DNA of 54,117 nucleotides from Gemmatimonadaceae bacterium (lineage in GTDB: Bacteria; Gemmatimonadota; Gemmatimonadetes; Gemmatimonadales; Gemmatimonadaceae): assembly GCA_025453875.1 (NCBI GenBank), contig JALOPN010000001.1, positions 1 through 54,117 of the forward strand, in the 5' to 3' direction. The notes beneath the pieces were generated by a model. The model did no database searches. It saw nothing but the letters and a program-made list of their open reading frames with translations, and was not told the origin of the DNA. The position numbers were made by a program, and so were the translations under genes. Of the stretch, positions 1-54,117 are shown in pieces. Each line of letters begins with the position of its first letter. Within the stretch, counting starts at the first letter, position 1.

Positions 1-2517
1 GCGCGTCGCCGCGTCGGCATGATCGTACCCGCTGGCCACGATCACCGGGAGCAGGGGGTGCGTGGCACGGATGCGTGCGAGCACTTCCTCGCCACCAAGC
101 CGCGGCATGGTGAGGTCCAGCAGCACCAGCCCCAGCTCGTGCTGCCGCGCGGCAAAGAGGGCAATGGCCTGTTCGCCATCGTCCGCCTCGAGCACGGTCA
201 GCGACATGCGTTCGAGCACACGACGTGCCACACTGCGCACCGAGGGCTCGTCATCGACGACGAGCACCGTGCCGCGCACGACGGTGGTGAAGCCGTCATG
301 ACGTGGCACCCGCGGAGCGGTCGGTGGAGATGCCGCATGCAGGGCGATGATGAACTGTGTGCCCTGCGCCGACGACGTGACCTCGAGTGTGCCATCGAGC
401 GATTGCACGATGCCACGCACCGCGCTCAGGCCGAGGCCGCGTCCCGAGCCCTTCGTGGTGAAGAAGGGATCGAAGATGCGCGCGCGCACGTGTTCCGGGA
501 TGCCCGGACCGGTGTCGCTCACGGTCACACACACGCACGTCCCACCGTCCCGCGCGACGGACGTGGCGTGCACCGTGACGACGCCATTGGCGTCGCCGAT
601 GGCTTCGGCCGCGTTGGTAAGGAGGTTGAGCAGCACCTGTGCGAGCTGCGCCGGATCGAGCTCCACCCATAGCGGTTCCGGCATGGGCTCGATGGCGAAG
701 TGCACCTTCTTCGATTGCGCAGCGCGAACGAGCGGCACGAGGTCGTCGATGATCGTGCGCACGTCGACGACGTCACGCTTCAGACTGGCGCGGCCGGCGT
801 AGGCGAGCATCTGTCGCGTGAGATCGGCCGCACGACGACCGGCTGTGCCCACCTGCTCGAGCGATGCGCGCACTTCATCAGGCCGCGCGTCGGTGAGGGC
901 TTCGCGCGCGAGCTCGACGTGCCCGAGGATTGCGCTCAACAGGTTGTTGAAGTCGTGCGCGATGCCGCCCGCCATCACGCCCAGACTCTCGAGTTTCTGT
1001 GCCTGCTGCACCGAGGCATCGCGCACTCGTCGCTCCGACTCGGCGCGCGCGCGTTCGGTGAGATCGGTGGCGACAAGACCGATTGCGTAGGGTTCGCCTT
1101 CCGGCCGAACGAGAGGAAACGCGACGACCTGCCAGGCATGCGCGTCGTCGCCATCGCCGAGGGTGACCTCCTGTTCGACGAGCGTGCCGGTCATCCGCGC
1201 GGCGCCGATGGCGTGGCCGAGCGGTGCGGCGACGTCGCCCAGCAGCGTCTCGAGTGCGAGACCGGCGCAGTCCGCCGGGGGGCGTCCGACGAGCTGCGCG
1301 AGACGCGCGTTGGCCAGCCGCACCCGTCCTTCGAGCGAGACCACGAGCATGAGCGTCGCCGTGTTGTTGACGACGTCCTGCAGCAGCGCCCGATTGGCAT
1401 CGGCTTCGTCGAGCGCCGTGCGGGTGGCGACCACCTGTGCTTCGAGTTCCTGATACAGCGTGCGCAACCGTGCCGTCATCACGTTGAACGCGCCAGCGAG
1501 TTGTCCGACTTCGTCGTCACCACGCTGAGGCGCGAGCACACTGAAGTCACCACCCGCCACGCGCGTTGCCGCGTCGGCCACGGCGAGCACCGGCGCGGTA
1601 AATCGTCGCGTGATGAGCAGCACGCCCAGTGCCAGGAGGGCCACGGCGATGATGCCCCGTGTCATCGAGCCGATGAGCAACGTGCGTGCGGGGCCCAGCG
1701 CCGCGTCACGGGGGACTTCGCGCACCACGGCGAGGCCGAGTTCCGGGATCGTGTGCCACGCGCCAAACACCTCGCGTCCCTGCGCATCGGTGTACTGGGC
1801 GAATCCGTTCCGACCGGCGATGGCTTCACGCACCGCCAGTGTGTTCACGCCGCGACGCAATCCGTCGCGACCGAATCGCTCGGCCGAGACGAATTCGGCG
1901 AACCGATTCACCAGAAAGGCATCGACCGGCAGGCGCGTCCCGGTGCGCGCGAGACTGCGCTCGAGTTCCGCCAGATCGACGTGCACGGCGAGCACGGCGG
2001 ACAGCGAGCCCTCGGCGGAGCGGACGGGCGTGGCGACGGTGAGTCGGGGCCGCCCCTCGGTACCATCGGGGTAGATGCCCTGCGTGAATGTGCCTCGCTG
2101 ACCTTCGCGGTAGTACAGCTGATCGAGCGCGTACTGGCCGAGGTCGAGGGAATCGGAGGCACGCACGATACGACCGCCCGGTACGGCAATGAGCTGCATC
2201 GACTGATCGGCCAGCACCTCACGCGGCAACGTCGGCATTGGCCGCGTATCGTCGAGCGTCCCGGTGGCGGGCGTCCCGATCTGCAGCGCGCGCGCCAGCA
2301 GCTCCGCCGCCGCGCGCTGGCGGGCAAGCCAGGCGGTGATGCGTGTCGCGTCGTCGGTGGCCGCCGTCTGCAACTGCTCGAAGAGGCGATCACGCAATGC
2401 GCGATCGGCGGATCGGTACGCGATGATCGCGGTCATGGCGACCAGCACGAGTCCCAGCGCGAAGACCGCGCTGAACAACCGCGTCGGGAGACTGCGCTGC
2501 CAGCGCTGACGCATCAT
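1..2517 (-). CDS. hybrid sensor histidine kinase/response regulator (periplasmic Cache-like sensor, HAMP, PAS, HisKA, HATPase_c, C-terminal receiver); the C-terminus runs off the window
   Basis: Absent from the ORF track because no stop lies inside the window. My minus-strand translation from ATGATG at 2517 reads MMRQRWQRSLPTRLFSAVFALGLVLVAM (TM1). It continues with a ~250-aa extracytoplasmic segment and TM2 GIIAVALLALGVLLI. Further motifs: HAMP-like PVLAVADAATRVAGGDF..VGQLAGAFNVM, H-box GGIAHDFNNLL, LLNLLTNAAEA, DTGPGI, GSGRGLGLS, then receiver VLVVDDEPSVR...LVLLDLTMP. The plus-strand ORF 700..2616 is its antisense shadow. Confidence 0.9.
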   Translation of the reverse strand, partial: MMRQRWQRSLPTRLFSAVFALGLVLVAMTAIIAYRSADRALRDRLFEQLQTAATDDATRITAWLARQRAAAELLARALQIGTPATGTLDDTRPMPTLPREVLADQSMQLIAVPGGRIVRASDSLDLGQYALDQLYYREGQRGTFTQGIYPDGTEGRPRLTVATPVRSAEGSLSAVLAVHVDLAELERSLARTGTRLPVDAFLVNRFAEFVSAERFGRDGLRRGVNTLAVREAIAGRNGFAQYTDAQGREVFGAWHTIPELGLAVVREVPRDAALGPARTLLIGSMTRGIIAVALLALGVLLITRRFTAPVLAVADAATRVAGGDFSVLAPQRGDDEVGQLAGAFNVMTARLRTLYQELEAQVVATRTALDEADANRALLQDVVNNTATLMLVVSLEGRVRLANARLAQLVGRPPADCAGLALETLLGDVAAPLGHAIGAARMTGTLVEQEVTLGDGDDAHAWQVVAFPLVRPEGEPYAIGLVATDLTERARAESERRVRDASVQQAQKLESLGVMAGGIAHDFNNLLSAILGHVELAREALTDARPDEVRASLEQVGTAGRRAADLTRQMLAYAGRASLKRDVVDVRTIIDDLVPLVRAAQSKKVHFAIEPMPEPLWVELDPAQLAQVLLNLLTNAAEAIGDANGVVTVHATSVARDGGTCVCVTVSDTGPGIPEHVRARIFDPFFTTKGSGRGLGLSAVRGIVQSLDGTLEVTSSAQGTQFIIALHAASPPTAPRVPRHDGFTTVVRGTVLVVDDEPSVRSVARRVLERMSLTVLEADDGEQAIALFAARQHELGLVLLDLTMPRLGGEEVLARIRATHPLLPVIVASGYDHADAATR

Positions 2518-3665
2518 TGCGGTGGGGCGACCACGGCGCGAACGCCGGTCGAGTCGGCCGCAACTTCGAGCAGCACCGCGCCGCGTACCGGATCGCCGGT
2601 ACCCACGAATCGATAGCTGCCGAACGCGCCGTCGTAGGCACCGAGGTGTCGCAGCGAGTCCATCACGATGGCTCCCGTGCGCGCTCCGGCGCGACGTGCC
2701 GCTTCGGCGACGAGTTGCACGGCGTCATAGGTCGCGGCGGCGGTGGCGCGCATCGGTTCATTACCATACTGCGCGGCGTACCGCGTGCGGAGCGCGCGCA
2801 CGGCCGGTGTGTCGTTGCGCCGGTCCCAGTTCGCCACGATGATCGCGCCCTGCACTTCCGGGCGCCGACTCAACGCAATCGCGTCCCAGGCATCGCTGCC
2901 GAGCAGGCGCCCGGAGAAACCGAGTGAACGTGCCAGCTGGAAGTGGAGCGAATCGCGCGAGGTGAAGTTGGGGAGCAGCAACACGTCGGGTGACGCGGCG
3001 AGCAGCCGTCGCAGCTGCGGCGTCACCGTTTCCGGATCGTCGGCGTTGAAGGTCTCTTCGCCCACCATGCGTGCGCCTGTCGCCTCGAAGGTGGTGCGAA
3101 AGAGCGTGGCGATTTCGCGTCCGTAGGCACTGGACGCGGCGTAGAGCACCGCCGCTCGTCGCGCGCCGAGCGAGTCGTACGCAAAGCGTGCCAGTACTCG
3201 TCCCTGGACGGCGTCGAGAAACGCGAGGCGACTGACGAGGCGTCGGCCTGCTGTCACCGCCGGACTCGACGCCATGGGGGCGATCATCGGCACGTCGGAC
3301 GCTTCCGCCACCGCGCCGGCCGCCAGCGCGAGCACGCTCTGCTGCGGGCCGATGAGCACGTCGACTGAATCGAGATTGATCAGGCCACGGGCCACCGTCG
3401 ACGCGGCGTCTGGGCGCGGAGCGGTTTCGCGGTCGATGAGCACGACGCGATGGCGCACACCGTCGATGAGTACGCCGCCTTCTTCGTTGAGTGCGTCGAC
3501 GGCCAGCGTGGCGCCCTGACGGGCCGGAAGCCCTGACGATTGCGCGAAGTTGCCTTCGAACGTGCCGATCAGCCCGATGCGAAACTCGGGCGGCGGCGAG
3601 GGCTGACAGGCGGCGATGCCGACGATCAGCGCGAGCCAACTGGCGAGAGGAAGGGGGCGAAGCAT
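2514..3665 (-). CDS. periplasmic binding protein, LivJ/type-1 (Peripla_BP_6-like) lipoprotein
   Basis: Lies in track ORF 2514..4088, but the credible start is the ATG at 3665. That start gives MLRPLPLASWLALIVGIAAC (lipobox IAAC) followed by EFRIGLIGTFEGNFA..DVLIGPQQS..AVLYAASSAYG, typical of branched-chain amino acid/amide binding proteins. Its TGA (2516..2514) overlaps the kinase ATG (2517..2515). Confidence 0.85.
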   Translation of the reverse strand: MLRPLPLASWLALIVGIAACQPSPPPEFRIGLIGTFEGNFAQSSGLPARQGATLAVDALNEEGGVLIDGVRHRVVLIDRETAPRPDAASTVARGLINLDSVDVLIGPQQSVLALAAGAVAEASDVPMIAPMASSPAVTAGRRLVSRLAFLDAVQGRVLARFAYDSLGARRAAVLYAASSAYGREIATLFRTTFEATGARMVGEETFNADDPETVTPQLRRLLAASPDVLLLPNFTSRDSLHFQLARSLGFSGRLLGSDAWDAIALSRRPEVQGAIIVANWDRRNDTPAVRALRTRYAAQYGNEPMRATAAATYDAVQLVAEAARRAGARTGAIVMDSLRHLGAYDGAFGSYRFVGTGDPVRGAVLLEVAADSTGVRAVVAPPQ

Positions 3666-3764
3666 GCGGAATTCTAGTGCCACGTGGCGGAGGGATGCAC
3701 GACCCGGTAGAGTCTCGGCAGCCGCCGCGCTTTCGGCGAATGTCCCGACCACACCCACGGCCCG

Positions 3765-4334
3765 ATGCCCCGTCCCGTCACCGCCTTCAACCCACGCGCG
3801 CCAGAGGTGCTGGCGCAGGCCCGCCGCGCTCGGACGCTGCTCGCTCGATACAGTCAGCTCGCCCCGGAGGATGCGGAGGAACGCGGCATGGTGCTGCGCG
3901 AACTCCTTGGTCACGTCGGAAGCGGCGTGTGGATCGAGCCGCCGTTCTACTGCGAGTACGGCGCGCAGGTGCACATCGGCGACGAGACGTTTGTGAACGT
4001 CAACGCGGTGATGCTCGATGCTGCCCCCATCCACATCGGCGCACGCGGCCTGCTGGCGCCTGGGGTGCAGCTTCTGACGGTGACGCATCCTGTGCGCGCC
4101 GCCGACCGCTCGGTCGCGAATCGACAGCCCGGTGACGCGCCGTACGTAACGCAGGCAGCCCCCATCACGATCGGCGACGATGTGTGGCTTGGCGCAGGCG
4201 TCATCGTGCTCCCGGGGGTAGCGATCGGGGATCGCGTGACGGTGGGGGCGGGGAGCGTCGTCACCACGGACCTTCCCTCGGACACCCTCGCGCTGGGCGT
4301 GCCGGCGCGACCGGTGCGATCACTCGCCACCTGA
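3765..4334 (+). CDS. maa: sugar (maltose/galactoside) O-acetyltransferase, left-handed beta-helix hexapeptide family
   Basis: 189-aa ORF. WIEPPFYCEYGAQVHIGDETFVNVNAVMLDAAPIHIGARGLLAPGVQL..ITIGDDVWLGAGVIVLPGVAIGDRVTVGAGSVV matches the Maa/LacA hexapeptide layout over the full length. Confidence 0.85.
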   Translation: MPRPVTAFNPRAPEVLAQARRARTLLARYSQLAPEDAEERGMVLRELLGHVGSGVWIEPPFYCEYGAQVHIGDETFVNVNAVMLDAAPIHIGARGLLAPGVQLLTVTHPVRAADRSVANRQPGDAPYVTQAAPITIGDDVWLGAGVIVLPGVAIGDRVTVGAGSVVTTDLPSDTLALGVPARPVRSLAT

Positions 4335-4355
4335 CGCGTTGCGTCGCGCGTCAGG
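4330..4355. terminator. hairpin between convergent genes (possible bidirectional terminator)
   Basis: CCTGACGCG-ttgcgtcg-CGCGTCAGG is a perfect 9-bp stem that includes both stop codons (TGA 4332..4334 and TCA 4351..4353). There is no clear U-tract. Confidence 0.4.
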
Positions 4356-5034
4356 TCGTTGGTCGAACCAGTCGTGGGGCCAACCAGTCCATCGCCTCAT
4401 CGAGCGCCCCTAGCGTGGCCGCCACACGCGACATCATGGTGCTCGGGAGCGGCTTGAGATCGGGCACCGCGATCGCGAGCATGCCGGCCGCCAGCGCGGC
4501 ATCGAGGCCGAGGTCGCTGTCCTCGAACGCAACGCAGTCTGCTGGATTCACCTGCAGACGGCGCGCGGCTTCGAGGAAGATGTCGGGCGCCGGTTTGGAG
4601 CGTGCCACTTGCTCACCGGTCACCACGATCGGAAATCGAGGGGCCAGCTCGGCAAGCGCGAGCTTGTGCGCCGCACCCGCGGCGAGTGTGGATGTGGCGA
4701 TCGCGCGTGGAATCGCGTGCACGTCGAGGAAGTGCAGCAGCGCATCGAGCCCCGGTTTGCGCAGCTCGTGCGCAGGCGTTGCCGCGAGGAGCGCGTGGTA
4801 GTGCGCCGCATGGCGTTCGTACAGCGCATCCACGGCGAACGACTCGCCCATGGCCGCGCGGAACTCCGCTTCGACCTCAGGACGCCGTCGCCCGATGATG
4901 GAGGTGAGCGCGGTGAGCGGCAGCTCCACCCCGAGATCACGACCGCCGGCCAACCACGCCTGACGGGACAACCGTTCGGTGTCGAGCAACAGGCCGTCCA
5001 TGTCAAAGACGACCGCCTTGATGTGGCGCGTCAT
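4351..5034 (-). CDS. HAD-superfamily hydrolase (beta-phosphoglucomutase/phosphatase-like, subfamily IA)
   Basis: 227 aa. Motif I is VVFDMDGLLLDTE, with a later SKPAPDIF and FEDSDLGLDAALAAGM (motifs III/IV). Confidence 0.8.
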   Translation of the reverse strand: MTRHIKAVVFDMDGLLLDTERLSRQAWLAGGRDLGVELPLTALTSIIGRRRPEVEAEFRAAMGESFAVDALYERHAAHYHALLAATPAHELRKPGLDALLHFLDVHAIPRAIATSTLAAGAAHKLALAELAPRFPIVVTGEQVARSKPAPDIFLEAARRLQVNPADCVAFEDSDLGLDAALAAGMLAIAVPDLKPLPSTMMSRVAATLGALDEAMDWLAPRLVRPTT

Positions 5035-5041
5035 CGCCCGT

Positions 5042-6724
5042 TCACGAGAGACCGCTGACCCGGCCCGACGCGTCCATCTGCATGCGCACCGCGGCGGGTT
5101 CCGGCGAGAGGCCCGGCATGGTCATGATGTCGCCGCACTTCGCGACCACGAAGCCGGCGCCCGCGCTGCCGGAGACCTCGGTGACCGTGATCCGGAAGCC
5201 GGTCGGACGCCCGAGCCGTGCGGGGTCATCGGTGAGCGAGTACTGCGTCTTCGCCATGCACACCGGCGTGTCGCCCAGTCCGATCGACTCGAGCCACTGG
5301 ATGTTGCGCGCGGCGGCGGGCGCGTAGTCGACGCCGTCCGCACCGTACACGCGCTGCGCAATCGCTTCGATCTTCGCCTTGATCGGTGCCGTGGTGTCGT
5401 ACAGCGGTCGGAATGCCGACGCACGCTGCTCCAGCACACGCAAGACCTGCGTGGCGAGTGCCTCGCCCCCTTCGCCACCACGCGCCCACACGTCGGTGAA
5501 GGCGACGGCAACATCATTGGACGCACACCACGCGAGCACTCGATCGATCTCGTCGTCCGTGTCAGTCAGTCGGCGATTGAGCGCCACCACGACGGGTACT
5601 CCGAACTGACGCACGTTCTGCACATGGTGTGCGAGATGCGGCAGACCGCGCTGCAGCGCGTCGACATCGGGTGTGTCGAGCTGCGACTTGGGCAGCCCGC
5701 CTTGCATCTTGAGCGACCGGATCGTGGCCACGAGCACGGCGGCCTCCGGCGTCAGATCACCGGCGCGACACACGATGTCGAAGAATTTCTCCGCGCCGAG
5801 ATCGCTGCCGAAGCCGGCTTCCGTGACGACGTAGTCACCGGTGGCCAACGCCGCGCGCGTCGCGACGAGCGAGTTGCATCCGTGCGCAATGTTGCCGAAC
5901 GGTCCGGCGTGCACGATCGCCGGACCGCCTTCGAGTGTCTGCACCAGATTCGGACGAAGCGCGTGCTTGAGCAGGATGCTCATGGCCTGCTCGGCGCCGA
6001 GATCGCCAGCGCGCACGGGCTCGCGTGCCGGGCCGGCCTTCGTGCCCACGATGATGCGCGCCAGTCGCTGCTGCAGATCGTCGTAGTCACGCGCGAGCGC
6101 CACGATGGCCATCACTTCGCTCGCCGGCACGATCACCCACCCCTCTTCGCGCGGTACACCGTGCGCGACGCCACCGAGACCGATCAGCGCGTGACGCAGG
6201 GCACGATCGTTCATGTCGATGGTGCGCGGCCAGGTGATGCGTCGTGGGTCGAGCCCGAGTGCGTTGCCCTGCGCGAGATGATTGTCGATCAGCGCGCTCA
6301 GCAGATTGTGCGCACTCGCGATGGCGTGAAAATCTCCGGTGAAGTGGAGGTTGATCTCCTCCATCGGCAGCACCTGACTGTACCCGCCGCCGGCGGCGCC
6401 GCCCTTCACGCCGAACACCGGGCCGAGACTCGGTTCGCGCAACGCGAGGACGACGCGCTTGTCGAGGCGACGCAGCGCTTGCGCGAGTCCGACGCTCACG
6501 GTGCTCTTGCCTTCGCCGGCTGGTGTCGGGCTGATGGCCGTGACGAGAATGAGGCGGCCGCTTGCCGGACGCTGCGCGAGTTCGAGCGGCAGCTTGGCCA
6601 TGAAGCGGCCGTAGGGATCGATCTGGTCGGCGGCGAGCCCCAGCTCGCTGGCCACGTCGGTGATCGGACGCAGCGAGGCCGCTTGGGCGATGGCGATGTC
6701 GGACGGCACAGAGGGCAGAGACAT
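5042..6724 (-). CDS. fhs: formate--tetrahydrofolate ligase
   Basis: Full-length match to the Fhs family: SDIAIAQAA..PTPAGEGKSTVSVGLAQAL..EPSLGPVFGVKGGAAGGGYSQV..EEINLHFTGDFHAI. The track start at 6733 is a TTG. The ATG at 6724 (MSLPSVPSDIAIAQ) is the more likely start. Confidence 0.95.
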   Translation of the reverse strand: MSLPSVPSDIAIAQAASLRPITDVASELGLAADQIDPYGRFMAKLPLELAQRPASGRLILVTAISPTPAGEGKSTVSVGLAQALRRLDKRVVLALREPSLGPVFGVKGGAAGGGYSQVLPMEEINLHFTGDFHAIASAHNLLSALIDNHLAQGNALGLDPRRITWPRTIDMNDRALRHALIGLGGVAHGVPREEGWVIVPASEVMAIVALARDYDDLQQRLARIIVGTKAGPAREPVRAGDLGAEQAMSILLKHALRPNLVQTLEGGPAIVHAGPFGNIAHGCNSLVATRAALATGDYVVTEAGFGSDLGAEKFFDIVCRAGDLTPEAAVLVATIRSLKMQGGLPKSQLDTPDVDALQRGLPHLAHHVQNVRQFGVPVVVALNRRLTDTDDEIDRVLAWCASNDVAVAFTDVWARGGEGGEALATQVLRVLEQRASAFRPLYDTTAPIKAKIEAIAQRVYGADGVDYAPAAARNIQWLESIGLGDTPVCMAKTQYSLTDDPARLGRPTGFRITVTEVSGSAGAGFVVAKCGDIMTMPGLSPEPAAVRMQMDASGRVSGLS

Positions 6725-6729
6725 GCCCG

Positions 6730-8460
6730 TCAATCTATGCCGGTCGCTCGTCGGGCGATGGGGGCGCGCTGCGGTGCCGACCGCAGGGCGGAGGCGATGG
6801 ACTCGGCCACGGAATCCGCGACCCGCGCGATGTCCGATGACGTCGCGGGCACCGGGACCACGGTGGTTGCCACCGTGCCCCGCGCGGTGCCCGCGCGCGC
6901 GTCGAGAATGACGCCGCGCAGCGCGACGCCGTCGTCCGCACGTTCGATCGAGACGGCGATCACGGTGCCGGCGCCACGCGCGAGTGCGAGCGGACGAATC
7001 GCATCGACGGCGTCCGGGACCGGCGCGGCGACGAGCGCGAGGTCGGGTGGCTCGATGACGTCGACGTTGCGCAACACCAGTGAATCAGCCGACGCCACAC
7101 GCCGCGCGAGCGCCGATTGCACCTGCCGACTCACCTGATCGGCGACCGGATCGAGCGCCGCATCACCGCTCATGTTCTGCACGGCGGTCAGCAAGACGCG
7201 TTCGGGGATCAGCGAGGCCAGTCGCTGCTGTTGGATGTCGTCCAGTCTGATCGCCACCATGGTTGGAACGGCAGCAATCACGGCAATCACTGCCGCCGCG
7301 GCCGCGAAACCGACGAAGCGTCGTGTGCGACGCCCCTCGTCGGCGTTGAGCAAGCGGGCCTGTACCTGTTGCAGTCCGTCACGCAGCAGTGCCGCGCTGG
7401 GCAGACGCCGCGACGGATTCTGCGTCATCGCGCGATGCAGCAAGCGATCGAGCGCGGGTGGAATGTCGCGCCGATGGTCGCGTACGCGCGGCGTACGACG
7501 GAACTGTCGGCGTTCCGGATCGGTGCGCGAATCGCCTGTGGCGAGCGTATCGGTCCATCGGCGTGCCTCAGGCGTCGGCACATGCAGTGCGTCGCCGAGT
7601 TGGCGCTGACCCGGGGCGTGGCCCGTGAGCAGCTCGAACAGCAGACAGCCGAGGCTGTACACATCAGCGCGCCCATCGATGGTCCCGCCGAGTTCCCACT
7701 GTTCGGGGCTCATGTAGACCGGCGTCCCCACAATGAACTCACCCGAGATCGGCGGGGTGTCGGCAGCTCGCGCAGCGCAGACGAGTCCGAAGTCGATGAC
7801 GGTGGCGTGCGCGCCATTCGTCATCACGTTCTCGGGCTTGATGTCGCGATGCACGAGCCCCTGGTTGTGCAACGCGGCCAGGGCGTCGGCCAGATCGATG
7901 CCCATGCGCAGCACCTCGTCGACGGGCAAGGGTCCGTGGCTTCGCAAGCGGCGTCGGAGCGAGGTCCCCTCGATCCACGGCATGACGAGGTACGGCAACC
8001 CACCATCGGCGAGCGTGCCGGCTTCGAAGAGCGGCACGATGTGCGGGTGCTGGAAGGTGGCCAGCGTCTCGATCTCGCGCGGGAGCGCGTAGGCGGCACC
8101 AGCGCGCCGCCGCAGCGGCCGGTCGATGACCTTGATGGCGACGGTGCGACCGAGTCGCCGGTCGCGCGCTCGGTAGACGACGCCAAAGCCGCCGGAGGAG
8201 ACGGCGTCCTCGAGATCGAAGCCGATGTCGTGCAATGCCTCGCGCACCGGGGTGCCGAGGGCCGTACGGGCGAGCGAGACGTCGTCGGGGCGACTGTCGC
8301 TGGCCGAGGAGGTCAGCGAGGTCTGGTCCGCTGGCCGGACGGGGCGCGCCGCGCCGCGATCCAGCCGCGAGGGTTCATCATCGTGCGGAGCCGAATCGAG
8401 AGTCGGCATACGGGCGAGGAAGGAGAGCCCGGCAGCGATCGTCGTGATCGCATCCGTCAC
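6730..8460 (-). CDS. Ser/Thr protein kinase with one TM segment and a C-terminal extracytoplasmic domain
   Basis: Hanks motifs are present: GGFGVVYRA, VAIKV, HRDIKPENV, DFG, YMSPE. A TM segment FAAAAAVIAVIAAVPTMVAI follows, then a ~190-aa Ala/Val-rich domain. Confidence 0.9.
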   Translation of the reverse strand: MTDAITTIAAGLSFLARMPTLDSAPHDDEPSRLDRGAARPVRPADQTSLTSSASDSRPDDVSLARTALGTPVREALHDIGFDLEDAVSSGGFGVVYRARDRRLGRTVAIKVIDRPLRRRAGAAYALPREIETLATFQHPHIVPLFEAGTLADGGLPYLVMPWIEGTSLRRRLRSHGPLPVDEVLRMGIDLADALAALHNQGLVHRDIKPENVMTNGAHATVIDFGLVCAARAADTPPISGEFIVGTPVYMSPEQWELGGTIDGRADVYSLGCLLFELLTGHAPGQRQLGDALHVPTPEARRWTDTLATGDSRTDPERRQFRRTPRVRDHRRDIPPALDRLLHRAMTQNPSRRLPSAALLRDGLQQVQARLLNADEGRRTRRFVGFAAAAAVIAVIAAVPTMVAIRLDDIQQQRLASLIPERVLLTAVQNMSGDAALDPVADQVSRQVQSALARRVASADSLVLRNVDVIEPPDLALVAAPVPDAVDAIRPLALARGAGTVIAVSIERADDGVALRGVILDARAGTARGTVATTVVPVPATSSDIARVADSVAESIASALRSAPQRAPIARRATGID

Positions 8461-8610
8461 ACCACCGGCATACGTCCGCGTCGTCGCGGCGACACCCCGG
8501 AGAACATGAAGTCACATTCGCATACCCGCAAGGGCTCCCGAGGAGCCATCGCCAGCCCCAGATGAGCGGGCGGCGGTCTGTCACAGTTCCGCCCCCCTCG
8601 CGCCTCCGGA

Positions 8611-9306
8611 TCACGGGCTGATGGGTGCCACCGGCACGATCTCGTCGCCAGCGACGAGGTAGGGGTCATCGCCCGGTGCCGGTTGCCACGCGCCGCCGCC
8701 GGTGAACGCGGTGAAGGCCGGCAGCAGCAGGGAAACTCCTCGGCGCACAAAGCAGGGCAATCGCACGCGCTGCCGCCCGCGGCCCGCGATGGCAAGCGAC
8801 GGGTGCAGGTGCCCGAAGATCGACGGTAGCGGAGCCATCCCGTCCTCGGGCGGCTCATGCTGCAGCGCGAACGGGGGCAGGGGGTGGGGTGGCGTCACCA
8901 CGTCGATGTCCAACGCGGCCGGGGGGTCGCCGCCGTGCGCGTCATGATTGCCGCGCACGAGCGTGATCGCGAGCGTCGGGTGGGTCGCGCGCCACGCCGC
9001 GAACGGCGCAAGCGCTCGTGGATGCCACGCGAGACGCGAGTGGACCAGATCACCGAGCACGTACAAGTGCGACGCCGCGCTGCGCGCGATCACCGCGTCG
9101 AGGCGTGCCAGATCAGCGCGTGTCCCACCCGGTGGCACGGGCACCCCGTGTGCGCGGAGCGTCATCGCCTTGCCGAGGTGCAAGTCGGCAATCAGCAGGG
9201 CGCCGTGCGACGGAATGCCGACCGCGCGTTCGGCGTACAGCACAATGGGTGTGTCCGCCAGCGTGATCGCCAGCGCATCGTGCCGAGGCATGTGGAGGTC
9301 ACGCAT
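8611..9306 (-). CDS. pdeM: ligase-associated DNA damage response metallophosphoesterase (PdeM/MPE type)
   Basis: Calcineurin-like motifs: LLIADLHLGK, VLGDLVH, RGNHD, GHLHP. It is the last gene of the exo-lig-helicase operon. Confidence 0.85.
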   Translation of the reverse strand: MRDLHMPRHDALAITLADTPIVLYAERAVGIPSHGALLIADLHLGKAMTLRAHGVPVPPGGTRADLARLDAVIARSAASHLYVLGDLVHSRLAWHPRALAPFAAWRATHPTLAITLVRGNHDAHGGDPPAALDIDVVTPPHPLPPFALQHEPPEDGMAPLPSIFGHLHPSLAIAGRGRQRVRLPCFVRRGVSLLLPAFTAFTGGGAWQPAPGDDPYLVAGDEIVPVAPISP

Positions 9307-9327
9307 GAGCGATGGTTGCCGTGCGGC

Positions 9328-11835
9328 TCATGGCACGCGGCGGAATCGCGTCTCGCGCGCCGGACTCGTGCGCTTGCCGAGTTGTGTCGTCATGCGTCGG
9401 ACCCGATCTGCGAGCTTCTCGGTGCTGATCTTCTCCCGGGTGCGATCGATGAGCAGCGGAAATGCCAACGGCGTCGGTCGCTCGACGTCCTGCAGTCGCA
9501 CGGTCGAAGTGCTCAGGCGCGCCAGCACGCGACCGAGTCGGCTCGCCTCCAGCTGACGCTCCAGGACTTCCCGCTGCGCCTGCCGAACGAGCAGGTTGTC
9601 GGGATCGTGTCGGGTGAATACATCGTACAGCAAGCCACTCGACGCCTGCACGTGCTTCATCGATTTCTGCTGACCGGGATAGCCCGTGAAGATGAGGCCG
9701 GCAACGCGGGCGATTTCGCGAAACTGACGCCGTGCCAGCTCCGCCGCGTTCAGACTCTGCACGATATCGTGCAGCAGATGCTGCGTGGAGAGCAGCCCCG
9801 CGTCCAGCGCTTCCTCGAAGGGCGCACGCTCGGGGGCGAGCAGCTCGAAGCCGTAATCGTTGCACGCGAAGGTGAAGCTGATCGGCCCGAGTTGCGCGAG
9901 CCGGTAGGCGAACAGCGCGGACAGCCCTTCGTGCACGAGTCGCCCCTCGAACGGATAGACGAACAGATGATGTCCGTCCTTCGTCTCGCATCGTTCGACG
10001 AGCAGCTCGTCCGGTGCCGGGATCGCCGAGCGTTCGGCCTGCAGCGAGAGCACGGGGCGCACTGCCTGCAATTCGGCGGTGTCGAACACGCCTCGGCGCG
10101 CGGCATCGAGCGTATCACGCACCGCGGCGGCCAGTTCGGTGGAAAGCGGCATGCGCGCGCCCTGCCACCGGGGAATCGCGTTGGCACGTGACTTGGCCTT
10201 GCGCACCCATGCGACCAGATCGCGCACGCGGACGAACTCGAGCGCGCGGCCACTGAACAGGAACACATCGCCCGGGGCAAGTCGCGCGACGAAGCTCTCC
10301 TCCACCGTACCAAGCCGACCGCCGGTGAGAAAGCGGACGGCGATGGCGGTGTCACTCACGATGGTGCCGATGTTGAGCACGTGGCGACGCGCAACCTGGG
10401 GATTCGCCGCGCGATACACGCCGCTCTCGTCCGCCGCCAGCCGCGCGTACTCCGGATACGCCGCGAGTGCGGCGCCGCCGTGCGTGCAGAAGTCGAGCGC
10501 CCAGCCAAGTTCGTCGTCGGTCAGCGCCGCATAGGCGCGCGTCGTGTGCAGCTCGGCCAGCGCACTCGAGCGCGTGAACCCGCCGCCGAGCGCGAGTGTG
10601 ACCAGGTGTTGCACCAGCAGATCAAGCGGACGATCCACCGGCTCGCGTGATTCGATGGCGTTCGCACGCATGGCATCACGCGCTGCCGACACTTCGACCA
10701 GTTCGAGGGCGTGTGTCGGGACGCACACGATCCGTGAGGGGCGGCCCGGTGAGTGACCGGAGCGGCCGGCGCGCTGCAGTAGACGCGCGACGCCCTTCGG
10801 GCTGCCGATCTGCAACACGAGATCGACCGGCGAGAAGTCCACGCCAAGGTCGAGCGAGGAGGTCGCCACGACGATGCGGTAGCGTCCGGAGCGCAAGCCG
10901 TCCTCCACCGCGCGTCGCTCCTTCACATCGAGCGAGCCATGATGAATGGCCGTGAACTCGAACCACTCGGGGCGCGTCGACACGATCGACTGGAACCACA
11001 GTTCGCACTGCGATCGCGTATTCGTGAACACGATCGCGCTCTCGGCGCGCTCCAGGCGGTCGAGCACCTGCGGCAACAGGCGCACGTTGAGGTGGCCCGC
11101 CCACGGGAAGCGGTCCATCTCCTCGGGCACCAGAGACTCGACCACGATGTCCTTGGGTACGAGCCCACGCACGAGGCGTCCGGTGCGCGGCCGTCCGTCG
11201 GGTGTACGCCCGAGCAGGGTGTCACGGGCCTCCTCGAGATTGCCCAACGTTGCCGAGAGTCCCCAGGTCCGCATGTCCGGCGCGACGGCCCGAAGGCGTG
11301 CCAGGGCCAGCTCGGTCTGTGCGCCACGTTTGGTCGACATCAGCTCGTGCCATTCATCCACGATCACGCATCGCAGCGAGGCGAAGAGCGTCGCGTGATC
11401 CGGTCGGCAGAGCAGCAGCGACAGCGACTCGGGGGTCGTGACCAGCGCACTCGGCAATCGCTCACGCTGCCGCGCACGCACCGAGGCCTTGGTGTCACCG
11501 GTGCGCGATTCGATGGAGAAGGGCACGCCCAGTGCGTCGATCGCGTCGCGCAGGGCGCGTTCCGTGTCCGCCGCGAGCGCGCGCAGCGGCGTGAGCCAGA
11601 GGACGCGCAGTGGTTCGGTGCCTCGAGCGCTCGTGGGCGCATCACGCGACACGGCTTCGAGCAACGGACCGAGCCACGCGGCGTACGTCTTGCCCGTCCC
11701 GGTGGCCGCGTGGACGAGCCCGGACTCGCCGCGCGCGTAGGCGTCCCAGACCTCCCGCTGAAATGCAAAGGGCGACCAACCGCGCGATGCGAACCAGCGG
11801 TCGATCGGAGCGTGCGATGGGAGGGGCGTCGTCAT
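9328..11835 (-). CDS. ligase-associated DEXH-box helicase (Lhr-core type)
   Basis: 835 aa. Walker A is HAATGTGKT, DEXH is VIVDEWHEL, followed by SATLGN and a RecA2 domain QRAGRSGH. Its ATG (11835..11833) overlaps the ligase stop (11834..11832). Confidence 0.9.
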   Translation of the reverse strand: MTTPLPSHAPIDRWFASRGWSPFAFQREVWDAYARGESGLVHAATGTGKTYAAWLGPLLEAVSRDAPTSARGTEPLRVLWLTPLRALAADTERALRDAIDALGVPFSIESRTGDTKASVRARQRERLPSALVTTPESLSLLLCRPDHATLFASLRCVIVDEWHELMSTKRGAQTELALARLRAVAPDMRTWGLSATLGNLEEARDTLLGRTPDGRPRTGRLVRGLVPKDIVVESLVPEEMDRFPWAGHLNVRLLPQVLDRLERAESAIVFTNTRSQCELWFQSIVSTRPEWFEFTAIHHGSLDVKERRAVEDGLRSGRYRIVVATSSLDLGVDFSPVDLVLQIGSPKGVARLLQRAGRSGHSPGRPSRIVCVPTHALELVEVSAARDAMRANAIESREPVDRPLDLLVQHLVTLALGGGFTRSSALAELHTTRAYAALTDDELGWALDFCTHGGAALAAYPEYARLAADESGVYRAANPQVARRHVLNIGTIVSDTAIAVRFLTGGRLGTVEESFVARLAPGDVFLFSGRALEFVRVRDLVAWVRKAKSRANAIPRWQGARMPLSTELAAAVRDTLDAARRGVFDTAELQAVRPVLSLQAERSAIPAPDELLVERCETKDGHHLFVYPFEGRLVHEGLSALFAYRLAQLGPISFTFACNDYGFELLAPERAPFEEALDAGLLSTQHLLHDIVQSLNAAELARRQFREIARVAGLIFTGYPGQQKSMKHVQASSGLLYDVFTRHDPDNLLVRQAQREVLERQLEASRLGRVLARLSTSTVRLQDVERPTPLAFPLLIDRTREKISTEKLADRVRRMTTQLGKRTSPARETRFRRVP

Positions 11836-13436
11836 GACGACGTGCGCGAGGCGCGCAACATCGCGCGTACGGTGTCGATGGTGTCGGCATCAGCCACCTG
11901 CTTGTCACGACGCCACCGCGCAATGCGTGGAAAGCGAACCGCGAGACCACTCTTGTGGCGTGTGCTTTCCTGAATGCCTTCGAACGCCAGTTCGAACACA
12001 AGCTGCGGTTCAACCGTGCGGACGGGGCCGAACTTCTCACGCGTGTGCGCCCGGATGAAGCGATCCACCTCGCGAATCTCGGCGTCGGTCAATCCCGAAT
12101 ACGCCTTGGCAAAGGGAACGAGTCCGTCGCCGTCGCGCAGCGCAAACGTGTAGTCCGTGTACAGACCGGCGCGGCGGCCGTGGCCAGCCTGCGCGTAGAC
12201 AAGCACGGCGTCCACCGTGAGTGGGGTCACCTTCCACTTCCACCAGTCGCCGCCGCGGCGTCCGACGCCGTACACGCTGTCGCGTCGCTTGAGCATGAGC
12301 CCTTCGGCTTCCTGAGCGCGCGCCTCTGCGCGCGCGTCGCGCAGCGCAGACCAGGACGCACTGGTGATCTCCGGCGACAACTGCACCGCGGCGCCCGTGG
12401 GCAGCGCCTGCACCAGTGTCGTCAGCCGTGCACGGCGTTCGTGCAACGGACGTGAGCGCAGGTCGACGCCGCCGGACTCCAGGCAATCGTAGGCGATCAG
12501 ACGCACCGGCACCTCGCTCAGCAGTGCGCGTCCGACCCGCTTGCGATTGAGGCGACGTTGCAGTGCCGTGAACGGCAGCGGTGCGTCGTCGCCCCACGCG
12601 AGCAGTTCACCATCGAGCACGGTCCCGTCGGGCAACAGCGCACACGTCGCTTCCACCTCCGGAAAGCGACCGGTGAGCAGCTCTTCGCCACGACTCCAGA
12701 GCATCACACGTCCACGCCGACACACGACCTGCGCGCGAATGCCGTCCCACTTCCACTCGGCGAGCCACGCGGTGGATTCGCCGAGCGATTCGAGCGGCTG
12801 TTCAAGCGGATGGGCAAGAAAGAACGGATAAGGACGGCTCCAGTCAGCGTCCGTTGTTTCGGCGCGCGTGAGCGCGGTGAACCACGCGGACGTTGGCTCC
12901 CACTGCCCCATGAGGCGATGCGCAATGACATCGGTGGGAAGGGCGGCGACCTCGGCGAGGGCCCGGACGACAAGCCCATCGGAGACGCCCACGCGAAATC
13001 CGCCGGTGAGCAGCTTGTTGAACACGAAACGTTCGGTGCCGTGCAGCTGCTGCCACGCTTGTCGCAATGCGGCCTGCTGTTGCGGTGCGTCGAGTGTGGC
13101 GAGTGGCAGCAGTCGCTGCTCGACCCACGCGGCCAGCGTATCGTCAGATCGGTCGTGTCCGGCGGGAACGAGCAGCGTGATCGTCTCCGCGAGATCGCCC
13201 GCCTGCGCGTACGCGTCTTCGAAGAGCCACTCCGGAATCGCGGCGGCTTCGGCGGCCCAACGGCGCAGATCGGGCGCGCGGACCAATCGTTTCGGTCGAC
13301 GTCCCGTGAGAAACGCGACCGCCCACGCCGCGTCGGCCGCCGGTGCACTGCGGAAGAAGTGCACGAGAGCCGACACCTTGGCGGAGGTGCTGGTGGACGC
13401 GTCGATCGCGTCGTAGAGCGCCGCGAACTCCTTCAT
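11832..13436 (-). CDS. ATP-dependent DNA ligase (ligase-associated damage-response operon)
   Basis: Adenylation motif I is AEWKWDGIRAQV, and the N-terminus is MKEFAALYDAIDASTSTSAKV. The track ORF extends to 13814 but overlaps the upstream gene. The ATG at 13436 forms an ATGA overlap with the exonuclease stop. Confidence 0.9.
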   Translation of the reverse strand: MKEFAALYDAIDASTSTSAKVSALVHFFRSAPAADAAWAVAFLTGRRPKRLVRAPDLRRWAAEAAAIPEWLFEDAYAQAGDLAETITLLVPAGHDRSDDTLAAWVEQRLLPLATLDAPQQQAALRQAWQQLHGTERFVFNKLLTGGFRVGVSDGLVVRALAEVAALPTDVIAHRLMGQWEPTSAWFTALTRAETTDADWSRPYPFFLAHPLEQPLESLGESTAWLAEWKWDGIRAQVVCRRGRVMLWSRGEELLTGRFPEVEATCALLPDGTVLDGELLAWGDDAPLPFTALQRRLNRKRVGRALLSEVPVRLIAYDCLESGGVDLRSRPLHERRARLTTLVQALPTGAAVQLSPEITSASWSALRDARAEARAQEAEGLMLKRRDSVYGVGRRGGDWWKWKVTPLTVDAVLVYAQAGHGRRAGLYTDYTFALRDGDGLVPFAKAYSGLTDAEIREVDRFIRAHTREKFGPVRTVEPQLVFELAFEGIQESTRHKSGLAVRFPRIARWRRDKQVADADTIDTVRAMLRASRTSS

Positions 13437-14488
13437 GGCGCGCTCGAAGATGCATCGGCTGACAGGGTCGTCGTGTCCGGCGTCTCGTCCACGGCACGAT
13501 CGTCCTGCTCCCCTTCGAAGCGCGTGGGGAGCGCTTCCGCGTCGTAGCCCTGTTCGCGCAGCCATCGCACCACGGGACCGGTGAAGCCGTGCGTCGGCAG
13601 CACGCGCTCCGCTCCCGTGGCCGCGATCGCGGTAAGCAGCTGTGGCCAGTCCACGTGATCGGACACGACGAAGCCGCGATCGACGCCGCGACGTCGACGC
13701 GCTCCGCGCACTTGCATCCATCCGCTCGCGAACGCCGCTGCCGCGGTGCCGAAGCGACGCGCCCACGGCGTGCCATCGACACCTGGTGGGGCCAGCACGA
13801 GCGCGCGCGACCACGTGGGGTCGCGGTGGTCGAGGGTGGCGTAGGTGGTGGGCGGCAGCGCGATGCCCGCGTCGCGATAGCGCGCGGTCATCGTCTCCAC
13901 CGCACCGTGTGTGAGGATGGGACCGATCTCGGGATCGAGCCCCGCCAGCAGCCGTTGTGCCTTGCCCAGTGCGTAGCCGTAAAGCATCGATGCGCGACCC
14001 GCGTCAGCATTGGCCCGCCACCACGAGTTGATCTCGGCGGTGACGACCTCGGGTGCGGGCCAGCGATAGATCGGCAGTCCGAACGTGCACTCGGTGACAA
14101 AGGTGTGGCAGCGTACAGGCTCCCACGGCTCGCACGTGGGGTCGGGGTCGATCTTGTAATCACCCGAGACCACCCACACTTCGCCCCGATGTTCGACGCG
14201 CACCTGGGCGGAGCCGAGGATGTGCCCCGCCGGATGGAAGGAGAACGTCACACCGTTCACCGTATTCGGCGCACCGTACGGCACGCCACGCGCCCGATCG
14301 GCGATGGCGCCAAGTCGTTGTCGGGTAACGCCGAGGCCGGGCTCGGCCACGAGGTACGCGTCGCACCCCCAGCGCAGATGGTCCCCGTGCGCGTGCGTGA
14401 TGACCGCCCGCTCGACCGGGGCCCAGGGATCGATGTAGCAATCGGCGGGCTCGCACCAGAGCCCACGGTCGGTCACACGAAGCAGCAT
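13433..14488 (-). CDS. ligase-associated DNA damage response exonuclease (metallo-beta-lactamase/beta-CASP fold)
   Basis: VITHAHGDHL MBL motif and FHPAGHILGSA. The start is either the ATG at 14488 (MLLRVTDRGLWCEPADCYIDPW) or the GTG at 14506. Confidence 0.85.
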   Translation of the reverse strand: MLLRVTDRGLWCEPADCYIDPWAPVERAVITHAHGDHLRWGCDAYLVAEPGLGVTRQRLGAIADRARGVPYGAPNTVNGVTFSFHPAGHILGSAQVRVEHRGEVWVVSGDYKIDPDPTCEPWEPVRCHTFVTECTFGLPIYRWPAPEVVTAEINSWWRANADAGRASMLYGYALGKAQRLLAGLDPEIGPILTHGAVETMTARYRDAGIALPPTTYATLDHRDPTWSRALVLAPPGVDGTPWARRFGTAAAAFASGWMQVRGARRRRGVDRGFVVSDHVDWPQLLTAIAATGAERVLPTHGFTGPVVRWLREQGYDAEALPTRFEGEQDDRAVDETPDTTTLSADASSSAP

Positions 14489-14541
14489 GCGGAGTGAGCG
14501 ATTCACGGGACGCCAGCGTTCCGGGGCGGTAAGTTAGCGCG

Positions 14542-15507
14542 ATGGAACCTCGGCATCGGATTGGACGGTGGGGGTGGCGCGGCGCCCTCGCGCTTGGCGC
14601 GGCGCTGCTGCTGAACGCACCGGTGGAGGCGCAGCGGCGCTTCACCACGGCGCACCGGTGCAGCGCGTCGCAACAGGCGCGCGGCTGCCTTGTGGTGCTC
14701 GGCTCGGGCGTGCCCGTGCCCGATCCGAGCCGTATGGGGCCGGCCTACGCGGTGGTGTACGGTGACCGCACGTTTCTCTTCGATGCGGGCGCAGGCGTGA
14801 TGCGCCGCGCCGCCGAGGCGGGGCTCGCCATTGACGGCTTCACGCACGTCTTCCTGACGCATCTGCACACCGATCATACTCTCGGCCTGCCCGACGTGAT
14901 CTTCACGAGTTGGGTGATGGGGCGACGTCGCGCGATGGCGCTGACCGGGCCCCCGGGCACGGCGCGTCTTGTCGAGCATGTGCAGGTGGCGTGGTCGGAA
15001 GACATTCGGGTGCGCACCGATGGGCTCGAGCGCGGTCAACCCGGTGGGGAGCGGGTGGTGGTGCACGAGACGGACGGCGGGGTGGTCTACGACAGCGCGG
15101 GCGTACGCATTCGGGCCGTACGTGTTCCGCACGGCGAGTGGAAAACGGCCTTCGGCTATGTCATCGAGTTGCCGGAACGACGGATCGTGTTGAGTGGTGA
15201 CACGCGCGCGAGCGCCGAACTCGAAGCGGCGGCGCGACATGCGGATGTGCTGGTGCACGAGACATATCCGCTGGTGCGCCTCAAACCGGAAGATCGTCCG
15301 GGAGGCGACGCATGGCCGGCGTACATGCGGAGCGTGCATACGAGTGACGAGGAGGTGGGGGCGCTCGCCGAGCGGTCCCGCGTGCGGCTGGTGGTGCTGT
15401 CGCACGTCGTGTGGATGGGCGGGACCGATGCAGAACTCGAGGCCGGTGTGCGGCGCGGTGGCTACCGCGGCCCCATTCGCGTAGCACGTGATCTGGAGGT
15501 GTACTGA
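14542..15507 (+). CDS. secreted MBL-fold metallo-hydrolase (RNase Z/ElaC-like core)
   Basis: The N-terminal signal is WRGALALGAALLLNAPVEAQ. Motifs are LTHLHTDHTLG and a distal SGDT..HE..LSH. Confidence 0.75.
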   Translation: MEPRHRIGRWGWRGALALGAALLLNAPVEAQRRFTTAHRCSASQQARGCLVVLGSGVPVPDPSRMGPAYAVVYGDRTFLFDAGAGVMRRAAEAGLAIDGFTHVFLTHLHTDHTLGLPDVIFTSWVMGRRRAMALTGPPGTARLVEHVQVAWSEDIRVRTDGLERGQPGGERVVVHETDGGVVYDSAGVRIRAVRVPHGEWKTAFGYVIELPERRIVLSGDTRASAELEAAARHADVLVHETYPLVRLKPEDRPGGDAWPAYMRSVHTSDEEVGALAERSRVRLVVLSHVVWMGGTDAELEAGVRRGGYRGPIRVARDLEVY

Positions 15508-15508
15508 G

Positions 15509-18088
15509 ATGCGAGCAACGCTACACTGGTGCGCGGTGACGCTGGTCGTGACCTCGTTGGCGTGCGGTGCGCGCGACACGCGTGTTGCAGCATCGCTCCC
15601 CGAACCGGGCGTCGCGCTGGGGCTGGCAGAGCAACGGGCCGCCACAACGCGCGAGCTGCGCTATGACGTGCGCTTCGACATTCCGGAAGAACGGAGTGCC
15701 CCGGTGACGGGCGAGGTGACGATACGCTTCGTGCACGTAGCAGCCGCTCCCGAGCGTGACGCGCCGCTGGTCCTCGACTTTCGCGCGCCCGCCGATCATG
15801 TGCTCGGCGTGACGCTCGATGGGGACTCGGTCGCGTACACCGTGCCTGAGGATCACATCGTGTTGCCGGTGATCGCCGAGGGCGAGCACGAGGTGCGGGT
15901 GCGCTTTCGCAGCACCGAAGCGGCACTCAATCGGCAGGATGACTTCCTGTATGCGCTGTTCGTGCCCGATCGGGCGAGCACGGCGCTGCCGGTGTTCGAG
16001 CAGCCGGATCTCAAGGCGCGCTTCACCCTCTCGCTCACGATCCCGGCGGCGTGGCAGGCGCTCGCCAACGGCGCGCTCGTCACGCGCGACAGCAGCGATG
16101 GCGCGCGGCACGTCCTGCGCTTTGCCGAAACGGCACCCATCAGTACGTATCTGTTTGCGTTCGCCACGGGTGCACTGCGCACCGAGACGGCGCAGCGCGC
16201 GGGTCGCACGTTCACGATGTACCATCGTGAGACCGATGCCGGACGCCTCGCACGCAATCGGGACGCGATCTTCGACCTGCATGCGACGGCCCTTGCGTGG
16301 CTCGAGGACTACACGGCGATCGCGTATCCGTTCGGCAAGTTCGATTTCCTCGCCGTGCCGGCGTTCCAGTTCGGTGGCATGGAGCACCCAGGCGCGATCT
16401 GGTATCGCGCCGAGTCGCTGTTTCTCGACGAGGCACCCTCGCGCGCGCAGCTGCTCAGCCGCGCGAGTCTCATTGCGCACGAAACCGCGCACATGTGGTT
16501 CGGCGATCTCGTGACGATGCGCTGGTTCAACGACGTGTGGATGAAGGAGGTCTTTGCGAACTTCATGGCGGCGAAGATCGCCGGCCCGTCGTTTCCGGAT
16601 CTCAACCTGCCACTACGCTTCTTCCAGGCGCATCACCCCACCGCGTACGGAGTGGATCGCACGGCCGGTGCCAACCCGATTCGCCAACCGCTCGAGAATC
16701 TGCGCGAGGCGGGCTCGCTGTACGGCGCCATCATCTACCAGAAGGCGCCAATCGTGATGCAGCAGCTCGAGGCGCTGGTGGGCGAGACGGCGCTGCGCGA
16801 CGGTTTGCGCACGTACCTCGATCGCCATCGCTTTGGCAACGCCACCTGGCCGGATCTCATCGCGATCCTCGATGACGCCACGCCCCTTGATCTCACCGAG
16901 TGGAGCCGCGCATGGGTTGACGAACCGGGGCGTCCGCGCATCACCGTGCGCTGGGTCGACTCGGGGCTGGTGGTGACGCAAATCGATGATCGCGCGGGTC
17001 GCAATCTGCGCTGGACGCAGCCCATCGTGATTGCCCTCGGCTTCGGCGACACGGTCGCACTCGAGCGCATCGCGCTGCGGGAAGGCTCGGCGTTCGCTCG
17101 CATTGCGAGTGGCGCGCCGGATTTCGTGCTGCCGGGCGCCGATGGCATTGGCTACGGACGCTTCGTGCTCGATGCGGCAAGTCGCGAGGCCCTGCGCTCG
17201 CGTGTGCACACCCTGGCGGACCCGGTGCACCGTGCGGTGGCGTGGCAGAGTTTGTATGAAGAAGTGCTTGATGATTCGTTGTCGGGAGCGCAGCTGCTTG
17301 ACGCCGCCTTGCGCGGCCTCGAACTGGAGCGGGACGAGCTGATCGTATCGCAACTGCTCGGGCTCGTGCGCAACGTCTTCTGGCGTCACGTGAGCGACAG
17401 TGCGCAACGCGCCGTGGCGCCGCGTGTGGAGGCAACGCTCTGGCGTGAACTGGATCGGGCGTCTGCGCCGAGTCGCAAGGGGAGCTTTTTCGCGGCGCTT
17501 GTCGGGGTGACGCGCACGGAGGAGGGCATCGCGCGTCTCGAGCGCATCTGGCGCGGCGCGGAGCGGCCCCGCGGTCTGCCGATCGCCGAGCCACAGCTCG
17601 TCGCACTCGCCGAAGCGCTGGCGCTTCGCGGTGTGCCCAATGCGGACTCGCTGCTCGATGCGCAGGAAGCCCGGATCACCAATCCGGATCGTCTCGCGCG
17701 CTTCCGATTCGTGCGGCCGGCGCTGAGTGCGGATGCGCGCGTGCGTGATTCACTGTTCCGGTCGTTCGCCGATGTGGCGCAACGCCGACGGGAGTCGTGG
17801 GTCCTCGATGCCATGGCGCTGCTGCATCACCCGCTGCGTGCGCAGTCCTCGCTGCCGCTCGTCCGTCCCGCGCTCGATCTCACGCTCGAGATCCAGCGCA
17901 CCGGTGACATCTTCTTCCCGCTGCGCTGGCTGAACGCGACGCTCGACGGGCACCGTTCATCGGCGGCGGCCGATACCGTCCGCGCGTATCTCGACGCCAA
18001 TCCCGAGCTGCCACCTCGACTGCGCGGCAAGGTGCTGCAGGCCGCCGACGACCTCTTCCGCGTGAGCGGTCGCCGGCCGAATTCGTGA
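15509..18088 (+). CDS. M1-family aminopeptidase (aminopeptidase N-like), probable lipoprotein
   Basis: FGGMEHPGAI (GxMEN variant) and HETAHMWFGDLVTMRWFNDVWMKE (HExxH-x18-E). I chose the ATG at 15509, preceded by GGAGG, which gives MRATLHWCAVTLVVTSLAC. The track start at 15488 overlaps the upstream gene. Confidence 0.9.
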   Translation: MRATLHWCAVTLVVTSLACGARDTRVAASLPEPGVALGLAEQRAATTRELRYDVRFDIPEERSAPVTGEVTIRFVHVAAAPERDAPLVLDFRAPADHVLGVTLDGDSVAYTVPEDHIVLPVIAEGEHEVRVRFRSTEAALNRQDDFLYALFVPDRASTALPVFEQPDLKARFTLSLTIPAAWQALANGALVTRDSSDGARHVLRFAETAPISTYLFAFATGALRTETAQRAGRTFTMYHRETDAGRLARNRDAIFDLHATALAWLEDYTAIAYPFGKFDFLAVPAFQFGGMEHPGAIWYRAESLFLDEAPSRAQLLSRASLIAHETAHMWFGDLVTMRWFNDVWMKEVFANFMAAKIAGPSFPDLNLPLRFFQAHHPTAYGVDRTAGANPIRQPLENLREAGSLYGAIIYQKAPIVMQQLEALVGETALRDGLRTYLDRHRFGNATWPDLIAILDDATPLDLTEWSRAWVDEPGRPRITVRWVDSGLVVTQIDDRAGRNLRWTQPIVIALGFGDTVALERIALREGSAFARIASGAPDFVLPGADGIGYGRFVLDAASREALRSRVHTLADPVHRAVAWQSLYEEVLDDSLSGAQLLDAALRGLELERDELIVSQLLGLVRNVFWRHVSDSAQRAVAPRVEATLWRELDRASAPSRKGSFFAALVGVTRTEEGIARLERIWRGAERPRGLPIAEPQLVALAEALALRGVPNADSLLDAQEARITNPDRLARFRFVRPALSADARVRDSLFRSFADVAQRRRESWVLDAMALLHHPLRAQSSLPLVRPALDLTLEIQRTGDIFFPLRWLNATLDGHRSSAAADTVRAYLDANPELPPRLRGKVLQAADDLFRVSGRRPNS

Positions 18089-18103
18089 CGATGGACGCGC
18101 TGC

Positions 18104-19174
18104 TCAGGGCGTGATGATGGTCACGCCCGGGTGTGGCGCCGTGTGCAACGACGCGAGGGCGTCGGGTGCGGCGTCGAGCGGGATCTCCCGCGTGACGAGC
18201 CGCGCCGGATCGAGCCGCCCCTCGCGCACCATGCCAAGCAATCGAGGATACGCGTGCGCGGCGAGCCCATGGCTGCCGACGACTTCGAGTTCACGTGCGA
18301 TTACGAGATGCAGCGGGAACGGGGGATTCGCATCCGCACCGGCCATGAGGCCGACCTGCACGAGGCGTCCATTCTTGCGCAGCGACTCGAGCGCACCGCG
18401 TGACGTCGCAGCAGACCCGAGGGCGTCGAGTGCCACATCGACACCGCCGCGGGTGAACTCGCGAATGTGATCGCGGACCGCGCGTGCGCGCGCAATCGTT
18501 GGAGCGCCCGTCGTGTCATCGCGCGCGTCGAGGCACAGTTCCGCACCCGCGGCTTCGGCGAGGGCGAGCGCCGCGGGTGACACATCCACCGCGATGGCGT
18601 GCGCGCCAACCGCCCGTGCGATCATGATGGCCGACAGCCCGACGCCACCGCATCCGAACACCGCCACGCGATCACCCTCGCGTACCCGGCCCTGATCGAG
18701 TACGGCACGAAACGACGTGGCGAATCGGCAGCCGAGGCTGGCGGCCGTGCTGAAGGACATCTCGTCCGGCAGGCGCACGAGGTTGAGGTCGGCGTGATGC
18801 AACGCGACGTACTCCGCGTAGGACCCCCAGTGCGTGAAGCCCGGCTGCGTCTGGTGATCACACACCTGCCCGTCACCCCGTGCGCAGGGTGGGCATGCGC
18901 CACAGGCACACACGAAGGGCACGGTCACACGATCCCCTTCGCGCCAGCGCGTCACGTCGCGTCCAACCGCCGCGACGGTCCCGGCCAGTTCGTGTCCCGG
19001 TACGTGCGGGAACGCGCGAATGTCGGGGTCGTGGCCCTGCCAGCCGTGCCAATCGCTGCGACAGAGGCCGGTCGCGTGGACGCGCACCACGACGCCGTGT
19101 GACGGTGGCGATGGATCGGGGAGCGTGGCGACCCGCAAAGGGCCGGCGAAGGCATCGAAGCAGACGGCGCGCAT
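18104..19174 (-). CDS. zinc-dependent alcohol dehydrogenase family oxidoreductase
   Basis: Only the C-terminal 356 aa of the 708-aa track ORF look real. These start MRAVCFDAF and contain CRSDWH, GHELAG, the structural-Zn site CACGACPPCARGDGQVC and the Rossmann motif VFGCGGVG. Confidence 0.85.
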   Translation of the reverse strand: MRAVCFDAFAGPLRVATLPDPSPPSHGVVVRVHATGLCRSDWHGWQGHDPDIRAFPHVPGHELAGTVAAVGRDVTRWREGDRVTVPFVCACGACPPCARGDGQVCDHQTQPGFTHWGSYAEYVALHHADLNLVRLPDEMSFSTAASLGCRFATSFRAVLDQGRVREGDRVAVFGCGGVGLSAIMIARAVGAHAIAVDVSPAALALAEAAGAELCLDARDDTTGAPTIARARAVRDHIREFTRGGVDVALDALGSAATSRGALESLRKNGRLVQVGLMAGADANPPFPLHLVIARELEVVGSHGLAAHAYPRLLGMVREGRLDPARLVTREIPLDAAPDALASLHTAPHPGVTIITP

Positions 19175-19240
19175 GATACCTTTCAAGCTATCGGACGCAC
19201 CGCGTCTCCGACACGCCTCGGCCTCTGCACGGGACCTCGC

Positions 19241-20122
19241 ATGACCACGCCGCTTGATGACCTGCTCGCGCTGCTCGATCTCGAACCGCTCGAGGTCAAC
19301 ATCTACCGTGGTCGCAATCGTGACCTGGGGACAGGTCGCGTGTTCGGTGGACAGGTGTTCGCGCAGGCGCTCGTGGCTGCGCGGCGGACGGTGGAAGAGG
19401 CGCGTGAAGCCCACTCGGTGCGCGGTGACTTCATTCTGCCGGGTGATCTGGCGGCTCCCATCGTGTACTTCGTGGATCGCCTGCGAGACGGTGCGAGCTT
19501 CGCCACACGTCGCGTCACCGCCATCCAGCATGGCCGTGCCATCTTCAACCTGTCGGCGAGCTTTCACAAGCAGGAAGATGGGCTCACGCATCAGTCCGAC
19601 ATGCCGACCGACGTGCCGGCGCCCGAGTCCATTCCGAGTGAGTTGTCGCTCATTCGCGCGATCGCCGATCGCATTCCGGAGCGGTATCGCGCCACGTGGA
19701 CGCAGGATCGCCCAATCGACATTCGGCCCGTTGCCCCGATCGATCCCTTCCGCCCCGATCGGCGAGCGCCGCAGCGCATGTTGTGGTTGCGCGCCGAGGG
19801 GCGCATGCCCGATGAGCCGCTGCTGCACCAGGCGGTGCTCGCGTATACGTCCGACTACAGTCTGCTCACCACAGCGCTGCTCCCGCACGGCGTGTCGTTC
19901 CGCGCGCCCGAGCTGCAGCTCGCCTCGCTCGATCATTCGCTGTGGTTGCATCGCCCCTTCCGCGTGGACGAGTGGATGCTCTACGTGATGGACAGCCCCA
20001 CCGCGCACGGCGCGCGCGGCTTCACACGCGGCGCGATCTACGCGCAGGACGGGACGCTGGTCGCCTCGGTGGCGCAGGAGGGACTGCTGCGCCTGCGGCC
20101 GACCACCGACTCGCCCCCGTGA
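19241..20122 (+). CDS. tesB: acyl-CoA thioesterase II
   Basis: Full-length TesB pattern: LDLEPLEVNIYRG..VFGGQVFAQAL..HSVRGDFILPGD..DGASFATRRVTAIQHGR..SLDHSLWLHRPF..GARGFTRG. Confidence 0.9.
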   Translation: MTTPLDDLLALLDLEPLEVNIYRGRNRDLGTGRVFGGQVFAQALVAARRTVEEAREAHSVRGDFILPGDLAAPIVYFVDRLRDGASFATRRVTAIQHGRAIFNLSASFHKQEDGLTHQSDMPTDVPAPESIPSELSLIRAIADRIPERYRATWTQDRPIDIRPVAPIDPFRPDRRAPQRMLWLRAEGRMPDEPLLHQAVLAYTSDYSLLTTALLPHGVSFRAPELQLASLDHSLWLHRPFRVDEWMLYVMDSPTAHGARGFTRGAIYAQDGTLVASVAQEGLLRLRPTTDSPP

Positions 20123-20135
20123 GTCGGACGCGTCG

Positions 20136-21263
20136 ATGACCACGCGTCTCGTGCTCGTGGGGCTCGGGCACGCGCACCTGTTCGTCCTCGAGGCTGCCGC
20201 GCGCGGTCGATTGAACGGAGTCGATCTCACGGTCGTGACCGGCGATGCGGCGCACGTCTACTCGGGTATGGTGCCAGGCTGGATTCGCGACCGTTACACG
20301 CGAAATGACCTGTCGCTCGATGTGCCCGCGTTGTGCGCGTGGGCAGGTGCGCGACACGTCGCACAGCACGCCGTCGGTCTGGACGAGGCCGCGCGCCAGG
20401 TGCGGCTCGCGAACGGCGAATCGTGCGCGTTCGAATGGTGCTCGGTCGCCGTGGGTTCGCGACCGGCGGGTCTGCAGCAGGTGCCGGGCGCCGCGCAACA
20501 CGCACTCCCGCTCAAGCCGTTGGCGAATGTGGCGCAACTACGTGATCGCCTCGACGCGCTCGCGGCGCGCGGCTCGGGGTCGGTCACGGTGGTTGGTGGT
20601 GGGCTCGCGGGACTGGAAGTGGCATTCGCCATGCGGACGCGCCTTGACGCTCGGCTCGGTTCCGCTCGCTCGCGTGACGTTTCAGTGGCGATCCTCACCC
20701 GTGACACCACCTTGCTGCCGGACCGGCCGGCGCTTGCCGCGCGTGTACAGCGTGCGCTCGTGCGGCGCGGCATCACCTGTCGGGTGGACGTCATGATCGA
20801 TGCGGTGCACGCGGATCACCTGCAGCTCGGACGCGCCGCGGACGTATCGAGTGATCTGACCGTGTGGGCGACGGGCGCGGAACCACCGGCGTGGCTGCGC
20901 GAGTCGGGACTACCGACCGACGCGCGTGGCTTTCTGCTGGTGGACGAACACCTGCGCACCGGTGCGACGCACGTCTTCGCGGCGGGCGACTGCGCCACAC
21001 CGCGTGTCCGCCCCGACACCGCGAAGGCGGGTGTCTACGCGGTGCGCATGGGACCGGTGCTCGCGCGCACGCTGGCTGCCACGGTTGCCGGGCGCCGGCT
21101 CCCGGCACCGTACACGCCGCAGCGCCACTTCCTCACCCTGATCGACACCGGCGATGGACGTGCGATCGCACACCGCGCGGGTTGGACCGCCGAAGGGCGT
21201 TGGGTGATGACGTGGAAGGATCACCTCGATCGCCGCTTCGTGCGCCGCTTTCAGTCGCGTTGA
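20136..21263 (+). CDS. FAD/NAD(P)-dependent pyridine nucleotide-disulfide oxidoreductase family protein
   Basis: The N-terminal dinucleotide fold is LVLVGLGHAH, the second fold is VTVVGGGLAGLEVA, and there is a distal AAGDCA motif. Confidence 0.75.
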   Translation: MTTRLVLVGLGHAHLFVLEAAARGRLNGVDLTVVTGDAAHVYSGMVPGWIRDRYTRNDLSLDVPALCAWAGARHVAQHAVGLDEAARQVRLANGESCAFEWCSVAVGSRPAGLQQVPGAAQHALPLKPLANVAQLRDRLDALAARGSGSVTVVGGGLAGLEVAFAMRTRLDARLGSARSRDVSVAILTRDTTLLPDRPALAARVQRALVRRGITCRVDVMIDAVHADHLQLGRAADVSSDLTVWATGAEPPAWLRESGLPTDARGFLLVDEHLRTGATHVFAAGDCATPRVRPDTAKAGVYAVRMGPVLARTLAATVAGRRLPAPYTPQRHFLTLIDTGDGRAIAHRAGWTAEGRWVMTWKDHLDRRFVRRFQSR

Positions 21264-22000
21264 AGGCGCTCCGGTCGCTCGTCGGCCTGACGGCGCGTCG
21301 CGATGAAGAGTGCCCCGTCGCGCGCACGCGGACCGTACGCGATGGTCGCCTGACTCGGGGTGAGGAGTGCGATGAAGTACACGTCATTCGCGGACACGAA
21401 CGCGTTCGCGCCAAGCACCTGTCCATCGACGACCAGGCTGAGGCACCGTCCGGTTCGCACGTAGTAGTAACACCCTTGTCCGCCCTCCGGCGGTCGCACG
21501 CTCGCCAACGGCAGACGTCGCAGCAGGTCACCCATCGACTGCACGCTCGCCCGCTCCTTCTCGATGCGCGCGGGGTCGATCACGCGCCACCCGCCCTGTC
21601 GCGCCTCGCGCAACATGTTCTGGTTGTACGTCCAGCGCACCGGACGATCACCCACGATGCGCACGGACGCGAGTGTCACGCCAACCACGGGCGCACCGAT
21701 CTGCAGGTCGATCGTGTCACGATCGATGGGCAATCGCACGAGCTCCGATTCCGTCGGTTCGGCGCCGACCTTGCGAATCACGAGGCGCACCGCGCGCGCG
21801 TTGCGGGCGTCGAGCAGGAAGCGACCGGCAGCGTTGGTGCGTGCCTCGCCGAGTGTGACGCGTGATGAATCGGTGAGGGTGATCACGGCATCGGCCAGTG
21901 GCGCGTCGCTGCCCGCCTGTACGAGGGTGCCGCGCACCACCTGTGCCGCAAGCGGCGCTCCGAGTGGCGCGAACAGGAGCGCCGCGATCGCGTACCACAT
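21251..22000 (-). CDS. secreted carboxypeptidase-regulatory-like domain protein with a plug-like C-terminal region
   Basis: The ATG at 22000 gives the signal MWYAIAALLFAPLGAPLAAQ. VRGTLVQ..AVITL..TNAAGRFLL (CarboxypepD_reg-like) follows, then MGDLLRRLPLASV..LVVDGQ. The upstream part of the track ORF overlaps fabH and is rejected. Confidence 0.55.
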   Translation of the reverse strand: MWYAIAALLFAPLGAPLAAQVVRGTLVQAGSDAPLADAVITLTDSSRVTLGEARTNAAGRFLLDARNARAVRLVIRKVGAEPTESELVRLPIDRDTIDLQIGAPVVGVTLASVRIVGDRPVRWTYNQNMLREARQGGWRVIDPARIEKERASVQSMGDLLRRLPLASVRPPEGGQGCYYYVRTGRCLSLVVDGQVLGANAFVSANDVYFIALLTPSQATIAYGPRARDGALFIATRRQADERPERLQRD

Positions 22001-22056
22001 GCGTCGCACCCGTGCGTCCGTGTGCACCGATCGTACGACGTGCGCGCGCACGCGGG

Positions 22057-23196
22057 TCAGCCGGCGGCAGAGAGCGTGTACGACTCGGCGAATGCGGGGG
22101 CCATGAGTCCGGCGAGCGAACGGCCGTGCGGGTCCTGATGCGCGCGGATCGCGTTCACCATCTCGAGCGCCGACTGCGTTGGCGGTGGCAACTCGATGGT
22201 GCTGTGCCCGAGCGGTGTGACACGTTCTCCCCACCGCACGAGCAGGGAACACCACGTGAGTCCACCACCGAACGCGGGCATGAGCAGGGTCGCGCCAGGG
22301 CGAACACGCCCTTCCTCCAGCGCTTCGACGAGCGCCACCGGCACGGTGGCCGCACTCATGTTCCCGTACTTCTGCACGGTCACCATCACCTTCTCCATCG
22401 GCACGCCGGCGTACTTCGCGACCGATTCGATGATGCGCAGGTTCGCCTGATGCGGCACGACGAGATCGATGTCATCGGGCGCGATGCCACGCTCGGCCAT
22501 CACCCGACGCGACGCTTCGGCCATCGCGTGCACAGCACGCTTGAAGATGGCCTGCCCATCGAAGTCCCACAGCGTGTCACCGAACGAAATCTCGCGATTG
22601 GCGTAGGTGCAGCCGAAGCCCCGCACCCGCAGCGTCTGTCGTCCCTCGGCGTCGCAACCGAGTGAGCTCGCGAGTACTCCCTGCTCGGTATCGGACGCCT
22701 GCAGCACTACCGCCGCGGCGCCATCACCGAACAGCACGGCCACGTTGCGGTTGCTCCAGTCCATGTACCGACTGATGAGCTCCACCCCGATCACGATGGC
22801 GTTGCGTACCACGCCGGTGCGGATCATCGCGGTGGCGGTCGTGAGGCCGTAGCAGAAGCTCGTGCACGCCGTGTTGAGGTCGATGCTCGCGGCCTTCGTG
22901 GCACCGAGCGCGATCTGCACCCCGGAGGCCGAGTTGGGCACGAGCTCGTCGTTCGACACCCCGCCGTAGATGATGAGATCCACATCGGCCGCATCGAGCC
23001 CCGCGCAGGCCAGCGCGCGTGACGCGGCCACGGTGGAGAGTTCGATCGCGCTCACGTGCGAGATGCGACGCTCGCGCATGCCGGTGCGTGTACTGATCCA
23101 CTCGTCCGACGTCTCGAGGAAGGTGGACAGGTCGTCGTTGCTGAGCACGGCGGGCGGCATGCACTTGCCCCAACCGGTGATGGCGGCGTAGGTCAT
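22057..23196 (-). CDS. fabH: 3-oxoacyl-ACP synthase III (FabH-like) with a ~50-aa C-terminal extension
   Basis: The Cys/His/Asn catalytic contexts are NTACTSFCYG, VPHQANLRII and GNMSAATVP. A tail follows the usual C-terminus: ERVTPLGHSTIELPPPTQSALEMVNAIRAHQ... Confidence 0.8.
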   Translation of the reverse strand: MTYAAITGWGKCMPPAVLSNDDLSTFLETSDEWISTRTGMRERRISHVSAIELSTVAASRALACAGLDAADVDLIIYGGVSNDELVPNSASGVQIALGATKAASIDLNTACTSFCYGLTTATAMIRTGVVRNAIVIGVELISRYMDWSNRNVAVLFGDGAAAVVLQASDTEQGVLASSLGCDAEGRQTLRVRGFGCTYANREISFGDTLWDFDGQAIFKRAVHAMAEASRRVMAERGIAPDDIDLVVPHQANLRIIESVAKYAGVPMEKVMVTVQKYGNMSAATVPVALVEALEEGRVRPGATLLMPAFGGGLTWCSLLVRWGERVTPLGHSTIELPPPTQSALEMVNAIRAHQDPHGRSLAGLMAPAFAESYTLSAAG

Positions 23197-23292
23197 GGCG
23201 GGCGGACAGGCGGGAGGATTCCGGGCGAACGCTGCCGGAAACTGGGCGCCGGACCAGCGGGGCGGGAGGGGCGTCCCGCCCGCCCCGACCGT

Positions 23293-24360
23293 TTAGCGCA
23301 GGGACCGTCGCGTGGGCAAAACCACCCAGTAGTCGAAGTCGAGGACAACCGACGGATCGTAGCCGCCGCTTTCGAGCTGGTCCGGGAAGTCGCGGGCCGC
23401 CCGATCCTTCACCGCCACGGTGCGGACCCGCAGCGCGCCCAGATCGGTCCGATCGGGCAGCGGCTCGTGCGCCAGCACTTCCGACCACGCGTAGATCGTG
23501 TCGCCCGCGAAGCTCGGGTTGACGTGACGTCCACCGTTGATGCCGACGATCGCAAACGCGTTGCCGAGCCCATTGAACGACAACGCCCGCGCGAGCGAAA
23601 TGAGGTGCCCGCCGTACACGATGCGGCGACCGAAGCGACCGTCGCGTTCCACGTGCTGGTTGAAGTGCACGCGCGCTGTGTTCTGGTAGAGACGCGCGGC
23701 CATCATGTGTTCCGCTTCCTCGATCGTCATGCCGTCCACGTGATCGATGCGCTCACCCACGGTGTAGTCTTCCCAGGCGAACGGGCTGCCCGCGAGCGCG
23801 GTGTCGTACGTGCCGGGCGCGATGTGGAACGGGACATGCAACGAGGATGGTGTCACGCCACTTGGCAGCTCAGGCACCACGGGGGACGGTGGTACCGACG
23901 ACGCATCGCGCTTCCGCACCATGGCCCAGCGCGTGTACTCGAGGACGAGTTCGTCGTGCTGATTGACGCCGCGGGATCGCACGTATACCACGCCCGTCGT
24001 CCCATCACGATTGGCCTTGGTGCCGAGCACGGTGCTCGTCGTGCGGATCGTGTCACCTGGGTACACCGGTACACCGAATCGACCATCGGCGTAGCCGAGA
24101 TTGGCGATCGCATTCAGCGAAACATCGGGTACGGTCTTGCCGAACACGACGTGAAACACGAGCACGCTGTCGAGTGGCGCCGCGCGCAGGCCGACCGACT
24201 CGGCGAACGGCGCGGACGACACCGGGGCAAACCGACCGCCGAACAGCGCGGTGTAGAGCGCGACGTCGCCGTCGGTCACGGTGCGCGGCGTTGCGTGAAC
24301 GAGCGTCTCGCCCACCACAAAATCCTCGAAGAATCGGCCAGCGTTCGTCTTGGTGCTCAT
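23293..24360 (-). CDS. mch: double hot-dog MaoC-family enoyl-CoA hydratase, mesaconyl-C1-CoA (beta-methylmalyl-CoA) hydratase-like
   Basis: 355 aa from the ATG at 24360 (MSTKTNAGRFFEDFVVGE). It has two MaoC-like halves and sits immediately downstream of the malyl-CoA lyase gene. Confidence 0.75.
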   Translation of the reverse strand: MSTKTNAGRFFEDFVVGETLVHATPRTVTDGDVALYTALFGGRFAPVSSAPFAESVGLRAAPLDSVLVFHVVFGKTVPDVSLNAIANLGYADGRFGVPVYPGDTIRTTSTVLGTKANRDGTTGVVYVRSRGVNQHDELVLEYTRWAMVRKRDASSVPPSPVVPELPSGVTPSSLHVPFHIAPGTYDTALAGSPFAWEDYTVGERIDHVDGMTIEEAEHMMAARLYQNTARVHFNQHVERDGRFGRRIVYGGHLISLARALSFNGLGNAFAIVGINGGRHVNPSFAGDTIYAWSEVLAHEPLPDRTDLGALRVRTVAVKDRAARDFPDQLESGGYDPSVVLDFDYWVVLPTRRSLR

Positions 24361-24370
24361 GGTGCGCGAC

Positions 24371-25417
24371 TCACGCGAACTCGTAGGCGGTGGCCAGCTC
24401 GGGATCCTTCTGCGCCACAAGCCGGGCGAGATCGACGATGACCTTCGCCTGCTTCCACGTGGCGTCGTCCTGCATCTTGCCGTCGATCATCGCCACACCG
24501 CTGCCGTCCGGCATCGCGTCGAGAATACGCTTGGCGAACAGCACTTCCTTCACGTCGGGGCTGAACACGCGCCGCGCAATGGCGATCTGGTTGGGTGCGA
24601 GCGACCAGGCGCCCGTGCACCCCATCACGAACGCATTGCGGAACTGTGCTTCGCAGCCGGCCTCGTCACGGATGTCGCCGAACGGGCCATAGAACGCTCG
24701 AATGCCGTGCGACACGCAGGCATCCACCATGCGCGCCACGGTGTAGTGCCACAGATCCTGCTGCACGAACGCGCGCGTCGCGCCGTCCTCGGCCGGGTCG
24801 GAGAGGACGCCGTAGAACGGATGCCCGCCGCCGACGCGCGTGGTCTTCATGCCACGCGAGGCCGCGAGGTCGGCCGGCCCGAGCGAGAGACCGTGCATGC
24901 GCGGGCTCGCGCCGGCGATCTGTTCGACGTTCTTCACGCCCTCCGCGGTTTCCAGCAGCGCGTGAATCAGGATGGGGCGCGTGATGCCGTGGCGGGCCTC
25001 CAGCAGCGCGAGGTACTGGTCCACGAAGTGAATGTCCCACGGCCCTTCGACCTTCGGGATCATCACCACGTCCACCCGATTGCCGGCGCGCGCGACGATC
25101 TCCGACAAGTCATCGAGGATCCACGGCGAGTTCAGGCAGTTCACGCGCACCCACAGCTGCGTGCCACCGAAGTCATGCGCGTTGGCCACCGCAATGAATC
25201 CTTCGCGCGCCGCGCCCTTGTCTTCCACCGGAATCGCGTCTTCGAGGTTGCCGCACAGGACGTCCACCTGCGCGAGCATCTCCGGCACACGAGCACGGAT
25301 CTTCTCCACGTGCGGCGGGAAGAAATGGATCATGCGCTCCGGACGCACCGGCAGCGTGCGAAACGGCAGGGGTGCGCCAATCGCGAGCGGCTTGTAGAAG
25401 TTGACGGGAAGCTTCAC
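24371..25417 (-). CDS. mcl: L-malyl-CoA/beta-methylmalyl-CoA/citramalyl-CoA lyase (HpcH/HpaI-CitE family)
   Basis: 348 aa. [126 protein letters not shown]. The length and motifs match my recollection of the Chloroflexus/Rhodobacter Mcl family. Confidence 0.88.
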
Positions 25418-25440
25418 GAGAGACTCGGGGTGGAGGAGAG

Positions 25441-26667
25441 TCAGGCAGCAGGGCCAGCCACGATGCCGGCGTCGTGTAACGCGCCGAGTTCGGCCTCGCT
25501 GAGGCCGGCGATCGACAACAGGACTTCGTCGGTGTGCTCACCGAGCGTTGGGGCGGGCGCGACCGCGCTCCGCGCCATCTCGGCGAAATGCAGCGGGATG
25601 CCAGCCGCGAGGTACGGCGCCCCGGAGGCGGCCGTGACCTCGCCGAAGATCGGATTGGCGAGGCTCGCGTCGGCGTCGTGCGCGAGCAGTTCGCGCACCG
25701 TACGATACGGACCCCACGCGACACGGTGCCGCGTGAGCGTGTCGCGCACCTCCGCAATCGTTCTCGCCGCAAACCATGGCGCGAGGACGTCGCTGATGTG
25801 TTCGCGCGCAGTGAAGCGCGCGCCTTCGTCCTGCAGGTCGAGGCGGAGCTGCGTGGCGAGCGCCGCCATCACATCGGCACTGTCCGTGGCGGCGACGAGT
25901 GCCTTCCACTGCGCGTCAGTCAGCCCCACCACCATGACGCGCGCGCCATCGGCCGTCATGAAGTCGCGGCCGAAGGCGCCGAACAGGTAGTTCCCGTACC
26001 GCGGGCGATCGGCGTCGTGCAACGCGGCTTCTCCGAGGAAGCCGAGGTGCGACAGCATGGCCAGCCCGACGTCCTTGAGCGCGAGTTGCACCAGCTGTCC
26101 ACGTCCCGTTCGCGAGCGATGCCGCTCGGCCGCGAGCAGACCGATCGCGAGCTGATGCCCCGCGATCAGATCCCACGCCGGCAACACATGATTCACCGGT
26201 GTGTCATCGTGCGCCGGGCCGGTGAGCGATGGCACGCCAATGGCCGGGTTGACGGTGTAGTCGACTTCACTACCGCCATCGCGCCGACCGGTGAGCACGA
26301 GCATGATCAGGTCGTCGCGGTGCGCGCGGAGCGCCTCGTACGAGAGCCAGCCACGCGCCGGAAAGTTGGTGGAGAAGATGCCGGCGTCCGGTCCCGGTGC
26401 GGTGATCACGCGCGTGAGGACTTCCTGTCCACGCGGTGATCGCAGATCGATCGCGACGGACCGTTTGCCGCGATTGAGGCCGCTCCAGAAGAGACTCTCG
26501 CGGCCGTCCGGTGCGAGCGGCCAGCGCCGCGCGTCGAGGCCGCCGCCAATCTGATCGAAGCGAATGACATCGGCACCAAGCTGCGCGAGCGTGAGACCAC
26601 CGAGCGGTGCCGCCACAAACGCGCTGCCTTCCACCACACGCAGCCCGGAGAGCAATCCGTCGTGCAC
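25441..26667 (-). CDS. mct: family III (CaiB/BaiF) CoA-transferase, mesaconyl-CoA C1-C4 transferase-like
   Basis: 408 aa with a GTG start at 26667, 2 nt after the upstream stop. [30 protein letters not shown] are family III hallmarks. It sits between the mcl gene and the transferase pair. Confidence 0.7.
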
Positions 26668-26669
26668 GC

Positions 26670-27941
26670 TCAGATCACCCGGCGGGCGCGCAGATCGGCG
26701 ATCGCCGCCTCATCGAGGCCGAGCACCTCGTGCAGCACCTCGTCGGTGTGCTGCCCGAGCGTGGGGCCGAGCGACCGGATGCTGCCGGGTGTCTCGGAGA
26801 GACGCGGGACCACCGACGGGACCACCATGGCTTCGCCCGTGAGGGGATCGTCGATGGCCACGAGGTTGCGTCGCGCGTGAAACTGCCGGTCGCCGAAGAT
26901 GTCGGCGATGTTGTTGAGCGGGCCGGCTGGCGTGTCGGTCGCGTAGCAGCGCGTAAGCACCTCTTCGCGCGTGAGCGACCCGCACCAGTCACGCACGATC
27001 TCGTTCACGGCGTGCGCGTGCGCGAGGCGAACCTTCTGTTCGCCATAGGTGCTTGATGACGCCAGCTCCGGTCGCCCCATCGCCTGTGTCAGTCGCGCGA
27101 ACAGCTTGTCGGTGGCGCAGGAAATGGCGACCCACTTGCCGTCCTTCGTGGCGAAGTGGCCGTGCGGGCAGGCGAAGTCGTTGTGGCTGGAGCCCATGCG
27201 CTCACGCACGGTGCCGTTGAGACTGTAGGCGGGCGCGAGTTCGTCGGTGCACCGGAACACCGATTCGTAGAGCGCGGCATCCACGTACTGCCCTTCACCC
27301 GTGCGGTCACGATGCCGCAGCGCCATGAGCACACCGAGGCAACCGTACAGCCCCGTCATGTAGTCGCCGAGCGTTGTGGAGCCGGGCGTGACGGGCGTGC
27401 CCTTGGGCATCCCGGCGAGATACGCAATGCCGCCCACCGCGTGCGCGACGCGCGCGAACCCCGGACGATCCTTGTACGGGCCCGTCTGTCCGTAGCCCGT
27501 GACGCGGAGCATGATGAGTCGCGGATTGATCGCGCGCAGCACGTCCCAGCCGAGGCCCCACTTCTCGAGCGTGCCCGTGCGGAAGTTCTCGCACAGCACA
27601 TCTGTCTCGGCGATGAGCGCCTTGAAGAGGCGCATACCGTCGGGGTGGCGCAGGTCGAGCGTGACGCTGCGCTTGTTGCGCGCCTCGCTCACCCACGTGA
27701 GTGTGTCGCCGCGTTGCGACGGTGTGCCGAAGCGACGCAATCCGTCGCCGCCAACGGGATGCTCGACCTTGAGGACGTCGGCACCGAACTCGCCCAGCAA
27801 TGTGGCGCAGAATGGCGCGGCGATGATCGTCGCGACATCGACCACGCGAATGCCGGCCAGCGGCAGCGGCGTCGCGGCGTGCACCGGTGGCGAACCCGGC
27901 TGCGCCTGATCGCCCGTCATGTGAGAGGCCGTTGTGGTCAT
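26670..27941 (-). CDS. family III CoA-transferase, SmtA/SmtB-like subunit (succinyl-CoA:malate/citramalate type)
   Basis: 423 aa. [54 protein letters not shown]. It is a clear paralogue of the next gene. Its ATG shares one nucleotide with the upstream stop (TGATG). Confidence 0.7.
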
Positions 27942-29185
27942 CAGATGATCCGCTGTTGACGCAGTCGTTCGATTTCCGACGTGGCAAGGCCGAGCAACTC
28001 GCGCAACACGTCGTCGGTGGCGTTGCCGAGTGTGGGGCCGAGATTCGTGATGCGTCCCGGTGTCTGCGACAATCGTGGAATCACGCCCGGAATCACCACG
28101 TCCGGCACGCCCGCTTCAGACATGCGCGCGAGGTTCTCGCGGGCCGCGAACTGTTCGTCCTCGAAAATGTCGGCAATGCTGTTGACCTTGCCGACAGGCA
28201 CCTCCTCCTCGAGGCACCGGGCCAGCACTTCGTCACGCGACAGCGATCCGACCCATTCGATGACGATGGCGTTCACTCGATCGCGATCAGCCAATCGCTT
28301 GCGCTGGTCGCCGTACAGGTTGCTCGACGACAGATGCGGTTGCCCCATCGCGACCGAGAGCCGCTCGAACATCTTGTCGGTGGTGCAGGCGATGGCGATC
28401 CACTTGTCGTCGGCGGTGCGGAAATGTCCGTGCGGTACCGCCACAAAGCTGCCAGACCCTTCGCGTTCGCGGATCTTGCCACTCTGTCCATAGGCGGTGG
28501 CGATCTCCTCGAGCACGCGGAACACGGATTCATAAATGCCGACGTCGATCATCTGACCGCGTCCGGTCGCCTCCTGATGGCGCAGGGCGATCAGCACACC
28601 GATCGCGCCGAAGAGACTCGCGATGTAGTCACCCAGTGGCACCGTGCCCGGCAGCACGGGGGTCTCGCCTGGAAAGCCGGCGAGATAGTTGAGCCCCCCG
28701 AACGCCTGCGCGATGTGCGCAAACCCCGAGCGCCGACGGTACGGCCCCGTCTGCCCGTACCCCGACACGCGCAGCATCACGAGCGCCGGATTGGCCGCGT
28801 GCACCTGATCCCAGCCGAGGCCCCACTCCTCCATGGTGCCGGGGCGAAAGTTCTCCACGAGCACGTGCGACTTGCGGCACAACGCGAGAAAGAGCGAAAC
28901 CCCTTCGGGCTGTCGCAGGTCGAGCGTGACCGACTTGCGATTGCGTCCCTCACTCAGCCACTTGAGCGAGGCGTCGGACCGCGGCGACGGCGTCCCGAAG
29001 CGACGCATCGGATCGCCGGCGATGGGATGCTCGATCTTGAGCACTTCCGCGCCGAATTCGCCGAGAATGGAGGCGGCATACGGGCCGGCGAGAAAGTTGC
29101 CGACATCGAGCACGCGCACGCCGGCCAGCGGGAGCGCGGCGGTTGGCTGGCCGGTGTGGCCGGCATCGCTATCTTGGGGCGACAC
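27941..29185 (-). CDS. family III CoA-transferase, SmtA/SmtB-like subunit (paralogue of 26670..27941)
   Basis: 414 aa. [54 protein letters not shown]. The track start at 29185 is a GTG. Confidence 0.7.
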
Positions 29186-29217
29186 GATGATGGTCCTCTC
29201 CTCCGCCAGGGTCGATC

Positions 29218-30102
29218 ATGGAACCTGCAGCTCCCGACATCAGCGAGTGGGTCGGACGCACCGAGACCGTGCACGACACGCTTGCCCCAGCGCAGGCGCT
29301 CGCCGTGGCGGCCATGTTCGACGACCCCAATCTAACGGCTCAGGTCGGCGATGCGATCCCGGCGCTCTGGCAGTGGTTCTATTTCCTGCCTCGCGCACCG
29401 CAGTCGCGCCTCGGTGAAGATGGCCATCCGGAGAAGGGCGGCTTCATGCCACCCATCAGCCTCCCCCGTCGCATGTTCGCTGGCGCGCGTGTGCGGATCC
29501 ACCGACCGCTCTCCATCGGACGACCGGCCGCGCGGCACGCCGTGATCCACGACGTGAGTCGCAAGGAAGGACGCTCCGGCTCGCTCGCGTTCGTGACCGT
29601 GCACTATCGCTTCGAGCAGGATGGCGTGCTCTGCATCGAGGAGGAGCAGGACATCGTATATCGCGAACCGGGGGCGCCCGTGCCCACGCCAACCGTGCAG
29701 CCGTGGCCTGACGCGCCGCCGCGGGCCGTGACGCAGGTGATGCACGTCGACACGCGACTGCTGTTCCGCTTTTCGGCGCTCACCTTCAATGCGCACCGTA
29801 TTCACTACGACCGCGAGTACGCGCGCACGGCCGAAGGGTATCCGGGGCTCGTCGTGCACGGACCGCTCACCGCGCACCTGCTGCTGCGACTCGCCGAGCG
29901 TCAGGAACACGATCGTGCGCGTGATGCGGGGCGCGCTGCCCGCGCCGTACGGACCTTCTCGTTTCGCGGGGTGGCGCCGTTGTTCGACATCGCGCCCTTT
30001 CGACTGCAGAGCGTCCGCGACGGCGATCAGGCGCAGCTGGTCGCCATCGGACCCGATGGCAACCCGGCGCTCACGGCCGATGTCTCGTTCGGCGAGAGCT
30101 GA
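29218..30102 (+). CDS. meh: MaoC/FAS1-dehydratase-like hydratase, mesaconyl-C4-CoA (or itaconyl-CoA) hydratase-like
   Basis: 294 aa. LWQWFYFLPRAPQS..GHP.KGGFMPP..PRRMFAG and FRFSALTFNAHRIHYDREYA..EGYPGLVVHGPL. It is divergent from the transferase operon. Confidence 0.7.
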   Translation: MEPAAPDISEWVGRTETVHDTLAPAQALAVAAMFDDPNLTAQVGDAIPALWQWFYFLPRAPQSRLGEDGHPEKGGFMPPISLPRRMFAGARVRIHRPLSIGRPAARHAVIHDVSRKEGRSGSLAFVTVHYRFEQDGVLCIEEEQDIVYREPGAPVPTPTVQPWPDAPPRAVTQVMHVDTRLLFRFSALTFNAHRIHYDREYARTAEGYPGLVVHGPLTAHLLLRLAERQEHDRARDAGRAARAVRTFSFRGVAPLFDIAPFRLQSVRDGDQAQLVAIGPDGNPALTADVSFGES

Positions 30103-30161
30103 CGCGCGGAAGGTTGCGTCGCGACCGTGAACCTTGGCGCTCGTTCACACGTTACGCCTGC

Positions 30162-30686
30162 ATGACCCAACACGACACCACGATGGATTCTTCCGCGCGT
30201 TCCGCGTTCGACTTCGACGCCACCACGATTGACGGCGCCGCGCGCTCCTTGCGCGACTACGCTGGTCAGGTGCTCCTCATCGTCAACGTGGCCAGCCAGT
30301 GCGGCCTGACGCCGCAGTACGCAGGGCTGGAGCAGCTCTGGCGCACTTACCGCGAGCGCGGCTTCACCGTGCTCGGATTCCCCTGCAATCAGTTCGGCGC
30401 GCAGGAGCCGGGCACCGAAGCGCAGATCGCCACCTTCTGCGAAACGCGATTCGACGTGACCTTCCCGCTCTTTGCCAAGATCGATGTGAATGGCGACGGC
30501 GCGCACCCGCTCTGGAAGTGGATGCGTCAGGAAGAGCCGGGATTGCTGGGCAGTGAAGCCATCAAGTGGAACTTCACCAAGTTTCTCATCGGCCGTGACG
30601 GCCGCGTGCTGCAGCGCTTCGCGCCGACCAGCACGCCCGAGTCCCTTGTCTCCGCCATCGAGGCGGCCCTCGCGCAGCCCGCCTGA
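30162..30686 (+). CDS. glutathione peroxidase (Cys-type, BtuE-like)
   Basis: LLIVNVASQCGLTPQY, LGFPCNQFGAQEPG, WNFTKFLIGRDG. I chose the ATG at 30162; the MDSS start 21 nt downstream is also possible. Confidence 0.9.
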   Translation: MTQHDTTMDSSARSAFDFDATTIDGAARSLRDYAGQVLLIVNVASQCGLTPQYAGLEQLWRTYRERGFTVLGFPCNQFGAQEPGTEAQIATFCETRFDVTFPLFAKIDVNGDGAHPLWKWMRQEEPGLLGSEAIKWNFTKFLIGRDGRVLQRFAPTSTPESLVSAIEAALAQPA

Positions 30687-30693
30687 ACGCAAC

Positions 30694-30723
30694 GCGGGCC
30701 ACCACGCGATCGTGGTGGCCCGC
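30694..30723. terminator. GC-rich hairpin between convergent gpx and M28 peptidase genes
   Basis: GCGGGCCACCACG-cgat-CGTGGTGGCCCGC is a perfect 13-bp stem. A second small hairpin, CCGCGCG-atctc-CGCGCGG, follows. There is no U-tract. Confidence 0.5.
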
Positions 30724-30746
30724 GTCACCGCGCGATCTCCGCGCGG

Positions 30747-32429
30747 TCAGCCCCCGCAGCGCGCCGCGGGATCTTGCTGGTCGCGCGGCAACACGGCCAG
30801 ACGCTGCGGCCGATTCGCGATGGTCGAGGCGATGTCGTGCACGAAGCGTGCGACGCGTGCGCTCAGATCGTAGTTGATGTACTGCGGCTCGTCCGTCGGC
30901 ATGTGGTAGTCGCGCGAGTACCCGAGCGAGAAGTACGTCGTGGGAATGCCCTTGCGGATGTAGCTGACCTGATCGCTGCGGCAGAATCGGTTGAGCCGAT
31001 TCGTGCGGTCCCACGAATAGTCGATGACCATGGGTTCATCGCGCACCGCGTTCAGCGAATCGATCATGTCGCCGAACTCGACCGACACACGCCGCGAGCC
31101 GAGCATCTGCACCGAGTGCGGTCCACCGAACTTCACGTCGGTCACGCGGCCCTTGCCGAGCATGTCCATGTTGTGCGCGGCCACGACGGAGTCGAGCGGC
31201 ACCGTGGGATGCTCCGTCCACCACGCCGAGCCGAGCAGCCCCTTCTCTTCGGCCGCGTGCGCGTGAAAGAGGATGGAACGTGCCGGCCGCGGACCCGTGG
31301 CAAAGCGTTCGGCGATCTCGAGCAGCACCATGCTGCCGCTGCCGTCATCATCGGCGCCGTTGTTCACCGTGTCGAGGCGCGGCGGTCGAACGGCGCGTGC
31401 CTTGGCGATGAGCCCGTTGATCTCGCCCCACTGCTGCGGCGTCACGGCATCGATCGACACGCGATCGTTCGCGCCTTGCGGACGCATCACCGTGTTGAAC
31501 GCGCGGAGTGAATCGTGGTCTGGCGCCGCCCCGCGCACCATGCCCACGTGGTCGCTGTGCGCACCGAGCAGCACGTATTGCCCCTTCCGCGCCGGATCGG
31601 CCCCCGGCAGGATGGCGAGGACGTTGCGCACCGGATGCTCGAGCGCCGTGTACGTGTACGTCCACGCACCGCTCAGCGGCTGCCCTGTGGCGCCGGCGGC
31701 GAGTCCGCTCGCGGCCTGCCCGAAGAGTCGCGACAGCGCGCCCGATGTGATGAGCGCGCCGCCCATGGTGCCCGCGACATTCACCTTCATGCCGACGCGC
31801 TCCGTGAACGCCGTGCTCGGCAGGTTGTCCGAGACAAAGAGCAGGACGGCGGCGCCGGCGGCGCGAGCCGCCGCGATCGCGGCCGGTGGCTGCCCCCCAG
31901 CAGGTGCGCCCACGAACACCACGGCGCGTCCCTTCATCTGCTCGGCCGAGAGCGCGGCCTGCGCCACCGGGCCGGCGAACACCGGTACGACGCCGTCGAA
32001 CGTCACCGCACCCGACACGCCCAGCGCCGCATTCGGAGGCAGCGGCGCGAAGTCGGTGCCCGCGACCAGACGCGCCCGTCCGGCGCGCAACGTGGTGCGG
32101 TTCGCGACATACGCGGAGCGCCCGTAGTCGAGCACCTGGAAGTATGTGCCGTTCTCGCCGGCCGGGATCAGGCCGAGCCGCTTGAACTCGGCCGCGATGT
32201 AGTCGGTGCCCTTGATGTTGCCGAGCGTACCCGCCTCGCGCCCCATCATGGAATCGTCGGCGAACTGGTAGAGGCGTGTGCGCAGATCGTTGGCCGTGAT
32301 GGCCGCTTCGGTGGGGCGCGGTGCCCAGGTGCGCGGGCCTTCGTCGGGCCAGACGGTCTGGGCGACGAGGGGCGACGAGGCGGGCAGCAGGAGCGCGGTC
32401 AGAGCCGCGAGGACGACGGGAGATCGCAT
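30747..32429 (-). CDS. secreted M28-family aminopeptidase with a PA (protease-associated) insert
   Basis: The ATG at 32429 gives the signal MRSPVVLAALTALLLPASSPLVAQ. The metal-ligand motifs are GAHSDHVG, NNGADDDGSG and AAEEKGLLGS. The 183 codons upstream in the track ORF are rejected as not protein-like. Confidence 0.85.
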   Translation of the reverse strand: MRSPVVLAALTALLLPASSPLVAQTVWPDEGPRTWAPRPTEAAITANDLRTRLYQFADDSMMGREAGTLGNIKGTDYIAAEFKRLGLIPAGENGTYFQVLDYGRSAYVANRTTLRAGRARLVAGTDFAPLPPNAALGVSGAVTFDGVVPVFAGPVAQAALSAEQMKGRAVVFVGAPAGGQPPAAIAAARAAGAAVLLFVSDNLPSTAFTERVGMKVNVAGTMGGALITSGALSRLFGQAASGLAAGATGQPLSGAWTYTYTALEHPVRNVLAILPGADPARKGQYVLLGAHSDHVGMVRGAAPDHDSLRAFNTVMRPQGANDRVSIDAVTPQQWGEINGLIAKARAVRPPRLDTVNNGADDDGSGSMVLLEIAERFATGPRPARSILFHAHAAEEKGLLGSAWWTEHPTVPLDSVVAAHNMDMLGKGRVTDVKFGGPHSVQMLGSRRVSVEFGDMIDSLNAVRDEPMVIDYSWDRTNRLNRFCRSDQVSYIRKGIPTTYFSLGYSRDYHMPTDEPQYINYDLSARVARFVHDIASTIANRPQRLAVLPRDQQDPAARCGG

Positions 32430-33418
32430 CGGGGGCGGGGCAGGAGTGGGGTGACCACAGAAATGTCGCCCACGCGGTATGTTGGCGCCATGCAACGCAC
32501 CCCTCTCTCCTCTGTGACGCGTCCCTCGGCACGACTCGCGATCGCCCTCGTGGCGGTTGTACGCGCCAGCCGCATGCAGGCGATACAGGCGCGGCGAGCC
32601 TGATCCGCTCAATGCCAGGAGACCCAGCCTGACCTGCTGACGGGTGACGTGAGGCGCGACGCGACAAGCATCCGGACTCTCGTGCGGTCGTCGATCGCTC
32701 TCAATCGTGACGCACAGCCCGACCGAACCCGTGGTTGGCGCCGCCTGACATCCGCATAATCGCAGCCGATGCATCCTGAGCGCGTTCTCCACCGGTTGCC
32801 GCTGGTGTTCGGCGTCTGGAAGAACCTGAGACCCGCATGGAGACGCGGATTGGCGCCATAGGTGAAAGGCTCTCGTCGATGAGGCAACACCCTCGGGCCA
32901 TTGGTGATGACGGGTGTCCCCGCGAAGAATCACGAGTATCTGCTCCGGCGGAAGGACTTCGCCGACAAGCACGATCATGAAAAACTTAACGACCGCGAGC
33001 AGCCGTTCCGGCGGCCGTGCCGGTCATGATCGCTGAGTGGCAGGCGACGGTGCCGGAGCCGAAGACGCGCTGCCTTGGGCGATACGTGCAGGCTCGAGGA
33101 GCGTCCCTCAAGAACTAGTGGTACGCGTGCACGAGGGTGCGCACGAATTCTGCACCATTGAAAACAATGATGCTTGAGCACGCAATCAATCTGGGACCGG
33201 GTGCGAGTCACGCTAACGCAGGAGTCAGTGAGCGCAACTTCCGTCCTCCACCGAACCGTTCCACTGTTGGACTCCACCGGCATCATGTCCCTTCAGCCGC
33301 CGTACGCGGTGGCGTCGCGCCGGGTCGAACGCTGTCACGGGGCAGACGAGGCGCCCGGGTGGACCTGTGCCATCGATACAGCGGTACGCCGTGGCGGGTT
33401 GATCCGTGCGCAATACCC

Positions 33419-33448
33419 GTTCCTGTGCATACTCTGTAGCACAGGAAC
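33419..33448. repeat. perfect 10-bp inverted repeat (hairpin or protein-binding site) in ORF-poor DNA
   Basis: GTTCCTGTGC-atactctgta-GCACAGGAAC, read directly from the sequence. It is not followed by a T-tract on either strand. Confidence 0.6.
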
Positions 33449-33890
33449 CATAAGAACGAACAGCGCTTCACGCATGACGTCTGGCAATCTCGTGCGCTGC
33501 GCGCGATTGGCGGATGAATGGACAGCATCCGGCTCGGCTTGCGCATTGTCACTGCGGCGGACACCGTATCGAGGAGGAGGTCGAAGTGGGTGCTGCGCCG
33601 AGTCAGACTCGAACAGCGCGATCGCAGCCATCTACTCGGAGACACCCAAACACCGCTGGAGGTAGCCGATGTGTAGCATCGTACCGATCGGTCGTGGGCG
33701 CTGGCCTCCCTCGCAACCGGCAAGTGGTGCGCGCCGATCGCCTCGATCCTGTCTTCGCGGGACTACGTGGTCGATGCAACCGCAATCGCGCAGCTTTCTC
33801 CCGACGATACTGTCGCTCGGGAACTCTCCTGTGTGCACAAGCCCGTATACGGCGGGCCAAAGCAGCACCTCACTCGACCGGAACCAACAC

Positions 33891-34163
33891 ATGAGCATTC
33901 CAGAACAGTACGCTTACGCTTGTTCCAGACTCGCAAGGTTATTGTCAAGAAGCTCAATCCGAACTCGTATCGTCGAGTTGCTCGTGCAGGGAAAGTCTCG
34001 GAAAGCCATCGCGAGCGCCTTAAATCGCTCGCCGCACACGATTGATGCACACATCAAGCAGCTATATCGCGGCGTGGGAGTATATGATCGCGCACAGTTG
34101 ATCGTAGTCGCGGTACTCCTGTTCCGATTCGGGATATCTTCCCCCTCCCCCAATTTCGGGTAA
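33891..34163 (+). CDS. small LuxR/GerE-type helix-turn-helix transcription regulator (no receiver or ligand domain)
   Basis: LSRSSIRTRIVELLVQGKSRKAIASALNRSPHTIDAHIKQLYRGVGVYDRAQLIVVAV fits the LuxR_C HTH consensus (L..RE.EVL.L...G.S.K.IA..L.IS..TV..H...I..KLGV..R). I chose the ATG at 33891; the upstream part of track ORF 33669 is not protein-like. Confidence 0.7.
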   Translation: MSIPEQYAYACSRLARLLSRSSIRTRIVELLVQGKSRKAIASALNRSPHTIDAHIKQLYRGVGVYDRAQLIVVAVLLFRFGISSPSPNFG

Positions 34164-34333
34164 TGGCGTCGAGTAGGCTTGCTCGGCACAGTTATGCAAG
34201 CACGGTCGGAGCGTGATCATTTGTCTCATCGGTAACGGACCTGCAATACGACACGTGGCTCGGGTTGCGAGCAATGGCGCGACGATCGTCGTGTACGTCG
34301 AGGGGCGGAGTCACAATCGAGGAGTGCCTGGTT

Positions 34334-35575
34334 ATGAGCGTGTTCGATGCTTCGTTGGTGACAAGCAGCCAGCAAGTCTCCGCCGCGCTGCTGGCAGTCT
34401 TCCAGTCACTCGTGACGCCCAGCCGCTACAGCAAACTTGCGAAGTCGATGACATGGGTATGCGCTGGGTTCCTTCTCGCTGCGTGCGCTCGCGATCCTCT
34501 GCCGGTTCCGTGGCGCCAATGGCCCGACGGCTCGACCGATCGGGTGCTCATTGATGCAAGTAGCGATTGTTCCGGCTGCTTGGTGCTTACGACGAAGGCG
34601 ACTCTCGGTGCAGAGCCGAGTGAAGGAGTCCTCGAGGACAAAGGGGCGCTCGAGTACGTGGTCCAAGATTCGGCTGGCAGGTACTGGGTCGGTCAGCGAG
34701 GTGCCGCGAAAGTTTTCTCGCCTTCTGGCAAGTACCTCCGAACGGTCGGCGCTCGCGGCCAAGGGCCCTTCGAGTTCGAATTCGCTCAGCCGGTTGCAGT
34801 GGACGAAGCGGGAATGATTCGACTGCTTGACCCTCGCCTTGGACGTGAGACGGTGGTCCGGGCCGACTTCAGTTTCTTCAGCGATGGGCCGATGCCCGTC
34901 GGCTTCGGTGATGTGGCACGCCTTCCCGGAAACGGAAGCCGATATGTCCTCGCAAAGTGGATCGCGACTCCCGAGAGAGTTGGCTTTCCACTTCACATCG
35001 TCTCGGGACTCGACATCGAACGGTCATTCGGCGTGTCCCCGAGTGTCGACACCTCCGTCATGACTCCGAGCGACGCTGAACGGGTACTGGCCGTGACCGC
35101 GGACGGCTACGTATGGTCGGCGACGCTCGATCGGTACATCATCGAGGCGTGGGACACTACAGGTCGACGGATCGTGGGTTTCGAGTTGCCGAGGCTCAAC
35201 GAAGGTACCGTCCGCCCCGGTGCTTGGTCGTGGGAGAATCCACCGCCGAATCACCTCGGTGCCGTCGCTCCTTTTGATGACCGGTTTCTCCTAGTGATTA
35301 CGCGCCACCGCAAGGCGAACTGGAAGGATCTTGTGATCGAGCGCGTTTCTCCAGACGGCGTTCCCTATCTGAGCGCAAAGGACGGTCAAGTGCCATCCTT
35401 GTATCGTTCTCGGCTCGATCTGCTGGATCTCGACCGCGCTACGGTTGTCGCAAGCACTTGGTACGACGGGTGGTTGATGAGATTCGTTGCGCCGCAGAGC
35501 GTCGTTCAACTGACCTATTCCAAAGACGGGTGGCCTGTGCTTCGAGTTCTCGGGATCGCCTATCGCCAGCAGTAG
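34334..35575 (+). CDS. lipoprotein, probable 6-bladed (NHL/TolB-like) beta-propeller
   Basis: The lipobox is KLAKSMTWVCAGFLLAAC. Propeller-like strands recur, including DSAGRYWVGQRG..KVFSPSGKYLRTVGARGQGPFEF..PVAVDEAGMIRLLD. The start is uncertain: ATG 34334 (GAGGA upstream), GTG 34412 or ATG 34448. The codons are A/T-richer than in the flanking genes. Confidence 0.6.
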   Translation: MSVFDASLVTSSQQVSAALLAVFQSLVTPSRYSKLAKSMTWVCAGFLLAACARDPLPVPWRQWPDGSTDRVLIDASSDCSGCLVLTTKATLGAEPSEGVLEDKGALEYVVQDSAGRYWVGQRGAAKVFSPSGKYLRTVGARGQGPFEFEFAQPVAVDEAGMIRLLDPRLGRETVVRADFSFFSDGPMPVGFGDVARLPGNGSRYVLAKWIATPERVGFPLHIVSGLDIERSFGVSPSVDTSVMTPSDAERVLAVTADGYVWSATLDRYIIEAWDTTGRRIVGFELPRLNEGTVRPGAWSWENPPPNHLGAVAPFDDRFLLVITRHRKANWKDLVIERVSPDGVPYLSAKDGQVPSLYRSRLDLLDLDRATVVASTWYDGWLMRFVAPQSVVQLTYSKDGWPVLRVLGIAYRQQ

Positions 35576-35621
35576 TACCTTTCGCCCGCCAGTAAATCGT
35601 CACGTCCACAGAGGGGTTGAG

Positions 35622-36125
35622 ATGGCTGGTCATTACTCGTTAAGCACATTCGTCGTTGGCGCACTTGCCTCGTTGCTGCTCGCTGCCGCGATGCCCAAGA
35701 CGTCCTTGGCACAAGGTAAGGACTGCGGGAGCAACTGCGGCTCATGCGGTACAGGCAAGAAGGAAGGGTTTGGTTATCACGAGCTCGGCGAGTACAACAT
35801 GACCTGTGCCGAAGCCGTCACTGGGTGCTTTCGCTGCTGGGGGCAGCACACACTCGTGCGTGAGTCGCCCCTGAGTGCCGAGGGCCTCTTGCGAGCGATC
35901 CGCACGTCATCGCTCGATGACTTAGTTCGGCTCGCGCCTTCGCTCAAGGGGCAGGTGTTCGTGTACCCGCAGCGCAAGATGGTTGCCGTTCGAGGTGAAG
36001 AATGCGCGAAGGATCGAATCGTTGCTCTCGCGTTTCTGCCACAAGACCGGATTGACGTCCTGACACGAAGGGGAATTGGCGATCTGGCGCAGTTCCTCGA
36101 TCAGGGATCCGTCGCGAGTCGATGA
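35622..36125 (+). CDS. exported Cys-rich protein of unknown function
   Basis: GAGGGG lies 5 nt before the ATG. The Sec signal is FVVGALASLLLAAAMPKTSLAQG. Two Cys triplets follow, CGSNCGSCG and CAEAVTGCFRC, plus one more Cys (EECAK) in the following ~100-aa domain, which I cannot assign. Its TGA overlaps the ATG of the next gene (ATGA at 36122..36125). Confidence 0.6.
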   Translation: MAGHYSLSTFVVGALASLLLAAAMPKTSLAQGKDCGSNCGSCGTGKKEGFGYHELGEYNMTCAEAVTGCFRCWGQHTLVRESPLSAEGLLRAIRTSSLDDLVRLAPSLKGQVFVYPQRKMVAVRGEECAKDRIVALAFLPQDRIDVLTRRGIGDLAQFLDQGSVASR

Positions 36126-37015
36126 ACATCGCAGCGCCCGCGGTTGGAACGGCAGAAGCCCGGCACGGAAGAAACTGTGCCGGGTCTGTGGTTCCCGCTT
36201 ACGATCTGCTCCGTTCAGTAGGGGCTGCGCTAGCTCGCTGGTTCGGTTCGGTTGTGTGTGTCCCGGCTTTGGCGGCGCAGCCCCAGAATCCAATCGCGCA
36301 CGAAGTTGAGGCCGGTTGGTTCCGAGTGATCGCACCAGCAGGTGCCGTCGGGAAAACAACGTACGAGCGCGTCACCACCGCTGCTCGCTCCCAGCGACCG
36401 CTTCCTGGTCTTCCTCAAGGCGTACTGCGACAGACGCAGGTCACGATCAGTCTCGCACTTCGCATGAACGAAGACATGGTTGGATGGGCGTCTACTGAGG
36501 GTGGACTTGTCGTATTGCGGCTGGCAGATGTTGAGAAATGGGATGATCAGACCCTGTATCGAAACCTGCGACACGAACTGGCTCACGTCGGCCTTTCGCG
36601 ATACCTGCTGGGTGCGAAGGTTCCTCGATGGCTGGCGGAAGGATACAGCGAGTTCGCTGCTGGAGGCCTGACATGCGAGCGTGAAGTACGGTTGATCTTC
36701 TTCTTGCGGAGTCAGCAGCAAGAAAGGGACAGTGCACGCTTAAGACTACGCCTTGACGAGATCGGCAACACACGCCTCGGCTACGACTTGTTCGCCAGTT
36801 TCTTCGCCTTCCTCGAGGCCTCACCGATGTCATCGGTAACGAGTGGCATGATGTTCGCGAACATGCAACGCTGGGGTGTGGATGAGGGATTGCGACGCAC
36901 GTTCGGAGTGAGCATTGAGGTGCTCGAGCAACGATGGCGCTCGCCATTAGTGAAGAAGTATCGCCAAAGTCTAGACGTTGTCACCGAACGTTGCGTTGCG
37001 GCAGACGTGCGCTGA
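36122..37015 (+). CDS. exported MA-clan zinc metallopeptidase (Peptidase_MA_2-like, HExxH + WLxEG)
   Basis: LRHELAHVGLSRYLLGAKVPRWLAEGYSEF contains HExxH with a Glu about 18 residues downstream, the gluzincin arrangement. The N-terminal region has a signal-like segment ARWFGSVVCVPALAAQ. Confidence 0.7.
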   Translation: MNIAAPAVGTAEARHGRNCAGSVVPAYDLLRSVGAALARWFGSVVCVPALAAQPQNPIAHEVEAGWFRVIAPAGAVGKTTYERVTTAARSQRPLPGLPQGVLRQTQVTISLALRMNEDMVGWASTEGGLVVLRLADVEKWDDQTLYRNLRHELAHVGLSRYLLGAKVPRWLAEGYSEFAAGGLTCEREVRLIFFLRSQQQERDSARLRLRLDEIGNTRLGYDLFASFFAFLEASPMSSVTSGMMFANMQRWGVDEGLRRTFGVSIEVLEQRWRSPLVKKYRQSLDVVTERCVAADVR

Positions 37016-37385
37016 AGAGTCCGCTCGCTATGTGGACACCTGCTTGAGTTCAGCGCGGGCTGATTGGCGTGAGATCGAGGGGGGGAGCGGTGCGGCATCC
37101 GTTGGCCCCTTTTCGAGGTCGGTCTATCACCCTCGGGAGGATCGCAGCATCGAAGAGGAGCCACCGCCCGCGGTGACCACCCGGCTCCGCGCGGCCTTGT
37201 TACGCCACGCTCGACTGGTTGCTTCGTGGGCACACGCAGACCTTCCCGCACGGCGTGATGCAGGACGAATCAATCGAACCGCCAGGGGCAGACCGACAGG
37301 GACGTCGTACTGCCGAGGCGAGGGCTAATCGCGGTCGCTATCGCCCGCCTCGCAACATGGAGTCGGTGAACGGCATGGATAGCTT

Positions 37386-37868
37386 GTGGCGTCCGCGCTT
37401 CCGCGAGCACGATGCGAGGATACAGAGTTGCGCCTTGCCGCTGCGACGGCGGTGACGTCCACACGGCAGTATGCGATCGCAGCGTCGTATCGGAGCGGCC
37501 TCTCGTGCGGCGGCTGTACGCTGGCGCTCCGCGGGCTGCTGCGCGACGGAATACCGCTCCGGGCCAGCCTCGCGCGGCGCCTTGCCGAGCGGCGAAAGCG
37601 CGACTCTGGGCAGTGGAATCGGCAGCAGCGTTCGGTGCTCGCCCCCGTGTACGTGCGTCTCGCCGAGACTCGCGTCAAGGTTGAGCTCGAACTGACGGAA
37701 GGCAAGCTCCTACTCGCACTCGCGGCTCTCGGCACGTCAGGTCGATCCGGCGGAGGGACGGTGGTCATGGTGAACCAGATGCCCACCACCAGCGATCTCG
37801 TGGCGCGTATGCAGGCGCTCGTGTACGCGGCGCTCGAGGAGAGTCGCTGGTCCGCCCCCCGACGCTGA
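37386..37868 (+). CDS. hypothetical protein (weakly supported)
   Basis: It has a strong G/C preference at third codon positions across the ORF, unlike the other five frames here. The C-terminal half looks protein-like (VYVRLAETRVKVELELTEGKLLLALAALG...DLVARMQALVYAALEE). I recognise no family, and the start is unclear. Confidence 0.3.
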   Translation: MASALPRARCEDTELRLAAATAVTSTRQYAIAASYRSGLSCGGCTLALRGLLRDGIPLRASLARRLAERRKRDSGQWNRQQRSVLAPVYVRLAETRVKVELELTEGKLLLALAALGTSGRSGGGTVVMVNQMPTTSDLVARMQALVYAALEESRWSAPRR

Positions 37869-37907
37869 CACTCGTCCGAGGATCTGCCACGCTCGGCGTG
37901 GTCGAGA

Positions 37908-38735
37908 TCAGGAGCTGCTGCGCTTCACGCCCGGGCGCCTCGGCATCGTGAGCAGCGCGCGCACACTGTCGTGCTCCGCGGGGGCCATGTGCGTGTCCAC
38001 GCCGTACACGAGCTGCGTGCGGTCGAGCGTGGAGAAGGTACCGAAGAGGCGGTCCCACACGGAAAACACGTTGCCGTAGTTCGTATCGGTGTAGGGCAGG
38101 ACGTAGTGGTGATGCACCTTGTGCATGTCCGGTGAGACGAGGAGCCACGAGATCACCCGATCCACGCCCGCCGGCAGCGCGATGTTGGCGTGGTTGAACT
38201 GGCTGAGTACCACGCTCACCGACTGGTACAGAAACACCAGCCACATTGGCGCCCCCGTGACCAGCACCGCGAGCGTGGTGAAGACGAAGCGCACGACGCT
38301 CTCACCCGGATGGTGGCGGTTGGCCGTGGTGGTATCGACCTCGGTGTCGGAGTGATGCACGAGGTGCAGCCGCCAGAGCACCGGCAGCCGATGCTCGGCC
38401 CAGTGCGCCAGCCAGGCACCGATGAGGTCGAGGAGCAGCAGGCCGACAAGCGACTGCGCCCACAGGGGCAGCGCCGGCCCGGCAAAGAGCACGCCGACGC
38501 GGTTGGCCACGACCCAGTCCGAGGCGCCCACGAGCACGAAGGCCAGGGCGAAGTTGACGAGGATGGTCGTGGCCGTGAAGAAGAAGTTTCGACCGGCGTG
38601 CCGCCACTTGTCGTAGCGGAAGCGGACGAGGGGCACGGCACTTTCGAGCAGCCAGAAGACAGCGATTCCGCCGGCGAGGATGGCGGCGCGGTGCGACGAC
38701 GGAATGGTGGCGAAGTAGTCGACGAGACGGGCCAT
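37908..38735 (-). CDS. sterol desaturase/fatty acid hydroxylase family membrane protein
   Basis: The three His boxes are HWAEH, HLVHH and HKVHHH, and there are four or more hydrophobic segments. Confidence 0.85.
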   Translation of the reverse strand: MARLVDYFATIPSSHRAAILAGGIAVFWLLESAVPLVRFRYDKWRHAGRNFFFTATTILVNFALAFVLVGASDWVVANRVGVLFAGPALPLWAQSLVGLLLLDLIGAWLAHWAEHRLPVLWRLHLVHHSDTEVDTTTANRHHPGESVVRFVFTTLAVLVTGAPMWLVFLYQSVSVVLSQFNHANIALPAGVDRVISWLLVSPDMHKVHHHYVLPYTDTNYGNVFSVWDRLFGTFSTLDRTQLVYGVDTHMAPAEHDSVRALLTMPRRPGVKRSSS

Positions 38736-38820
38736 GCGCGGGAATCAACCGGCCAGCCGGCGCGTCGGCAAATGGCCCGCACGCCCGAGCGGGGGCGGGC
38801 GGCACCGCTCGACCGCGCGG

Positions 38821-38870
38821 CTTGACAGTCGCCGTACCGGGCACAACTTTGTTCACCGTCCGAACAAAGT
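38821..38870 (+). promoter_or_regulatory. putative promoter (-35-like CTTGACAG) plus 9-7-9 palindromic operator upstream of the GH-barrel gene
   Basis: CTTGACAG lies at 38821..38828 and ACTTTGTTC-accgtcc-GAACAAAGT at 38846..38870. The same 8-mer and the same half-sites recur on the minus strand at 52333..52385. The palindrome ends 60 nt before the ATG at 38931. Confidence 0.65.
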
Positions 38871-38930
38871 AGCTCGGATCCCGCCTCCCGTTCCCCTCCC
38901 CGCGGCTGTCCCTCTCAGGACGAGGTCCTC

Positions 38931-41900
38931 ATGCGATCGTCCCGCCCCTTGCCAACCGGCACCCCGACCCCGCGTCGGCGGCCGATGGCGCGCCTCTGGC
39001 TGTCGGCCCTTGCGGCGCTGCTCAGCGTGTCGCGGCCGGCGGCCGCCCAGCAGGCGGTCCGGGTGGTCACCGATGCCGGCGGCAGTCGCCTGCAAGTCGA
39101 CGGCACAGACTTCATGGTCCTCGGGATGAACTGGGACTACTTCCCGATCGGCCAGAACTACGCGTACAACTTCTGGGGCCAATCCGACGCGTTCATCCAG
39201 GCCGCGCTCGACCGCGAGATGGCGCTGCTCAAGAGCATGGGCGTGAACACGATCCGACAGTACGTCGGCGTGCCGCCGCGGTGGGTGCGCTACATCTACG
39301 AGAAATACGGCATTTACACGGTGCTCAACCACGCGGTGGGTCGCTACGGCGTGACCGTGAACGGCGCGTATCGGGCCAGCACCGACTACTCCGATCCGGC
39401 GGTGCGGCAGCTGCTGCGCAACGAGGTCACCGCCATGGTGGAGTCGTTCCGCGGTACGCCCGGTGTGCTGATGTATCTGCTCGGCAATGAGAACAACTAC
39501 GGGCTCGAGTGGAAGTCGGCCGAGACCGAGAACCTGCCGGTGGGTGAGCGCAACGCCGCGAAGGCGCGCTACCTCTATTCGCTCATGGGAGAGATCGCGC
39601 GCGCCGTGAAGGCGATCGATCCGTCACGTCCGGTGGCGATGGCCAACGGCGATCTGCAGTACATCGACATCATCGCGCAGGAAGCGAAGGGGCTCGATGT
39701 GTTCGGCGCGAACGTCTATCGCGGCATCTCGTTCGGGACGCTCTTTCAGGAAGTGAAGGACAAGCTCGGCTTGCCGGTGATGTTCACCGAGTTCGGCGCC
39801 GACGCGTACAACGCACGCGAGCGTCGTGAGGACCAGGTCACGCAGGCGAAGTATCTGCTCGGGCAGTGGCGCGAGATCTACGCGCAGGCGGCGGGCAAGG
39901 GCGGCGTGGGCAACTCGATCGGCGGCATGACGTTCCAGTGGTCGGATGGCTGGTGGAAGGTGGGACAGGAGTCCAACCTCGATGTGCAGGACACCGACGC
40001 CGGGTGGTCGAATCAGGCGTACCCCGAGGACTGGATGCCCGGGGACAACAACATGAACGAAGAGTGGTGGGGCATCATGGCGAAGGGTCGCCCCGACGCC
40101 TCGGGACAGTTCCGCCTGTATCCGCGCGCCGCGTACTACGCGCTGCAGCGCGCCTACACACTCGACCCCTACGCGCCCACCACCACGCGCGCCGCGATCG
40201 ACGCGCATTTTGCCGGCATTGCGCCCGCCGCCATGGAGCTGCTCGCGCAGGGTGACCAGGGGGCACGAAGCGCCGCGCAGAACGATCGGTTCCGCATCGC
40301 CGGCATGCGTCTCGAACTGTCAACGTTCAACACGGGCGGCGCCAACATCACCACACCGGGCAGCACGAGCCCGAGCGCGACGGCGCGTCCCGCGTTCCGC
40401 GGCTTCGATCATCTCGAGTCGTACTTCGTGGACGTCGAAGCGAACCCGGCGCCGAATGTTTCGGCTACGCTCTCGATGAACGTGGTGGGCAACGTGCCGG
40501 ACAACCCGATCAACGAACTGTTCTACGAATCGCGCGCGCGCGATCGGACGCTGCGCACCGATGGCGCCAACCTCACCACGAACGGCTTCGAACGCCTGCG
40601 CGTGTACGGGGCGAAGCTGCGCTGGGACGAGCGCGACTTCCGCATCGACGGCTTCTATCGCACGGGGCACTACCACTGGGGCTACGAGGGCGACTTCTTC
40701 GGCCTCTATCGCGAAGCCAACTACGGGCGCAACATCGACATCTACGGCGGCGAAGCACCGCTCGGCTTCGAGTTCACCGGCAAGCGCTCGCTCAACGGCT
40801 TCAAGTTCGCGCTCGGCCCGGAACTCTGGTGGGGCGCCAATCCCGCGCTGCTCGCGAAGTATCAGCGTGACATCGCCGGCGTGAAGGTGACGGGTGTGTT
40901 CCAGGAGGACTTCACGCGCCGCGGCGCCACGGCCAGTTCGTTCGCCGTGCCGCAGCCGAAGGTGCGCACGTCGACGCTGCACCTGCAGACCAACGTCGGC
41001 CTCGCGCAGGTTGAGCTGGGCGGCATCTGGGGCGGCAACACCCGCGTCGGGCGTGCGTTCCAGATCGCCGATGGCGAACCGGGCAACTATCGCGTGCTCG
41101 GTGATCGCGTGAAGGCGAGCGACGCGTGGGGTGGCAAGGCGAAGGTGAGTGTCTCGGCCGGTCGCATCAACTGGTACGCGCAGGGCGCCGCGATGGGTCT
41201 CGTGGCCGACGGTGGCCCGACCGCCACCATGACCTTCACCGGCTGGCAGTTGAAGGACACGGGCATGGGCAATCAGTGGAACGCGCTGTCCGGCCTCACG
41301 TACACGCTCGGGAACTGGCAGATCGCGCCCAACTTCCTCTGGCAGAAGCCCATCGTGGGGCCGGTGCCGAGCGATGTGCCGGCGCCCGGCCGTCCGCGCA
41401 ACATCCTCGACGATCCGTTCTCGGTGCGCTGGAATCGTGAGACGGTGGCCGGCGAAATGCTGCTCACCTTCGACCCGACGCCGGCGACGTACTTCCACCT
41501 GTGGGACAACGACCTGCGCGAGGATGCGCGATTCGCGTTCAACCTCGGGTACGTCTATCGCCACCTGCCCACCACGCAGGACGCCGCCATCGGTATCCTC
41601 GCGGATGGTCGCACGTTCTTCGCCTTCCCCGGTGCAGCACCCGCGCAGGATCTGTGGGAAGTGCGGAGCCGCATCGTGTCGCGGCTGACGCCGGATATCC
41701 GACTCATCGCCAATCTCTTTGGCGGGACGGGACAGGCCAACGGTGACAGCGATCGCCTCATCAAGCGCTACGGCGGCGATCTGCGCGTCGTACGCGGTCA
41801 GGTCAAGCTGCAGGGCGAGGCCCGGTTCAACGACTGGGGACCGTTCGACTACCACCGCGACTTCAACCTCACCTTCCCCACGCAGTACGCGGCCGACCTG

Positions 41901-42110
41901 TCGTATTCGCTGGGTGCGCCGAGCTTCCTCGATTCGCCGGCGACGCGCTTCGGCGTCCGCGGGATCTGGCGCAGCCTCGATCGGTTCTCGCCGCGCTACT
42001 GCCCGGCGCAGGTGGCGGATTCGTTCGGCACGCTGACGTGTGATCCGACCGCCCCCGGCCCGCGTGGTTCCGAGTGGGAAGTGCGCACGTACCTCATGGT
42101 GGGCTGGTGA
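38931..42110 (+). CDS. secreted clan GH-A (beta/alpha)8 glycoside hydrolase domain fused to a large C-terminal outer-membrane-type beta-barrel
   Basis: The signal is MARLWLSALAALLSVSRPAAAQQ. The N-terminal ~400 aa carry NTIRQY, LLGNENNY (acid/base NE) and VMFTEFGADAY (nucleophile E). The C-terminal ~650 aa are rich in alternating-hydrophobic, aromatic strands and end ...EVRTYLMVGW. The alternative start is the ATG at 38985. Confidence 0.75.
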   Translation: MRSSRPLPTGTPTPRRRPMARLWLSALAALLSVSRPAAAQQAVRVVTDAGGSRLQVDGTDFMVLGMNWDYFPIGQNYAYNFWGQSDAFIQAALDREMALLKSMGVNTIRQYVGVPPRWVRYIYEKYGIYTVLNHAVGRYGVTVNGAYRASTDYSDPAVRQLLRNEVTAMVESFRGTPGVLMYLLGNENNYGLEWKSAETENLPVGERNAAKARYLYSLMGEIARAVKAIDPSRPVAMANGDLQYIDIIAQEAKGLDVFGANVYRGISFGTLFQEVKDKLGLPVMFTEFGADAYNARERREDQVTQAKYLLGQWREIYAQAAGKGGVGNSIGGMTFQWSDGWWKVGQESNLDVQDTDAGWSNQAYPEDWMPGDNNMNEEWWGIMAKGRPDASGQFRLYPRAAYYALQRAYTLDPYAPTTTRAAIDAHFAGIAPAAMELLAQGDQGARSAAQNDRFRIAGMRLELSTFNTGGANITTPGSTSPSATARPAFRGFDHLESYFVDVEANPAPNVSATLSMNVVGNVPDNPINELFYESRARDRTLRTDGANLTTNGFERLRVYGAKLRWDERDFRIDGFYRTGHYHWGYEGDFFGLYREANYGRNIDIYGGEAPLGFEFTGKRSLNGFKFALGPELWWGANPALLAKYQRDIAGVKVTGVFQEDFTRRGATASSFAVPQPKVRTSTLHLQTNVGLAQVELGGIWGGNTRVGRAFQIADGEPGNYRVLGDRVKASDAWGGKAKVSVSAGRINWYAQGAAMGLVADGGPTATMTFTGWQLKDTGMGNQWNALSGLTYTLGNWQIAPNFLWQKPIVGPVPSDVPAPGRPRNILDDPFSVRWNRETVAGEMLLTFDPTPATYFHLWDNDLREDARFAFNLGYVYRHLPTTQDAAIGILADGRTFFAFPGAAPAQDLWEVRSRIVSRLTPDIRLIANLFGGTGQANGDSDRLIKRYGGDLRVVRGQVKLQGEARFNDWGPFDYHRDFNLTFPTQYAADLSYSLGAPSFLDSPATRFGVRGIWRSLDRFSPRYCPAQVADSFGTLTCDPTAPGPRGSEWEVRTYLMVGW

Positions 42111-44329
42111 CGCGCACGGCGTCGCTGCAGGCGGCCGAAATCGAGCAGCGCATCACCGCGCTGCTCGAGCGCATGTCGCTCGACGAAAAGGTCGGGCAGC
42201 TCACGCTCTTGCAGGCGGGCGGTGGTCACATCCCCGAGCATCTGCGTGAGGATGTACGCGCGGGGCGCGTTGGCGCCGTGCTCAACGAAGTGCACGTCGA
42301 CACCGCCAACGAGTTGCAGCGCATCGCCACCGAAGAGAGCCGGCTCGGTATTCCGCTGCTCGTGGGGCGTGATGTGATTCACGGCTTTACCACGGTATTC
42401 CCGATTCCGCTCGGCCAGGCGGCCAGTTGGGACCCGGCGCTCGTGACCGCCTGCGCGCGCGTGGCGGCGCAGGAATCCGCCGCGTGTGGCGTGAACTGGA
42501 CGTTCGCGCCCATGCTCGACATCGCGCGCGATCCGCGGTGGGGACGCATCGCCGAATCGCTCGGCGAGGATCCGGTGCTCGCCGGACAACTCGGCGCCGC
42601 GATGGTGCGCGGCTTCCAGGGCGATGACCTCGCCAAGCCCGGCGCGATTGCGGCGTGCGCCAAGCACTTCGCCGCGTACGGTGCGAGCGAGAGCGGACGC
42701 GACTACAACTCCACCAACGTCCCCGAGAACGAACTGCGCAACGTCTATCTGCCGCCCTTCAAGGCGGCGCTGGACGCGGGCGCGGCGAGTGTGATGACGT
42801 CGTTCTCCGATCTCGATGGGGTGCCCGCTTCGGCCAACACGTTCCTCCTGCGCGACATCCTGCGCGAGGAATGGCGCTCCGATGCGATGGTAGTGAGCGA
42901 CTGGGATTCCATCCGGCAGCTCGCCGTGCACGGCTTTACCGAAGATGACCGCAGCTCCGCCTTCGAAGCGGCGCGGGCCGGTGTGGATCTCGAGATGGCA
43001 AGCACGACGTATCGGGATCATTTGCCGTCGCTCGTGCGGGATGGGCGCCTCACCGAATCGCGCATCGACGCGCTCGTGCGCAACGTGCTGCGCCTCAAGT
43101 TCCGACTGGGGTTGTTCGAGTCGGCGCAGACCGATGCTGCCCGCTTCGCACCGGCGGCGTCGCCGTCGCATCTGGCGCTCGCGTACGAAGCGGCCGTCGG
43201 TAGCGCCGTGCTGCTGACCAATCGCGACTGGGCGTTGCCGCTGGATGCCTCGACGCTCACCTCGCTCGCCGTAATCGGCCCGCTGGCGGATGATCCGCAT
43301 GAGCAGCTGGGCACGTGGGTGTTCGATGGCGATGCACAGTACAGTCGCACCATCCTCGACGCCGTGCGTGCGCACGTGGGCGATCGGATCGATGTCCGCT
43401 TCGCCCGCGGTGTCGCCAATACGCGCTCTCGGCGCACGGATCTGATCGACGAGGCGGTAGCGCTCGCCGCCAACTCCGAGGTGACCGTGCTCGTGCTCGG
43501 CGAAGAGGCCATCCTCTCGGGCGAAGCGCACTGCCGCGCTGACGTCACGTTGCCGGGCGCGCAGCAGGCGCTGCTCGAAGCGGTGGCGGCGACCGGCACC
43601 AAGGTGATCGTGGTGCTCATGACCGGGCGCCCGCTGGCGCTCGAGGCCGCCGTACCGCACGCGCACGCGATGCTCTGTGTGTGGCATCCGGGCAGCATGG
43701 CGGGACCGGCGGTCAGCGACCTGCTGTTCGGCGTCCGGTCACCCTCGGGCAAGCTCCCCGTCACGTTCCCGCGGGTGACCGGGCAGATCCCCATCTACTA
43801 CGCGCACAAGCACACGGGCAAGCCCGTGACGCCCGAGTCGTATATTCACCAGGAAGACATCGAACCGCGTGCCCATCAGGTCTCCGTGGGAAACACGTCG
43901 TTCCACCTCGACACGCACTACACACCGCTCTTTCCGTTCGGTCATGGACTGTCCTACAGTCACGTGGAGTACGAACATCTGTGGTCGAGCTCGGGGGTGC
44001 TGCCCATGGAGGGACGCCTCACCCTCGGTGTGGACGTCGTGAACGTCGGTCCGCGCGATACCGTGGAAACGGTGCAGCTCTACGTGCGCGATCTCGTGGG
44101 CGATGTGACGCGACCGGTGCGCGAGCTCAAGGCGTTCACGCGTGTGGCTCTGGCGCGTGGCGAACGACGCACTGTCGAGTTCACGATCACACCGCGCGAT
44201 CTGGCCTTCTACGGCCGTGCGCAGCGACTGCTCGTCGAGCCGGGCCGATTCCACGCGTGGATCGGCGGTTCTTCGACCGCAGAGCTGCGCACGGAGTTCA
44301 CGCTGCTCGATCACGCCACCAGCGCCTGA
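42107..44329 (+). CDS. GH3 beta-glucosidase (BglX-like), no signal peptide
   Basis: LDEKVGQL, GRDVIHG, DIARDPRWGRIAESLGEDP, MTSFSDLDG, and VVSDWDSI as the nucleophile region. The GTG at 42107 overlaps the upstream TGA (GTGA). Confidence 0.9.
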   Translation: MTRTASLQAAEIEQRITALLERMSLDEKVGQLTLLQAGGGHIPEHLREDVRAGRVGAVLNEVHVDTANELQRIATEESRLGIPLLVGRDVIHGFTTVFPIPLGQAASWDPALVTACARVAAQESAACGVNWTFAPMLDIARDPRWGRIAESLGEDPVLAGQLGAAMVRGFQGDDLAKPGAIAACAKHFAAYGASESGRDYNSTNVPENELRNVYLPPFKAALDAGAASVMTSFSDLDGVPASANTFLLRDILREEWRSDAMVVSDWDSIRQLAVHGFTEDDRSSAFEAARAGVDLEMASTTYRDHLPSLVRDGRLTESRIDALVRNVLRLKFRLGLFESAQTDAARFAPAASPSHLALAYEAAVGSAVLLTNRDWALPLDASTLTSLAVIGPLADDPHEQLGTWVFDGDAQYSRTILDAVRAHVGDRIDVRFARGVANTRSRRTDLIDEAVALAANSEVTVLVLGEEAILSGEAHCRADVTLPGAQQALLEAVAATGTKVIVVLMTGRPLALEAAVPHAHAMLCVWHPGSMAGPAVSDLLFGVRSPSGKLPVTFPRVTGQIPIYYAHKHTGKPVTPESYIHQEDIEPRAHQVSVGNTSFHLDTHYTPLFPFGHGLSYSHVEYEHLWSSSGVLPMEGRLTLGVDVVNVGPRDTVETVQLYVRDLVGDVTRPVRELKAFTRVALARGERRTVEFTITPRDLAFYGRAQRLLVEPGRFHAWIGGSSTAELRTEFTLLDHATSA

Positions 44330-44351
44330 CCATTCAGACGTTTCCGTCATC

Positions 44352-46130
44352 ATGACTGCGTTGCCTTCACAGACGCCCGCCGATCCTGCGGCGGTTGACC
44401 AGCTGCTGTCGCGGCTGTCGCTCGAGCAGAAGATCGGCCAGATGATTCAGGCCGAACGCATGGCCATCACACCGGATGAGGTGGCCGAGTATCACATCGG
44501 CTCGATCCTCAGTGGCGGTGGCTCGGCGCCTGGCGCGAATCAGCCCGCCGACTGGATCGCGATGAACGACGCCTACTGGGCCGCCTCGATGCGCGAGGGA
44601 CCGGGGCGTGTGCCCATTCCGTTGGTGTACGGCGTGGACGCGATTCACGGCCACACCAACGTGCTCGGCGCCACGGTGTTTCCGCACAACATCGGCCTTG
44701 GGGCGACTAATGATCCGTCGCTCATCGAACGCATCGCGCGTGCGACCGCGCTCGAGATTCTCGCCACCGGTGTGGACTGGACGTTCGCGCCGACGCTGGC
44801 CGTGGTGCAGGATCCACGCTGGGGCCGCACGTACGAGAGCTTCTCCGACGATCCGGCGCTCGTGGCGCGCTACGCCGCGCCCTACGTGCGTGGGCTGCAG
44901 GATGGCGGAAGCGACGCGGGTGTCATTGCGTGCGCCAAGCACTGGGTGGGCGACGGTGGCACGACGGACGGCAACGATCAGGGCAACACCGTGCTCTCCG
45001 AAGCCGAGTTGGAGCGCGTGCACATGACGCCGTACCGACCGGCCATCGAGGCCGGCGTCCTCACCGTCATGGCGTCGTTCAACAGCTGGAACGGCGAGAA
45101 GTGTCACGGACATCGGTACCTGCTCACCGATGTGCTCAAGGGCCGACTCGGCTTCGACGGGTTCATCATTTCCGATTGGGACGGCGTCGAGTATCTCGAC
45201 GAGGATCTCGGTGTGGCGATCGAACGGTGCGTGAACGCCGGCGTCGACATGCTGATGATCTCCGTCGAGTGGAAGCGCTACATCGAGCTGCTGCTCGCGA
45301 GTGTGCGCGCGGGTCGGATTCCGATGGCGCGCATCGACGACGCGGTGCGGCGCATTCTGTCGGTGAAGCAACGCTGCGGCTTGCTGTCGCGCGTGCGTCC
45401 GGCCGAGCGGACGACAGCGACGCCCGGTGTGCTCGGTGCGCCCGCACATCGCGCGTTGGCGCGCGAAGCGGTGCGGGCGTCGCTCGTGCTGCTGCAGCAT
45501 GACAAACAGATACTGCCGCTCGCGCCGTCGGCTCGCGTGCTCGTTGCCGGCCGCAATGCCGACAACCGTGGACATCAGTGCGGCGGCTTTACGGTGGCGT
45601 GGCAGGGTACGAATGGCAACGACCAGATCATTGGCGGGACGTCGATCTGGGAAGGCATTCAGGCGCAGACGCCACACGCCGAGTTCAGCCTCGACGGTGA
45701 CGCGGCCGATGCGACGCGGCATGACGTGGCCATCGTGGTGATCGGCGAGCGGCCGTACGCTGAAGGGATGGGTGACATTCGACCCGACCGGAAGGTCGCG
45801 CCGGGGTCGAGTCCGGCGGGCCGCACGGCGCAACTCGCTCCGTACGGACAGTCGCTGGTGAATGCCGAGCTGCACCCGGACGATCTCGCGACCATTCAGC
45901 GCATTCAGGCGCGTGGCGTACCAGTCGTGGCCGTGATGATTTCCGGTCGCCCGCTTCGTGTGGACGCCGAGCTCGCGCACACGGCAGCGTTTGTGGCCGC
46001 GTGGCTGCCGGGGTCGGAAGGGCAGGGCGTGGCCGATGTGCTCTTCGGTGCGGCGCCGTTCAGCGGGACGCTCCCGATGCCGTGGCCGCACGGCGATGGC
46101 GTCTGGCCGCGCGGCTACGGACTGCGCTGA
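44352..46130 (+). CDS. GH3 exo-beta-glucanase/beta-glucosidase (ExoI/ExoP-like), no signal peptide
   Basis: LEQKIGQM, YGVDAIHGH, VVQDPRWGRTYESFSDDP and FIISDWDGV. I chose the ATG at 44352 (MTALPSQ); the track start at 44142 overlaps the upstream gene. Confidence 0.9.
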   Translation: MTALPSQTPADPAAVDQLLSRLSLEQKIGQMIQAERMAITPDEVAEYHIGSILSGGGSAPGANQPADWIAMNDAYWAASMREGPGRVPIPLVYGVDAIHGHTNVLGATVFPHNIGLGATNDPSLIERIARATALEILATGVDWTFAPTLAVVQDPRWGRTYESFSDDPALVARYAAPYVRGLQDGGSDAGVIACAKHWVGDGGTTDGNDQGNTVLSEAELERVHMTPYRPAIEAGVLTVMASFNSWNGEKCHGHRYLLTDVLKGRLGFDGFIISDWDGVEYLDEDLGVAIERCVNAGVDMLMISVEWKRYIELLLASVRAGRIPMARIDDAVRRILSVKQRCGLLSRVRPAERTTATPGVLGAPAHRALAREAVRASLVLLQHDKQILPLAPSARVLVAGRNADNRGHQCGGFTVAWQGTNGNDQIIGGTSIWEGIQAQTPHAEFSLDGDAADATRHDVAIVVIGERPYAEGMGDIRPDRKVAPGSSPAGRTAQLAPYGQSLVNAELHPDDLATIQRIQARGVPVVAVMISGRPLRVDAELAHTAAFVAAWLPGSEGQGVADVLFGAAPFSGTLPMPWPHGDGVWPRGYGLR

Positions 46131-46142
46131 CGCGACGATACA

Positions 46143-46171
46143 GGCCCGTGCGATGCATGATCGCACGGGCC
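46143..46171. terminator. bidirectional terminator hairpin between convergent GH3 and MFS genes
   Basis: GGCCCGTGCGAT-gcatg-ATCGCACGGGCC is a perfect 12-bp stem, followed by TTGTT on the plus strand. Confidence 0.6.
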
Positions 46172-46181
46172 TTGTTCGAGC

Positions 46182-47720
46182 TCAGCCCGTCGTGGCCGGT
46201 GCGCCGCGGCGGGCTTCGAGCTGTTCGCGCACGTCGCGTGCACGCGCTTCCGTGATCGGGTAGCGCGCCACGGCCCAGATGGCGAGCGCCGACGTGGCCA
46301 TGGGGATGAGAACGTCACAGAGGCGCAGCAGCAGGATTGTCTGCGGGTCCTGCGCGCCGCCCTTCGCGACATCGAAGCCCGTGGCGTTGAGCAGGAAGCC
46401 ACCGGCGGCCAGCGCGGCCGCCATGCCGAGCTTCACGACCCACCAGAAGATCGACCCGAACATCCCTTCGCGGCGTTGATGGGTGGTCAGCTCATCCACG
46501 TCACACACGTCCGCGATCATCGCGCCCATGAGCGTGAACAGGCCGCCAAGACCGAAGGCCATGAGCGGGACCGGGACGAGCAGCAGCATCGGATAGGCCG
46601 GATTGTAGCAGAACCACTTCAGGCCGTAGCCGAGTATGGACAGCCCGGTGGACACGAAAAACGCCTTGCGCTTGCCGAGGCGCGTGCTGAGCGCCGTCAC
46701 GATGAAGATGACCGCGAAGGTGGACGCCGCGCCGAGCGTTCCGGCGTATCCCGAGTAGCGAGCGCCGAGCTCCTGATTGCCGCCGAACACGTAGTAGATG
46801 ATCACGTACGTCTGGAACGACGAGATCATGATGAAGCCGTTGAACACCAGGAAGGTCGCCGCGCACAACTTGAGGAACGGACCCGAGCGGACCGTCGTGG
46901 CAAAGCCGCGGAAGAACTCGCGCATGTTGTGCTGGAACGCAGCCCAGCGGGTGCGACCTGCGGCCTCGGCGCTCTCGGCCGCTTGCACGAATCGCTCACG
47001 CAACACCAGCGCCGGTACGATCCCGATCGACGCGGCGACGAGGCCGATCGCGATTCCAAGGCCACGGGCACCGCTCACCTGATCGGTGAACCACGCCTTG
47101 TTCGACATGATCCACAGGAACCACGGCGAAATCAGGTAGGCGAGCTGCCCGATGAAGTTCTGCACGCCCATGAGGCGCGTTCGCTCGTGGTAATCGGGCG
47201 TGAGTTCATAGCCGAGTGCCACCCACGGCGTCGCGAACACCGTGTAGGCGAGGTAGAAGATGATCGACCCGATCAGGAAGAACCAGAAGTAGAACGACTC
47301 GCTGCGGCCGGCCGGAAGTTGCCAGAGGAGCGCGAACAGCACGCCCGACGCGATCGCGCCCGCGAAGATGTACGGGCGTCGCCGTCCCCAGCGCGAGCGC
47401 GTGGTGTCCGAGATGTAGCCCATCATCGGATCGGTCAGCGCGTCGGTGATGCGCGGGAGCGCGCCAAGGAGTCCAACCAGCGCGGGGTTCATGCCCAACC
47501 CAAGGTTGAGCACGATCGTCATGCCGCCGATGGCGGCGGCGAGCAGGTTGTTGACGAAGGCACCGAGGCCGTAGGCCACCTTGCGGCCGAAGCTGATGCG
47601 ATCGGCCGTCGCCGTCTGAAACTGCGACGTGAAACCCGTGTGTCCCGAATCATCGATGCGTGTGTGCCAGGCGGCGACCGCCAGCTGCCACAACGCACGG
47701 GCGCGGGTCGCGATACTCAC
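46182..47720 (-). CDS. glycoside-pentoside-hexuronide (GPH):cation symporter, MFS superfamily
   Basis: About 12 TM segments and the GPH signature DALTDPMMGYISDTTRSRWGRRRPYI. The GTG start at 47720 overlaps the GH16 stop (GTGA). Confidence 0.9.
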   Translation of the reverse strand: MSIATRARALWQLAVAAWHTRIDDSGHTGFTSQFQTATADRISFGRKVAYGLGAFVNNLLAAAIGGMTIVLNLGLGMNPALVGLLGALPRITDALTDPMMGYISDTTRSRWGRRRPYIFAGAIASGVLFALLWQLPAGRSESFYFWFFLIGSIIFYLAYTVFATPWVALGYELTPDYHERTRLMGVQNFIGQLAYLISPWFLWIMSNKAWFTDQVSGARGLGIAIGLVAASIGIVPALVLRERFVQAAESAEAAGRTRWAAFQHNMREFFRGFATTVRSGPFLKLCAATFLVFNGFIMISSFQTYVIIYYVFGGNQELGARYSGYAGTLGAASTFAVIFIVTALSTRLGKRKAFFVSTGLSILGYGLKWFCYNPAYPMLLLVPVPLMAFGLGGLFTLMGAMIADVCDVDELTTHQRREGMFGSIFWWVVKLGMAAALAAGGFLLNATGFDVAKGGAQDPQTILLLRLCDVLIPMATSALAIWAVARYPITEARARDVREQLEARRGAPATTG

Positions 47721-48514
47721 GGCGCGCGCTGGTAGACGCGCACCCAGTCAACGAGCATCGTCTGCGGGAACCGTGTGTCGGCGTTGGGTGAGCCGACGAA
47801 CGTGCCGCCCACCGCGACGTTGAGAATGAGGTAGAACGGATGGTCGAACACCCACGGACCCGGTACGTCGGTGCGCCGCACGGTGTGATAGAGGCGATCG
47901 TCCACGAAGAAATCGATCCGGTCGGCAGTCCAGTCGGTGCGGAACTCGTGGAAACCGTCATCGAAGCGTGCGCCCTGCAGCTCGAAGCGACGCGTGATGC
48001 CGTTCCCCGCCGAGTAGCCGGGGCCGTGAATGGTGCCGTGTACGACGCGCGGCTCCTGTCCGCGATACTCCATGACATCGATCTCGCCGGCCTGCGGCCA
48101 CCCGACCTGCGCAAAGTTGCCGCCGAGCATCCAGAACGCGGGCCAGATCCCCTGACCCACGGGCAGCTTGATGCGCGCCACGATGCGACCGTACTGGAAC
48201 TCGCGCTTGCCGGCGGTGGTGATGCGCGCCGACGTGTAGTTGCGGCCGTTGAACGACTCGGCACGTGCCACGATGGCAAGATTGCCGTTGCCGTCAAGCG
48301 AGGCGTTGCTCGCGCGATCGGTGTCGAATTCGAGTTGTGCGTTGCCCCAGTCGGTCCCGACGTCGAAGCGCCAGTTGGCGGCGTCGGGGAGGGTACCAGC
48401 GGCGCCCGTGAACTCATCTTGCCAGACGAGGGCATAGTCGGGATCCGCAGGTTCGGTGCTGCATCCGAGCAGCGCGGCTGCGAACAGCATCGCAGAAAGG
48501 GAGGAACGCATCAT
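47717..48514 (-). CDS. GH16 endo-beta-1,3(4)-glucanase (laminarinase-type) lipoprotein
   Basis: ATGATG at 48514 gives MMRSSLSAMLFAAALLGCS. The catalytic motif is GEIDVMEY (ExDxxE), with WPAFWMLG nearby. Confidence 0.9.
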   Translation of the reverse strand: MMRSSLSAMLFAAALLGCSTEPADPDYALVWQDEFTGAAGTLPDAANWRFDVGTDWGNAQLEFDTDRASNASLDGNGNLAIVARAESFNGRNYTSARITTAGKREFQYGRIVARIKLPVGQGIWPAFWMLGGNFAQVGWPQAGEIDVMEYRGQEPRVVHGTIHGPGYSAGNGITRRFELQGARFDDGFHEFRTDWTADRIDFFVDDRLYHTVRRTDVPGPWVFDHPFYLILNVAVGGTFVGSPNADTRFPQTMLVDWVRVYQRAP

Positions 48515-48533
48515 GGCTGCTCGAGGTGAGGCG

Positions 48534-49805
48534 CTACGCCGCGCCGACGGAAGGAAAGAGGGAGGGATCGGCCAGCGCCGCTTCCAGCGCGAGCGTGGCC
48601 GCACCAACGGCGACCCCGAGAGGGCCGAGTTCGCTGTGCTTGATCTCCGAGGCGGCGACCGCACTCACGAACGTGCGACGCAAGACGGTTTCGCGCAGTG
48701 GTTCGAGCAGGCGATGGCCAACGCGAGCGAGCCCACCGCCAATGATCACGGCCGCCGGATTCTGCAGGTTGAGCAGACCAGCGATGGCGATGCCGAGGTG
48801 GCCCGCAGCTTCCGACACGACCTGCACGGCGAGCGGATCATCGTCGATCGCCGCCGCTTCGATGGCTGCAATGGTCAACGCTCGCTTTCGCTTGCTCGCG
48901 TGCAGTGCGCTCGACGGGAAATCTGCGAGCAGCGACTCCGCGCGACGCACGAGTGCGGCCGCGCCCACGAACGTCTGCAGGCACCCGCGGTTTCCGCAGC
49001 CGCACAGCTCGCCGCGTGGATCGATGGCCACGTGGCCGATTTCGCCGGCCACACCGGTGGCGCCGCGTCGCACCGCACCGTCGATCACGTGTCCCGAACC
49101 GATACCGGTGGCGACCTTGATGTACGTGAAGTCCCGCACCCCGCGCCCCGCGCCCCACCACTGCTCGGCGAGGGCGCCGAGGTTGGCGTCGTTGTCGAGA
49201 AAGAGCGGCGCGTTGAACGCGCGTTGCAGCGCGTCGAAGCCGTGACGTCCCTCCCACGCCGGCAACACGAGCGGTGACAGCCGCTCCGGATGACGCGGGT
49301 CCACGGGGCAGGGCAAGCCGATGCCGATGCCGAGCAGCGGTGCGCGACCGGCGCTGCGCTCCTGCAGCGAGCGTTCAATGAGCGCCGCCGCCAGCGTCCG
49401 TGTGCCGTCGGGATCGTGTCGCACATCGCACGGATGCGACGCCGTCGTCAGCACGCGTCCGCGCAGATCGGTGATCACGACGGTGAGGTGCGTGGCGCCA
49501 ATGTCGAGCCCCACGATGCGACACGCATCGTCGCGGAAGTGGAGATTGATGGGCCGCCGCCCCCCGCTCGACTCACCTACGCCCGCTTCAGCGACGAGCT
49601 CTCGCTCGATCAGCGACGCGACCAACTCGGAGACGGTGGAGCGAGAGAGCTCGGTGCGTCGCGCCAGTTCGGCCCGCGAGATCTCACGCTCCTGCCAGAT
49701 GAGGCGCAGGAGCGTGTCGGCGAGTGCCGACGGACGTGCGCCACTGGGAACAGTGGCGCGTCCGACGGACTGGGCGGGAGCACGGTAGAGCAGGCGGTCA
49801 CGCAT
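48534..49805 (-). CDS. ROK-family transcriptional regulator (N-terminal wHTH + sugar-kinase-like fold)
   Basis: The wHTH is ISRAELARRTELSRSTVSELVASLIE. ROK motifs are GLDIGATH, DNDANLGALAE, GEIGH, and the Zn site CGCGNRGCLQ. Confidence 0.9.
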   Translation of the reverse strand: MRDRLLYRAPAQSVGRATVPSGARPSALADTLLRLIWQEREISRAELARRTELSRSTVSELVASLIERELVAEAGVGESSGGRRPINLHFRDDACRIVGLDIGATHLTVVITDLRGRVLTTASHPCDVRHDPDGTRTLAAALIERSLQERSAGRAPLLGIGIGLPCPVDPRHPERLSPLVLPAWEGRHGFDALQRAFNAPLFLDNDANLGALAEQWWGAGRGVRDFTYIKVATGIGSGHVIDGAVRRGATGVAGEIGHVAIDPRGELCGCGNRGCLQTFVGAAALVRRAESLLADFPSSALHASKRKRALTIAAIEAAAIDDDPLAVQVVSEAAGHLGIAIAGLLNLQNPAAVIIGGGLARVGHRLLEPLRETVLRRTFVSAVAASEIKHSELGPLGVAVGAATLALEAALADPSLFPSVGAA

Positions 49806-49846
49806 CGCGGTTCCTCAGCGGCCCGCGGGGCGAGCCGCGAGCCGGG

Positions 49847-52273
49847 TCACTTGTGCAGCAGCACGTTGTCGATGAAGACCGTCTTGGGATCGCCCGAGAT
49901 GATCAGCTGCGCAAGATGCCCGCGGGTGGTGAGCCCGGGGAAGAGCGTGAGCGGCAGGTCGAGTCGGCGCCACTGCCCGGTGGCGAGCCCCGGCGTTGAC
50001 GCGGCCGTGATGGTGATCTCGTGTTCGGTGTCGTCGCCGCCACCGAACGCGCCGTTGGCGCCGAAATCGACGAGCTTGATGCGGAACGCAGCCGGCGCAG
50101 CCGTCGCGTCCGGCGTCCACACGTCCATCGAGAAGTGCGTCATGGCGCGCGCATCGATGGTGGTGCTCGTGAACTCGATGCCGGCGAACACGAGATTGGA
50201 ATACTTCTTCGTGGCGTTGCCGGCAACCGACACGTCGGCCACGTCCGCGTTGTCCCACGACGCCGACCAGGTATCGACCGGACGCATCGGGTAGGCATCG
50301 CTGAAGAGCGCGATCACGTCACCGGCCGCCCACGTCGGGGCGGGGGCGGCGGTGAGCGGCGCGGTCGGCGCCTGATCGGAGTAGAAGTAGAGATTGTCGA
50401 GATACACCGTCTTCGGATCGGACACGAAGATGAGCTGCGCGAGGTTGCCGCGCGTGACGAGCCCCGTGAAGGCGCTGAGCGGGATGTCGAAGCCCACCCA
50501 TTCGCCGGTCCGGATGCCGGGCGTGGTGGTCGCGTCGAAGGTGAGCTCATGCTCCACATCGTCTCCGCCACCGAACGCGCCGTTCGCACCGAAGTCGACG
50601 AGCTTGATCTTGAAAGTGGCCGGTGCGGCGGTCGCATCGGGCGTCCAGTAATCGAGGTGGAAGCCCGTCATGCCGCGTGCGTCGATCGTGGGTGACGTGA
50701 ACTCGATGCCGGCGAAGACGAAGTTGCTGTACTTCTTCACGTCACTCCCGGCGATCGTGACGTCCTCGACATCGGCGTTGTCCCACGGTGCCGACCACGT
50801 GCTCACTGGCACGTTCGAGTACGCGTTGCTGAAGAGCGAAATGACCTGTCCGGCAGGACGTGCCGGTGCCGGCGCGGCCGTGGTGGGCGCCGTGGGCGCG
50901 GGCACGCGATAGAAGTAGACGTTGTCGAGATACACCGTGCTCGACGAGCCGGAGAGAATGAGCTGGGCGACCTTGCTGCGTCCGGTGAGGCCGGGGAACG
51001 CCGCGAGCGGAATATCGAGGCTGCTCCACGCGTTGGCGGTGAGCGCTGGCGACGAGGTGCCGGTGAGCGTGAGTTCATGCTCGCTATCGTCACCGCCACC
51101 GAATACGCCGTTGGCCCCGAAGTCCACGAGCTTCACGCGGAATGCCGTCGTGTTCGTGACGTAGACATCGAGGTGCAGATGCGACATCGCGCGGATGTCG
51201 AGCGGATTGGCGATGAACTCGACGCCGGCGAAGACGAAGTTGGTGTAGCGCTTGGTTGCGTTGCCGGCAACCTGCACATCGGCCACATCGGCCTGGTCCC
51301 ACACGGCCGACCACGTATCCACCGGGCGCTGCGTGTACGCGTTGCTGAAGAGGGCGATCACGTCCGCGGCGTTGCGCGTAGGCGTCGGGGCCGCCGTGGC
51401 GGGCGGCGACACGGTGCTCACCGTGATCGTCCCGGTCGCGGCCGTCGCGCCAAGCGACGCGCTGATTGTCGCGTTGCCCGCACCCACAATGGCGACTTCG
51501 CCACGATCGCTCACCGTGGCCACCGCGGGGTTGGATGACGTGAAGCTGAAGTACTGCGCCGAGGCCGCCACCGTGACGTCCGCGCCATCCACGTCGAAGA
51601 TGACGGACGCACCACCGATCGTCGTGCGACCACCGACTTCATCGGCAAACGACGTCGTCGCGATCGTCGGACGCGGATTGCGAATGGTGCCGAGCTTCTC
51701 GAAGCGAATCTCGTCGATCCACAGATCGTACGCCGCATTGTTCTCCGCGCCTTCCGCGAAGAAGAACATGCCGCGCTCCTGCGACAGTCGTTCGGCGAGC
51801 GGAATCGGGATCACCACCTTGCGCCACGTGGTGCCGATCGGAATGCCACCGCGTTCCGCCGCGAAGCGCGAGGTTCCGGTGTTGTCGTTGCCAAGCCCTG
51901 CAACGTTGAGCTGGGCCGAGATGCTCGCGCGCACCCAGAAGGTGAGCGCGTCGTACTCGCGGAGGTCACGCGCGACGTTGGAGACGAACGCTCCGCCTGC
52001 GAAACCACCCGTCGCATCACCAGGCGCCGGTACCATCACCTTGAGCGACGCGCTGCCGCGGAAGGTGACCGTGGGATCGATGGTGAGCGCGTCGAGCTTG
52101 GAGCCACCGAAGGCCTCGAACCCGATCCCCGGCGCGAACCCGTCGGAGAAGATGATGGGGTCACTCGGGAACGGCGCAGGATCGAGCAGGCTCAGGTCGC
52201 GGCTGCACGCGGCGAGCAGAAAGCCGGTGCCAAGCATCGCAAGCAGGCGATGGGCGGACGAGCGCGGGGACAT
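49847..52273 (-). CDS. surface lipoprotein with an N-terminal CBM-like domain, a Big_2 Ig-like domain and three tandem ~170-aa putative glycan-binding repeats
   Basis: The ATG at 52273 gives MSPRSSAHRLLAMLGTGFLLAAC. A Big_2-like segment is FTSSNPAVATVSDRGEVAIVGAGNATISA. Three repeats follow, each with VI.LFS.AY...PV.TWSA.WD.ADV.DV..AG...K.Y.N.VFAG.EF...KLVDFGANG.FGGGDD.EHE...YLDN.YFY. Confidence 0.75.
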   Translation of the reverse strand: MSPRSSAHRLLAMLGTGFLLAACSRDLSLLDPAPFPSDPIIFSDGFAPGIGFEAFGGSKLDALTIDPTVTFRGSASLKVMVPAPGDATGGFAGGAFVSNVARDLREYDALTFWVRASISAQLNVAGLGNDNTGTSRFAAERGGIPIGTTWRKVVIPIPLAERLSQERGMFFFAEGAENNAAYDLWIDEIRFEKLGTIRNPRPTIATTSFADEVGGRTTIGGASVIFDVDGADVTVAASAQYFSFTSSNPAVATVSDRGEVAIVGAGNATISASLGATAATGTITVSTVSPPATAAPTPTRNAADVIALFSNAYTQRPVDTWSAVWDQADVADVQVAGNATKRYTNFVFAGVEFIANPLDIRAMSHLHLDVYVTNTTAFRVKLVDFGANGVFGGGDDSEHELTLTGTSSPALTANAWSSLDIPLAAFPGLTGRSKVAQLILSGSSSTVYLDNVYFYRVPAPTAPTTAAPAPARPAGQVISLFSNAYSNVPVSTWSAPWDNADVEDVTIAGSDVKKYSNFVFAGIEFTSPTIDARGMTGFHLDYWTPDATAAPATFKIKLVDFGANGAFGGGDDVEHELTFDATTTPGIRTGEWVGFDIPLSAFTGLVTRGNLAQLIFVSDPKTVYLDNLYFYSDQAPTAPLTAAPAPTWAAGDVIALFSDAYPMRPVDTWSASWDNADVADVSVAGNATKKYSNLVFAGIEFTSTTIDARAMTHFSMDVWTPDATAAPAAFRIKLVDFGANGAFGGGDDTEHEITITAASTPGLATGQWRRLDLPLTLFPGLTTRGHLAQLIISGDPKTVFIDNVLLHK
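49850..51397 (-). repeat. three tandem coding repeats (about 507, 528 and 516 nt) inside the lipoprotein gene
   Basis: Nucleotide-level similarity is visible. Examples are ccgccaccgaacgcgccgtt.gc.ccgaa.tcgacgagcttgat at ~50040, ~50565 and ~51095. The protein repeats are separated by the linkers APTAPTTAAPAP and APTAPLTAAPAP. Confidence 0.85.
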
Positions 52274-52332
52274 CGAAGGCTCCGAGGCGGGGGCGGAGAG
52301 GCCGACCGGTCGTGATCGGGGAGGGATGGCCA

Positions 52333-52385
52333 GCTTTGTTTGGCTGGCGAACAAAGTATGGGTGCCGTGTTCGGAACCTGTCAAG
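52333..52385 (-). promoter_or_regulatory. putative promoter (-35-like CTTGACAG) plus 9-7-9 palindromic operator upstream of the repeat lipoprotein gene
   Basis: The minus strand reads CTTGACAG (52385..52378) ... ACTTTGTTC-gccagcc-AAACAAAGC (52357..52333). This is the same box and half-site as at 38821..38870. The palindrome ends 59 nt before the ATG at 52273. Confidence 0.65.
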
Positions 52386-52429
52386 CACAAAAACACGACG
52401 CCCCCGCGCCGAGGGGGCGCGGGGGCGTC
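52386..52429 (-). terminator. canonical intrinsic terminator after the TonB-dependent receptor gene
   Basis: A perfect 14-bp GC stem (plus strand GACGCCCCCGCGCC-gaggg-GGCGCGGGGGCGTC, 52397..52429) begins 21 nt after the stop codon. On the minus strand it is followed by GTGTTTTTGTG. Confidence 0.8.
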
Positions 52430-52450
52430 GGCCGAGGAGGCGACGTAGGC

Positions 52451-54117
52451 TCAGCCGAGCGTGAGCCCCACCCGCAGCGTGCGGCCGGCTTGCGGCAGCC
52501 CACACTTGTCGTAGATCGCCCGATCGAGGGCGTTCTCGACCTGCAGCGTGCCTCGCAGCCGCCGGAACAGGCCGGCGCCAAACCAGGTGCGCTCGAGACC
52601 CAGGTCGACGGCCGTCGCGCCTGCCTGCCGCTCCAGCGCGTCCCCGTTCGTGCAGCGGGTGTCGCCGAGCGAGCGCAGGCGGGCAAGCGCGTCCACCCCG
52701 CCCCCGACGCGTCCCGAGGCGAGCAACGACCCGAAGACCTGCGGCACATCTTCGGGGCGACGGAACGCCGCATCGGTGATGGTGGCGTCGGTCAGTCGGG
52801 CCCGCTGCCAGGTCACATCGCCGCGCAGCGCAAGCCGACCGAGCGTCGTCCCGCCCGTGGCCTCGAGCCCATGGCTCGTGAACCGGTCGCGGTTGAACCG
52901 GAAGAAGCGACGATTGGCGAGTGTGGTGCGTACGACCGCATCGTCGATGCGCTGCGTGAAGGCGACCACTTGAAGGTCGAACGCGGCCCGCTGCATGGTC
53001 ACGCCCACCTCGGCGCTGTGCGCCGTTTCCGGCCGCAGCTCGGGATTGGGCTGGAATCGGCCGAGTGCCCCCGAATAGAGCTCGCGCAGCGCGGGGAACC
53101 GACGGCGCTCGCTCGCCGAGGCGTGCAGTCGCAGGGCTTGCGAGGGGACAAACCACGTCGCGCCGACGCGCCACCCAAGGCCGTCTTTGCGGCCGAGCGG
53201 CTCCCGCCCACCGGCTTCGTCCGTCGTGGCTGCGTCGGAGGAGAGGCCCGCCGTGAGCGTGAGGAATCGGGTGGGCATCAGGTCGAGCTCGGACGCCACG
53301 CTCTGCAGCCGCTGCCGATAGGTCGCGGTGGGGTCCTGATTGATCGTCTCGAGGTAGCGGATCTCGGCGTTGGTGAACGCCCCCCGCAGCACCGCGCGGT
53401 CGCCCAGCTGCTGGTCGAACGTCAGGCGGGTGGTGATGGTGCGGTCATCCCCCAGCTCGGTGCCGGTGACCTGCGCGTAGTCGCGCGTCGCGAAGCTCTC
53501 AATTTCGACGTACCCCTCGTTGTAGCCCACCGAGAGCTCGGCATCTCCCACACCGAGTCGGCTGCGCAGGCCGCCCGTGCCCGCGCTCACCGAGGCGATT
53601 CGCCGCTGCACGACCGGATTGCGCCACAAGCGTGGCTGATCGACATGCAGTTCGGGGGCGACGCCGCGCTCCCCGTCGAGGGTGGAGACGAAGGCGGCCA
53701 GATAGCGCCCCTGCGCTACCGGGCGGCCGCGAAGAGGTCGACGGTCCGCGCGTCGGTATTCAGTCGCAGGCGATCAGTCGTGCCGGGTTCGGACAGGTCG
53801 CTCGGGCGCACGAGCCCCGGCAGGTCGCGGAAACCGCCGCCGGCGCGCAGGGTGACGGAGCTCGTCGCCGAATGATGCAGCGCGCCGCCCACGAGCGCCG
53901 AGGTGCGCACACCGCCGAACTGATCGGCCTGCACCTCGACTCGGCTCACGCGATCGGGGCGCCGCGTGGGATCGTGGTCGGCGAAGAGTTTGGCGGAGAC
54001 GACCCCACCGATCGCGTTCGGCCCCGCCAGCAGCGAGGAGAGACCACGCACGTACTCCACTTGCTGCACACCGCCGAGCGGAACGGCCGAGACATCGGCG
54101 CGGGCGTCCCAGGTGAG
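52451..54117 (-). pseudogene. TonB-dependent receptor, N-terminus outside the window, reading frame broken near 53716..53773 (frameshift or sequencing error)
   Basis: The upstream fragment (frame of 53716..54069) carries the plug motif VEYVRGLSSLLAGPNAIGGVV and stops at ...TVDLFAAAR*. The downstream fragment (52451..53773, another frame) continues sensibly as ..VAQGRYLAAFVSTLDGERG... It runs through barrel strands to the C-terminal GRTLRVGLTLG. The two frames overlap in the GC run gcggccgcccgg. Confidence 0.65.

Follow-up and report, generated by a model that had tools for sequence, protein, structure and literature searches.

A six-gene cluster in the window, a 54,117-nucleotide stretch of a Gemmatimonadales genome from a wetland metagenome, encodes products that, as judged by sequence comparison, are closely related to the Chloroflexus enzymes converting glyoxylate and propionyl-CoA to pyruvate and acetyl-CoA in the 3-hydroxypropionate (3HP) bi-cycle. 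Overall, the cluster is probably best explained as a self-contained chromosomal operon of the Gemmatimonadales that spread as a unit and may serve as a heterotrophic or mixotrophic shunt. The find is correct but ordinary, as the operon is known in this bacterial order. All six genes are present at the places given in the initial annotation (Table 1), the predicted products are exact matches to gene calls in public collections, and the domain calls made at that stage are consistent with the Pfam and NCBIfam assignments. One boundary is revised: the end of mch at 24420 represents an upstream TTG extension of the open reading frame, while the recorded product has 355 residues and the PDB alignment starts from residue 21.

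Table 1. Features of the cluster and its surroundings in the window, with predicted products.
Feature	Position	Strand	Description
tesB	19241-20122		Zn-ADH gene upstream
FabH-like	22057-23196	-	beta-ketoacyl-ACP synthase III; NF006829 371 bits, TIGR00747 335 bits, both above cut-off
mch-like	23293-24360	-	355 aa; predicted beta-methylmalyl-CoA dehydratase / mesaconyl-C1-CoA hydratase, double hot-dog MaoC
mcl-like	24371-25417	-	348 aa; PF03328 HpcH_HpaI
mct-like	25441-26667	-	408 aa; TIGR04253, PDB 7xkg/8apq
smtB-like	26670-27941	-	423 aa; predicted family III CoA-transferase subunit, Caur_0178 position
smtA-like	27941-29185	-	414 aa; predicted family III CoA-transferase subunit, Caur_0179 position; first gene of the five-gene operon
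divergent intergenic region	29186-29217		32 bp, smtA-like start to meh-like start; direct sequence reading
meh-like	29218-30102	+	294 aa; predicted mesaconyl-C4-CoA hydratase (3-methylfumaryl-CoA hydratase), divergent

The five minus-strand genes are tightly packed, with spacings of -1 to 23 nt (the smtA-like stop and the smtB-like start overlap by 1 nt), and meh lies on the opposite strand; the analysis established which genes these are and how the operon is organised. A search for sigma-70-like promoters across 21800-31000 returned zero matches, and none of the RNA runs searched for the window sequence contained a match. The FabH-like gene, which shares the strand of mch and lies 96 bp downstream of it, is probably a lineage-specific neighbour outside the module; it is syntenic in one close relative only (L082), and in the other loci it is missing from the vicinity of the cluster. 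The non-Chloroflexus context claimed at the outset is borne out by the FTHFS housekeeping gene on the contig, every named match of which belongs to the Gemmatimonadales, the Gemmatimonadaceae or, for a single match, the Gemmatimonadota. Both GC content and synteny with a 161-kb contig remain uniform throughout the cluster, and the contig, with a GC content of 68%, appears to come from a non-phototroph-like host.

Each of the six products is much closer to a 3HP bi-cycle enzyme of Chloroflexus or Roseiflexus than to any itaconate, carnitine or ethylmalonyl-CoA counterpart. The Mch-like protein carries the Pfam domains PF19315 (MC_hydratase) and PF01575, matches the solved Mch structure 4e3e (deposited as a MaoC domain protein dehydratase) with an E value of 1e-166 and the beta-methylmalyl-CoA dehydratase 8hgn with 9e-139, and is 67% identical to its counterpart in Chloroflexus sp. 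MS-G (locus L012); its cluster mates carry the name 2-methylfumaryl-CoA hydratase. The Mcl-like protein, 80% identical to the MS-G counterpart, matches 4l7z/4l80 and 6kin (deposited as HpcH/HpaI aldolase) with E values of about 1e-196; we take these structures to be the Mcl of C. aurantiacus and Roseiflexus. The malyl-CoA lyases 4l9y and 5ugr, presumably the Rhodobacter and Methylobacterium enzymes of the ethylmalonyl-CoA pathway, are far more remote (E values of 4e-59 and 1e-50). It is thus exceedingly improbable that Mcl and Mch belong to the ethylmalonyl-CoA pathway or the methylaspartate cycle, even though a malyl-CoA/beta-methylmalyl-CoA lyase and a mesaconyl-CoA hydratase operate in both. 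Haloarchaeal models NF041625 and NF041626 give weak matches (60-78 bits against cut-offs of 500-560), ccr, ecm, mcd and methylaspartate genes are absent from the window, and Mct, Meh and SmtAB lie outside both pathways.

The Mct-like protein matches TIGR04253 with an E value of 1e-187 and 624 bits, which is under the equivalog cut-off of 725. Among solved structures, it matches 7xkg (3e-179) and C. aurantiacus Mct, 8apq (4e-176), the latter in a gapless alignment that places L44, R48, Y137 and D166 at the positions of Leu43, Arg47, Tyr136 and the catalytic Asp165 of the C. aurantiacus enzyme. These four active-site residues are invariant in our alignment (A1), and Mct relatives are encoded by at least 589 species genomes.

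The two remaining transferases are 57% identical to each other. The SmtB-like and SmtA-like products match PF02515 with E values of 2e-118 and 1e-110 and are 80% and 75% identical to the syntenic MS-G genes, respectively; for the former, the closest solved structure, SUGCT 9br7, is matched at 1e-68 only, and every NCBIfam equivalog score is far under its cut-off. The initial annotation described the Chloroflexus map with the correct enzyme set but with smtA preceding smtB; smtB is Caur_0178 and smtA is Caur_0179 (Tang et al. 2011, PMC3150298), so the Chloroflexus order is mch-mcl-mct...smtB-smtA-meh. By gene order, the transferase beside meh is the SmtA-like one, in agreement with the IMG names of cluster mates with at least 90% identity. 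The substrate specificity of the pair is predicted only from the identity to the MS-G genes, the gene order and the IMG names.

The Meh-like protein matches PF13452 (FAS1_DH_region, E value of 7e-6), and its cluster mates carry the name 3-methylfumaryl-CoA hydratase. Its sole solved relatives are 8khg, an itaconyl-CoA hydratase, and 8huc, with an E value of 1e-59 and an identity of roughly 45% as read off the alignment. Homologous families are used by the Pseudomonas itaconate route, and the itaconate enzymes (Ict/Ich/Ccl; RipA/B/C) share with the module the superfamilies of family III CoA-transferase, MaoC-type hydratase and CitE/HpcH lyase as well as a common end, citramalyl-CoA cleavage. 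The cluster could accordingly be read as a degradation route for itaconate, mesaconate or citramalate, in which a transferase activates the dicarboxylate, the Meh-like protein forms citramalyl-CoA and the lyase releases acetyl-CoA and pyruvate. This is very unlikely: the identity of the Meh-like protein to the Chloroflexus sp. MS-G gene (59%) exceeds that to the itaconyl-CoA hydratase, the matches of the Mch-like hydratase to RipB_Ich (116 bits, cut-off 340) and of the lyase to RipC_Ccl (129 bits, cut-off 375) are far under the family cut-offs, and the lyase matches the 'citrate lyase' 3qll at 5e-23 compared with about 1e-196 for the Mcl structures. In addition, Mct and Mch, which have no equivalent in the itaconate route and play no part in itaconate breakdown, are invariably co-inherited in the operon. 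The products group with Chloroflexales Mch, Mcl, Mct, SmtAB and Meh rather than with itaconate (RipB/RipC), carnitine or formyl-CoA enzymes, as the 3HP-type identity proposed initially had implied.

The gene set, order and orientation are far beyond chance, and the identical six-gene layout is repeated in about 25 of the best 80 loci, from Gemmatimonadota, Chloroflexales, Burkholderiales, Rhodocyclaceae, Myxococcota, Planctomycetaceae and Woeseiaceae. Across the six products of the window, identity to the syntenic genes is 59-80% for Chloroflexus sp. MS-G and 60-81% for Roseiflexus. A tree built from the six concatenated proteins brings orders together but not phyla; the window lineage forms a distinct sub-branch with approximately 76% identity to other Gemmatimonadales over the six proteins. 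Because the layout recurs across phyla, the flanking genes are conserved among close relatives only and the phyla are not grouped in the tree, the module has probably moved between phyla horizontally as one unit. The rarity implied by partial copies in 'a few aerobic phototrophic proteobacteria' no longer holds: this is a widespread operon, and its arrangement in Gemmatimonadales has already been reported (Garritano et al. 2022, PNAS Nexus, PMC9802188).

We infer the enzyme activities and the flux direction by orthology to the characterised Chloroflexus and Roseiflexus enzymes. SmtAB would transfer CoA from succinyl-CoA to (S)-malate, and Mcl would cleave the resulting (S)-malyl-CoA to acetyl-CoA and glyoxylate and then condense glyoxylate with propionyl-CoA to beta-methylmalyl-CoA. 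Dehydration by Mch would give mesaconyl-C1-CoA, whose CoA would be moved intramolecularly to C4 by Mct via an Asp-anhydride intermediate; hydration by Meh would yield (S)-citramalyl-CoA, which Mcl would finally cleave to pyruvate and acetyl-CoA. Neither pcs nor mcr was found within the 54-kb window (flanks of 23 kb and 24 kb around the cluster), and therefore the most likely use would be a shunt joining the propionyl-CoA, glyoxylate, malate, acetyl-CoA and pyruvate pools in heterotrophic or mixotrophic growth, with co-assimilation of glycolate/glyoxylate, propionate and acetate. A heterotrophic role of the module is plausible.

Since all reactions of the pathway are reversible, the module might instead run mainly in the opposite direction, as a citramalate-type cycle, from acetyl-CoA and pyruvate through citramalyl-CoA, mesaconyl-CoA and beta-methylmalyl-CoA to propionyl-CoA and glyoxylate, with Mcl and SmtAB as a malate synthase equivalent, for acetate assimilation or the supply of propionyl-CoA for storage polymers. 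The module is present in Accumulibacter, Propionivibrio and Contendobacter, wastewater taxa that cycle polymers, and relatives of the contig occur in wastewater metagenomes, both of which are consistent with this direction; against it, the surroundings of the cluster in the window lack genes for propionyl-CoA carboxylase and methylmalonyl-CoA mutase as well as PHA genes, and we consider it quite unlikely.

Alternatively, a complete CO2-fixing bi-cycle might be encoded, with the operon as its second half and pcs and mcr elsewhere in the genome of a (photo)litho-autotrophic or mixotrophic host. Two Gemmatimonadales MAGs were scored with all bi-cycle genes (PMC9802188), and pcs and mcr are likewise unlinked to the cluster in C. 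aurantiacus (PMC3150298). Full-length Pcs homologs with Gemmatimonadaceae/Gemmatimonadota names (1843 aa) are 72% identical to a Burkholderiales Pcs, in one such Gemmatimonadaceae MAG a 1234-aa double-SDR mcr-like gene comes after pcs, and pcs-mcr lies directly beside the six-gene cluster in Burkholderiales (L006, L015 and L016) and Longimicrobiales (L019). On the other hand, stretches of up to 10 kb to either side of the cluster lack pcs and mcr in L082 and in the other Gemmatimonadales loci, as do the flanks in the window, and many lineages have only the partial pathway. In MAG locus L085, pcs-mcr is immediately upstream of a tesB gene 73% identical to that of the window, where a Zn-ADH gene occupies this place. 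Because pcs-mcr occur in other Gemmatimonadaceae, a full bi-cycle is possible, if somewhat unlikely.

The operon of the window resembles C. aurantiacus Caur_0173-0180 (mch, mcl, mct, smtB, smtA, meh) in its six enzyme families, their order and the divergent meh. It differs in its host and in tighter packing, the divergent gap measuring several hundred bp in Chloroflexus sp. MS-G (an estimate from HSP coordinates); Caur_0176/0177, two genes placed between mct and smtB by the C. aurantiacus locus-tag numbering, are not seen here. The UniRef clusters A9WC35, A9WC34 and A9WC41 are presumably C. aurantiacus Mcl, Mch and Meh. A Gemmatimonadaceae MAG of Garritano et al. 2022 shows 78%, 73% and 59% identity to them, close to the 80%, 67% and 59% of the window's products against Chloroflexus sp. 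MS-G, and the 'glyoxylate salvage' operon of their Gemmatimonadales and Burkholderiaceae MAGs shares the arrangement and, for the former, the order-level taxon (PMC9802188); pcs/mcr-type genes, not found in the window, were additionally scored in those MAGs. Partial 3HP bi-cycles of heterotrophs and mixotrophs, with Mch, Mcl, Mct, Meh and Smt and without obligatory pcs/mcr, are well described, for instance in Ca. Kentron, Ca. Thiosymbion, Ca. Accumulibacter and Ca. Competibacter, all of a different phylum from the window's host, and a heterotrophic role in which they connect the pools of acetyl-CoA, propionyl-CoA, pyruvate and glyoxylate was proposed for them (Seah et al. 2019, PMC6593406). 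Several Accumulibacter loci have no adjacent SmtAB pair and carry 2-oxoacid:ferredoxin oxidoreductase genes downstream instead.

The six genes that the initial annotation had claimed for 23293-30102 were borne out by codon-position GC and ORF lists, from which the genes of this interval were called, and by the public gene calls. The products of smtA-like, smtB-like, mcl, mch and meh are exact matches to public gene calls (5/6), and that of mct has an exact match on a separate metagenome (Logan) contig. The 375-aa mch product first proposed turned out to be an upstream TTG extension; its PDB alignment does not start before residue 21, and the product on record has 355 aa. The Pfam families are MC_hydratase/MaoC, HpcH_HpaI, CoA_transf_3 (three times) and FAS1_DH_region. 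The five minus-strand genes are arranged as an operon, with spacings of -1, 2, 23 and 10 nt in transcription order. On the other side, just the 32 bp of 29186-29217 lie between the start codon of smtA-like and that of meh, which is transcribed divergently. Because this gap is so short and the promoter scan of 21800-31000 gave zero sigma-70-like matches, the promoters of the cluster must either overlap coding regions or be non-canonical. Terminator-like matches in 21800-31000 were fewer than expected by chance, and no RNA runs containing the window sequence were found. No regulator gene adjoins the cluster in the window, unlike in three of the homologous loci fetched for comparison (Burkholderiales L006, L015 and L033), where a LysR gene adjoins meh.

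Coordinates of the six-gene cluster and of a three-gene row elsewhere in the window
Feature	Position	Strand	Product	Remark
smtA-like	27941-29185	-	414 aa	first in transcription order
smtB-like	26670-27941	-	423 aa	second in transcription order
mct	25441-26667	-	408 aa	third in transcription order
mcl	24371-25417	-	348 aa	fourth in transcription order
mch	23293-24360	-	355 aa	fifth in transcription order
meh	29218-30102	+	294 aa	32 bp from first minus-strand start
ATP-dependent DNA ligase	11832-13814	-		first of three in row
Lhr-type large helicase	9328-11835	-		second of three in row
metallophosphoesterase	8611-9306	-		third of three in row

The Mct alignment is gapless against PDB 7xkg (E 3e-179) and 8apq (E 4e-176), whereas formyl-CoA transferase scores only about 1e-23 in the structure search. 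Residues D166, R48, Y137 and L44 of the window Mct correspond to the catalytic Asp165 and to Arg47, Tyr136 and Leu43 of the C. aurantiacus enzyme (Pfister et al., PMC9813914), and none of the four varies across 14 aligned homologs; the window protein thus carries the complete set by which Mct membership was judged, namely catalytic Asp165 with Arg47, Tyr136 and Leu/Ile43. Its score against TIGR04253 (2-methylfumaryl-CoA isomerase), the same marker as in Garritano et al. 2022 (PMC9802188), is 624 bits (E 1e-187), which lies between the other family III models (at most 107 bits) and the equivalog cut-off of 725, the latter not being reached. The closest named relatives of both Mct and the SmtA-like protein are from Gemmatimonadaceae MAGs.

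The remaining products point in the same direction. Mcl aligns best with 4l7z/4l80 and 6kin, entries deposited under HpcH/HpaI aldolase that represent Mcl of C. aurantiacus and Roseiflexus, at E values of about 1e-196, compared with 4e-59 and 1e-50 for the malyl-CoA lyases 4l9y and 5ugr and 5e-23 for the 'citrate lyase' 3qll. The window lyase is of the Chloroflexus Mcl type. Mch carries PF19315 and matches 4e3e (E 1e-166) and the beta-methylmalyl-CoA dehydratase 8hgn (9e-139), while the only solved relatives of Meh are 8khg/8huc (itaconyl-CoA hydratase; 1e-59, roughly 45% identity as read off the alignment). IMG gives specific enzyme names to the cluster mates of this contig's proteins; those of Meh are named 3-methylfumaryl-CoA hydratase, and those of the SmtA-like protein are labelled 'subunit A'. 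As judged from these matches, the cluster encodes both Mch (double hot-dog) and Meh (mesaconyl-C4-CoA hydratase). The smtA-like and smtB-like products, both family III transferases, are 57% identical to each other, and no solved structure is close to either, SUGCT or a formyl-CoA-transferase-like protein ranking first (1e-56 to 1e-68); they form a paralogous SmtA/SmtB-like pair adjoining the other genes. The C. aurantiacus genes are mch (Caur_0173), mcl (Caur_0174), smtB (Caur_0178), smtA (Caur_0179) and meh (Caur_0180) (Tang et al. 2011, PMC3150298), and since smtA adjoins meh there, the transferase next to meh in the window was designated SmtA-like.

The arrangement was then compared by tblastn of the window proteins against the best 80 of at least 589 loci encoding an Mct relative, obtained by scanning the Mct alignment against one genome per GTDB species. 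Chloroflexus sp. MS-G (L012) and Roseiflexus (L005) have the same order and orientation as the window, with meh divergent from smtA-smtB-mct-mcl-mch, and the identity to Chloroflexus sp. MS-G is 75% for smtA-like, 80% for smtB-like, 63% for Mct, 80% for Mcl, 67% for Mch and 59% for Meh. The proposal that the window holds the gene set and order of a Chloroflexus-type module consequently stands, with all six families present in an identical layout. Structure, NCBIfam and locus comparisons all favour the Chloroflexus type over a grouping with itaconate or carnitine enzymes, the outcome that the initial annotation had named as contrary to its reading. Within the best 80 of the at least 589 loci, the layout meh(-) / smtA-like, smtB-like, mct, mcl, mch(+) recurs in about 23 loci beyond these two and thus crosses phyla. 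It occurs in Chloroflexales (L009, L013 and L034 besides L012 and L005), in Gemmatimonadota (six Gemmatimonadales-level loci and two Longimicrobiales), in Methylibium, Rubrivivax and other Burkholderiales, in Rhodocyclaceae and Propionivibrio, and in two Myxococcota, one Planctomycetaceae and one Woeseiaceae.

When the six proteins were concatenated (2152 columns), neighbour-joining grouped the window with other Gemmatimonadales and set it beside Burkholderiales, with Chloroflexales in a clade of their own. Members of the window's own phylum, the Longimicrobiales lie far off with Woeseiaceae and Myxococcota. This pattern indicates that the module moved by horizontal transfer, as was argued earlier in the literature (cited in PMC6593406). 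The find is correct but repeats a pattern already in print: further non-Chloroflexi have partial pathways, for which a heterotrophic role has been proposed (Seah et al. 2019, PMC6593406). It adds one more Gemmatimonadales genome to the growing list of non-Chloroflexi that hold the second half of the 3-hydroxypropionate (3HP) bi-cycle as a horizontally mobile operon. Such organisms may fix CO2 with it, or may use it only for the joint assimilation of glycolate/glyoxylate, propionate and acetate in soil, wetland and wastewater habitats.

Several variants of the locus were also seen. Five Accumulibacter loci (L017, L018, L021, L025 and L026) and one from Gemmatimonadetes (L020) have meh / mct-mcl-mch without an adjoining SmtA/B pair. 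At L017, L018, L021 and L025, genes for subunits of 2-oxoacid:ferredoxin oxidoreductase and for a flavoprotein/Fe-S oxidoreductase come after mch, and a DUF6986 protein and an acyl-CoA dehydrogenase are encoded on the meh side. Loci L035-L079 (Actinomycetota, Alphaproteobacteria, Acidobacteriota) encode Mct homologs of 55-62% identity, alone or with distant (about 30%) Mcl-like/Mch-like neighbours; pathway completeness is low in Actinobacteriota (Garritano et al. 2022, PMC9802188).

From orthology, we infer the substrate specificities, the direction of flux and the physiological role as follows, each step being reversible. SmtAB would convert succinyl-CoA and (S)-malate to (S)-malyl-CoA and succinate, and Mcl would cleave malyl-CoA to acetyl-CoA and glyoxylate. 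Mcl would also condense glyoxylate with propionyl-CoA to beta-methylmalyl-CoA, from which Mch would form mesaconyl-C1-CoA. Mct would then yield mesaconyl-C4-CoA and Meh (S)-citramalyl-CoA, which Mcl would finally split into pyruvate and acetyl-CoA. Itaconate degradation (RipB/Ich, RipC/Ccl) could draw on homologous proteins, but Mct and Mch would serve no purpose in such a route, yet are always co-inherited, which makes it unlikely; moreover, the equivalog scores are not reached (RipB_Ich, 116 bits against a cut-off of 340; RipC_Ccl, 129 against 375). The ethylmalonyl-CoA pathway and the methylaspartate cycle were both rejected, since the malyl-CoA lyases 4l9y and 5ugr are far weaker Mcl matches than the Chloroflexales-type entries and the haloarchaeal lyase/hydratase models NF041625 and NF041626 stay at 60-78 bits, with cut-offs of 500-560. 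Neither ccr/ecm/mcd nor methylaspartate genes were found near the cluster in the window.

A complete, CO2-fixing autotrophic 3HP bi-cycle would need propionyl-CoA synthase (Pcs, a fusion of about 1800 aa) and malonyl-CoA reductase (Mcr, a double SDR of about 1200 aa) in the same genome. The 54-kb window contains neither pcs nor mcr, nor any photosynthesis, propionyl-CoA carboxylase or mutase gene. On the other hand, pcs-mcr is present in other Gemmatimonadaceae MAGs, and Pcs homologs with Gemmatimonadaceae and Gemmatimonadota names were found. The full bi-cycle is a serious, though less probable, alternative here. Pcs-like (about 1840-aa AMP-binding/enoyl-CoA hydratase/ADH fusion) and Mcr-like (double-SDR, about 1230 aa) genes stand directly beside the six-gene cluster in Burkholderiales L006, L015 and L016 and Longimicrobiales L019. 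Co-assimilation or a pool-linking shunt is the favoured role in this organism, since neither pcs nor mcr occurs in the 54 kb and heterotrophs often have only part of the pathway. It is quite possible, if short of probable, that this wetland Gemmatimonadales lineage lacks pcs and mcr altogether and uses the module as a stand-alone heterotrophic route for propionyl-CoA and glyoxylate, or as a reverse citramalate-type cycle, replacing or beside the methylcitrate and glyoxylate shunts. To our knowledge, such stand-alone use has been proposed several times and never shown biochemically outside Chloroflexus.

At L006 (10001-21212), L015, L016 and L019, from Burkholderiales (Methylibium sp. NZG and others) and one Longimicrobiales MAG, all eight 3HP-specific genes lie in a single locus; a conserved 1247-aa ORF in L006 and L033 was dismissed as an antisense shadow of a Pcs-like gene. 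A Gemmatimonadaceae MAG locus (L085) has the order pcs, mcr, tesB, and its tesB (19400-20263) is 73% identical to that of the window (19241-20122, +). The window TesB (acyl-CoA thioesterase II) scores just above the TIGR00189 cut-off and lies 3 kb from mch, without pcs-mcr upstream; this thioesterase may have a functional tie to the pathway, or the adjacency may reflect chance synteny.

Named matches (71-75%) of the formate-tetrahydrofolate ligase (5042-6733) are all from Gemmatimonadales, Gemmatimonadaceae, Gemmatimonas aurantiaca or, in one case, Gemmatimonadota. One wetland metagenome run contains the window sequence almost completely, and relatives occur in wastewater and freshwater runs. 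An independent 161-kb contig of a close relative (L082) is collinear at 86% DNA identity over 15427-32574, and since this stretch spans the cluster, the cluster is native to the lineage; a chimeric contig is ruled out by the uniform GC (about 68% for the window) together with these 17 kb of collinearity. The neighbours are unrelated housekeeping genes: FabH-like KAS III, a carboxypeptidase-regulatory-domain protein, a flavoprotein oxidoreductase, TesB, Zn-ADH, M1 and M28 peptidases, glutathione peroxidase and glycoside hydrolases, with FabH, TesB, glutathione peroxidase and the Pyr_redox_2 protein being generic. They were discarded as a clue to role, the flanking genes being conserved among close relatives only. 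Zn-ADH (18104-19174) was considered as an acrylyl-CoA reductase or crotonyl-CoA carboxylase/reductase and rejected, since every specific model scored far below its cut-off.

Beyond the collinear stretch, the 5.2 kb of 32575-37738 have a GC of 0.60-0.64 against 0.67-0.70 around them, and their ORFs give no Pfam match except a sub-threshold 6-bladed beta-propeller and a sub-threshold Peptidase_MA. The otherwise collinear L082 has instead a 1.15-kb segment with a beta-lactamase-family gene, and the M28 peptidase ORF thereby differs towards its N-terminus (743 aa in the window, 560 aa in L082). This segment looks like a variable island or indel. The ligase-helicase-metallophosphoesterase row looks like a DNA-repair operon. 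Finally, 38931-53629 is polysaccharide-utilisation-like, with a GH2-like 1059-aa protein, two GH3 genes (42074-44329 and 44142-46130), an MFS sugar transporter, GH16, a ROK-family regulator, a Big_2-domain protein and a TonB-dependent receptor fragment.

Follow-up and report, generated by a model that had tools for sequence, protein, structure and literature searches.

Several exported metalloproteases are encoded in an operon with their cognate inhibitors, as known for AprA/AprI, serralysin/Inh, protealysin/emfourin, and the KLIKK proteases of Tannerella with their lipoprotein potempins. Gluzincins are inhibited by the disulfide-rich proteins SMPI and IMPI, which follow the standard mechanism. 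In NlpI-Prc of Escherichia coli and LbcA-CtpA of Pseudomonas, a lipoprotein adaptor recruits substrates to a periplasmic protease. The amine dehydrogenases MADH (MauB/MauA) and QHNDH (QhpB/QhpC) join a propeller to a small Cys-rich subunit, and QHNDH also needs a dedicated protease, QhpE. The locus analyzed here lies in a window of 54,117 nt (the whole stretch of Gemmatimonadaceae DNA under study) and encodes an exported Cys-rich protein, an HExxH metallopeptidase, and an NHL-repeat propeller. By analogy, it resembles AprA/AprI, KLIKK/potempin, and protealysin/emfourin in that the gene for a small exported partner adjoins that for a zinc endopeptidase and is inherited together with it; SMPI and IMPI would share the disulfide-rich character of this partner, and the potempin system the presence of a lipoprotein partner. 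Unlike those inhibitors, the partner in this locus has two domains and seven Cys and lacks detectable sequence or fold similarity to them; inhibition by it is putative, and the obligatory third component, the NHL propeller, is without counterpart in known inhibitor-protease systems. The pairing of a repeat-domain lipoprotein with a soluble periplasmic protease may likewise be compared to NlpI-Prc and LbcA-CtpA; however, these consist of TPR lipoproteins and S41 serine proteases encoded by chromosomal housekeeping genes, have no third Cys-rich partner, and show no homology to the locus. MADH and QHNDH present superficially the same cast of a periplasmic propeller and a small exported Cys-rich protein, with a protease added in QHNDH, but QhpE is subtilisin-like, whereas the HExxH protein would be of the metallo type.

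The preliminary description of this DNA had proposed a two-component module of the Cys-rich and HExxH proteins. Both ORFs are present as described (Table 1), but the unit is a triad. Genes for the two proteins and for an NHL-propeller protein of ∼400 aa were found together in 16 of 16 independent loci with adequate flank, the propeller gene being linked as strictly as the other two. These loci span 25 to 70% identity and take in distant representatives of the Cys-rich family (P0100, P0150, and P0162), which were followed from the Cys-rich side by exact look-ups. When metagenomes were scanned with the HExxH alignment, a single clear triad (L095) and a contig too short to judge (L096) were gained. 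Wherever the source genome of a triad locus is named, it belongs to Gemmatimonadota, the only phylum in which the triad has been seen so far. Pairwise identities are correlated among the three families (r of 0.88 to 0.95 overall and 0.49 to 0.60 among distant pairs), and their divergence rates are similar (0.28, 0.33, and 0.34). Gene order and spacing differ among clades, and the propeller gene can separate the other two (orders cys-prop-hexxh and cys-cys-prop-hexxh). Copy number varies as well: two Cys-rich paralogues accompany a single HExxH protease in L006 and L093, the propeller gene occurs in three copies in L010, and L001 contains a propeller fragment. In the wider, non-triad Peptidase_MA_2 family, consistent neighbors were absent from the few loci recovered, in which genes were called crudely by GC3. 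The three-gene association is real, dedicated, and conserved. None of the three points on which the proposed pairing had been made to hinge told against it: homologues of the Cys-rich ORF exist in about 200 family clusters, they adjoin an MA-clan peptidase in each of the 16 adequately flanked loci, and Pfam, NCBIfam, PADLOC, PHROGs, and the literature place neither protein in a characterized pathway. The claim that no system of this composition had been described also stands, the triad itself being undescribed in the literature. Signal sequences for export are recognizable on all three products.

Table 1. Features of the triad locus and their positions in the window
Feature	Position	Strand	Basis
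Small LuxR/GerE-type HTH regulator	33891..34163	+	Pfam GerE, E 8.5e-9, 35.4 bits, above cut-off
NHL-repeat beta-propeller putative lipoprotein, six-bladed predicted	34412..35575	+	Profile vs PDB, lipobox
Shine-Dalgarno-like GAGGGG, 5 nt before ATG 35622	35611..35616	+	Read from sequence
Exported Cys-rich protein, 167 aa	35622..36125	+	ORF, sequence, family alignment
Exported putative zinc metallopeptidase of the gluzincin type, 297 aa counted from overlapping ATG	36122..37015	+	Motif, Pfam, AF2/Foldseek
Conserved RNA hairpin in first ∼25 codons of annotated HExxH ORF	36150..36191	+	Folding and conservation

The Cys-rich ORF has the good Shine-Dalgarno sequence (Table 1) and the Sec signal noted earlier, the latter reading MAGHYSLSTFVVGALASLLLAAAMPKTSLA with predicted cleavage between A30 and Q31, ahead of QGKDCG. 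The h-region and the A-x-A/Q site are conserved in the family: of 153 members, 127 have A30 and 131 have Q31. We discarded the idea that the "AQ" preceding the first Cys is a trait of this family, because all SPI-type signals examined in the window have Q at +1, which looks like a lineage-wide, Q-rule-like habit. The first Cys triplet matches the earlier reading (Cx3Cx2C; C35-x3-C39-x2-C42), but the second, given as Cx7Cx2C, was off by one and is C62-x6-C69-x2-C72. These six Cys within ∼40 residues are followed by a linker (residues ∼73 to 85), gappy and variable in length across the family alignment, and by an alpha/beta C-terminal domain (residues 85 to 163). The part after the Cys triplets, described as a domain of ∼100 aa with a single further Cys, comprises ∼95 aa with C128 alone. 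All seven Cys are invariant or near-invariant in the 153 family members, far beyond chance. In conservation, the C-terminal domain equals or exceeds the N-terminal knot, R118, G125, and C128 being near-invariant; Y58, M60, and E48, close to the Cys residues, are conserved too. In the AF2 model, pLDDT exceeds 90 in the C-terminal domain, and the N-terminal module is of low confidence; C39xxC42G and C69xxC72 flank predicted strands (46 to 53 and 56 to 66), where pLDDT is 42 to 62.

Word-indexed searches returned only 2 to 8 relatives of the Cys-rich protein, which gave it the look of a near-orphan, and an exhaustive HMMER search revealed the ∼200 clusters (at 50% identity). No Pfam family scored above threshold for the 99 members scanned, and NCBIfam, PDB (by profile), PADLOC, and PHROGs yielded no family match either. 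Zinc-finger families were likewise without a match in Pfam or, by profile, in PDB. Foldseek searches with the model were insignificant, the best E values being 0.12 in PDB (SH2-like hits) and 0.07 in BFVD (miscellaneous hits), and neither sequence nor fold similarity was found to the inhibitor and pro-peptide families Inh/AprI, SMPI, potempins, PepSY/FTP, and emfourin. The earlier statement that the C-terminal domain could not be placed in any family thus holds for Pfam, NCBIfam, PDB, and Foldseek, and the protein represents a new family lacking both a catalogue entry and a structural neighbor. A radical SAM reading of CX3CX2C was dismissed, given that the motif lies 4 residues past the signal cleavage site of a 167-aa exported protein; the Radical_SAM Pfam model matched 1 of the 99 members, at an E value of 4e-4 and below threshold. 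Ferredoxin or FeoB-associated readings of the same motif were set aside on similar grounds, the protein being small and exported and the hits sub-threshold Cys-motif noise.

The HExxH protein carries the gluzincin signature attributed to it, with HELAH at residues 151 to 155 followed, after 14 residues, by WLAEGYSE (E173 and E177), and its predicted fold agrees. The motif HExxH-x14-W[FL]xEG[FY][SA]E is intact in 17 of 17 relatives, with a spacing of 13 to 17 residues, and R218, Y221, and D222 are invariant in seven aligned orthologues. Its N terminus is signal-like, as had been reported, although the h-region (residues ∼35 to 52) follows an extension of ∼30 aa; the true start is therefore not certain, an alternative being GTG 36188. 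The window protein scored 21.1 bits against Peptidase_MA_2 (PF13485; cut-off, 32.4), whereas 34.9 bits were reached by the L090 triad orthologue and 38 to 66 bits by relatives in the wider family of Gemmatimonadota, which makes the window copy a divergent member by transitivity only. No PDB hit was obtained by sequence, even with a profile. Foldseek searches with the AF2 model (pTM, 0.73) retrieved the M9 peptidases ColT/ColG (E 4e-5), the M30 peptidase lugdulysin (TM 0.55), and the M1 peptidases IRAP/ERAP1 at probability 1.00, with E values from 4e-5 to 8e-4, TM scores of 0.42 to 0.55, and 264 to 283 aligned columns of the 297-residue query. Judged from the model, the protein is a divergent Peptidase_MA_2 gluzincin with a predicted thermolysin-like, two-subdomain fold and a putative peptidase. 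It has in common with M9 collagenases, the M30 enzymes lugdulysin and hyicolysin, and M1 enzymes the HExxH motif and a downstream Glu in the next helix as third zinc ligand, at only 12 to 17% identity to the solved structures. It differs from them in being small (∼240 aa mature) and single-domain, in lacking a pro-peptide and the GxMEN exopeptidase motif, and in the obligatory linkage of its gene to two partner genes. The catalytic N-terminal sheet begins at about residue 59 of the model, right past the signal region, leaving no pro-domain. C185 and the C-terminal C290 occur together in 14 relatives and are jointly lost in L010 and L011; they probably form a disulfide.

Profile searches against PDB related the third protein to Thin NHL (E 1e-29), TRIM71 (2e-23), Brat, the PknD sensor, and 4raa, a "putative exported protein," and a single NHL repeat is clearly recognizable in the sequence. 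Its start is uncertain (34265 to 34448). The DUF5128 model (cut-off, 22.9 bits) gave 19.1 bits for the window copy and 12.6 to 31.6 bits for ten orthologues, only L090 (31.6) passing, and the ScyF-NHL NCBIfam model matched 10 of 14 members. The window copy has the lipobox FLLAA-C with a conserved CxxC just after it, and of the other twelve propellers in the alignment, all but that of L006, which has a plain signal, show similar lipoboxes; the propeller is thus predicted to be usually a lipoprotein. With the exported DUF5128/NHL proteins, such as 4raa and ScyF of the scytonemin cluster, it has in common the NHL signature G-x-G-P-x-E-F ... P ... D ... D-x-x-N-x-R, a length of ∼400 aa, export, and often a lipoprotein nature. 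A family-specific N-terminal CxxC and the fixed partnership with two genes set it apart from DUF5128 and ScyF, for which we know of no established mechanism.

Both ORFs of the original proposal lie in a low-GC island of ∼4 kb. The GC content is 0.58 to 0.61 over 33 to 37 kb compared with ∼0.68 elsewhere, and GC3 is 0.59 to 0.67 compared with 0.80 to 0.90 in the flanking genes. This agrees with the lower-G+C insert initially recognized, along with its own regulator, now assigned to the GerE/LuxR HTH type, and the propeller lipoprotein. The regulator gene, whose probable ATG (33891) lies inside ORF 33669..34163, is the first of the island. Orthologous small GerE genes precede the triad in L001/L002 and L003, and a sigma-70/ECF or AraC regulator takes this place in other clades. 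Composition is island-like in several genomes (GC3 0.1 to 0.25 below that of neighbors). The triad is inserted at differing genomic sites and is flanked by transposases (L092), an integrase (L090/L091), or toxin-antitoxin genes (L001 and L012). At the island boundaries, searches for flanking direct or inverted repeats, tRNA, and Rfam elements were negative.

The stop codon of the Cys-rich ORF and the start codon of the HExxH ORF do overlap (gtcgATGAac, 36119 to 36128). The stoichiometric co-expression that had been deduced from this arrangement is not general, however, as ATGA was found only in one close clade (the window, L002, L003, and L009), and other clades have gaps of 20 to 200 nt or a different gene order. 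In addition, the RNA folds into a conserved hairpin 30 to 70 nt inside the HExxH ORF, in which positions 36158 to 36168 pair with 36175 to 36185 around a purine-rich loop (GGAAGA). Its stability is −24 to −27 kcal/mol across the clade: the minimum free energy is −27.1 kcal/mol (z, −3.96) in the window and −24 to −26 kcal/mol (z, −3.5 to −5.9) in L003, L009, and L002, where 0 of 200 shuffles were as stable. The hairpin is conserved at the DNA level, with wobble-preserving changes. In L010 and L012, too, strong hairpins come directly after the Cys-rich gene. Hairpins after or near this gene argue for unequal rather than equal expression. A promoter and terminator scan detected nothing beyond shuffle expectation.

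The readings first offered, a substrate/maturase pair, a protease/inhibitor pair, and an exported effector with its activator, are all candidates. As a tentative explanation, the Cys-rich protein may be dedicated to the protease as a substrate-like partner that keeps it latent, on an NHL-propeller lipoprotein platform. The locus would then be a self-contained, horizontally mobile, three-gene module for extracytoplasmic proteolysis, each copy with its own transcription factor. All three proteins would be Sec-exported into an oxidizing periplasm, a compartment supported by the joint retention or loss of the protease Cys pair and by the propeller CxxC. The propeller, lipid-anchored to the membrane, might serve for docking or targeting, a role that is pure conjecture on our part; as an anchor, it leaves the three propeller copies of L010 unexplained. 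The HExxH enzyme, having no pro-domain of its own, would be held latent, and possibly assisted in folding, by the Cys-rich protein, whose disulfide-knotted N-terminal module could inhibit it like SMPI and IMPI, as a rigid mimic of a substrate that binds tightly. The conserved, unpaired C128 might bind zinc or join two chains. Once the partner was released or slowly cleaved, the protease would be set loose on a target in the envelope or of foreign origin. Besides the strict linkage, the intact active site, and the precedent of operon-encoded inhibitors, we count in favor of a latency partner the odd Cys number that results from six near-invariant Cys in 40 residues plus a conserved seventh, and the strong hairpins that three clades have behind the Cys-rich gene, which would agree with more partner than protease being made. 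Against it speak the lack of similarity to known inhibitor or pro-peptide families and the low-confidence model of the N-terminal module, which keeps its disulfide connectivity or zinc binding putative.

The presence of two Cys-rich paralogues per protease, as is common for precursor genes, together with the layout of two domains and a linker, fits a processed pro-protein at least equally well. In such a system, which is nearly as likely as a latency partner and somewhat doubtful in itself, the Cys-rich protein would be the product, and the gluzincin would cut its linker after export and disulfide formation. A knotted N-terminal peptide of ∼40 residues, starting with Gln and possibly with pyroglutamate, would be freed from its C-terminal carrier to function as a signal or as an antimicrobial or metal-binding peptide, with the propeller as adaptor, receptor, or self-protection. 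The variable, gappy linker joining a small knot to a well-folded domain suits such processing, and hairpins in the same three clades recall those after the structural genes of many peptide operons. The mobility of the module with its own regulator agrees with this, the tandem propellers of L010 and the L001 fragment resemble immunity-gene arrays, and the Cys-rich family diverges fastest of the three, although at a rate only slightly above that of its partners. On the other hand, the family alignment reveals no evident cleavage motif in the linker, none of the loci examined encodes an exporter for passage across the outer membrane, and the conservation of the carrier, which is no lower than that of the knot, would be unusual for a discarded pro-region. 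Rather unlikely, but the most novel outcome, would be either a new extracytoplasmic maturation system, in which a Sec-exported, oxidatively knotted protein that lacks a detectable structural relative is cut by its dedicated gluzincin on an NHL-propeller lipoprotein, or a new structural class of metalloprotease inhibitors. The maturation system would yield a disulfide-rich, possibly pyroglutamyl-capped peptide of ∼40 residues, "defensin-like" or pheromone-like, made without any RiPP enzyme, and propeller paralogues would be receptors or immunity proteins.

The amine dehydrogenases are the precedent for a heteromeric periplasmic enzyme or metal-handling complex, with the propeller as large subunit, the Cys-rich protein as small subunit, and the HExxH protein as assembly or maturation protease. 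The small subunit might hold a Cys-ligated metal or a Cys-derived cofactor, e.g., in a zinc-ribbon-like arrangement of two CxxC and extra thiols. The two CxxC motifs flank a beta-hairpin, predicted at low confidence, like zinc-ribbon knuckles, Y58, M60, and E48 lie conserved near the Cys, and enzymes are known among NHL or six-bladed propellers (PAL and SGL), the ScyF-NHL matches pointing the same way. We nevertheless hold such a complex to be improbable. The loci examined encode no noted radical-SAM, cytochrome, flavoprotein, or metal-chaperone genes; the sequences inspected lack a Tat signal, save one RRR-containing N terminus in L008; the Cys-rich family has no conserved Trp for a quinone cofactor, and Pfam families, the MADH light chain included, were below threshold in its 99 scanned members; the propeller has one invariant His only and no evident metal triad; and a disulfide-supporting compartment disfavors free thiolate clusters. 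The MADH/QHNDH analogy was accordingly rejected, accessory genes and cofactor residues being absent from the loci examined. Comparably unlikely, if by a hair less so, is a horizontally acquired module for periplasmic protection or resistance, whose protease would degrade an incoming envelope-targeting agent (a toxin, lytic enzyme, or metal) and whose propeller and Cys-rich proteins would bind or neutralize it. Island-like GC3, differing insertion sites beside transposases, an integrase, and toxin-antitoxin genes, and varying dedicated regulators suit this idea; yet the module is not accompanied by any known resistance determinant or sensor, no PADLOC defense model, phage family, or viral contig matched, and the idea is too unspecific to explain the strict three-way linkage. 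An origin from a defense system, phage, or prophage was discarded for the same three core proteins, which had no PADLOC or PHROGs match and no IMG/VR relatives. That the genes are chance neighbors or miscalled ORFs without functional relation might be suspected from the sub-cut-off Pfam scores of the window HExxH and propeller copies and from the many spurious ORFs of high-GC genomes. This reading is effectively refuted by the conservation data, i.e., the 16 of 16 linked loci over 25 to 70% identity, the invariant Cys and catalytic residues, and the joint divergence of the three families, to which the confident AF2 domains may be added.

Gemmatimonadota are among the more abundant phyla of soils and sediments, and to our knowledge almost nothing is known of their envelope biology, for which the triad provides a compact, self-regulated, phylum-restricted experimental handle. 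If the Cys-rich protein is a latency partner, it would offer a new scaffold for inhibiting gluzincin proteases; should it instead be a pro-protein, the triad would be a new bacterial route to disulfide-rich secreted peptides. Either way, a divergent branch of the large, uncharacterized Peptidase_MA_2 and DUF5128/NHL families gains a testable function, and the triad shows that modules of this kind can be defined from gene neighborhoods in uncultured lineages.

The preliminary description had proposed a two-component module made up of a Cys-rich protein (gene cys) and a HExxH metallopeptidase (gene hexxh). The link between the two held, but the unit proved to be a triad that also includes an NHL-repeat propeller gene (prop) and was found in 16/16 independent loci with adequate flank. 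Cys-rich homologues thus adjoin MA-clan peptidase genes in every one of them, and full-text literature on DUF5128, Peptidase_MA_2, and Gemmatimonadota with NHL/metallopeptidase yielded nothing relevant, in line with the central claim of a dedicated, undescribed association. Word-indexed searches returned few relatives, just two for the Cys-rich and eight for the HExxH protein, on contigs that always encoded ~400-aa, ~167-aa Cys-rich, and ~270- to 335-aa HExxH proteins. Scanning of the HExxH alignment (tblastn) against one genome per GTDB species gave 229 relatives, from which 80 loci were kept, nearly all titled Gemmatimonadota (Longimicrobiales, Gemmatimonadaceae, Palauibacter), with Gammaproteobacteria (three) and "uncultured bacterium" (two) among the labels. 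HMMs of the three families were built and run across every fetched locus (L numbers). HExxH matches better than ~1e-45 had both partners adjacent in all cases except L096, where the 2.4-kb contig stops at hexxh; L093 carries a triad-linked copy at just 7e-20. Three distant Cys-rich representatives picked for their long enough contigs (P0100, P0150, and P0162; profile E of 3e-20 to 2e-10) each lie between propeller and HExxH genes. The three families co-vary in pairwise identity (r of 0.88 to 0.95), and mean identities between distant pairs (propeller, 0.34; Cys-rich, 0.28; HExxH, 0.33) reveal similar divergence rates, as expected if the three genes were co-inherited as one unit. Across the loci compared, the three products, exported according to their predicted signals, are always co-encoded and co-diverging.

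The remaining weaker HExxH matches (1e-6 to 1e-34) come from a much larger Peptidase_MA_2 family of paralogues devoid of triad neighbours (L013, L015-L089, L097-L119), for which quick neighbourhood clustering gave nothing informative. Sponge-derived MAGs labelled Gammaproteobacteria (L021, L033, L055) carry a Gemmatimonadota-type Peptidase_MA_2 gene, which could reflect mis-binning or lateral transfer; L026 and L018 come from sponge symbionts, Candidatus Palauibacter.

Coordinates and arrangement of features in the window and the fetched loci
Feature	Locus	Coordinates
cys (167 aa)	window	35622..36125
hexxh (297 aa)	window	36122..37015
A30/Q31 cleavage site, Cys-rich protein	window	35709-35714
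Other exported ORFs with A/Q signal	window	36122..; 30747..32978 (-); 38931..42110; 14533..15507
Segment after hexxh	window	37016-37900
Next clear gene	window	37908..38735 (-)
RNA hairpin, first ~25 hexxh codons	window	36150-36191
Same	L003	2235-2285
Same	L009	2012-2062
Same	L002	5177-5227
Order prop-cys-hexxh	most loci	
Order cys-prop-hexxh	L011, L014, L018, L095	
Order cys-cys-prop-hexxh	L006	
Order prop-cys-cys-hexxh	L093	
Two additional propeller copies downstream of hexxh	L010	
Tandem propeller genes around hexxh	L010	6109-11318
Propeller fragment after hexxh	L001	11409-11831
Same	L002	6057-6479
Degenerate Cys-rich member	L011	6359-6754
Dedicated regulator, GerE/LuxR	window clade	
Dedicated regulator, sigma-70/ECF	L004, L096	
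Dedicated regulator, AraC	L006, L093	
Transposases flanking triad	L092	3536-4305; 8166-8788
Integrase flanking triad	L090/L091	L090 1710-2417
Toxin-antitoxin genes flanking triad	L001	2272-2526; 4231-5797 (listed)
Several HigB/HigA-like pairs near triad	L012	

Both window ORFs are present as originally located, and cys has the good SD noted earlier (GAGGGG, 5 bases upstream of the ATG) as well as a Sec-type N terminus (...LLLAAAMPKTSLA/QGKDCG; the slash marks cleavage). The first Cys triplet, C35-x3-C39-x2-C42, was correctly read, but the second is C62-x6-C69-x2-C72, one residue shorter than the Cx7 spacing reported; the lone further Cys is C128, in the ~95 residues that follow this second triplet. 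Exhaustive HMMER searching of 1.84 billion representatives placed 200 clusters in the family at E ≤ 1e-3 (146 at E ≤ 1e-10), nearly all of 150 to 175 aa, so that homologues do exist. These seven cysteines are (near-)invariant among 153 aligned members, with G36, G49, R118, and G125 also strongly kept. No member reached a Pfam or NCBIfam threshold, in keeping with the earlier failure to place the ~100-aa domain; sequence and profile searches of PDB detected no relative, Foldseek with the model gave no significant match in PDB or BFVD, and public records attach no name to these proteins. AF2 modelled the C-terminal domain (residues 85 to 163) confidently as alpha-alpha-beta-beta-beta-alpha-alpha (pLDDT ~80-96) and the N-terminal module, rich in hairpins, at low confidence. 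A degenerate member in L011 has lost the second triplet along with some of the helical region while retaining the C-terminal G-x-x-C. The SPI-type signals inspected in the window all end in A/Q, with Gln at +1, and Gln follows the cleavage-site Ala in 131/153 family members. This habit resembles the Bacteroidetes "Q-rule" (N-terminal pyroglutamate), whose defining paper has Gemmatimonadota outside its analysis (PMC5837995).

The gluzincin signature of the HExxH protein is as described (HELAH at 151 to 155, WLAEGYSE 14 residues on), and its signal-like N terminus corresponds to a hydrophobic segment (residues ~35 to 52, ending ALAA/Q), though preceded by a ~30-residue extension. An intact HExxH-x13-17-W[FL]xEG[FY][SA]E occurs in 17/17 copies, and R218, Y221, and D222 are invariant across seven aligned orthologues; the protein is apparently an active gluzincin. 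The window copy scores 21.1 bits against Peptidase_MA_2, under the 32.4-bit threshold; its orthologue in L090 (34.9 bits) and members of the wider family (38 to 66 bits) are above it. The AF2 model (pTM 0.73) matches M9 collagenase peptidase domains (E of 4e-5), M30 lugdulysin (TM of 0.55), and M1 aminopeptidases; since its catalytic domain starts directly after the signal region, the protein is predicted to have no pro-domain. C185 and a C-terminal Cys are co-present in 14/17 copies and co-lost in L010 and L011. We read them as a putative disulfide, which would imply an oxidising compartment.

The third partner, the propeller lipoprotein recognized earlier, is encoded upstream of cys (~390 aa; lipobox LLAA-C), and its family profile identifies it as NHL. 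This profile (14 sequences) matches in PDB the NHL domains of Thin (1e-29) and TRIM71 (2e-23), together with Brat, the PknD sensor, and 4raa, an exported protein. Of the 14 members, 10 are matched by the NCBIfam ScyF-NHL model; DUF5128 is borderline, its threshold being passed by L090 alone. Among the aligned propellers, the lipobox is missing from L006 alone, and the CxxC that closely follows it from L018 alone. The tandem propeller genes of L010, on one Longimicrobiales chromosome, are three near-identical copies; the fragments in L001 and L002, the nearest relatives of the window, are 140-aa C-terminal pieces, and no such fragment follows hexxh in the window.

The stop/start overlap is readily seen (gtcgATGAac), but the stoichiometric co-expression deduced from it cannot be generalised. 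ATGA is limited to the window, L002, L003, and L009, with gaps of 20 to 200 nt or the propeller gene between cys and hexxh elsewhere; coupling is therefore a clade feature, there is no basis for presuming equal expression, and the case built on the overlap is weak. Within the ATGA clade the overlapping start is probably real, because the pre-stop codon, which gives the A of ATG, is always CGA or CAA, minority codons in the genes counted (CGA 34 versus CGC 135; CAA 17 versus CAG 88), and the first ~23 hexxh codons show synonymous third-position changes. This region also folds into a conserved, very stable hairpin with a purine-rich (SD-like) loop (window, -27.1 kcal/mol, z of -4.0; L002, L003, and L009, -24 to -26 kcal/mol, z of -3.5 to -5.9), which might damp protease expression, or set its timing, with respect to cys. 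Very strong hairpins follow cys in L010 (z of -7.0) and L012 (z of -3.2), and none was found there in L004, L008, L090, or L092.

The lower-G+C insert was borne out as a compositional island (GC of 0.58 to 0.61 at 33 to 37 kb versus ~0.68; GC3 of 0.59 to 0.67 versus 0.80 to 0.90 in flanking genes), as was its own regulator, a small upstream GerE/LuxR HTH gene (Pfam, 35 bits). GC returns to ~0.68 directly after the hexxh stop, and the ~0.9 kb before the next clear gene holds weak ORFs only, with no match to p140 or propeller HMMs. The module occurs at differing genomic sites, and in several genomes its GC3 is below that of its neighbours. Transposase, integrase, and toxin-antitoxin surroundings, along with this lower GC3, suggest that it moves on mobile islands; boundary repeats were not found in the window. 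The module matched no PADLOC or PHROGs model, and IMG/VR held no relatives.

Chance adjacency of the three genes was excluded. We tentatively favour a latency/partner model, although it is itself rather doubtful. A periplasmic metalloprotease without a pro-domain would need restraint, and the Cys-rich protein may be its latency partner, the odd conserved Cys128 serving as a ligand of the catalytic zinc or forming an interchain bond. Cognate inhibitors of such proteases are typically encoded alongside (AprI, potempins, emfourin), and SMPI and IMPI, the proteinaceous inhibitors known for gluzincins, are small proteins rich in disulfides that bind in a substrate-like manner. In this model the NHL lipoprotein would anchor the complex or direct it to its target, as NlpI does for Prc and LbcA for CtpA.

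The main rival, a pro-protein/maturase system freeing a knotted N-terminal peptide, is in our estimation only slightly less likely than this: duplication of cys in some loci, the linker architecture of its product, and the hairpins speak for it, but the "carrier" domain is well conserved and the loci encode no exporter. Lesser possibilities are a heteromeric metal or cofactor enzyme and a protection module gained horizontally. Returning to the triad itself, it is composed of divergent members of two known superfamilies and a genuinely new protein family, and we rate the known general kind to which it belongs as that of a protease with operon-encoded partners.

What the first reader, a model, noticed from the sequence alone, without database searches (positions are those of the whole stretch)
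38821..38870. Identical promoter box plus 9-7-9 palindrome shared by two units of the beta-glucan locus 13 kb apart: likely operator
Upstream of the GH-barrel gene the plus strand reads CTTGACAG-N17-ACTTTGTTC-accgtcc-GAACAAAGT. Upstream of the repeat lipoprotein gene the minus strand (52385..52333) reads CTTGACAG-N20-ACTTTGTTC-gccagcc-AAACAAAGC. In both cases the palindrome ends 59-60 nt before the ATG. Both leaders are C/T-rich and share CCCTCCCCG.

Such AT-rich symmetric sites stand out in ~70% G+C DNA. ROK-family repressors are known to bind AT-rich palindromes overlapping promoters. The locus-encoded ROK regulator (48534..49805) is therefore the obvious candidate binder.
Basis: partly seen in the sequence, partly recalled or inferred. 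Interest (0 to 1): 0.65.

Follow-up and report, generated by a model that had tools for sequence, protein, structure and literature searches.

The report
ROK repressor operators, beta-glucan locus
Two copies of one 25-base palindrome sit on the core promoters of two convergent beta-1,3-glucan (laminarin-type) degradation operons in this Gemmatimonadota genome and are almost certainly the docking sites of the sugar-sensing ROK repressor encoded in one of them: a well-supported but conventional sugar switch.

Summary
Two copies of ACTTTGTTY-N7-RAACAAAGY lie at 38846-38870 and 52333-52357, each 19-22 nt downstream of a TTGACA box and 59-60 nt before an ATG. They are the only such sites in the 2.96-Mb assembly.

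The reading as a ROK operator is strongly supported by comparative genomics, but binding was not tested.
- All seven same-genus genomes with the ROK ortholog keep both sites. The arms and TTGACA are invariant; the spacers and flanks have diverged.
- An exact-pattern scan of 185,579 species genomes returned 80 loci. In 67 the site lies next to homologs of this locus, across about seven phyla.
- 67 of the 69 sites in those loci carry TTGAC at a fixed distance.
- In 301 Gemmatimonadota genomes, 21 of 22 with the exact motif have the ROK ortholog. All 25 ROK genomes have a site with at most 2 mismatches.
- The site has NagC/Mlc geometry: 23 bp, TT/AA at +/-5,6, C/G at +/-11. The regulator has a NagC-type GGRR linker.

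This scan has reached the same verdict on at least six other genomes, so this is a new member of a known kind.

One oddity remains. In one Longimicrobiales genus the same palindrome is also conserved inside unrelated coding genes, including in a genome that lacks the ROK.

The parts
38822..38827 (+). -35 box TTGACA of promoter A (GH-barrel operon)
   Evidence: Read directly. Invariant in 9 same-genus genomes while the flanks diverge. TTGAC lies at a 17-22 nt gap in 67 of 69 locus-linked sites across phyla.
38845..38850 (+). Inferred weak -10 (AACTTT, 17-nt spacer), formed partly by the left operator arm
   Evidence: Inference. The promoter scan did not call it. The A just before CTTTG is 95% conserved in 61 sites against 69% for its symmetric T. 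That asymmetry fits a double role as the -11 A.
38846..38870 (.). Operator A: ACTTTGTTC-accgtcc-GAACAAAGT, perfect 9-7-9 palindrome
   Evidence: Conserved in all congeners that carry the locus.
38931..42110 (+). Gene 1 of operon A: glycoside hydrolase (TIM barrel) fused to a large beta-barrel
   Evidence: Pfam Glyco_hydro_2_C, residues 90-295. Orthologs at 72-90% identity sit downstream of site A in congeners.
42074..44329 (+). GH3 beta-glucosidase a (exact start uncertain)
   Evidence: Pfam GH3 N-terminal, GH3 C-terminal and Fn3-like domains.
44142..46130 (+). GH3 beta-glucosidase b (exact start uncertain), last gene of operon A
   Evidence: Pfam GH3 N-terminal (9e-80) and C-terminal domains. 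The overlapping 599-aa minus-strand ORF has no family hit and is spurious.
46143..46171 (.). 12-bp GC-rich hairpin between the convergent operons, a likely bidirectional terminator
   Evidence: Read directly: GGCCCGTGCGAT-gcatg-ATCGCACGGGCC. Not called by the T-tail terminator scan.
46182..47720 (-). MFS_2 (GPH-type) sugar symporter, last gene of operon B
   Evidence: Pfam MFS_2, 1.8e-61.
47717..48511 (-). GH16 glucanase
   Evidence: Pfam Glyco_hydro_16. Its ATG lies 22 nt after the ROK stop codon.
48534..49805 (-). ROK-family regulator, the proposed binder: N-terminal winged helix-turn-helix plus sugar-binding domain
   Evidence: Pfam ROK (7.6e-54) plus HTH families. Full-length alignment to ROK regulator structures 1z05, Mlc 1z6r and Lmo0178. 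GGRRP linker, DNDAN, GEIGH and CGCGNRGC motifs are present.
49847..52273 (-). Repeat-containing surface lipoprotein, first gene of operon B
   Evidence: Weak Big_2 match. Lipobox read. It is the gene most often found downstream of the operator across phyla (32 of 61 sites).
52280..52298 (-). Conserved leader element CTCCG-N9-CGGAG that contains the Shine-Dalgarno GGAG
   Evidence: Nearly invariant in 8 genomes while the rest of the leader diverges. It forms the 5-bp stem in the folded leader. Function unknown.
52333..52357 (.). Operator B: ACTTTGTTC-gccagcc-AAACAAAGC as read on the - strand
   Evidence: Conserved in congeners.
52355..52360 (-). -10 box CATACT of promoter B, overlapping the first 3 bases of operator B
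   Evidence: Promoter scan: TTGACA-18-CATACT, 10 of 12 matches. CAT is invariant in 8 genomes.
52379..52384 (-). -35 box TTGACA of promoter B
52396..52430 (-). Intrinsic terminator of the upstream TonB-dependent receptor gene
   Evidence: 15-bp stem (14 GC pairs) followed by TGTTTTTGTG.

Best explanation
The two palindromes are operators of the ROK-family repressor encoded at 48534-49805.

The core is 23 bp, CTTTGTTYG-N5-CRAACAAAG, extended to 25 bp by a flanking A and T/C. Each operator starts inside or just after the -10 region of a sigma-70-type promoter (TTGACA, then 17-18 nt, then a -10) and reaches past the expected transcription start.

Proposed mechanism:
1. Without inducer, a ROK dimer binds each operator and blocks RNA polymerase at both promoters.
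2. This shuts off operon A (GH-barrel, GH3, GH3; + strand) and operon B (lipoprotein, ROK, GH16, MFS symporter; - strand). The repressor therefore also limits its own synthesis.
3. Basal surface glucanases release beta-1,3-gluco-oligosaccharides. The MFS symporter imports them and the cytoplasmic GH3 enzymes cleave them.
4. A glucose-configured sugar, laminaribiose or glucose, binds the intact ROK sugar pocket and releases the repressor.

Shown here: the sites, their uniqueness, their conservation, their fixed placement on the promoter, and their association with the ROK ortholog.
Inferred: physical binding, repression rather than activation, and the identity of the inducer.
For: 1. Uniqueness. 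There are two sites in 2.96 Mb, and none in shuffles.

2. Phylogenetic footprint.
- In 7 congeners with ROK orthologs (71-75% identity), both sites keep invariant arms and an invariant TTGACA.
- The -35/-10 spacer, the central 5-7 nt and most of each leader have diverged.

3. Genus distribution.
- The 8 genomes with a full ROK ortholog have exactly two sites with 0-1 mismatch. Fragmentary G014, which holds only a ROK fragment, has one.
- The 6 genomes without ROK have no site with 2 mismatches or fewer.

4. Global scan for the exact 23-mer.
- 67 of 80 returned loci carry homologs of the lipoprotein, GH-barrel, ROK, GH16 or MFS genes beside the site.
- The hosts are Gemmatimonadota, Rhodothermales, Ignavibacteria/Melioribacteraceae, Myxococcota, Zixibacteria, Krumholzibacteriota and Eisenbacteria.
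- 61 sites lie upstream of such a gene, at a median of 65-75 nt.
- 67 of 69 locus-linked sites have TTGAC at a 17-22 nt gap, against 1 of 13 unlinked sites.

5. The motif follows ROK when the neighbours change. In L069 one site precedes ROK and a second precedes a Sugar_tr transporter gene.

6. Phylum sample of 301 genomes.
- The exact motif occurs in 22 genomes; the reversed-pattern control occurs in none.
- The ROK ortholog occurs in 25. The overlap is 21.
- The 4 ROK-only genomes have sites with 1-2 mismatches; in G241 and G366 these lie beside or flanking the ROK gene, in G345 about 10 kb away, and in G363 on a different contig.
- Most positive genomes have two sites 12-15 kb apart that bracket the ROK gene.

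7. Family geometry.
- NagC/Mlc operators are quasi-palindromes whose only invariant positions are TT/AA at +/-5,6. High-affinity NagC sites have C/G at +/-11 (PMC4288165). Both features are met here.
- Thermotogae ROK operators are 23-bp palindromes (PMC3553997).
- RokB binds TTTGTTC-N11-GAACAAA, the same half-site (PMC4856308).

8. The protein.
- It has a winged helix-turn-helix, a NagC-type GGRR linker, a Zn motif and sugar-binding motifs.
- The helix-turn-helix and linker are near-invariant in 18 orthologs from several phyla, which matches the invariant operator.
Against: - No binding, expression or transcription-start data exist.
- ROK, the operators and the catabolic genes are inherited as one block. 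The GH-barrel gene has the same presence/absence pattern as ROK. Co-occurrence therefore does not single out ROK by itself.
- Promoter A has only a weak -10, and the consensus scan did not call it.
- One genome, G320 (97% complete, 4 contigs), has 3 exact and 5 near copies of the palindrome. It has no ROK regulator ortholog and no detectable ROK-like DNA-binding domain. Those copies are intragenic and lack TTGACA.
Confidence: 0.85

Rival explanations
1. The palindromes are operators of a different transcription factor encoded elsewhere in the genome, and the ROK protein regulates something else or acts only as a kinase.
For: - Co-occurrence cannot separate ROK from the rest of the co-inherited locus.
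- G320 keeps copies of the palindrome without any ROK-type DNA-binding domain.
Against: - ROK is the only protein with a DNA-binding domain in the conserved core.
- The motif tracks ROK even where the neighbouring genes differ (L069, L096).
- The site geometry is the ROK/NagC type.
- The helix-turn-helix and linker are as invariant as the site.
- The regulator has a full N-terminal winged helix-turn-helix, unlike the kinase paralogs, which align only from residue ~96.
Confidence: 0.06
2. ROK binds the sites but acts as an activator or dual regulator, as NagC does at some promoters, rather than as a simple repressor.
For: From my own knowledge, NagC is known to activate some promoters. Promoter A has a poor -10 and could need help.
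Against: - The site overlaps the -10 and the expected start in 67 of 69 cases, with a fixed 19-21 nt gap from TTGACA. That is the classic position for steric repression.
- Activator sites normally lie at or upstream of the -35.
- Promoter B has a good TTGACA-18-CATACT core.
Confidence: 0.05
3. The palindrome acts at the RNA level, as a 5' leader hairpin affecting stability, attenuation or translation.
For: The site A sequence folds into a perfect 9-bp hairpin if it is transcribed.
Against: - With the TTGACA-based promoter, the start falls inside or after the left arm, so the full hairpin would not be in the RNA.
- Site B does not form the hairpin in its minimum-energy fold, and its sense strand has C-A and A-C mismatches.
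- The arms are invariant in sequence across phyla and show no compensatory changes.
- Leader folds are not unusual (z -1.5 and -1.7).
- No Rfam family matches.
Confidence: 0.02
4. The motif is a dispersed repeat or mobile-element remnant with no specific regulatory role.
For: In one Longimicrobiales genus, extra copies occur at unrelated loci, some of them inside genes.
Against: - This genome has only two copies, and each congener has exactly two, all at orthologous promoters.
- No sequence similarity extends beyond the 25-27 bp.
- The reversed-pattern control gives zero hits in 301 genomes.
Confidence: 0.02

Closest known systems
NagC and Mlc operators of Escherichia coli (ROK-family repressors; PMC4288165)
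   Same: - 23-bp quasi-palindrome with TT/AA at +/-5,6 from the centre, and C/G at +/-11 as in high-affinity NagC sites.
- The regulator has an N-terminal winged helix-turn-helix, a GGRR linker motif and a ROK sugar domain with a Zn motif.
- The sites overlap sugar-utilisation promoters.
   Different: - The arm sequence differs (CTTTGTTCG) and is almost invariant, not merely AT-rich.
- There is a single operator per promoter, 13.5 kb apart, so no looping pair.
- The protein scores far below the NagC and Mlc equivalog cut-offs (194 against 650 bits, 163 against 530 bits), so it is not an ortholog.
- The target is a beta-glucan locus, not amino-sugar or PTS genes.
BglR (TM0032) of Thermotoga maritima, ROK repressor of the laminarin/beta-glucoside operon (PMC3553997)
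   Same: - ROK repressor encoded in, and autoregulating, a beta-glucan/beta-glucoside utilisation operon.
- 23-bp palindromic operator a few tens of nt upstream of the first gene.
- BglR is released by glucose and cellobiose in vitro, which suggests what kind of inducer to test here.
   Different: - The operator sequence is unrelated (AATTTCTTTCTGAGGAAGATAGA).
- The transporter type and the enzymes differ.
- Orthology was not tested here and is unlikely. It is a functional analogue in another phylum.
RokB (Sco6115) site on PnovH, Streptomyces (PMC4856308)
   Same: An experimentally mapped ROK binding site with the same half-site: TTTGTTC ... GAACAAA.
   Different: - The spacer is 11 nt rather than 7 nt, so the half-sites are phased differently.
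- RokB's native genomic sites do not look like this.
- RokB is linked to amino-acid metabolism, not to glucan use.

Membership tests
ROK-family transcriptional regulator (NagC/Mlc/XylR type) | N-terminal winged helix-turn-helix fused to a ROK (PF00480) sugar-binding domain | tested here: met
   - Pfam ROK 7.6e-54 over residues 98-408, plus HTH_IclR, MarR and HTH_24 at residues 32-73.
- Aligns over residues ~30-405 to ROK regulator structures 1z05, Mlc 1z6r/3bp8 and Lmo0178 5f7p.
ROK-family transcriptional regulator (NagC/Mlc/XylR type) | Zn-binding CxCGxxGC motif and sugar-contact motifs (DNDAN, GExGH) | tested here: met
   Sequence read: LDNDANLGALAE, GVAGEIGHVAID, LCGCGNRGCLQTF. That these are the ROK motifs is from my own knowledge of the family.
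ROK-family transcriptional regulator (NagC/Mlc/XylR type) | Gly/Arg-rich linker after the helix-turn-helix that contributes to operator recognition (GGR or GRP; PMC4288165) | tested here: met
   GESSGGRRPINL in this protein. GGR(R/P)P occurs in 17 of 18 orthologs and GGRKP in one. The paper describes GGRR as the NagC motif.
ROK-type operator | About 23-bp quasi-palindrome with TT/AA at positions +/-5,6 from the centre | tested here: met
   The core CTTTGTTYG-N5-CRAACAAAG is 23 bp. Counting from the centre gives TT at -6,-5, AA at +5,+6 and C/G at +/-11.
ROK-type operator | Located at promoters of the regulator's own operon and of the co-regulated sugar genes, and conserved with the regulator | tested here: met
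ROK-type operator | Specific binding by the purified regulator and release by a sugar effector | not testable with these tools
   Needs EMSA, footprinting or DAP-seq.
NagC or Mlc orthologs (NCBIfam equivalogs) | Score above the curated equivalog cut-off | tested here: not met
   NagC model: 193.7 bits against a cut-off of 650. Mlc model: 162.9 bits against 530. The protein is a separate ROK subfamily.

The most novel reading that the evidence does not exclude
The palindrome may be more than a local operator. In one Longimicrobiales genus, exact copies without a TTGACA box are conserved inside unrelated coding genes: the purH inter-domain linker, a methyltransferase and a kynureninase-like gene.

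- The arms are invariant between species while the 5-nt spacer changes.
- The arms use codons (TTT, GTT, AAA) that run against the strong GC3 bias.
- The copies persist in a near-complete genome that has neither the ROK regulator nor the glucan locus.

This would imply either a second, unidentified sequence-specific binder, or that ROK has a wider role through intragenic roadblock or architectural sites that tie housekeeping genes to glucan availability.
Probability: 0.15. Interest if true: 0.6.

Novelty: new member of a known kind. Interest (0 to 1): 0.3.

Why it matters
It supplies the regulatory logic (operator sequence, promoter architecture, likely repressor, autoregulation) for a SusC/SusD-less laminarin-type utilisation locus. 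That locus is shared by Gemmatimonadota and several other poorly cultured phyla involved in polysaccharide turnover.

The 23-mer is specific enough to serve as a genomic marker for the locus and its regulon. In 301 genomes the reversed-pattern control gave no hits.

The cassette TTGACA-N19-21-CTTTGTTCG-N5-CGAACAAAG has a sigma-70-like -35 box, so it should be testable in E. coli.

The mechanism itself is textbook, and this scan has already reported the same system on several other genomes.

Tried and rejected
- **RNA element.** Rfam with relaxed thresholds over 38000-53000 gave only two sub-threshold chance hits. Leader folds are not unusual, and site B does not form the hairpin.
- **Promoter A.** The sigma-70 consensus scan did not call promoter A. 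It did call promoter B.
- **Shared leader motif CCCTCCCCG.** It is not conserved in orthologous leaders, so I rejected it as a functional element.
- **Prior description.** Full-text searches for the arm strings and for ROK plus laminarin plus Gemmatimonadota found no paper describing this operator. The string search did surface the RokB half-site.
- **Extra weak sites in this genome.** The 3-mismatch hit at C309:2761 lies inside a gene and is taken as chance.
- **The 599-aa minus-strand ORF at 44367-46166.** It has no family hit, and a GH3 gene lies on the opposite strand, so I rejected it as a gene.
- **A ROK-like DNA-binding domain in G320**, which might explain its intragenic sites. None was found at E <= 0.01.
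- **Operator upstream of the TonB-dependent receptor.** This could not be examined because the contig ends inside that gene. The receptor is present at this position in only 3 of the 8 genomes of the genus that carry this part of the locus.

Full report
**What is there**

- Site A, + strand: CTTGACAG (38821-38828), 17 nt, then the perfect palindrome ACTTTGTTC-accgtcc-GAACAAAGT (38846-38870). Sixty nt follow before the ATG at 38931.
- Site B, - strand: CTTGACAG (52385-52378), 20 nt, then ACTTTGTTC-gccagcc-AAACAAAGC (52357-52333). Fifty-nine nt follow before the ATG at 52273.
- With up to 3 mismatches the palindrome occurs only at these two places in the window, against 0.00 expected.
- In the whole assembly (2.96 Mb, 410 contigs, 64% complete; the window is the entire contig C270), these are the only hits with 2 mismatches or fewer.
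- The next hit has 3 mismatches and lies inside a gene.
- The 8-mer CTTGACAG is not significant on its own.

**Gene context**

- Site A precedes a glycoside hydrolase/beta-barrel fusion (38931-42110) and two GH3 genes on the + strand.
  - The second GH3 is 44142-46130.
  - The 599-aa ORF on the opposite strand is spurious.
- Site B precedes, on the - strand, a repeat lipoprotein, the ROK regulator (48534-49805), a GH16 and an MFS_2 symporter. These genes are tightly packed; the GH16 ATG lies 22 nt after the ROK stop.
- The two operons converge on a 12-bp GC hairpin at 46143-46171.
- Upstream of site B, a strong intrinsic terminator (52396-52430) closes a TonB-dependent receptor gene that runs off the contig.

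**Conservation within the genus**

- ROK orthologs at 71-75% identity occur in 7 of 14 same-genus genomes, plus a fragment in an eighth.
- All seven carry both palindromes at the orthologous positions. In G002 the second site is on another contig.
- Alignments of both promoter regions show classic footprints.
  - Invariant: CTTGACA and the two arms. At site B the CAT before the left arm is invariant too.
  - Diverged: the -35/-10 spacer, the central bases and most of each leader.
- The 6 congeners without the ROK ortholog have no site with 2 mismatches or fewer.
- Those 6 also lack the GH-barrel gene. The locus is therefore gained or lost as a block.
- The receptor gene upstream of site B is present in only 3 of the 8 genus genomes that carry this part of the locus. 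The conserved unit is the two operator-controlled operons.

**Conservation across phyla**

- In 67 of the 80, homologs of the lipoprotein, GH-barrel, ROK, GH16 or MFS genes lie within the 8-kb stretch.
- The hosts are Gemmatimonadales, Longimicrobiales, Palauibacter, Rhodothermales, Ignavibacteria/Melioribacteraceae, Myxococcota (including the isolate Archangium lansingense), Zixibacteria, Krumholzibacteriota and Eisenbacteria.
- Sixty-one sites lie directly upstream of such a gene: 32 before the lipoprotein, 23 before the GH-barrel and 4 before ROK. The median distance is 65-75 nt.
- Sixty-seven of the 69 sites in these loci have TTGAC at a gap of 17-22 nt, mostly 19-21. Only 1 of 13 sites in the unlinked loci does.
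- In L069 one site precedes ROK itself and a second precedes a Sugar_tr transporter gene. The motif therefore follows ROK rather than any particular enzyme.

**Co-occurrence with ROK**

In a sample of 301 Gemmatimonadota genomes:
- The exact motif is in 22 genomes, and the reversed-pattern control is in none.
- A ROK ortholog (E <= 1e-75, 52-64% identity) is in 25.
- Twenty-one genomes have both.
- The four ROK-only genomes have sites with 1-2 mismatches. In G241 and G366 these lie beside or flanking the ROK gene, in G345 about 10 kb away, and in G363 on a different contig.
- Most positives have two sites 12-15 kb apart that bracket the ROK gene.
- These genomes are related, so the counts overstate independence.

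**Fit to the ROK family**

- The protein has the winged helix-turn-helix plus ROK architecture.
- It aligns end to end with ROK regulator structures.
- It carries the NagC-type linker GGRR(P), the Zn motif CGCGNRGC and the sugar-contact motifs DNDAN and GEIGH.
- It scores far below the NagC and Mlc equivalog cut-offs. It is therefore a separate subfamily.
- PMC4288165 states that NagC/Mlc sites are quasi-palindromes whose only invariant positions are TT/AA at +/-5,6, and that high-affinity NagC sites have C/G at +/-11. Counting from the centre of the present sites gives exactly this.
- Thermotogae ROK operators are 23-bp palindromes 27-138 nt upstream of start codons. They include BglR of the laminarin/beta-glucoside operon, which glucose and cellobiose release (PMC3553997).
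- RokB of Streptomyces binds TTTGTTC-N11-GAACAAA. The half-site is the same but the spacing differs (PMC4856308).
- In 18 ROK orthologs from several phyla, the helix-turn-helix (SRAE/D..R....SRST) and the linker are near-invariant. This matches the invariant operator.

**Mechanism**

- Promoter B is called as TTGACA-18-CATACT, 10 of 12 matches. Seven congeners have one base less between TTGACA and CATACT, which gives a 17-nt spacer. The operator starts at the fourth base of this -10.
- Promoter A has only a weak -10 (AACTTT) and is not called.
- Across 61 sites, the A just before CTTTG is 95% conserved while its symmetric T is only 69% conserved. I read this as the A doubling as the -11 A of a (C/T)ACTTT -10 element.
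- The left arm is thus part of the -10, and the palindrome spans the expected start. This is the position for steric repression.
- The inferred cycle: repression without sugar, basal surface glucanases, import by the MFS symporter, cleavage by the GH3 enzymes, then release of ROK by laminaribiose or glucose. ROK is autoregulated through operon B.

**Rival readings**

- An RNA hairpin is unlikely.
  - The start would fall within the palindrome.
  - Site B has mismatches on the sense strand and does not fold into the hairpin.
  - The arms are invariant rather than covarying.
  - No Rfam family matches.
- A dispersed repeat is excluded for this genome and genus.
- Another regulator cannot be formally excluded, because the locus is inherited as a block. 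However, no other DNA-binding protein belongs to the conserved core.

**Unexplained side observation, in other genomes**

In one Longimicrobiales genus, extra exact copies lack TTGACA, and several lie inside coding genes.
- The purH inter-domain linker in three species, a methyltransferase in three species and a kynureninase-like gene in three species have invariant arms.
  - In purH and the kynureninase-like gene every species has a different spacer.
  - In the methyltransferase, G320 and G322 share one spacer and G231 differs.
- They are mostly read in frame as FVR-xx-NKV, using codons that run against the GC3 bias. At least two of the sites are not clearly in this frame.
- An alignment of 30 PurH homologs shows that the site sits in a hypervariable linker. 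Other genera lack the peptide.
- Genome G320 (97% complete, 4 contigs) has 3 exact and 5 near copies, none beside a glucan-locus gene.
  - The copies examined lie inside unrelated genes.
  - G320 has no ROK regulator ortholog and no ROK-like DNA-binding domain.
- I could not explain this. It does not affect the reading for the window.

**Novelty**

Full-text searches found no published description of this operator or regulon. This scan, however, has already reported the same ROK operator system on at least six other genomes, with the same verdict. It is a new member of a well-known kind of switch: solidly supported by comparative genomics, experimentally untested, and mechanistically conventional.

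Noticed in passing
Other genomes: L185:8139, L182:10426, L184:7881 (G320); L223, L228, L236 (G322); L224, L229, L238 (G231); L225 (G285): In one Longimicrobiales genus, exact copies of the operator palindrome lack a TTGACA box and lie inside unrelated coding genes: the purH linker, a methyltransferase and a kynureninase-like gene. They are mostly read as FVR-xx-NKV with codons against the GC3 bias. The arms are invariant between species, and the spacer differs between species in purH and the kynureninase-like gene. G320 keeps them without any ROK regulator.
   Followed up: partly
window 44367-46166 (-) versus 44142-46130 (+): The 599-aa minus-strand ORF has no family hit and is an antisense artefact of high-GC DNA. 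The real gene is a second GH3 on the + strand, which makes operon A GH-barrel, GH3, GH3.
   Followed up: yes
window 52280-52298 (-): The leader element CTCCG-N9-CGGAG just before the lipoprotein ATG is nearly invariant in 8 genomes, while the rest of the leader diverges. Its 3' arm contains the Shine-Dalgarno GGAG, and the loop holds a CCTCC-like run (CCTCCT in seven genomes, CGCCT in the window). This suggests possible translational control.
   Followed up: no
window 46143-46171: A perfect 12-bp GC-rich hairpin (GGCCCGTGCGAT/ATCGCACGGGCC) lies in the 51-nt gap between the convergent GH3b and MFS genes. It is a probable bidirectional terminator without a T tail.
   Followed up: no
window 52451-54117 (-); L021, L024: The TonB-dependent receptor gene upstream of site B is present at this position in only 3 of the 8 genus genomes that carry this part of the locus (G000, G013, G004). 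It is separated from operon B by a strong terminator, so it is a variable add-on. Its own promoter lies beyond the contig end.
   Followed up: partly
L061:2439-2463 (G013:C19:7438-7462): A same-genus genome has a third, degenerate copy (2 mismatches) 20 nt downstream of a TTGACA box, in front of a Big_2-repeat surface protein gene. It is a probable extra regulon member. No counterpart was found in the incomplete window genome.
   Followed up: partly
L080 (Archangium lansingense MIWBW, NZ_JAPNKA010000001.1): A cultured myxobacterium carries the same TTGACA-plus-palindrome cassette upstream of a lipoprotein homolog. It offers a tractable organism for experiments.
   Followed up: no
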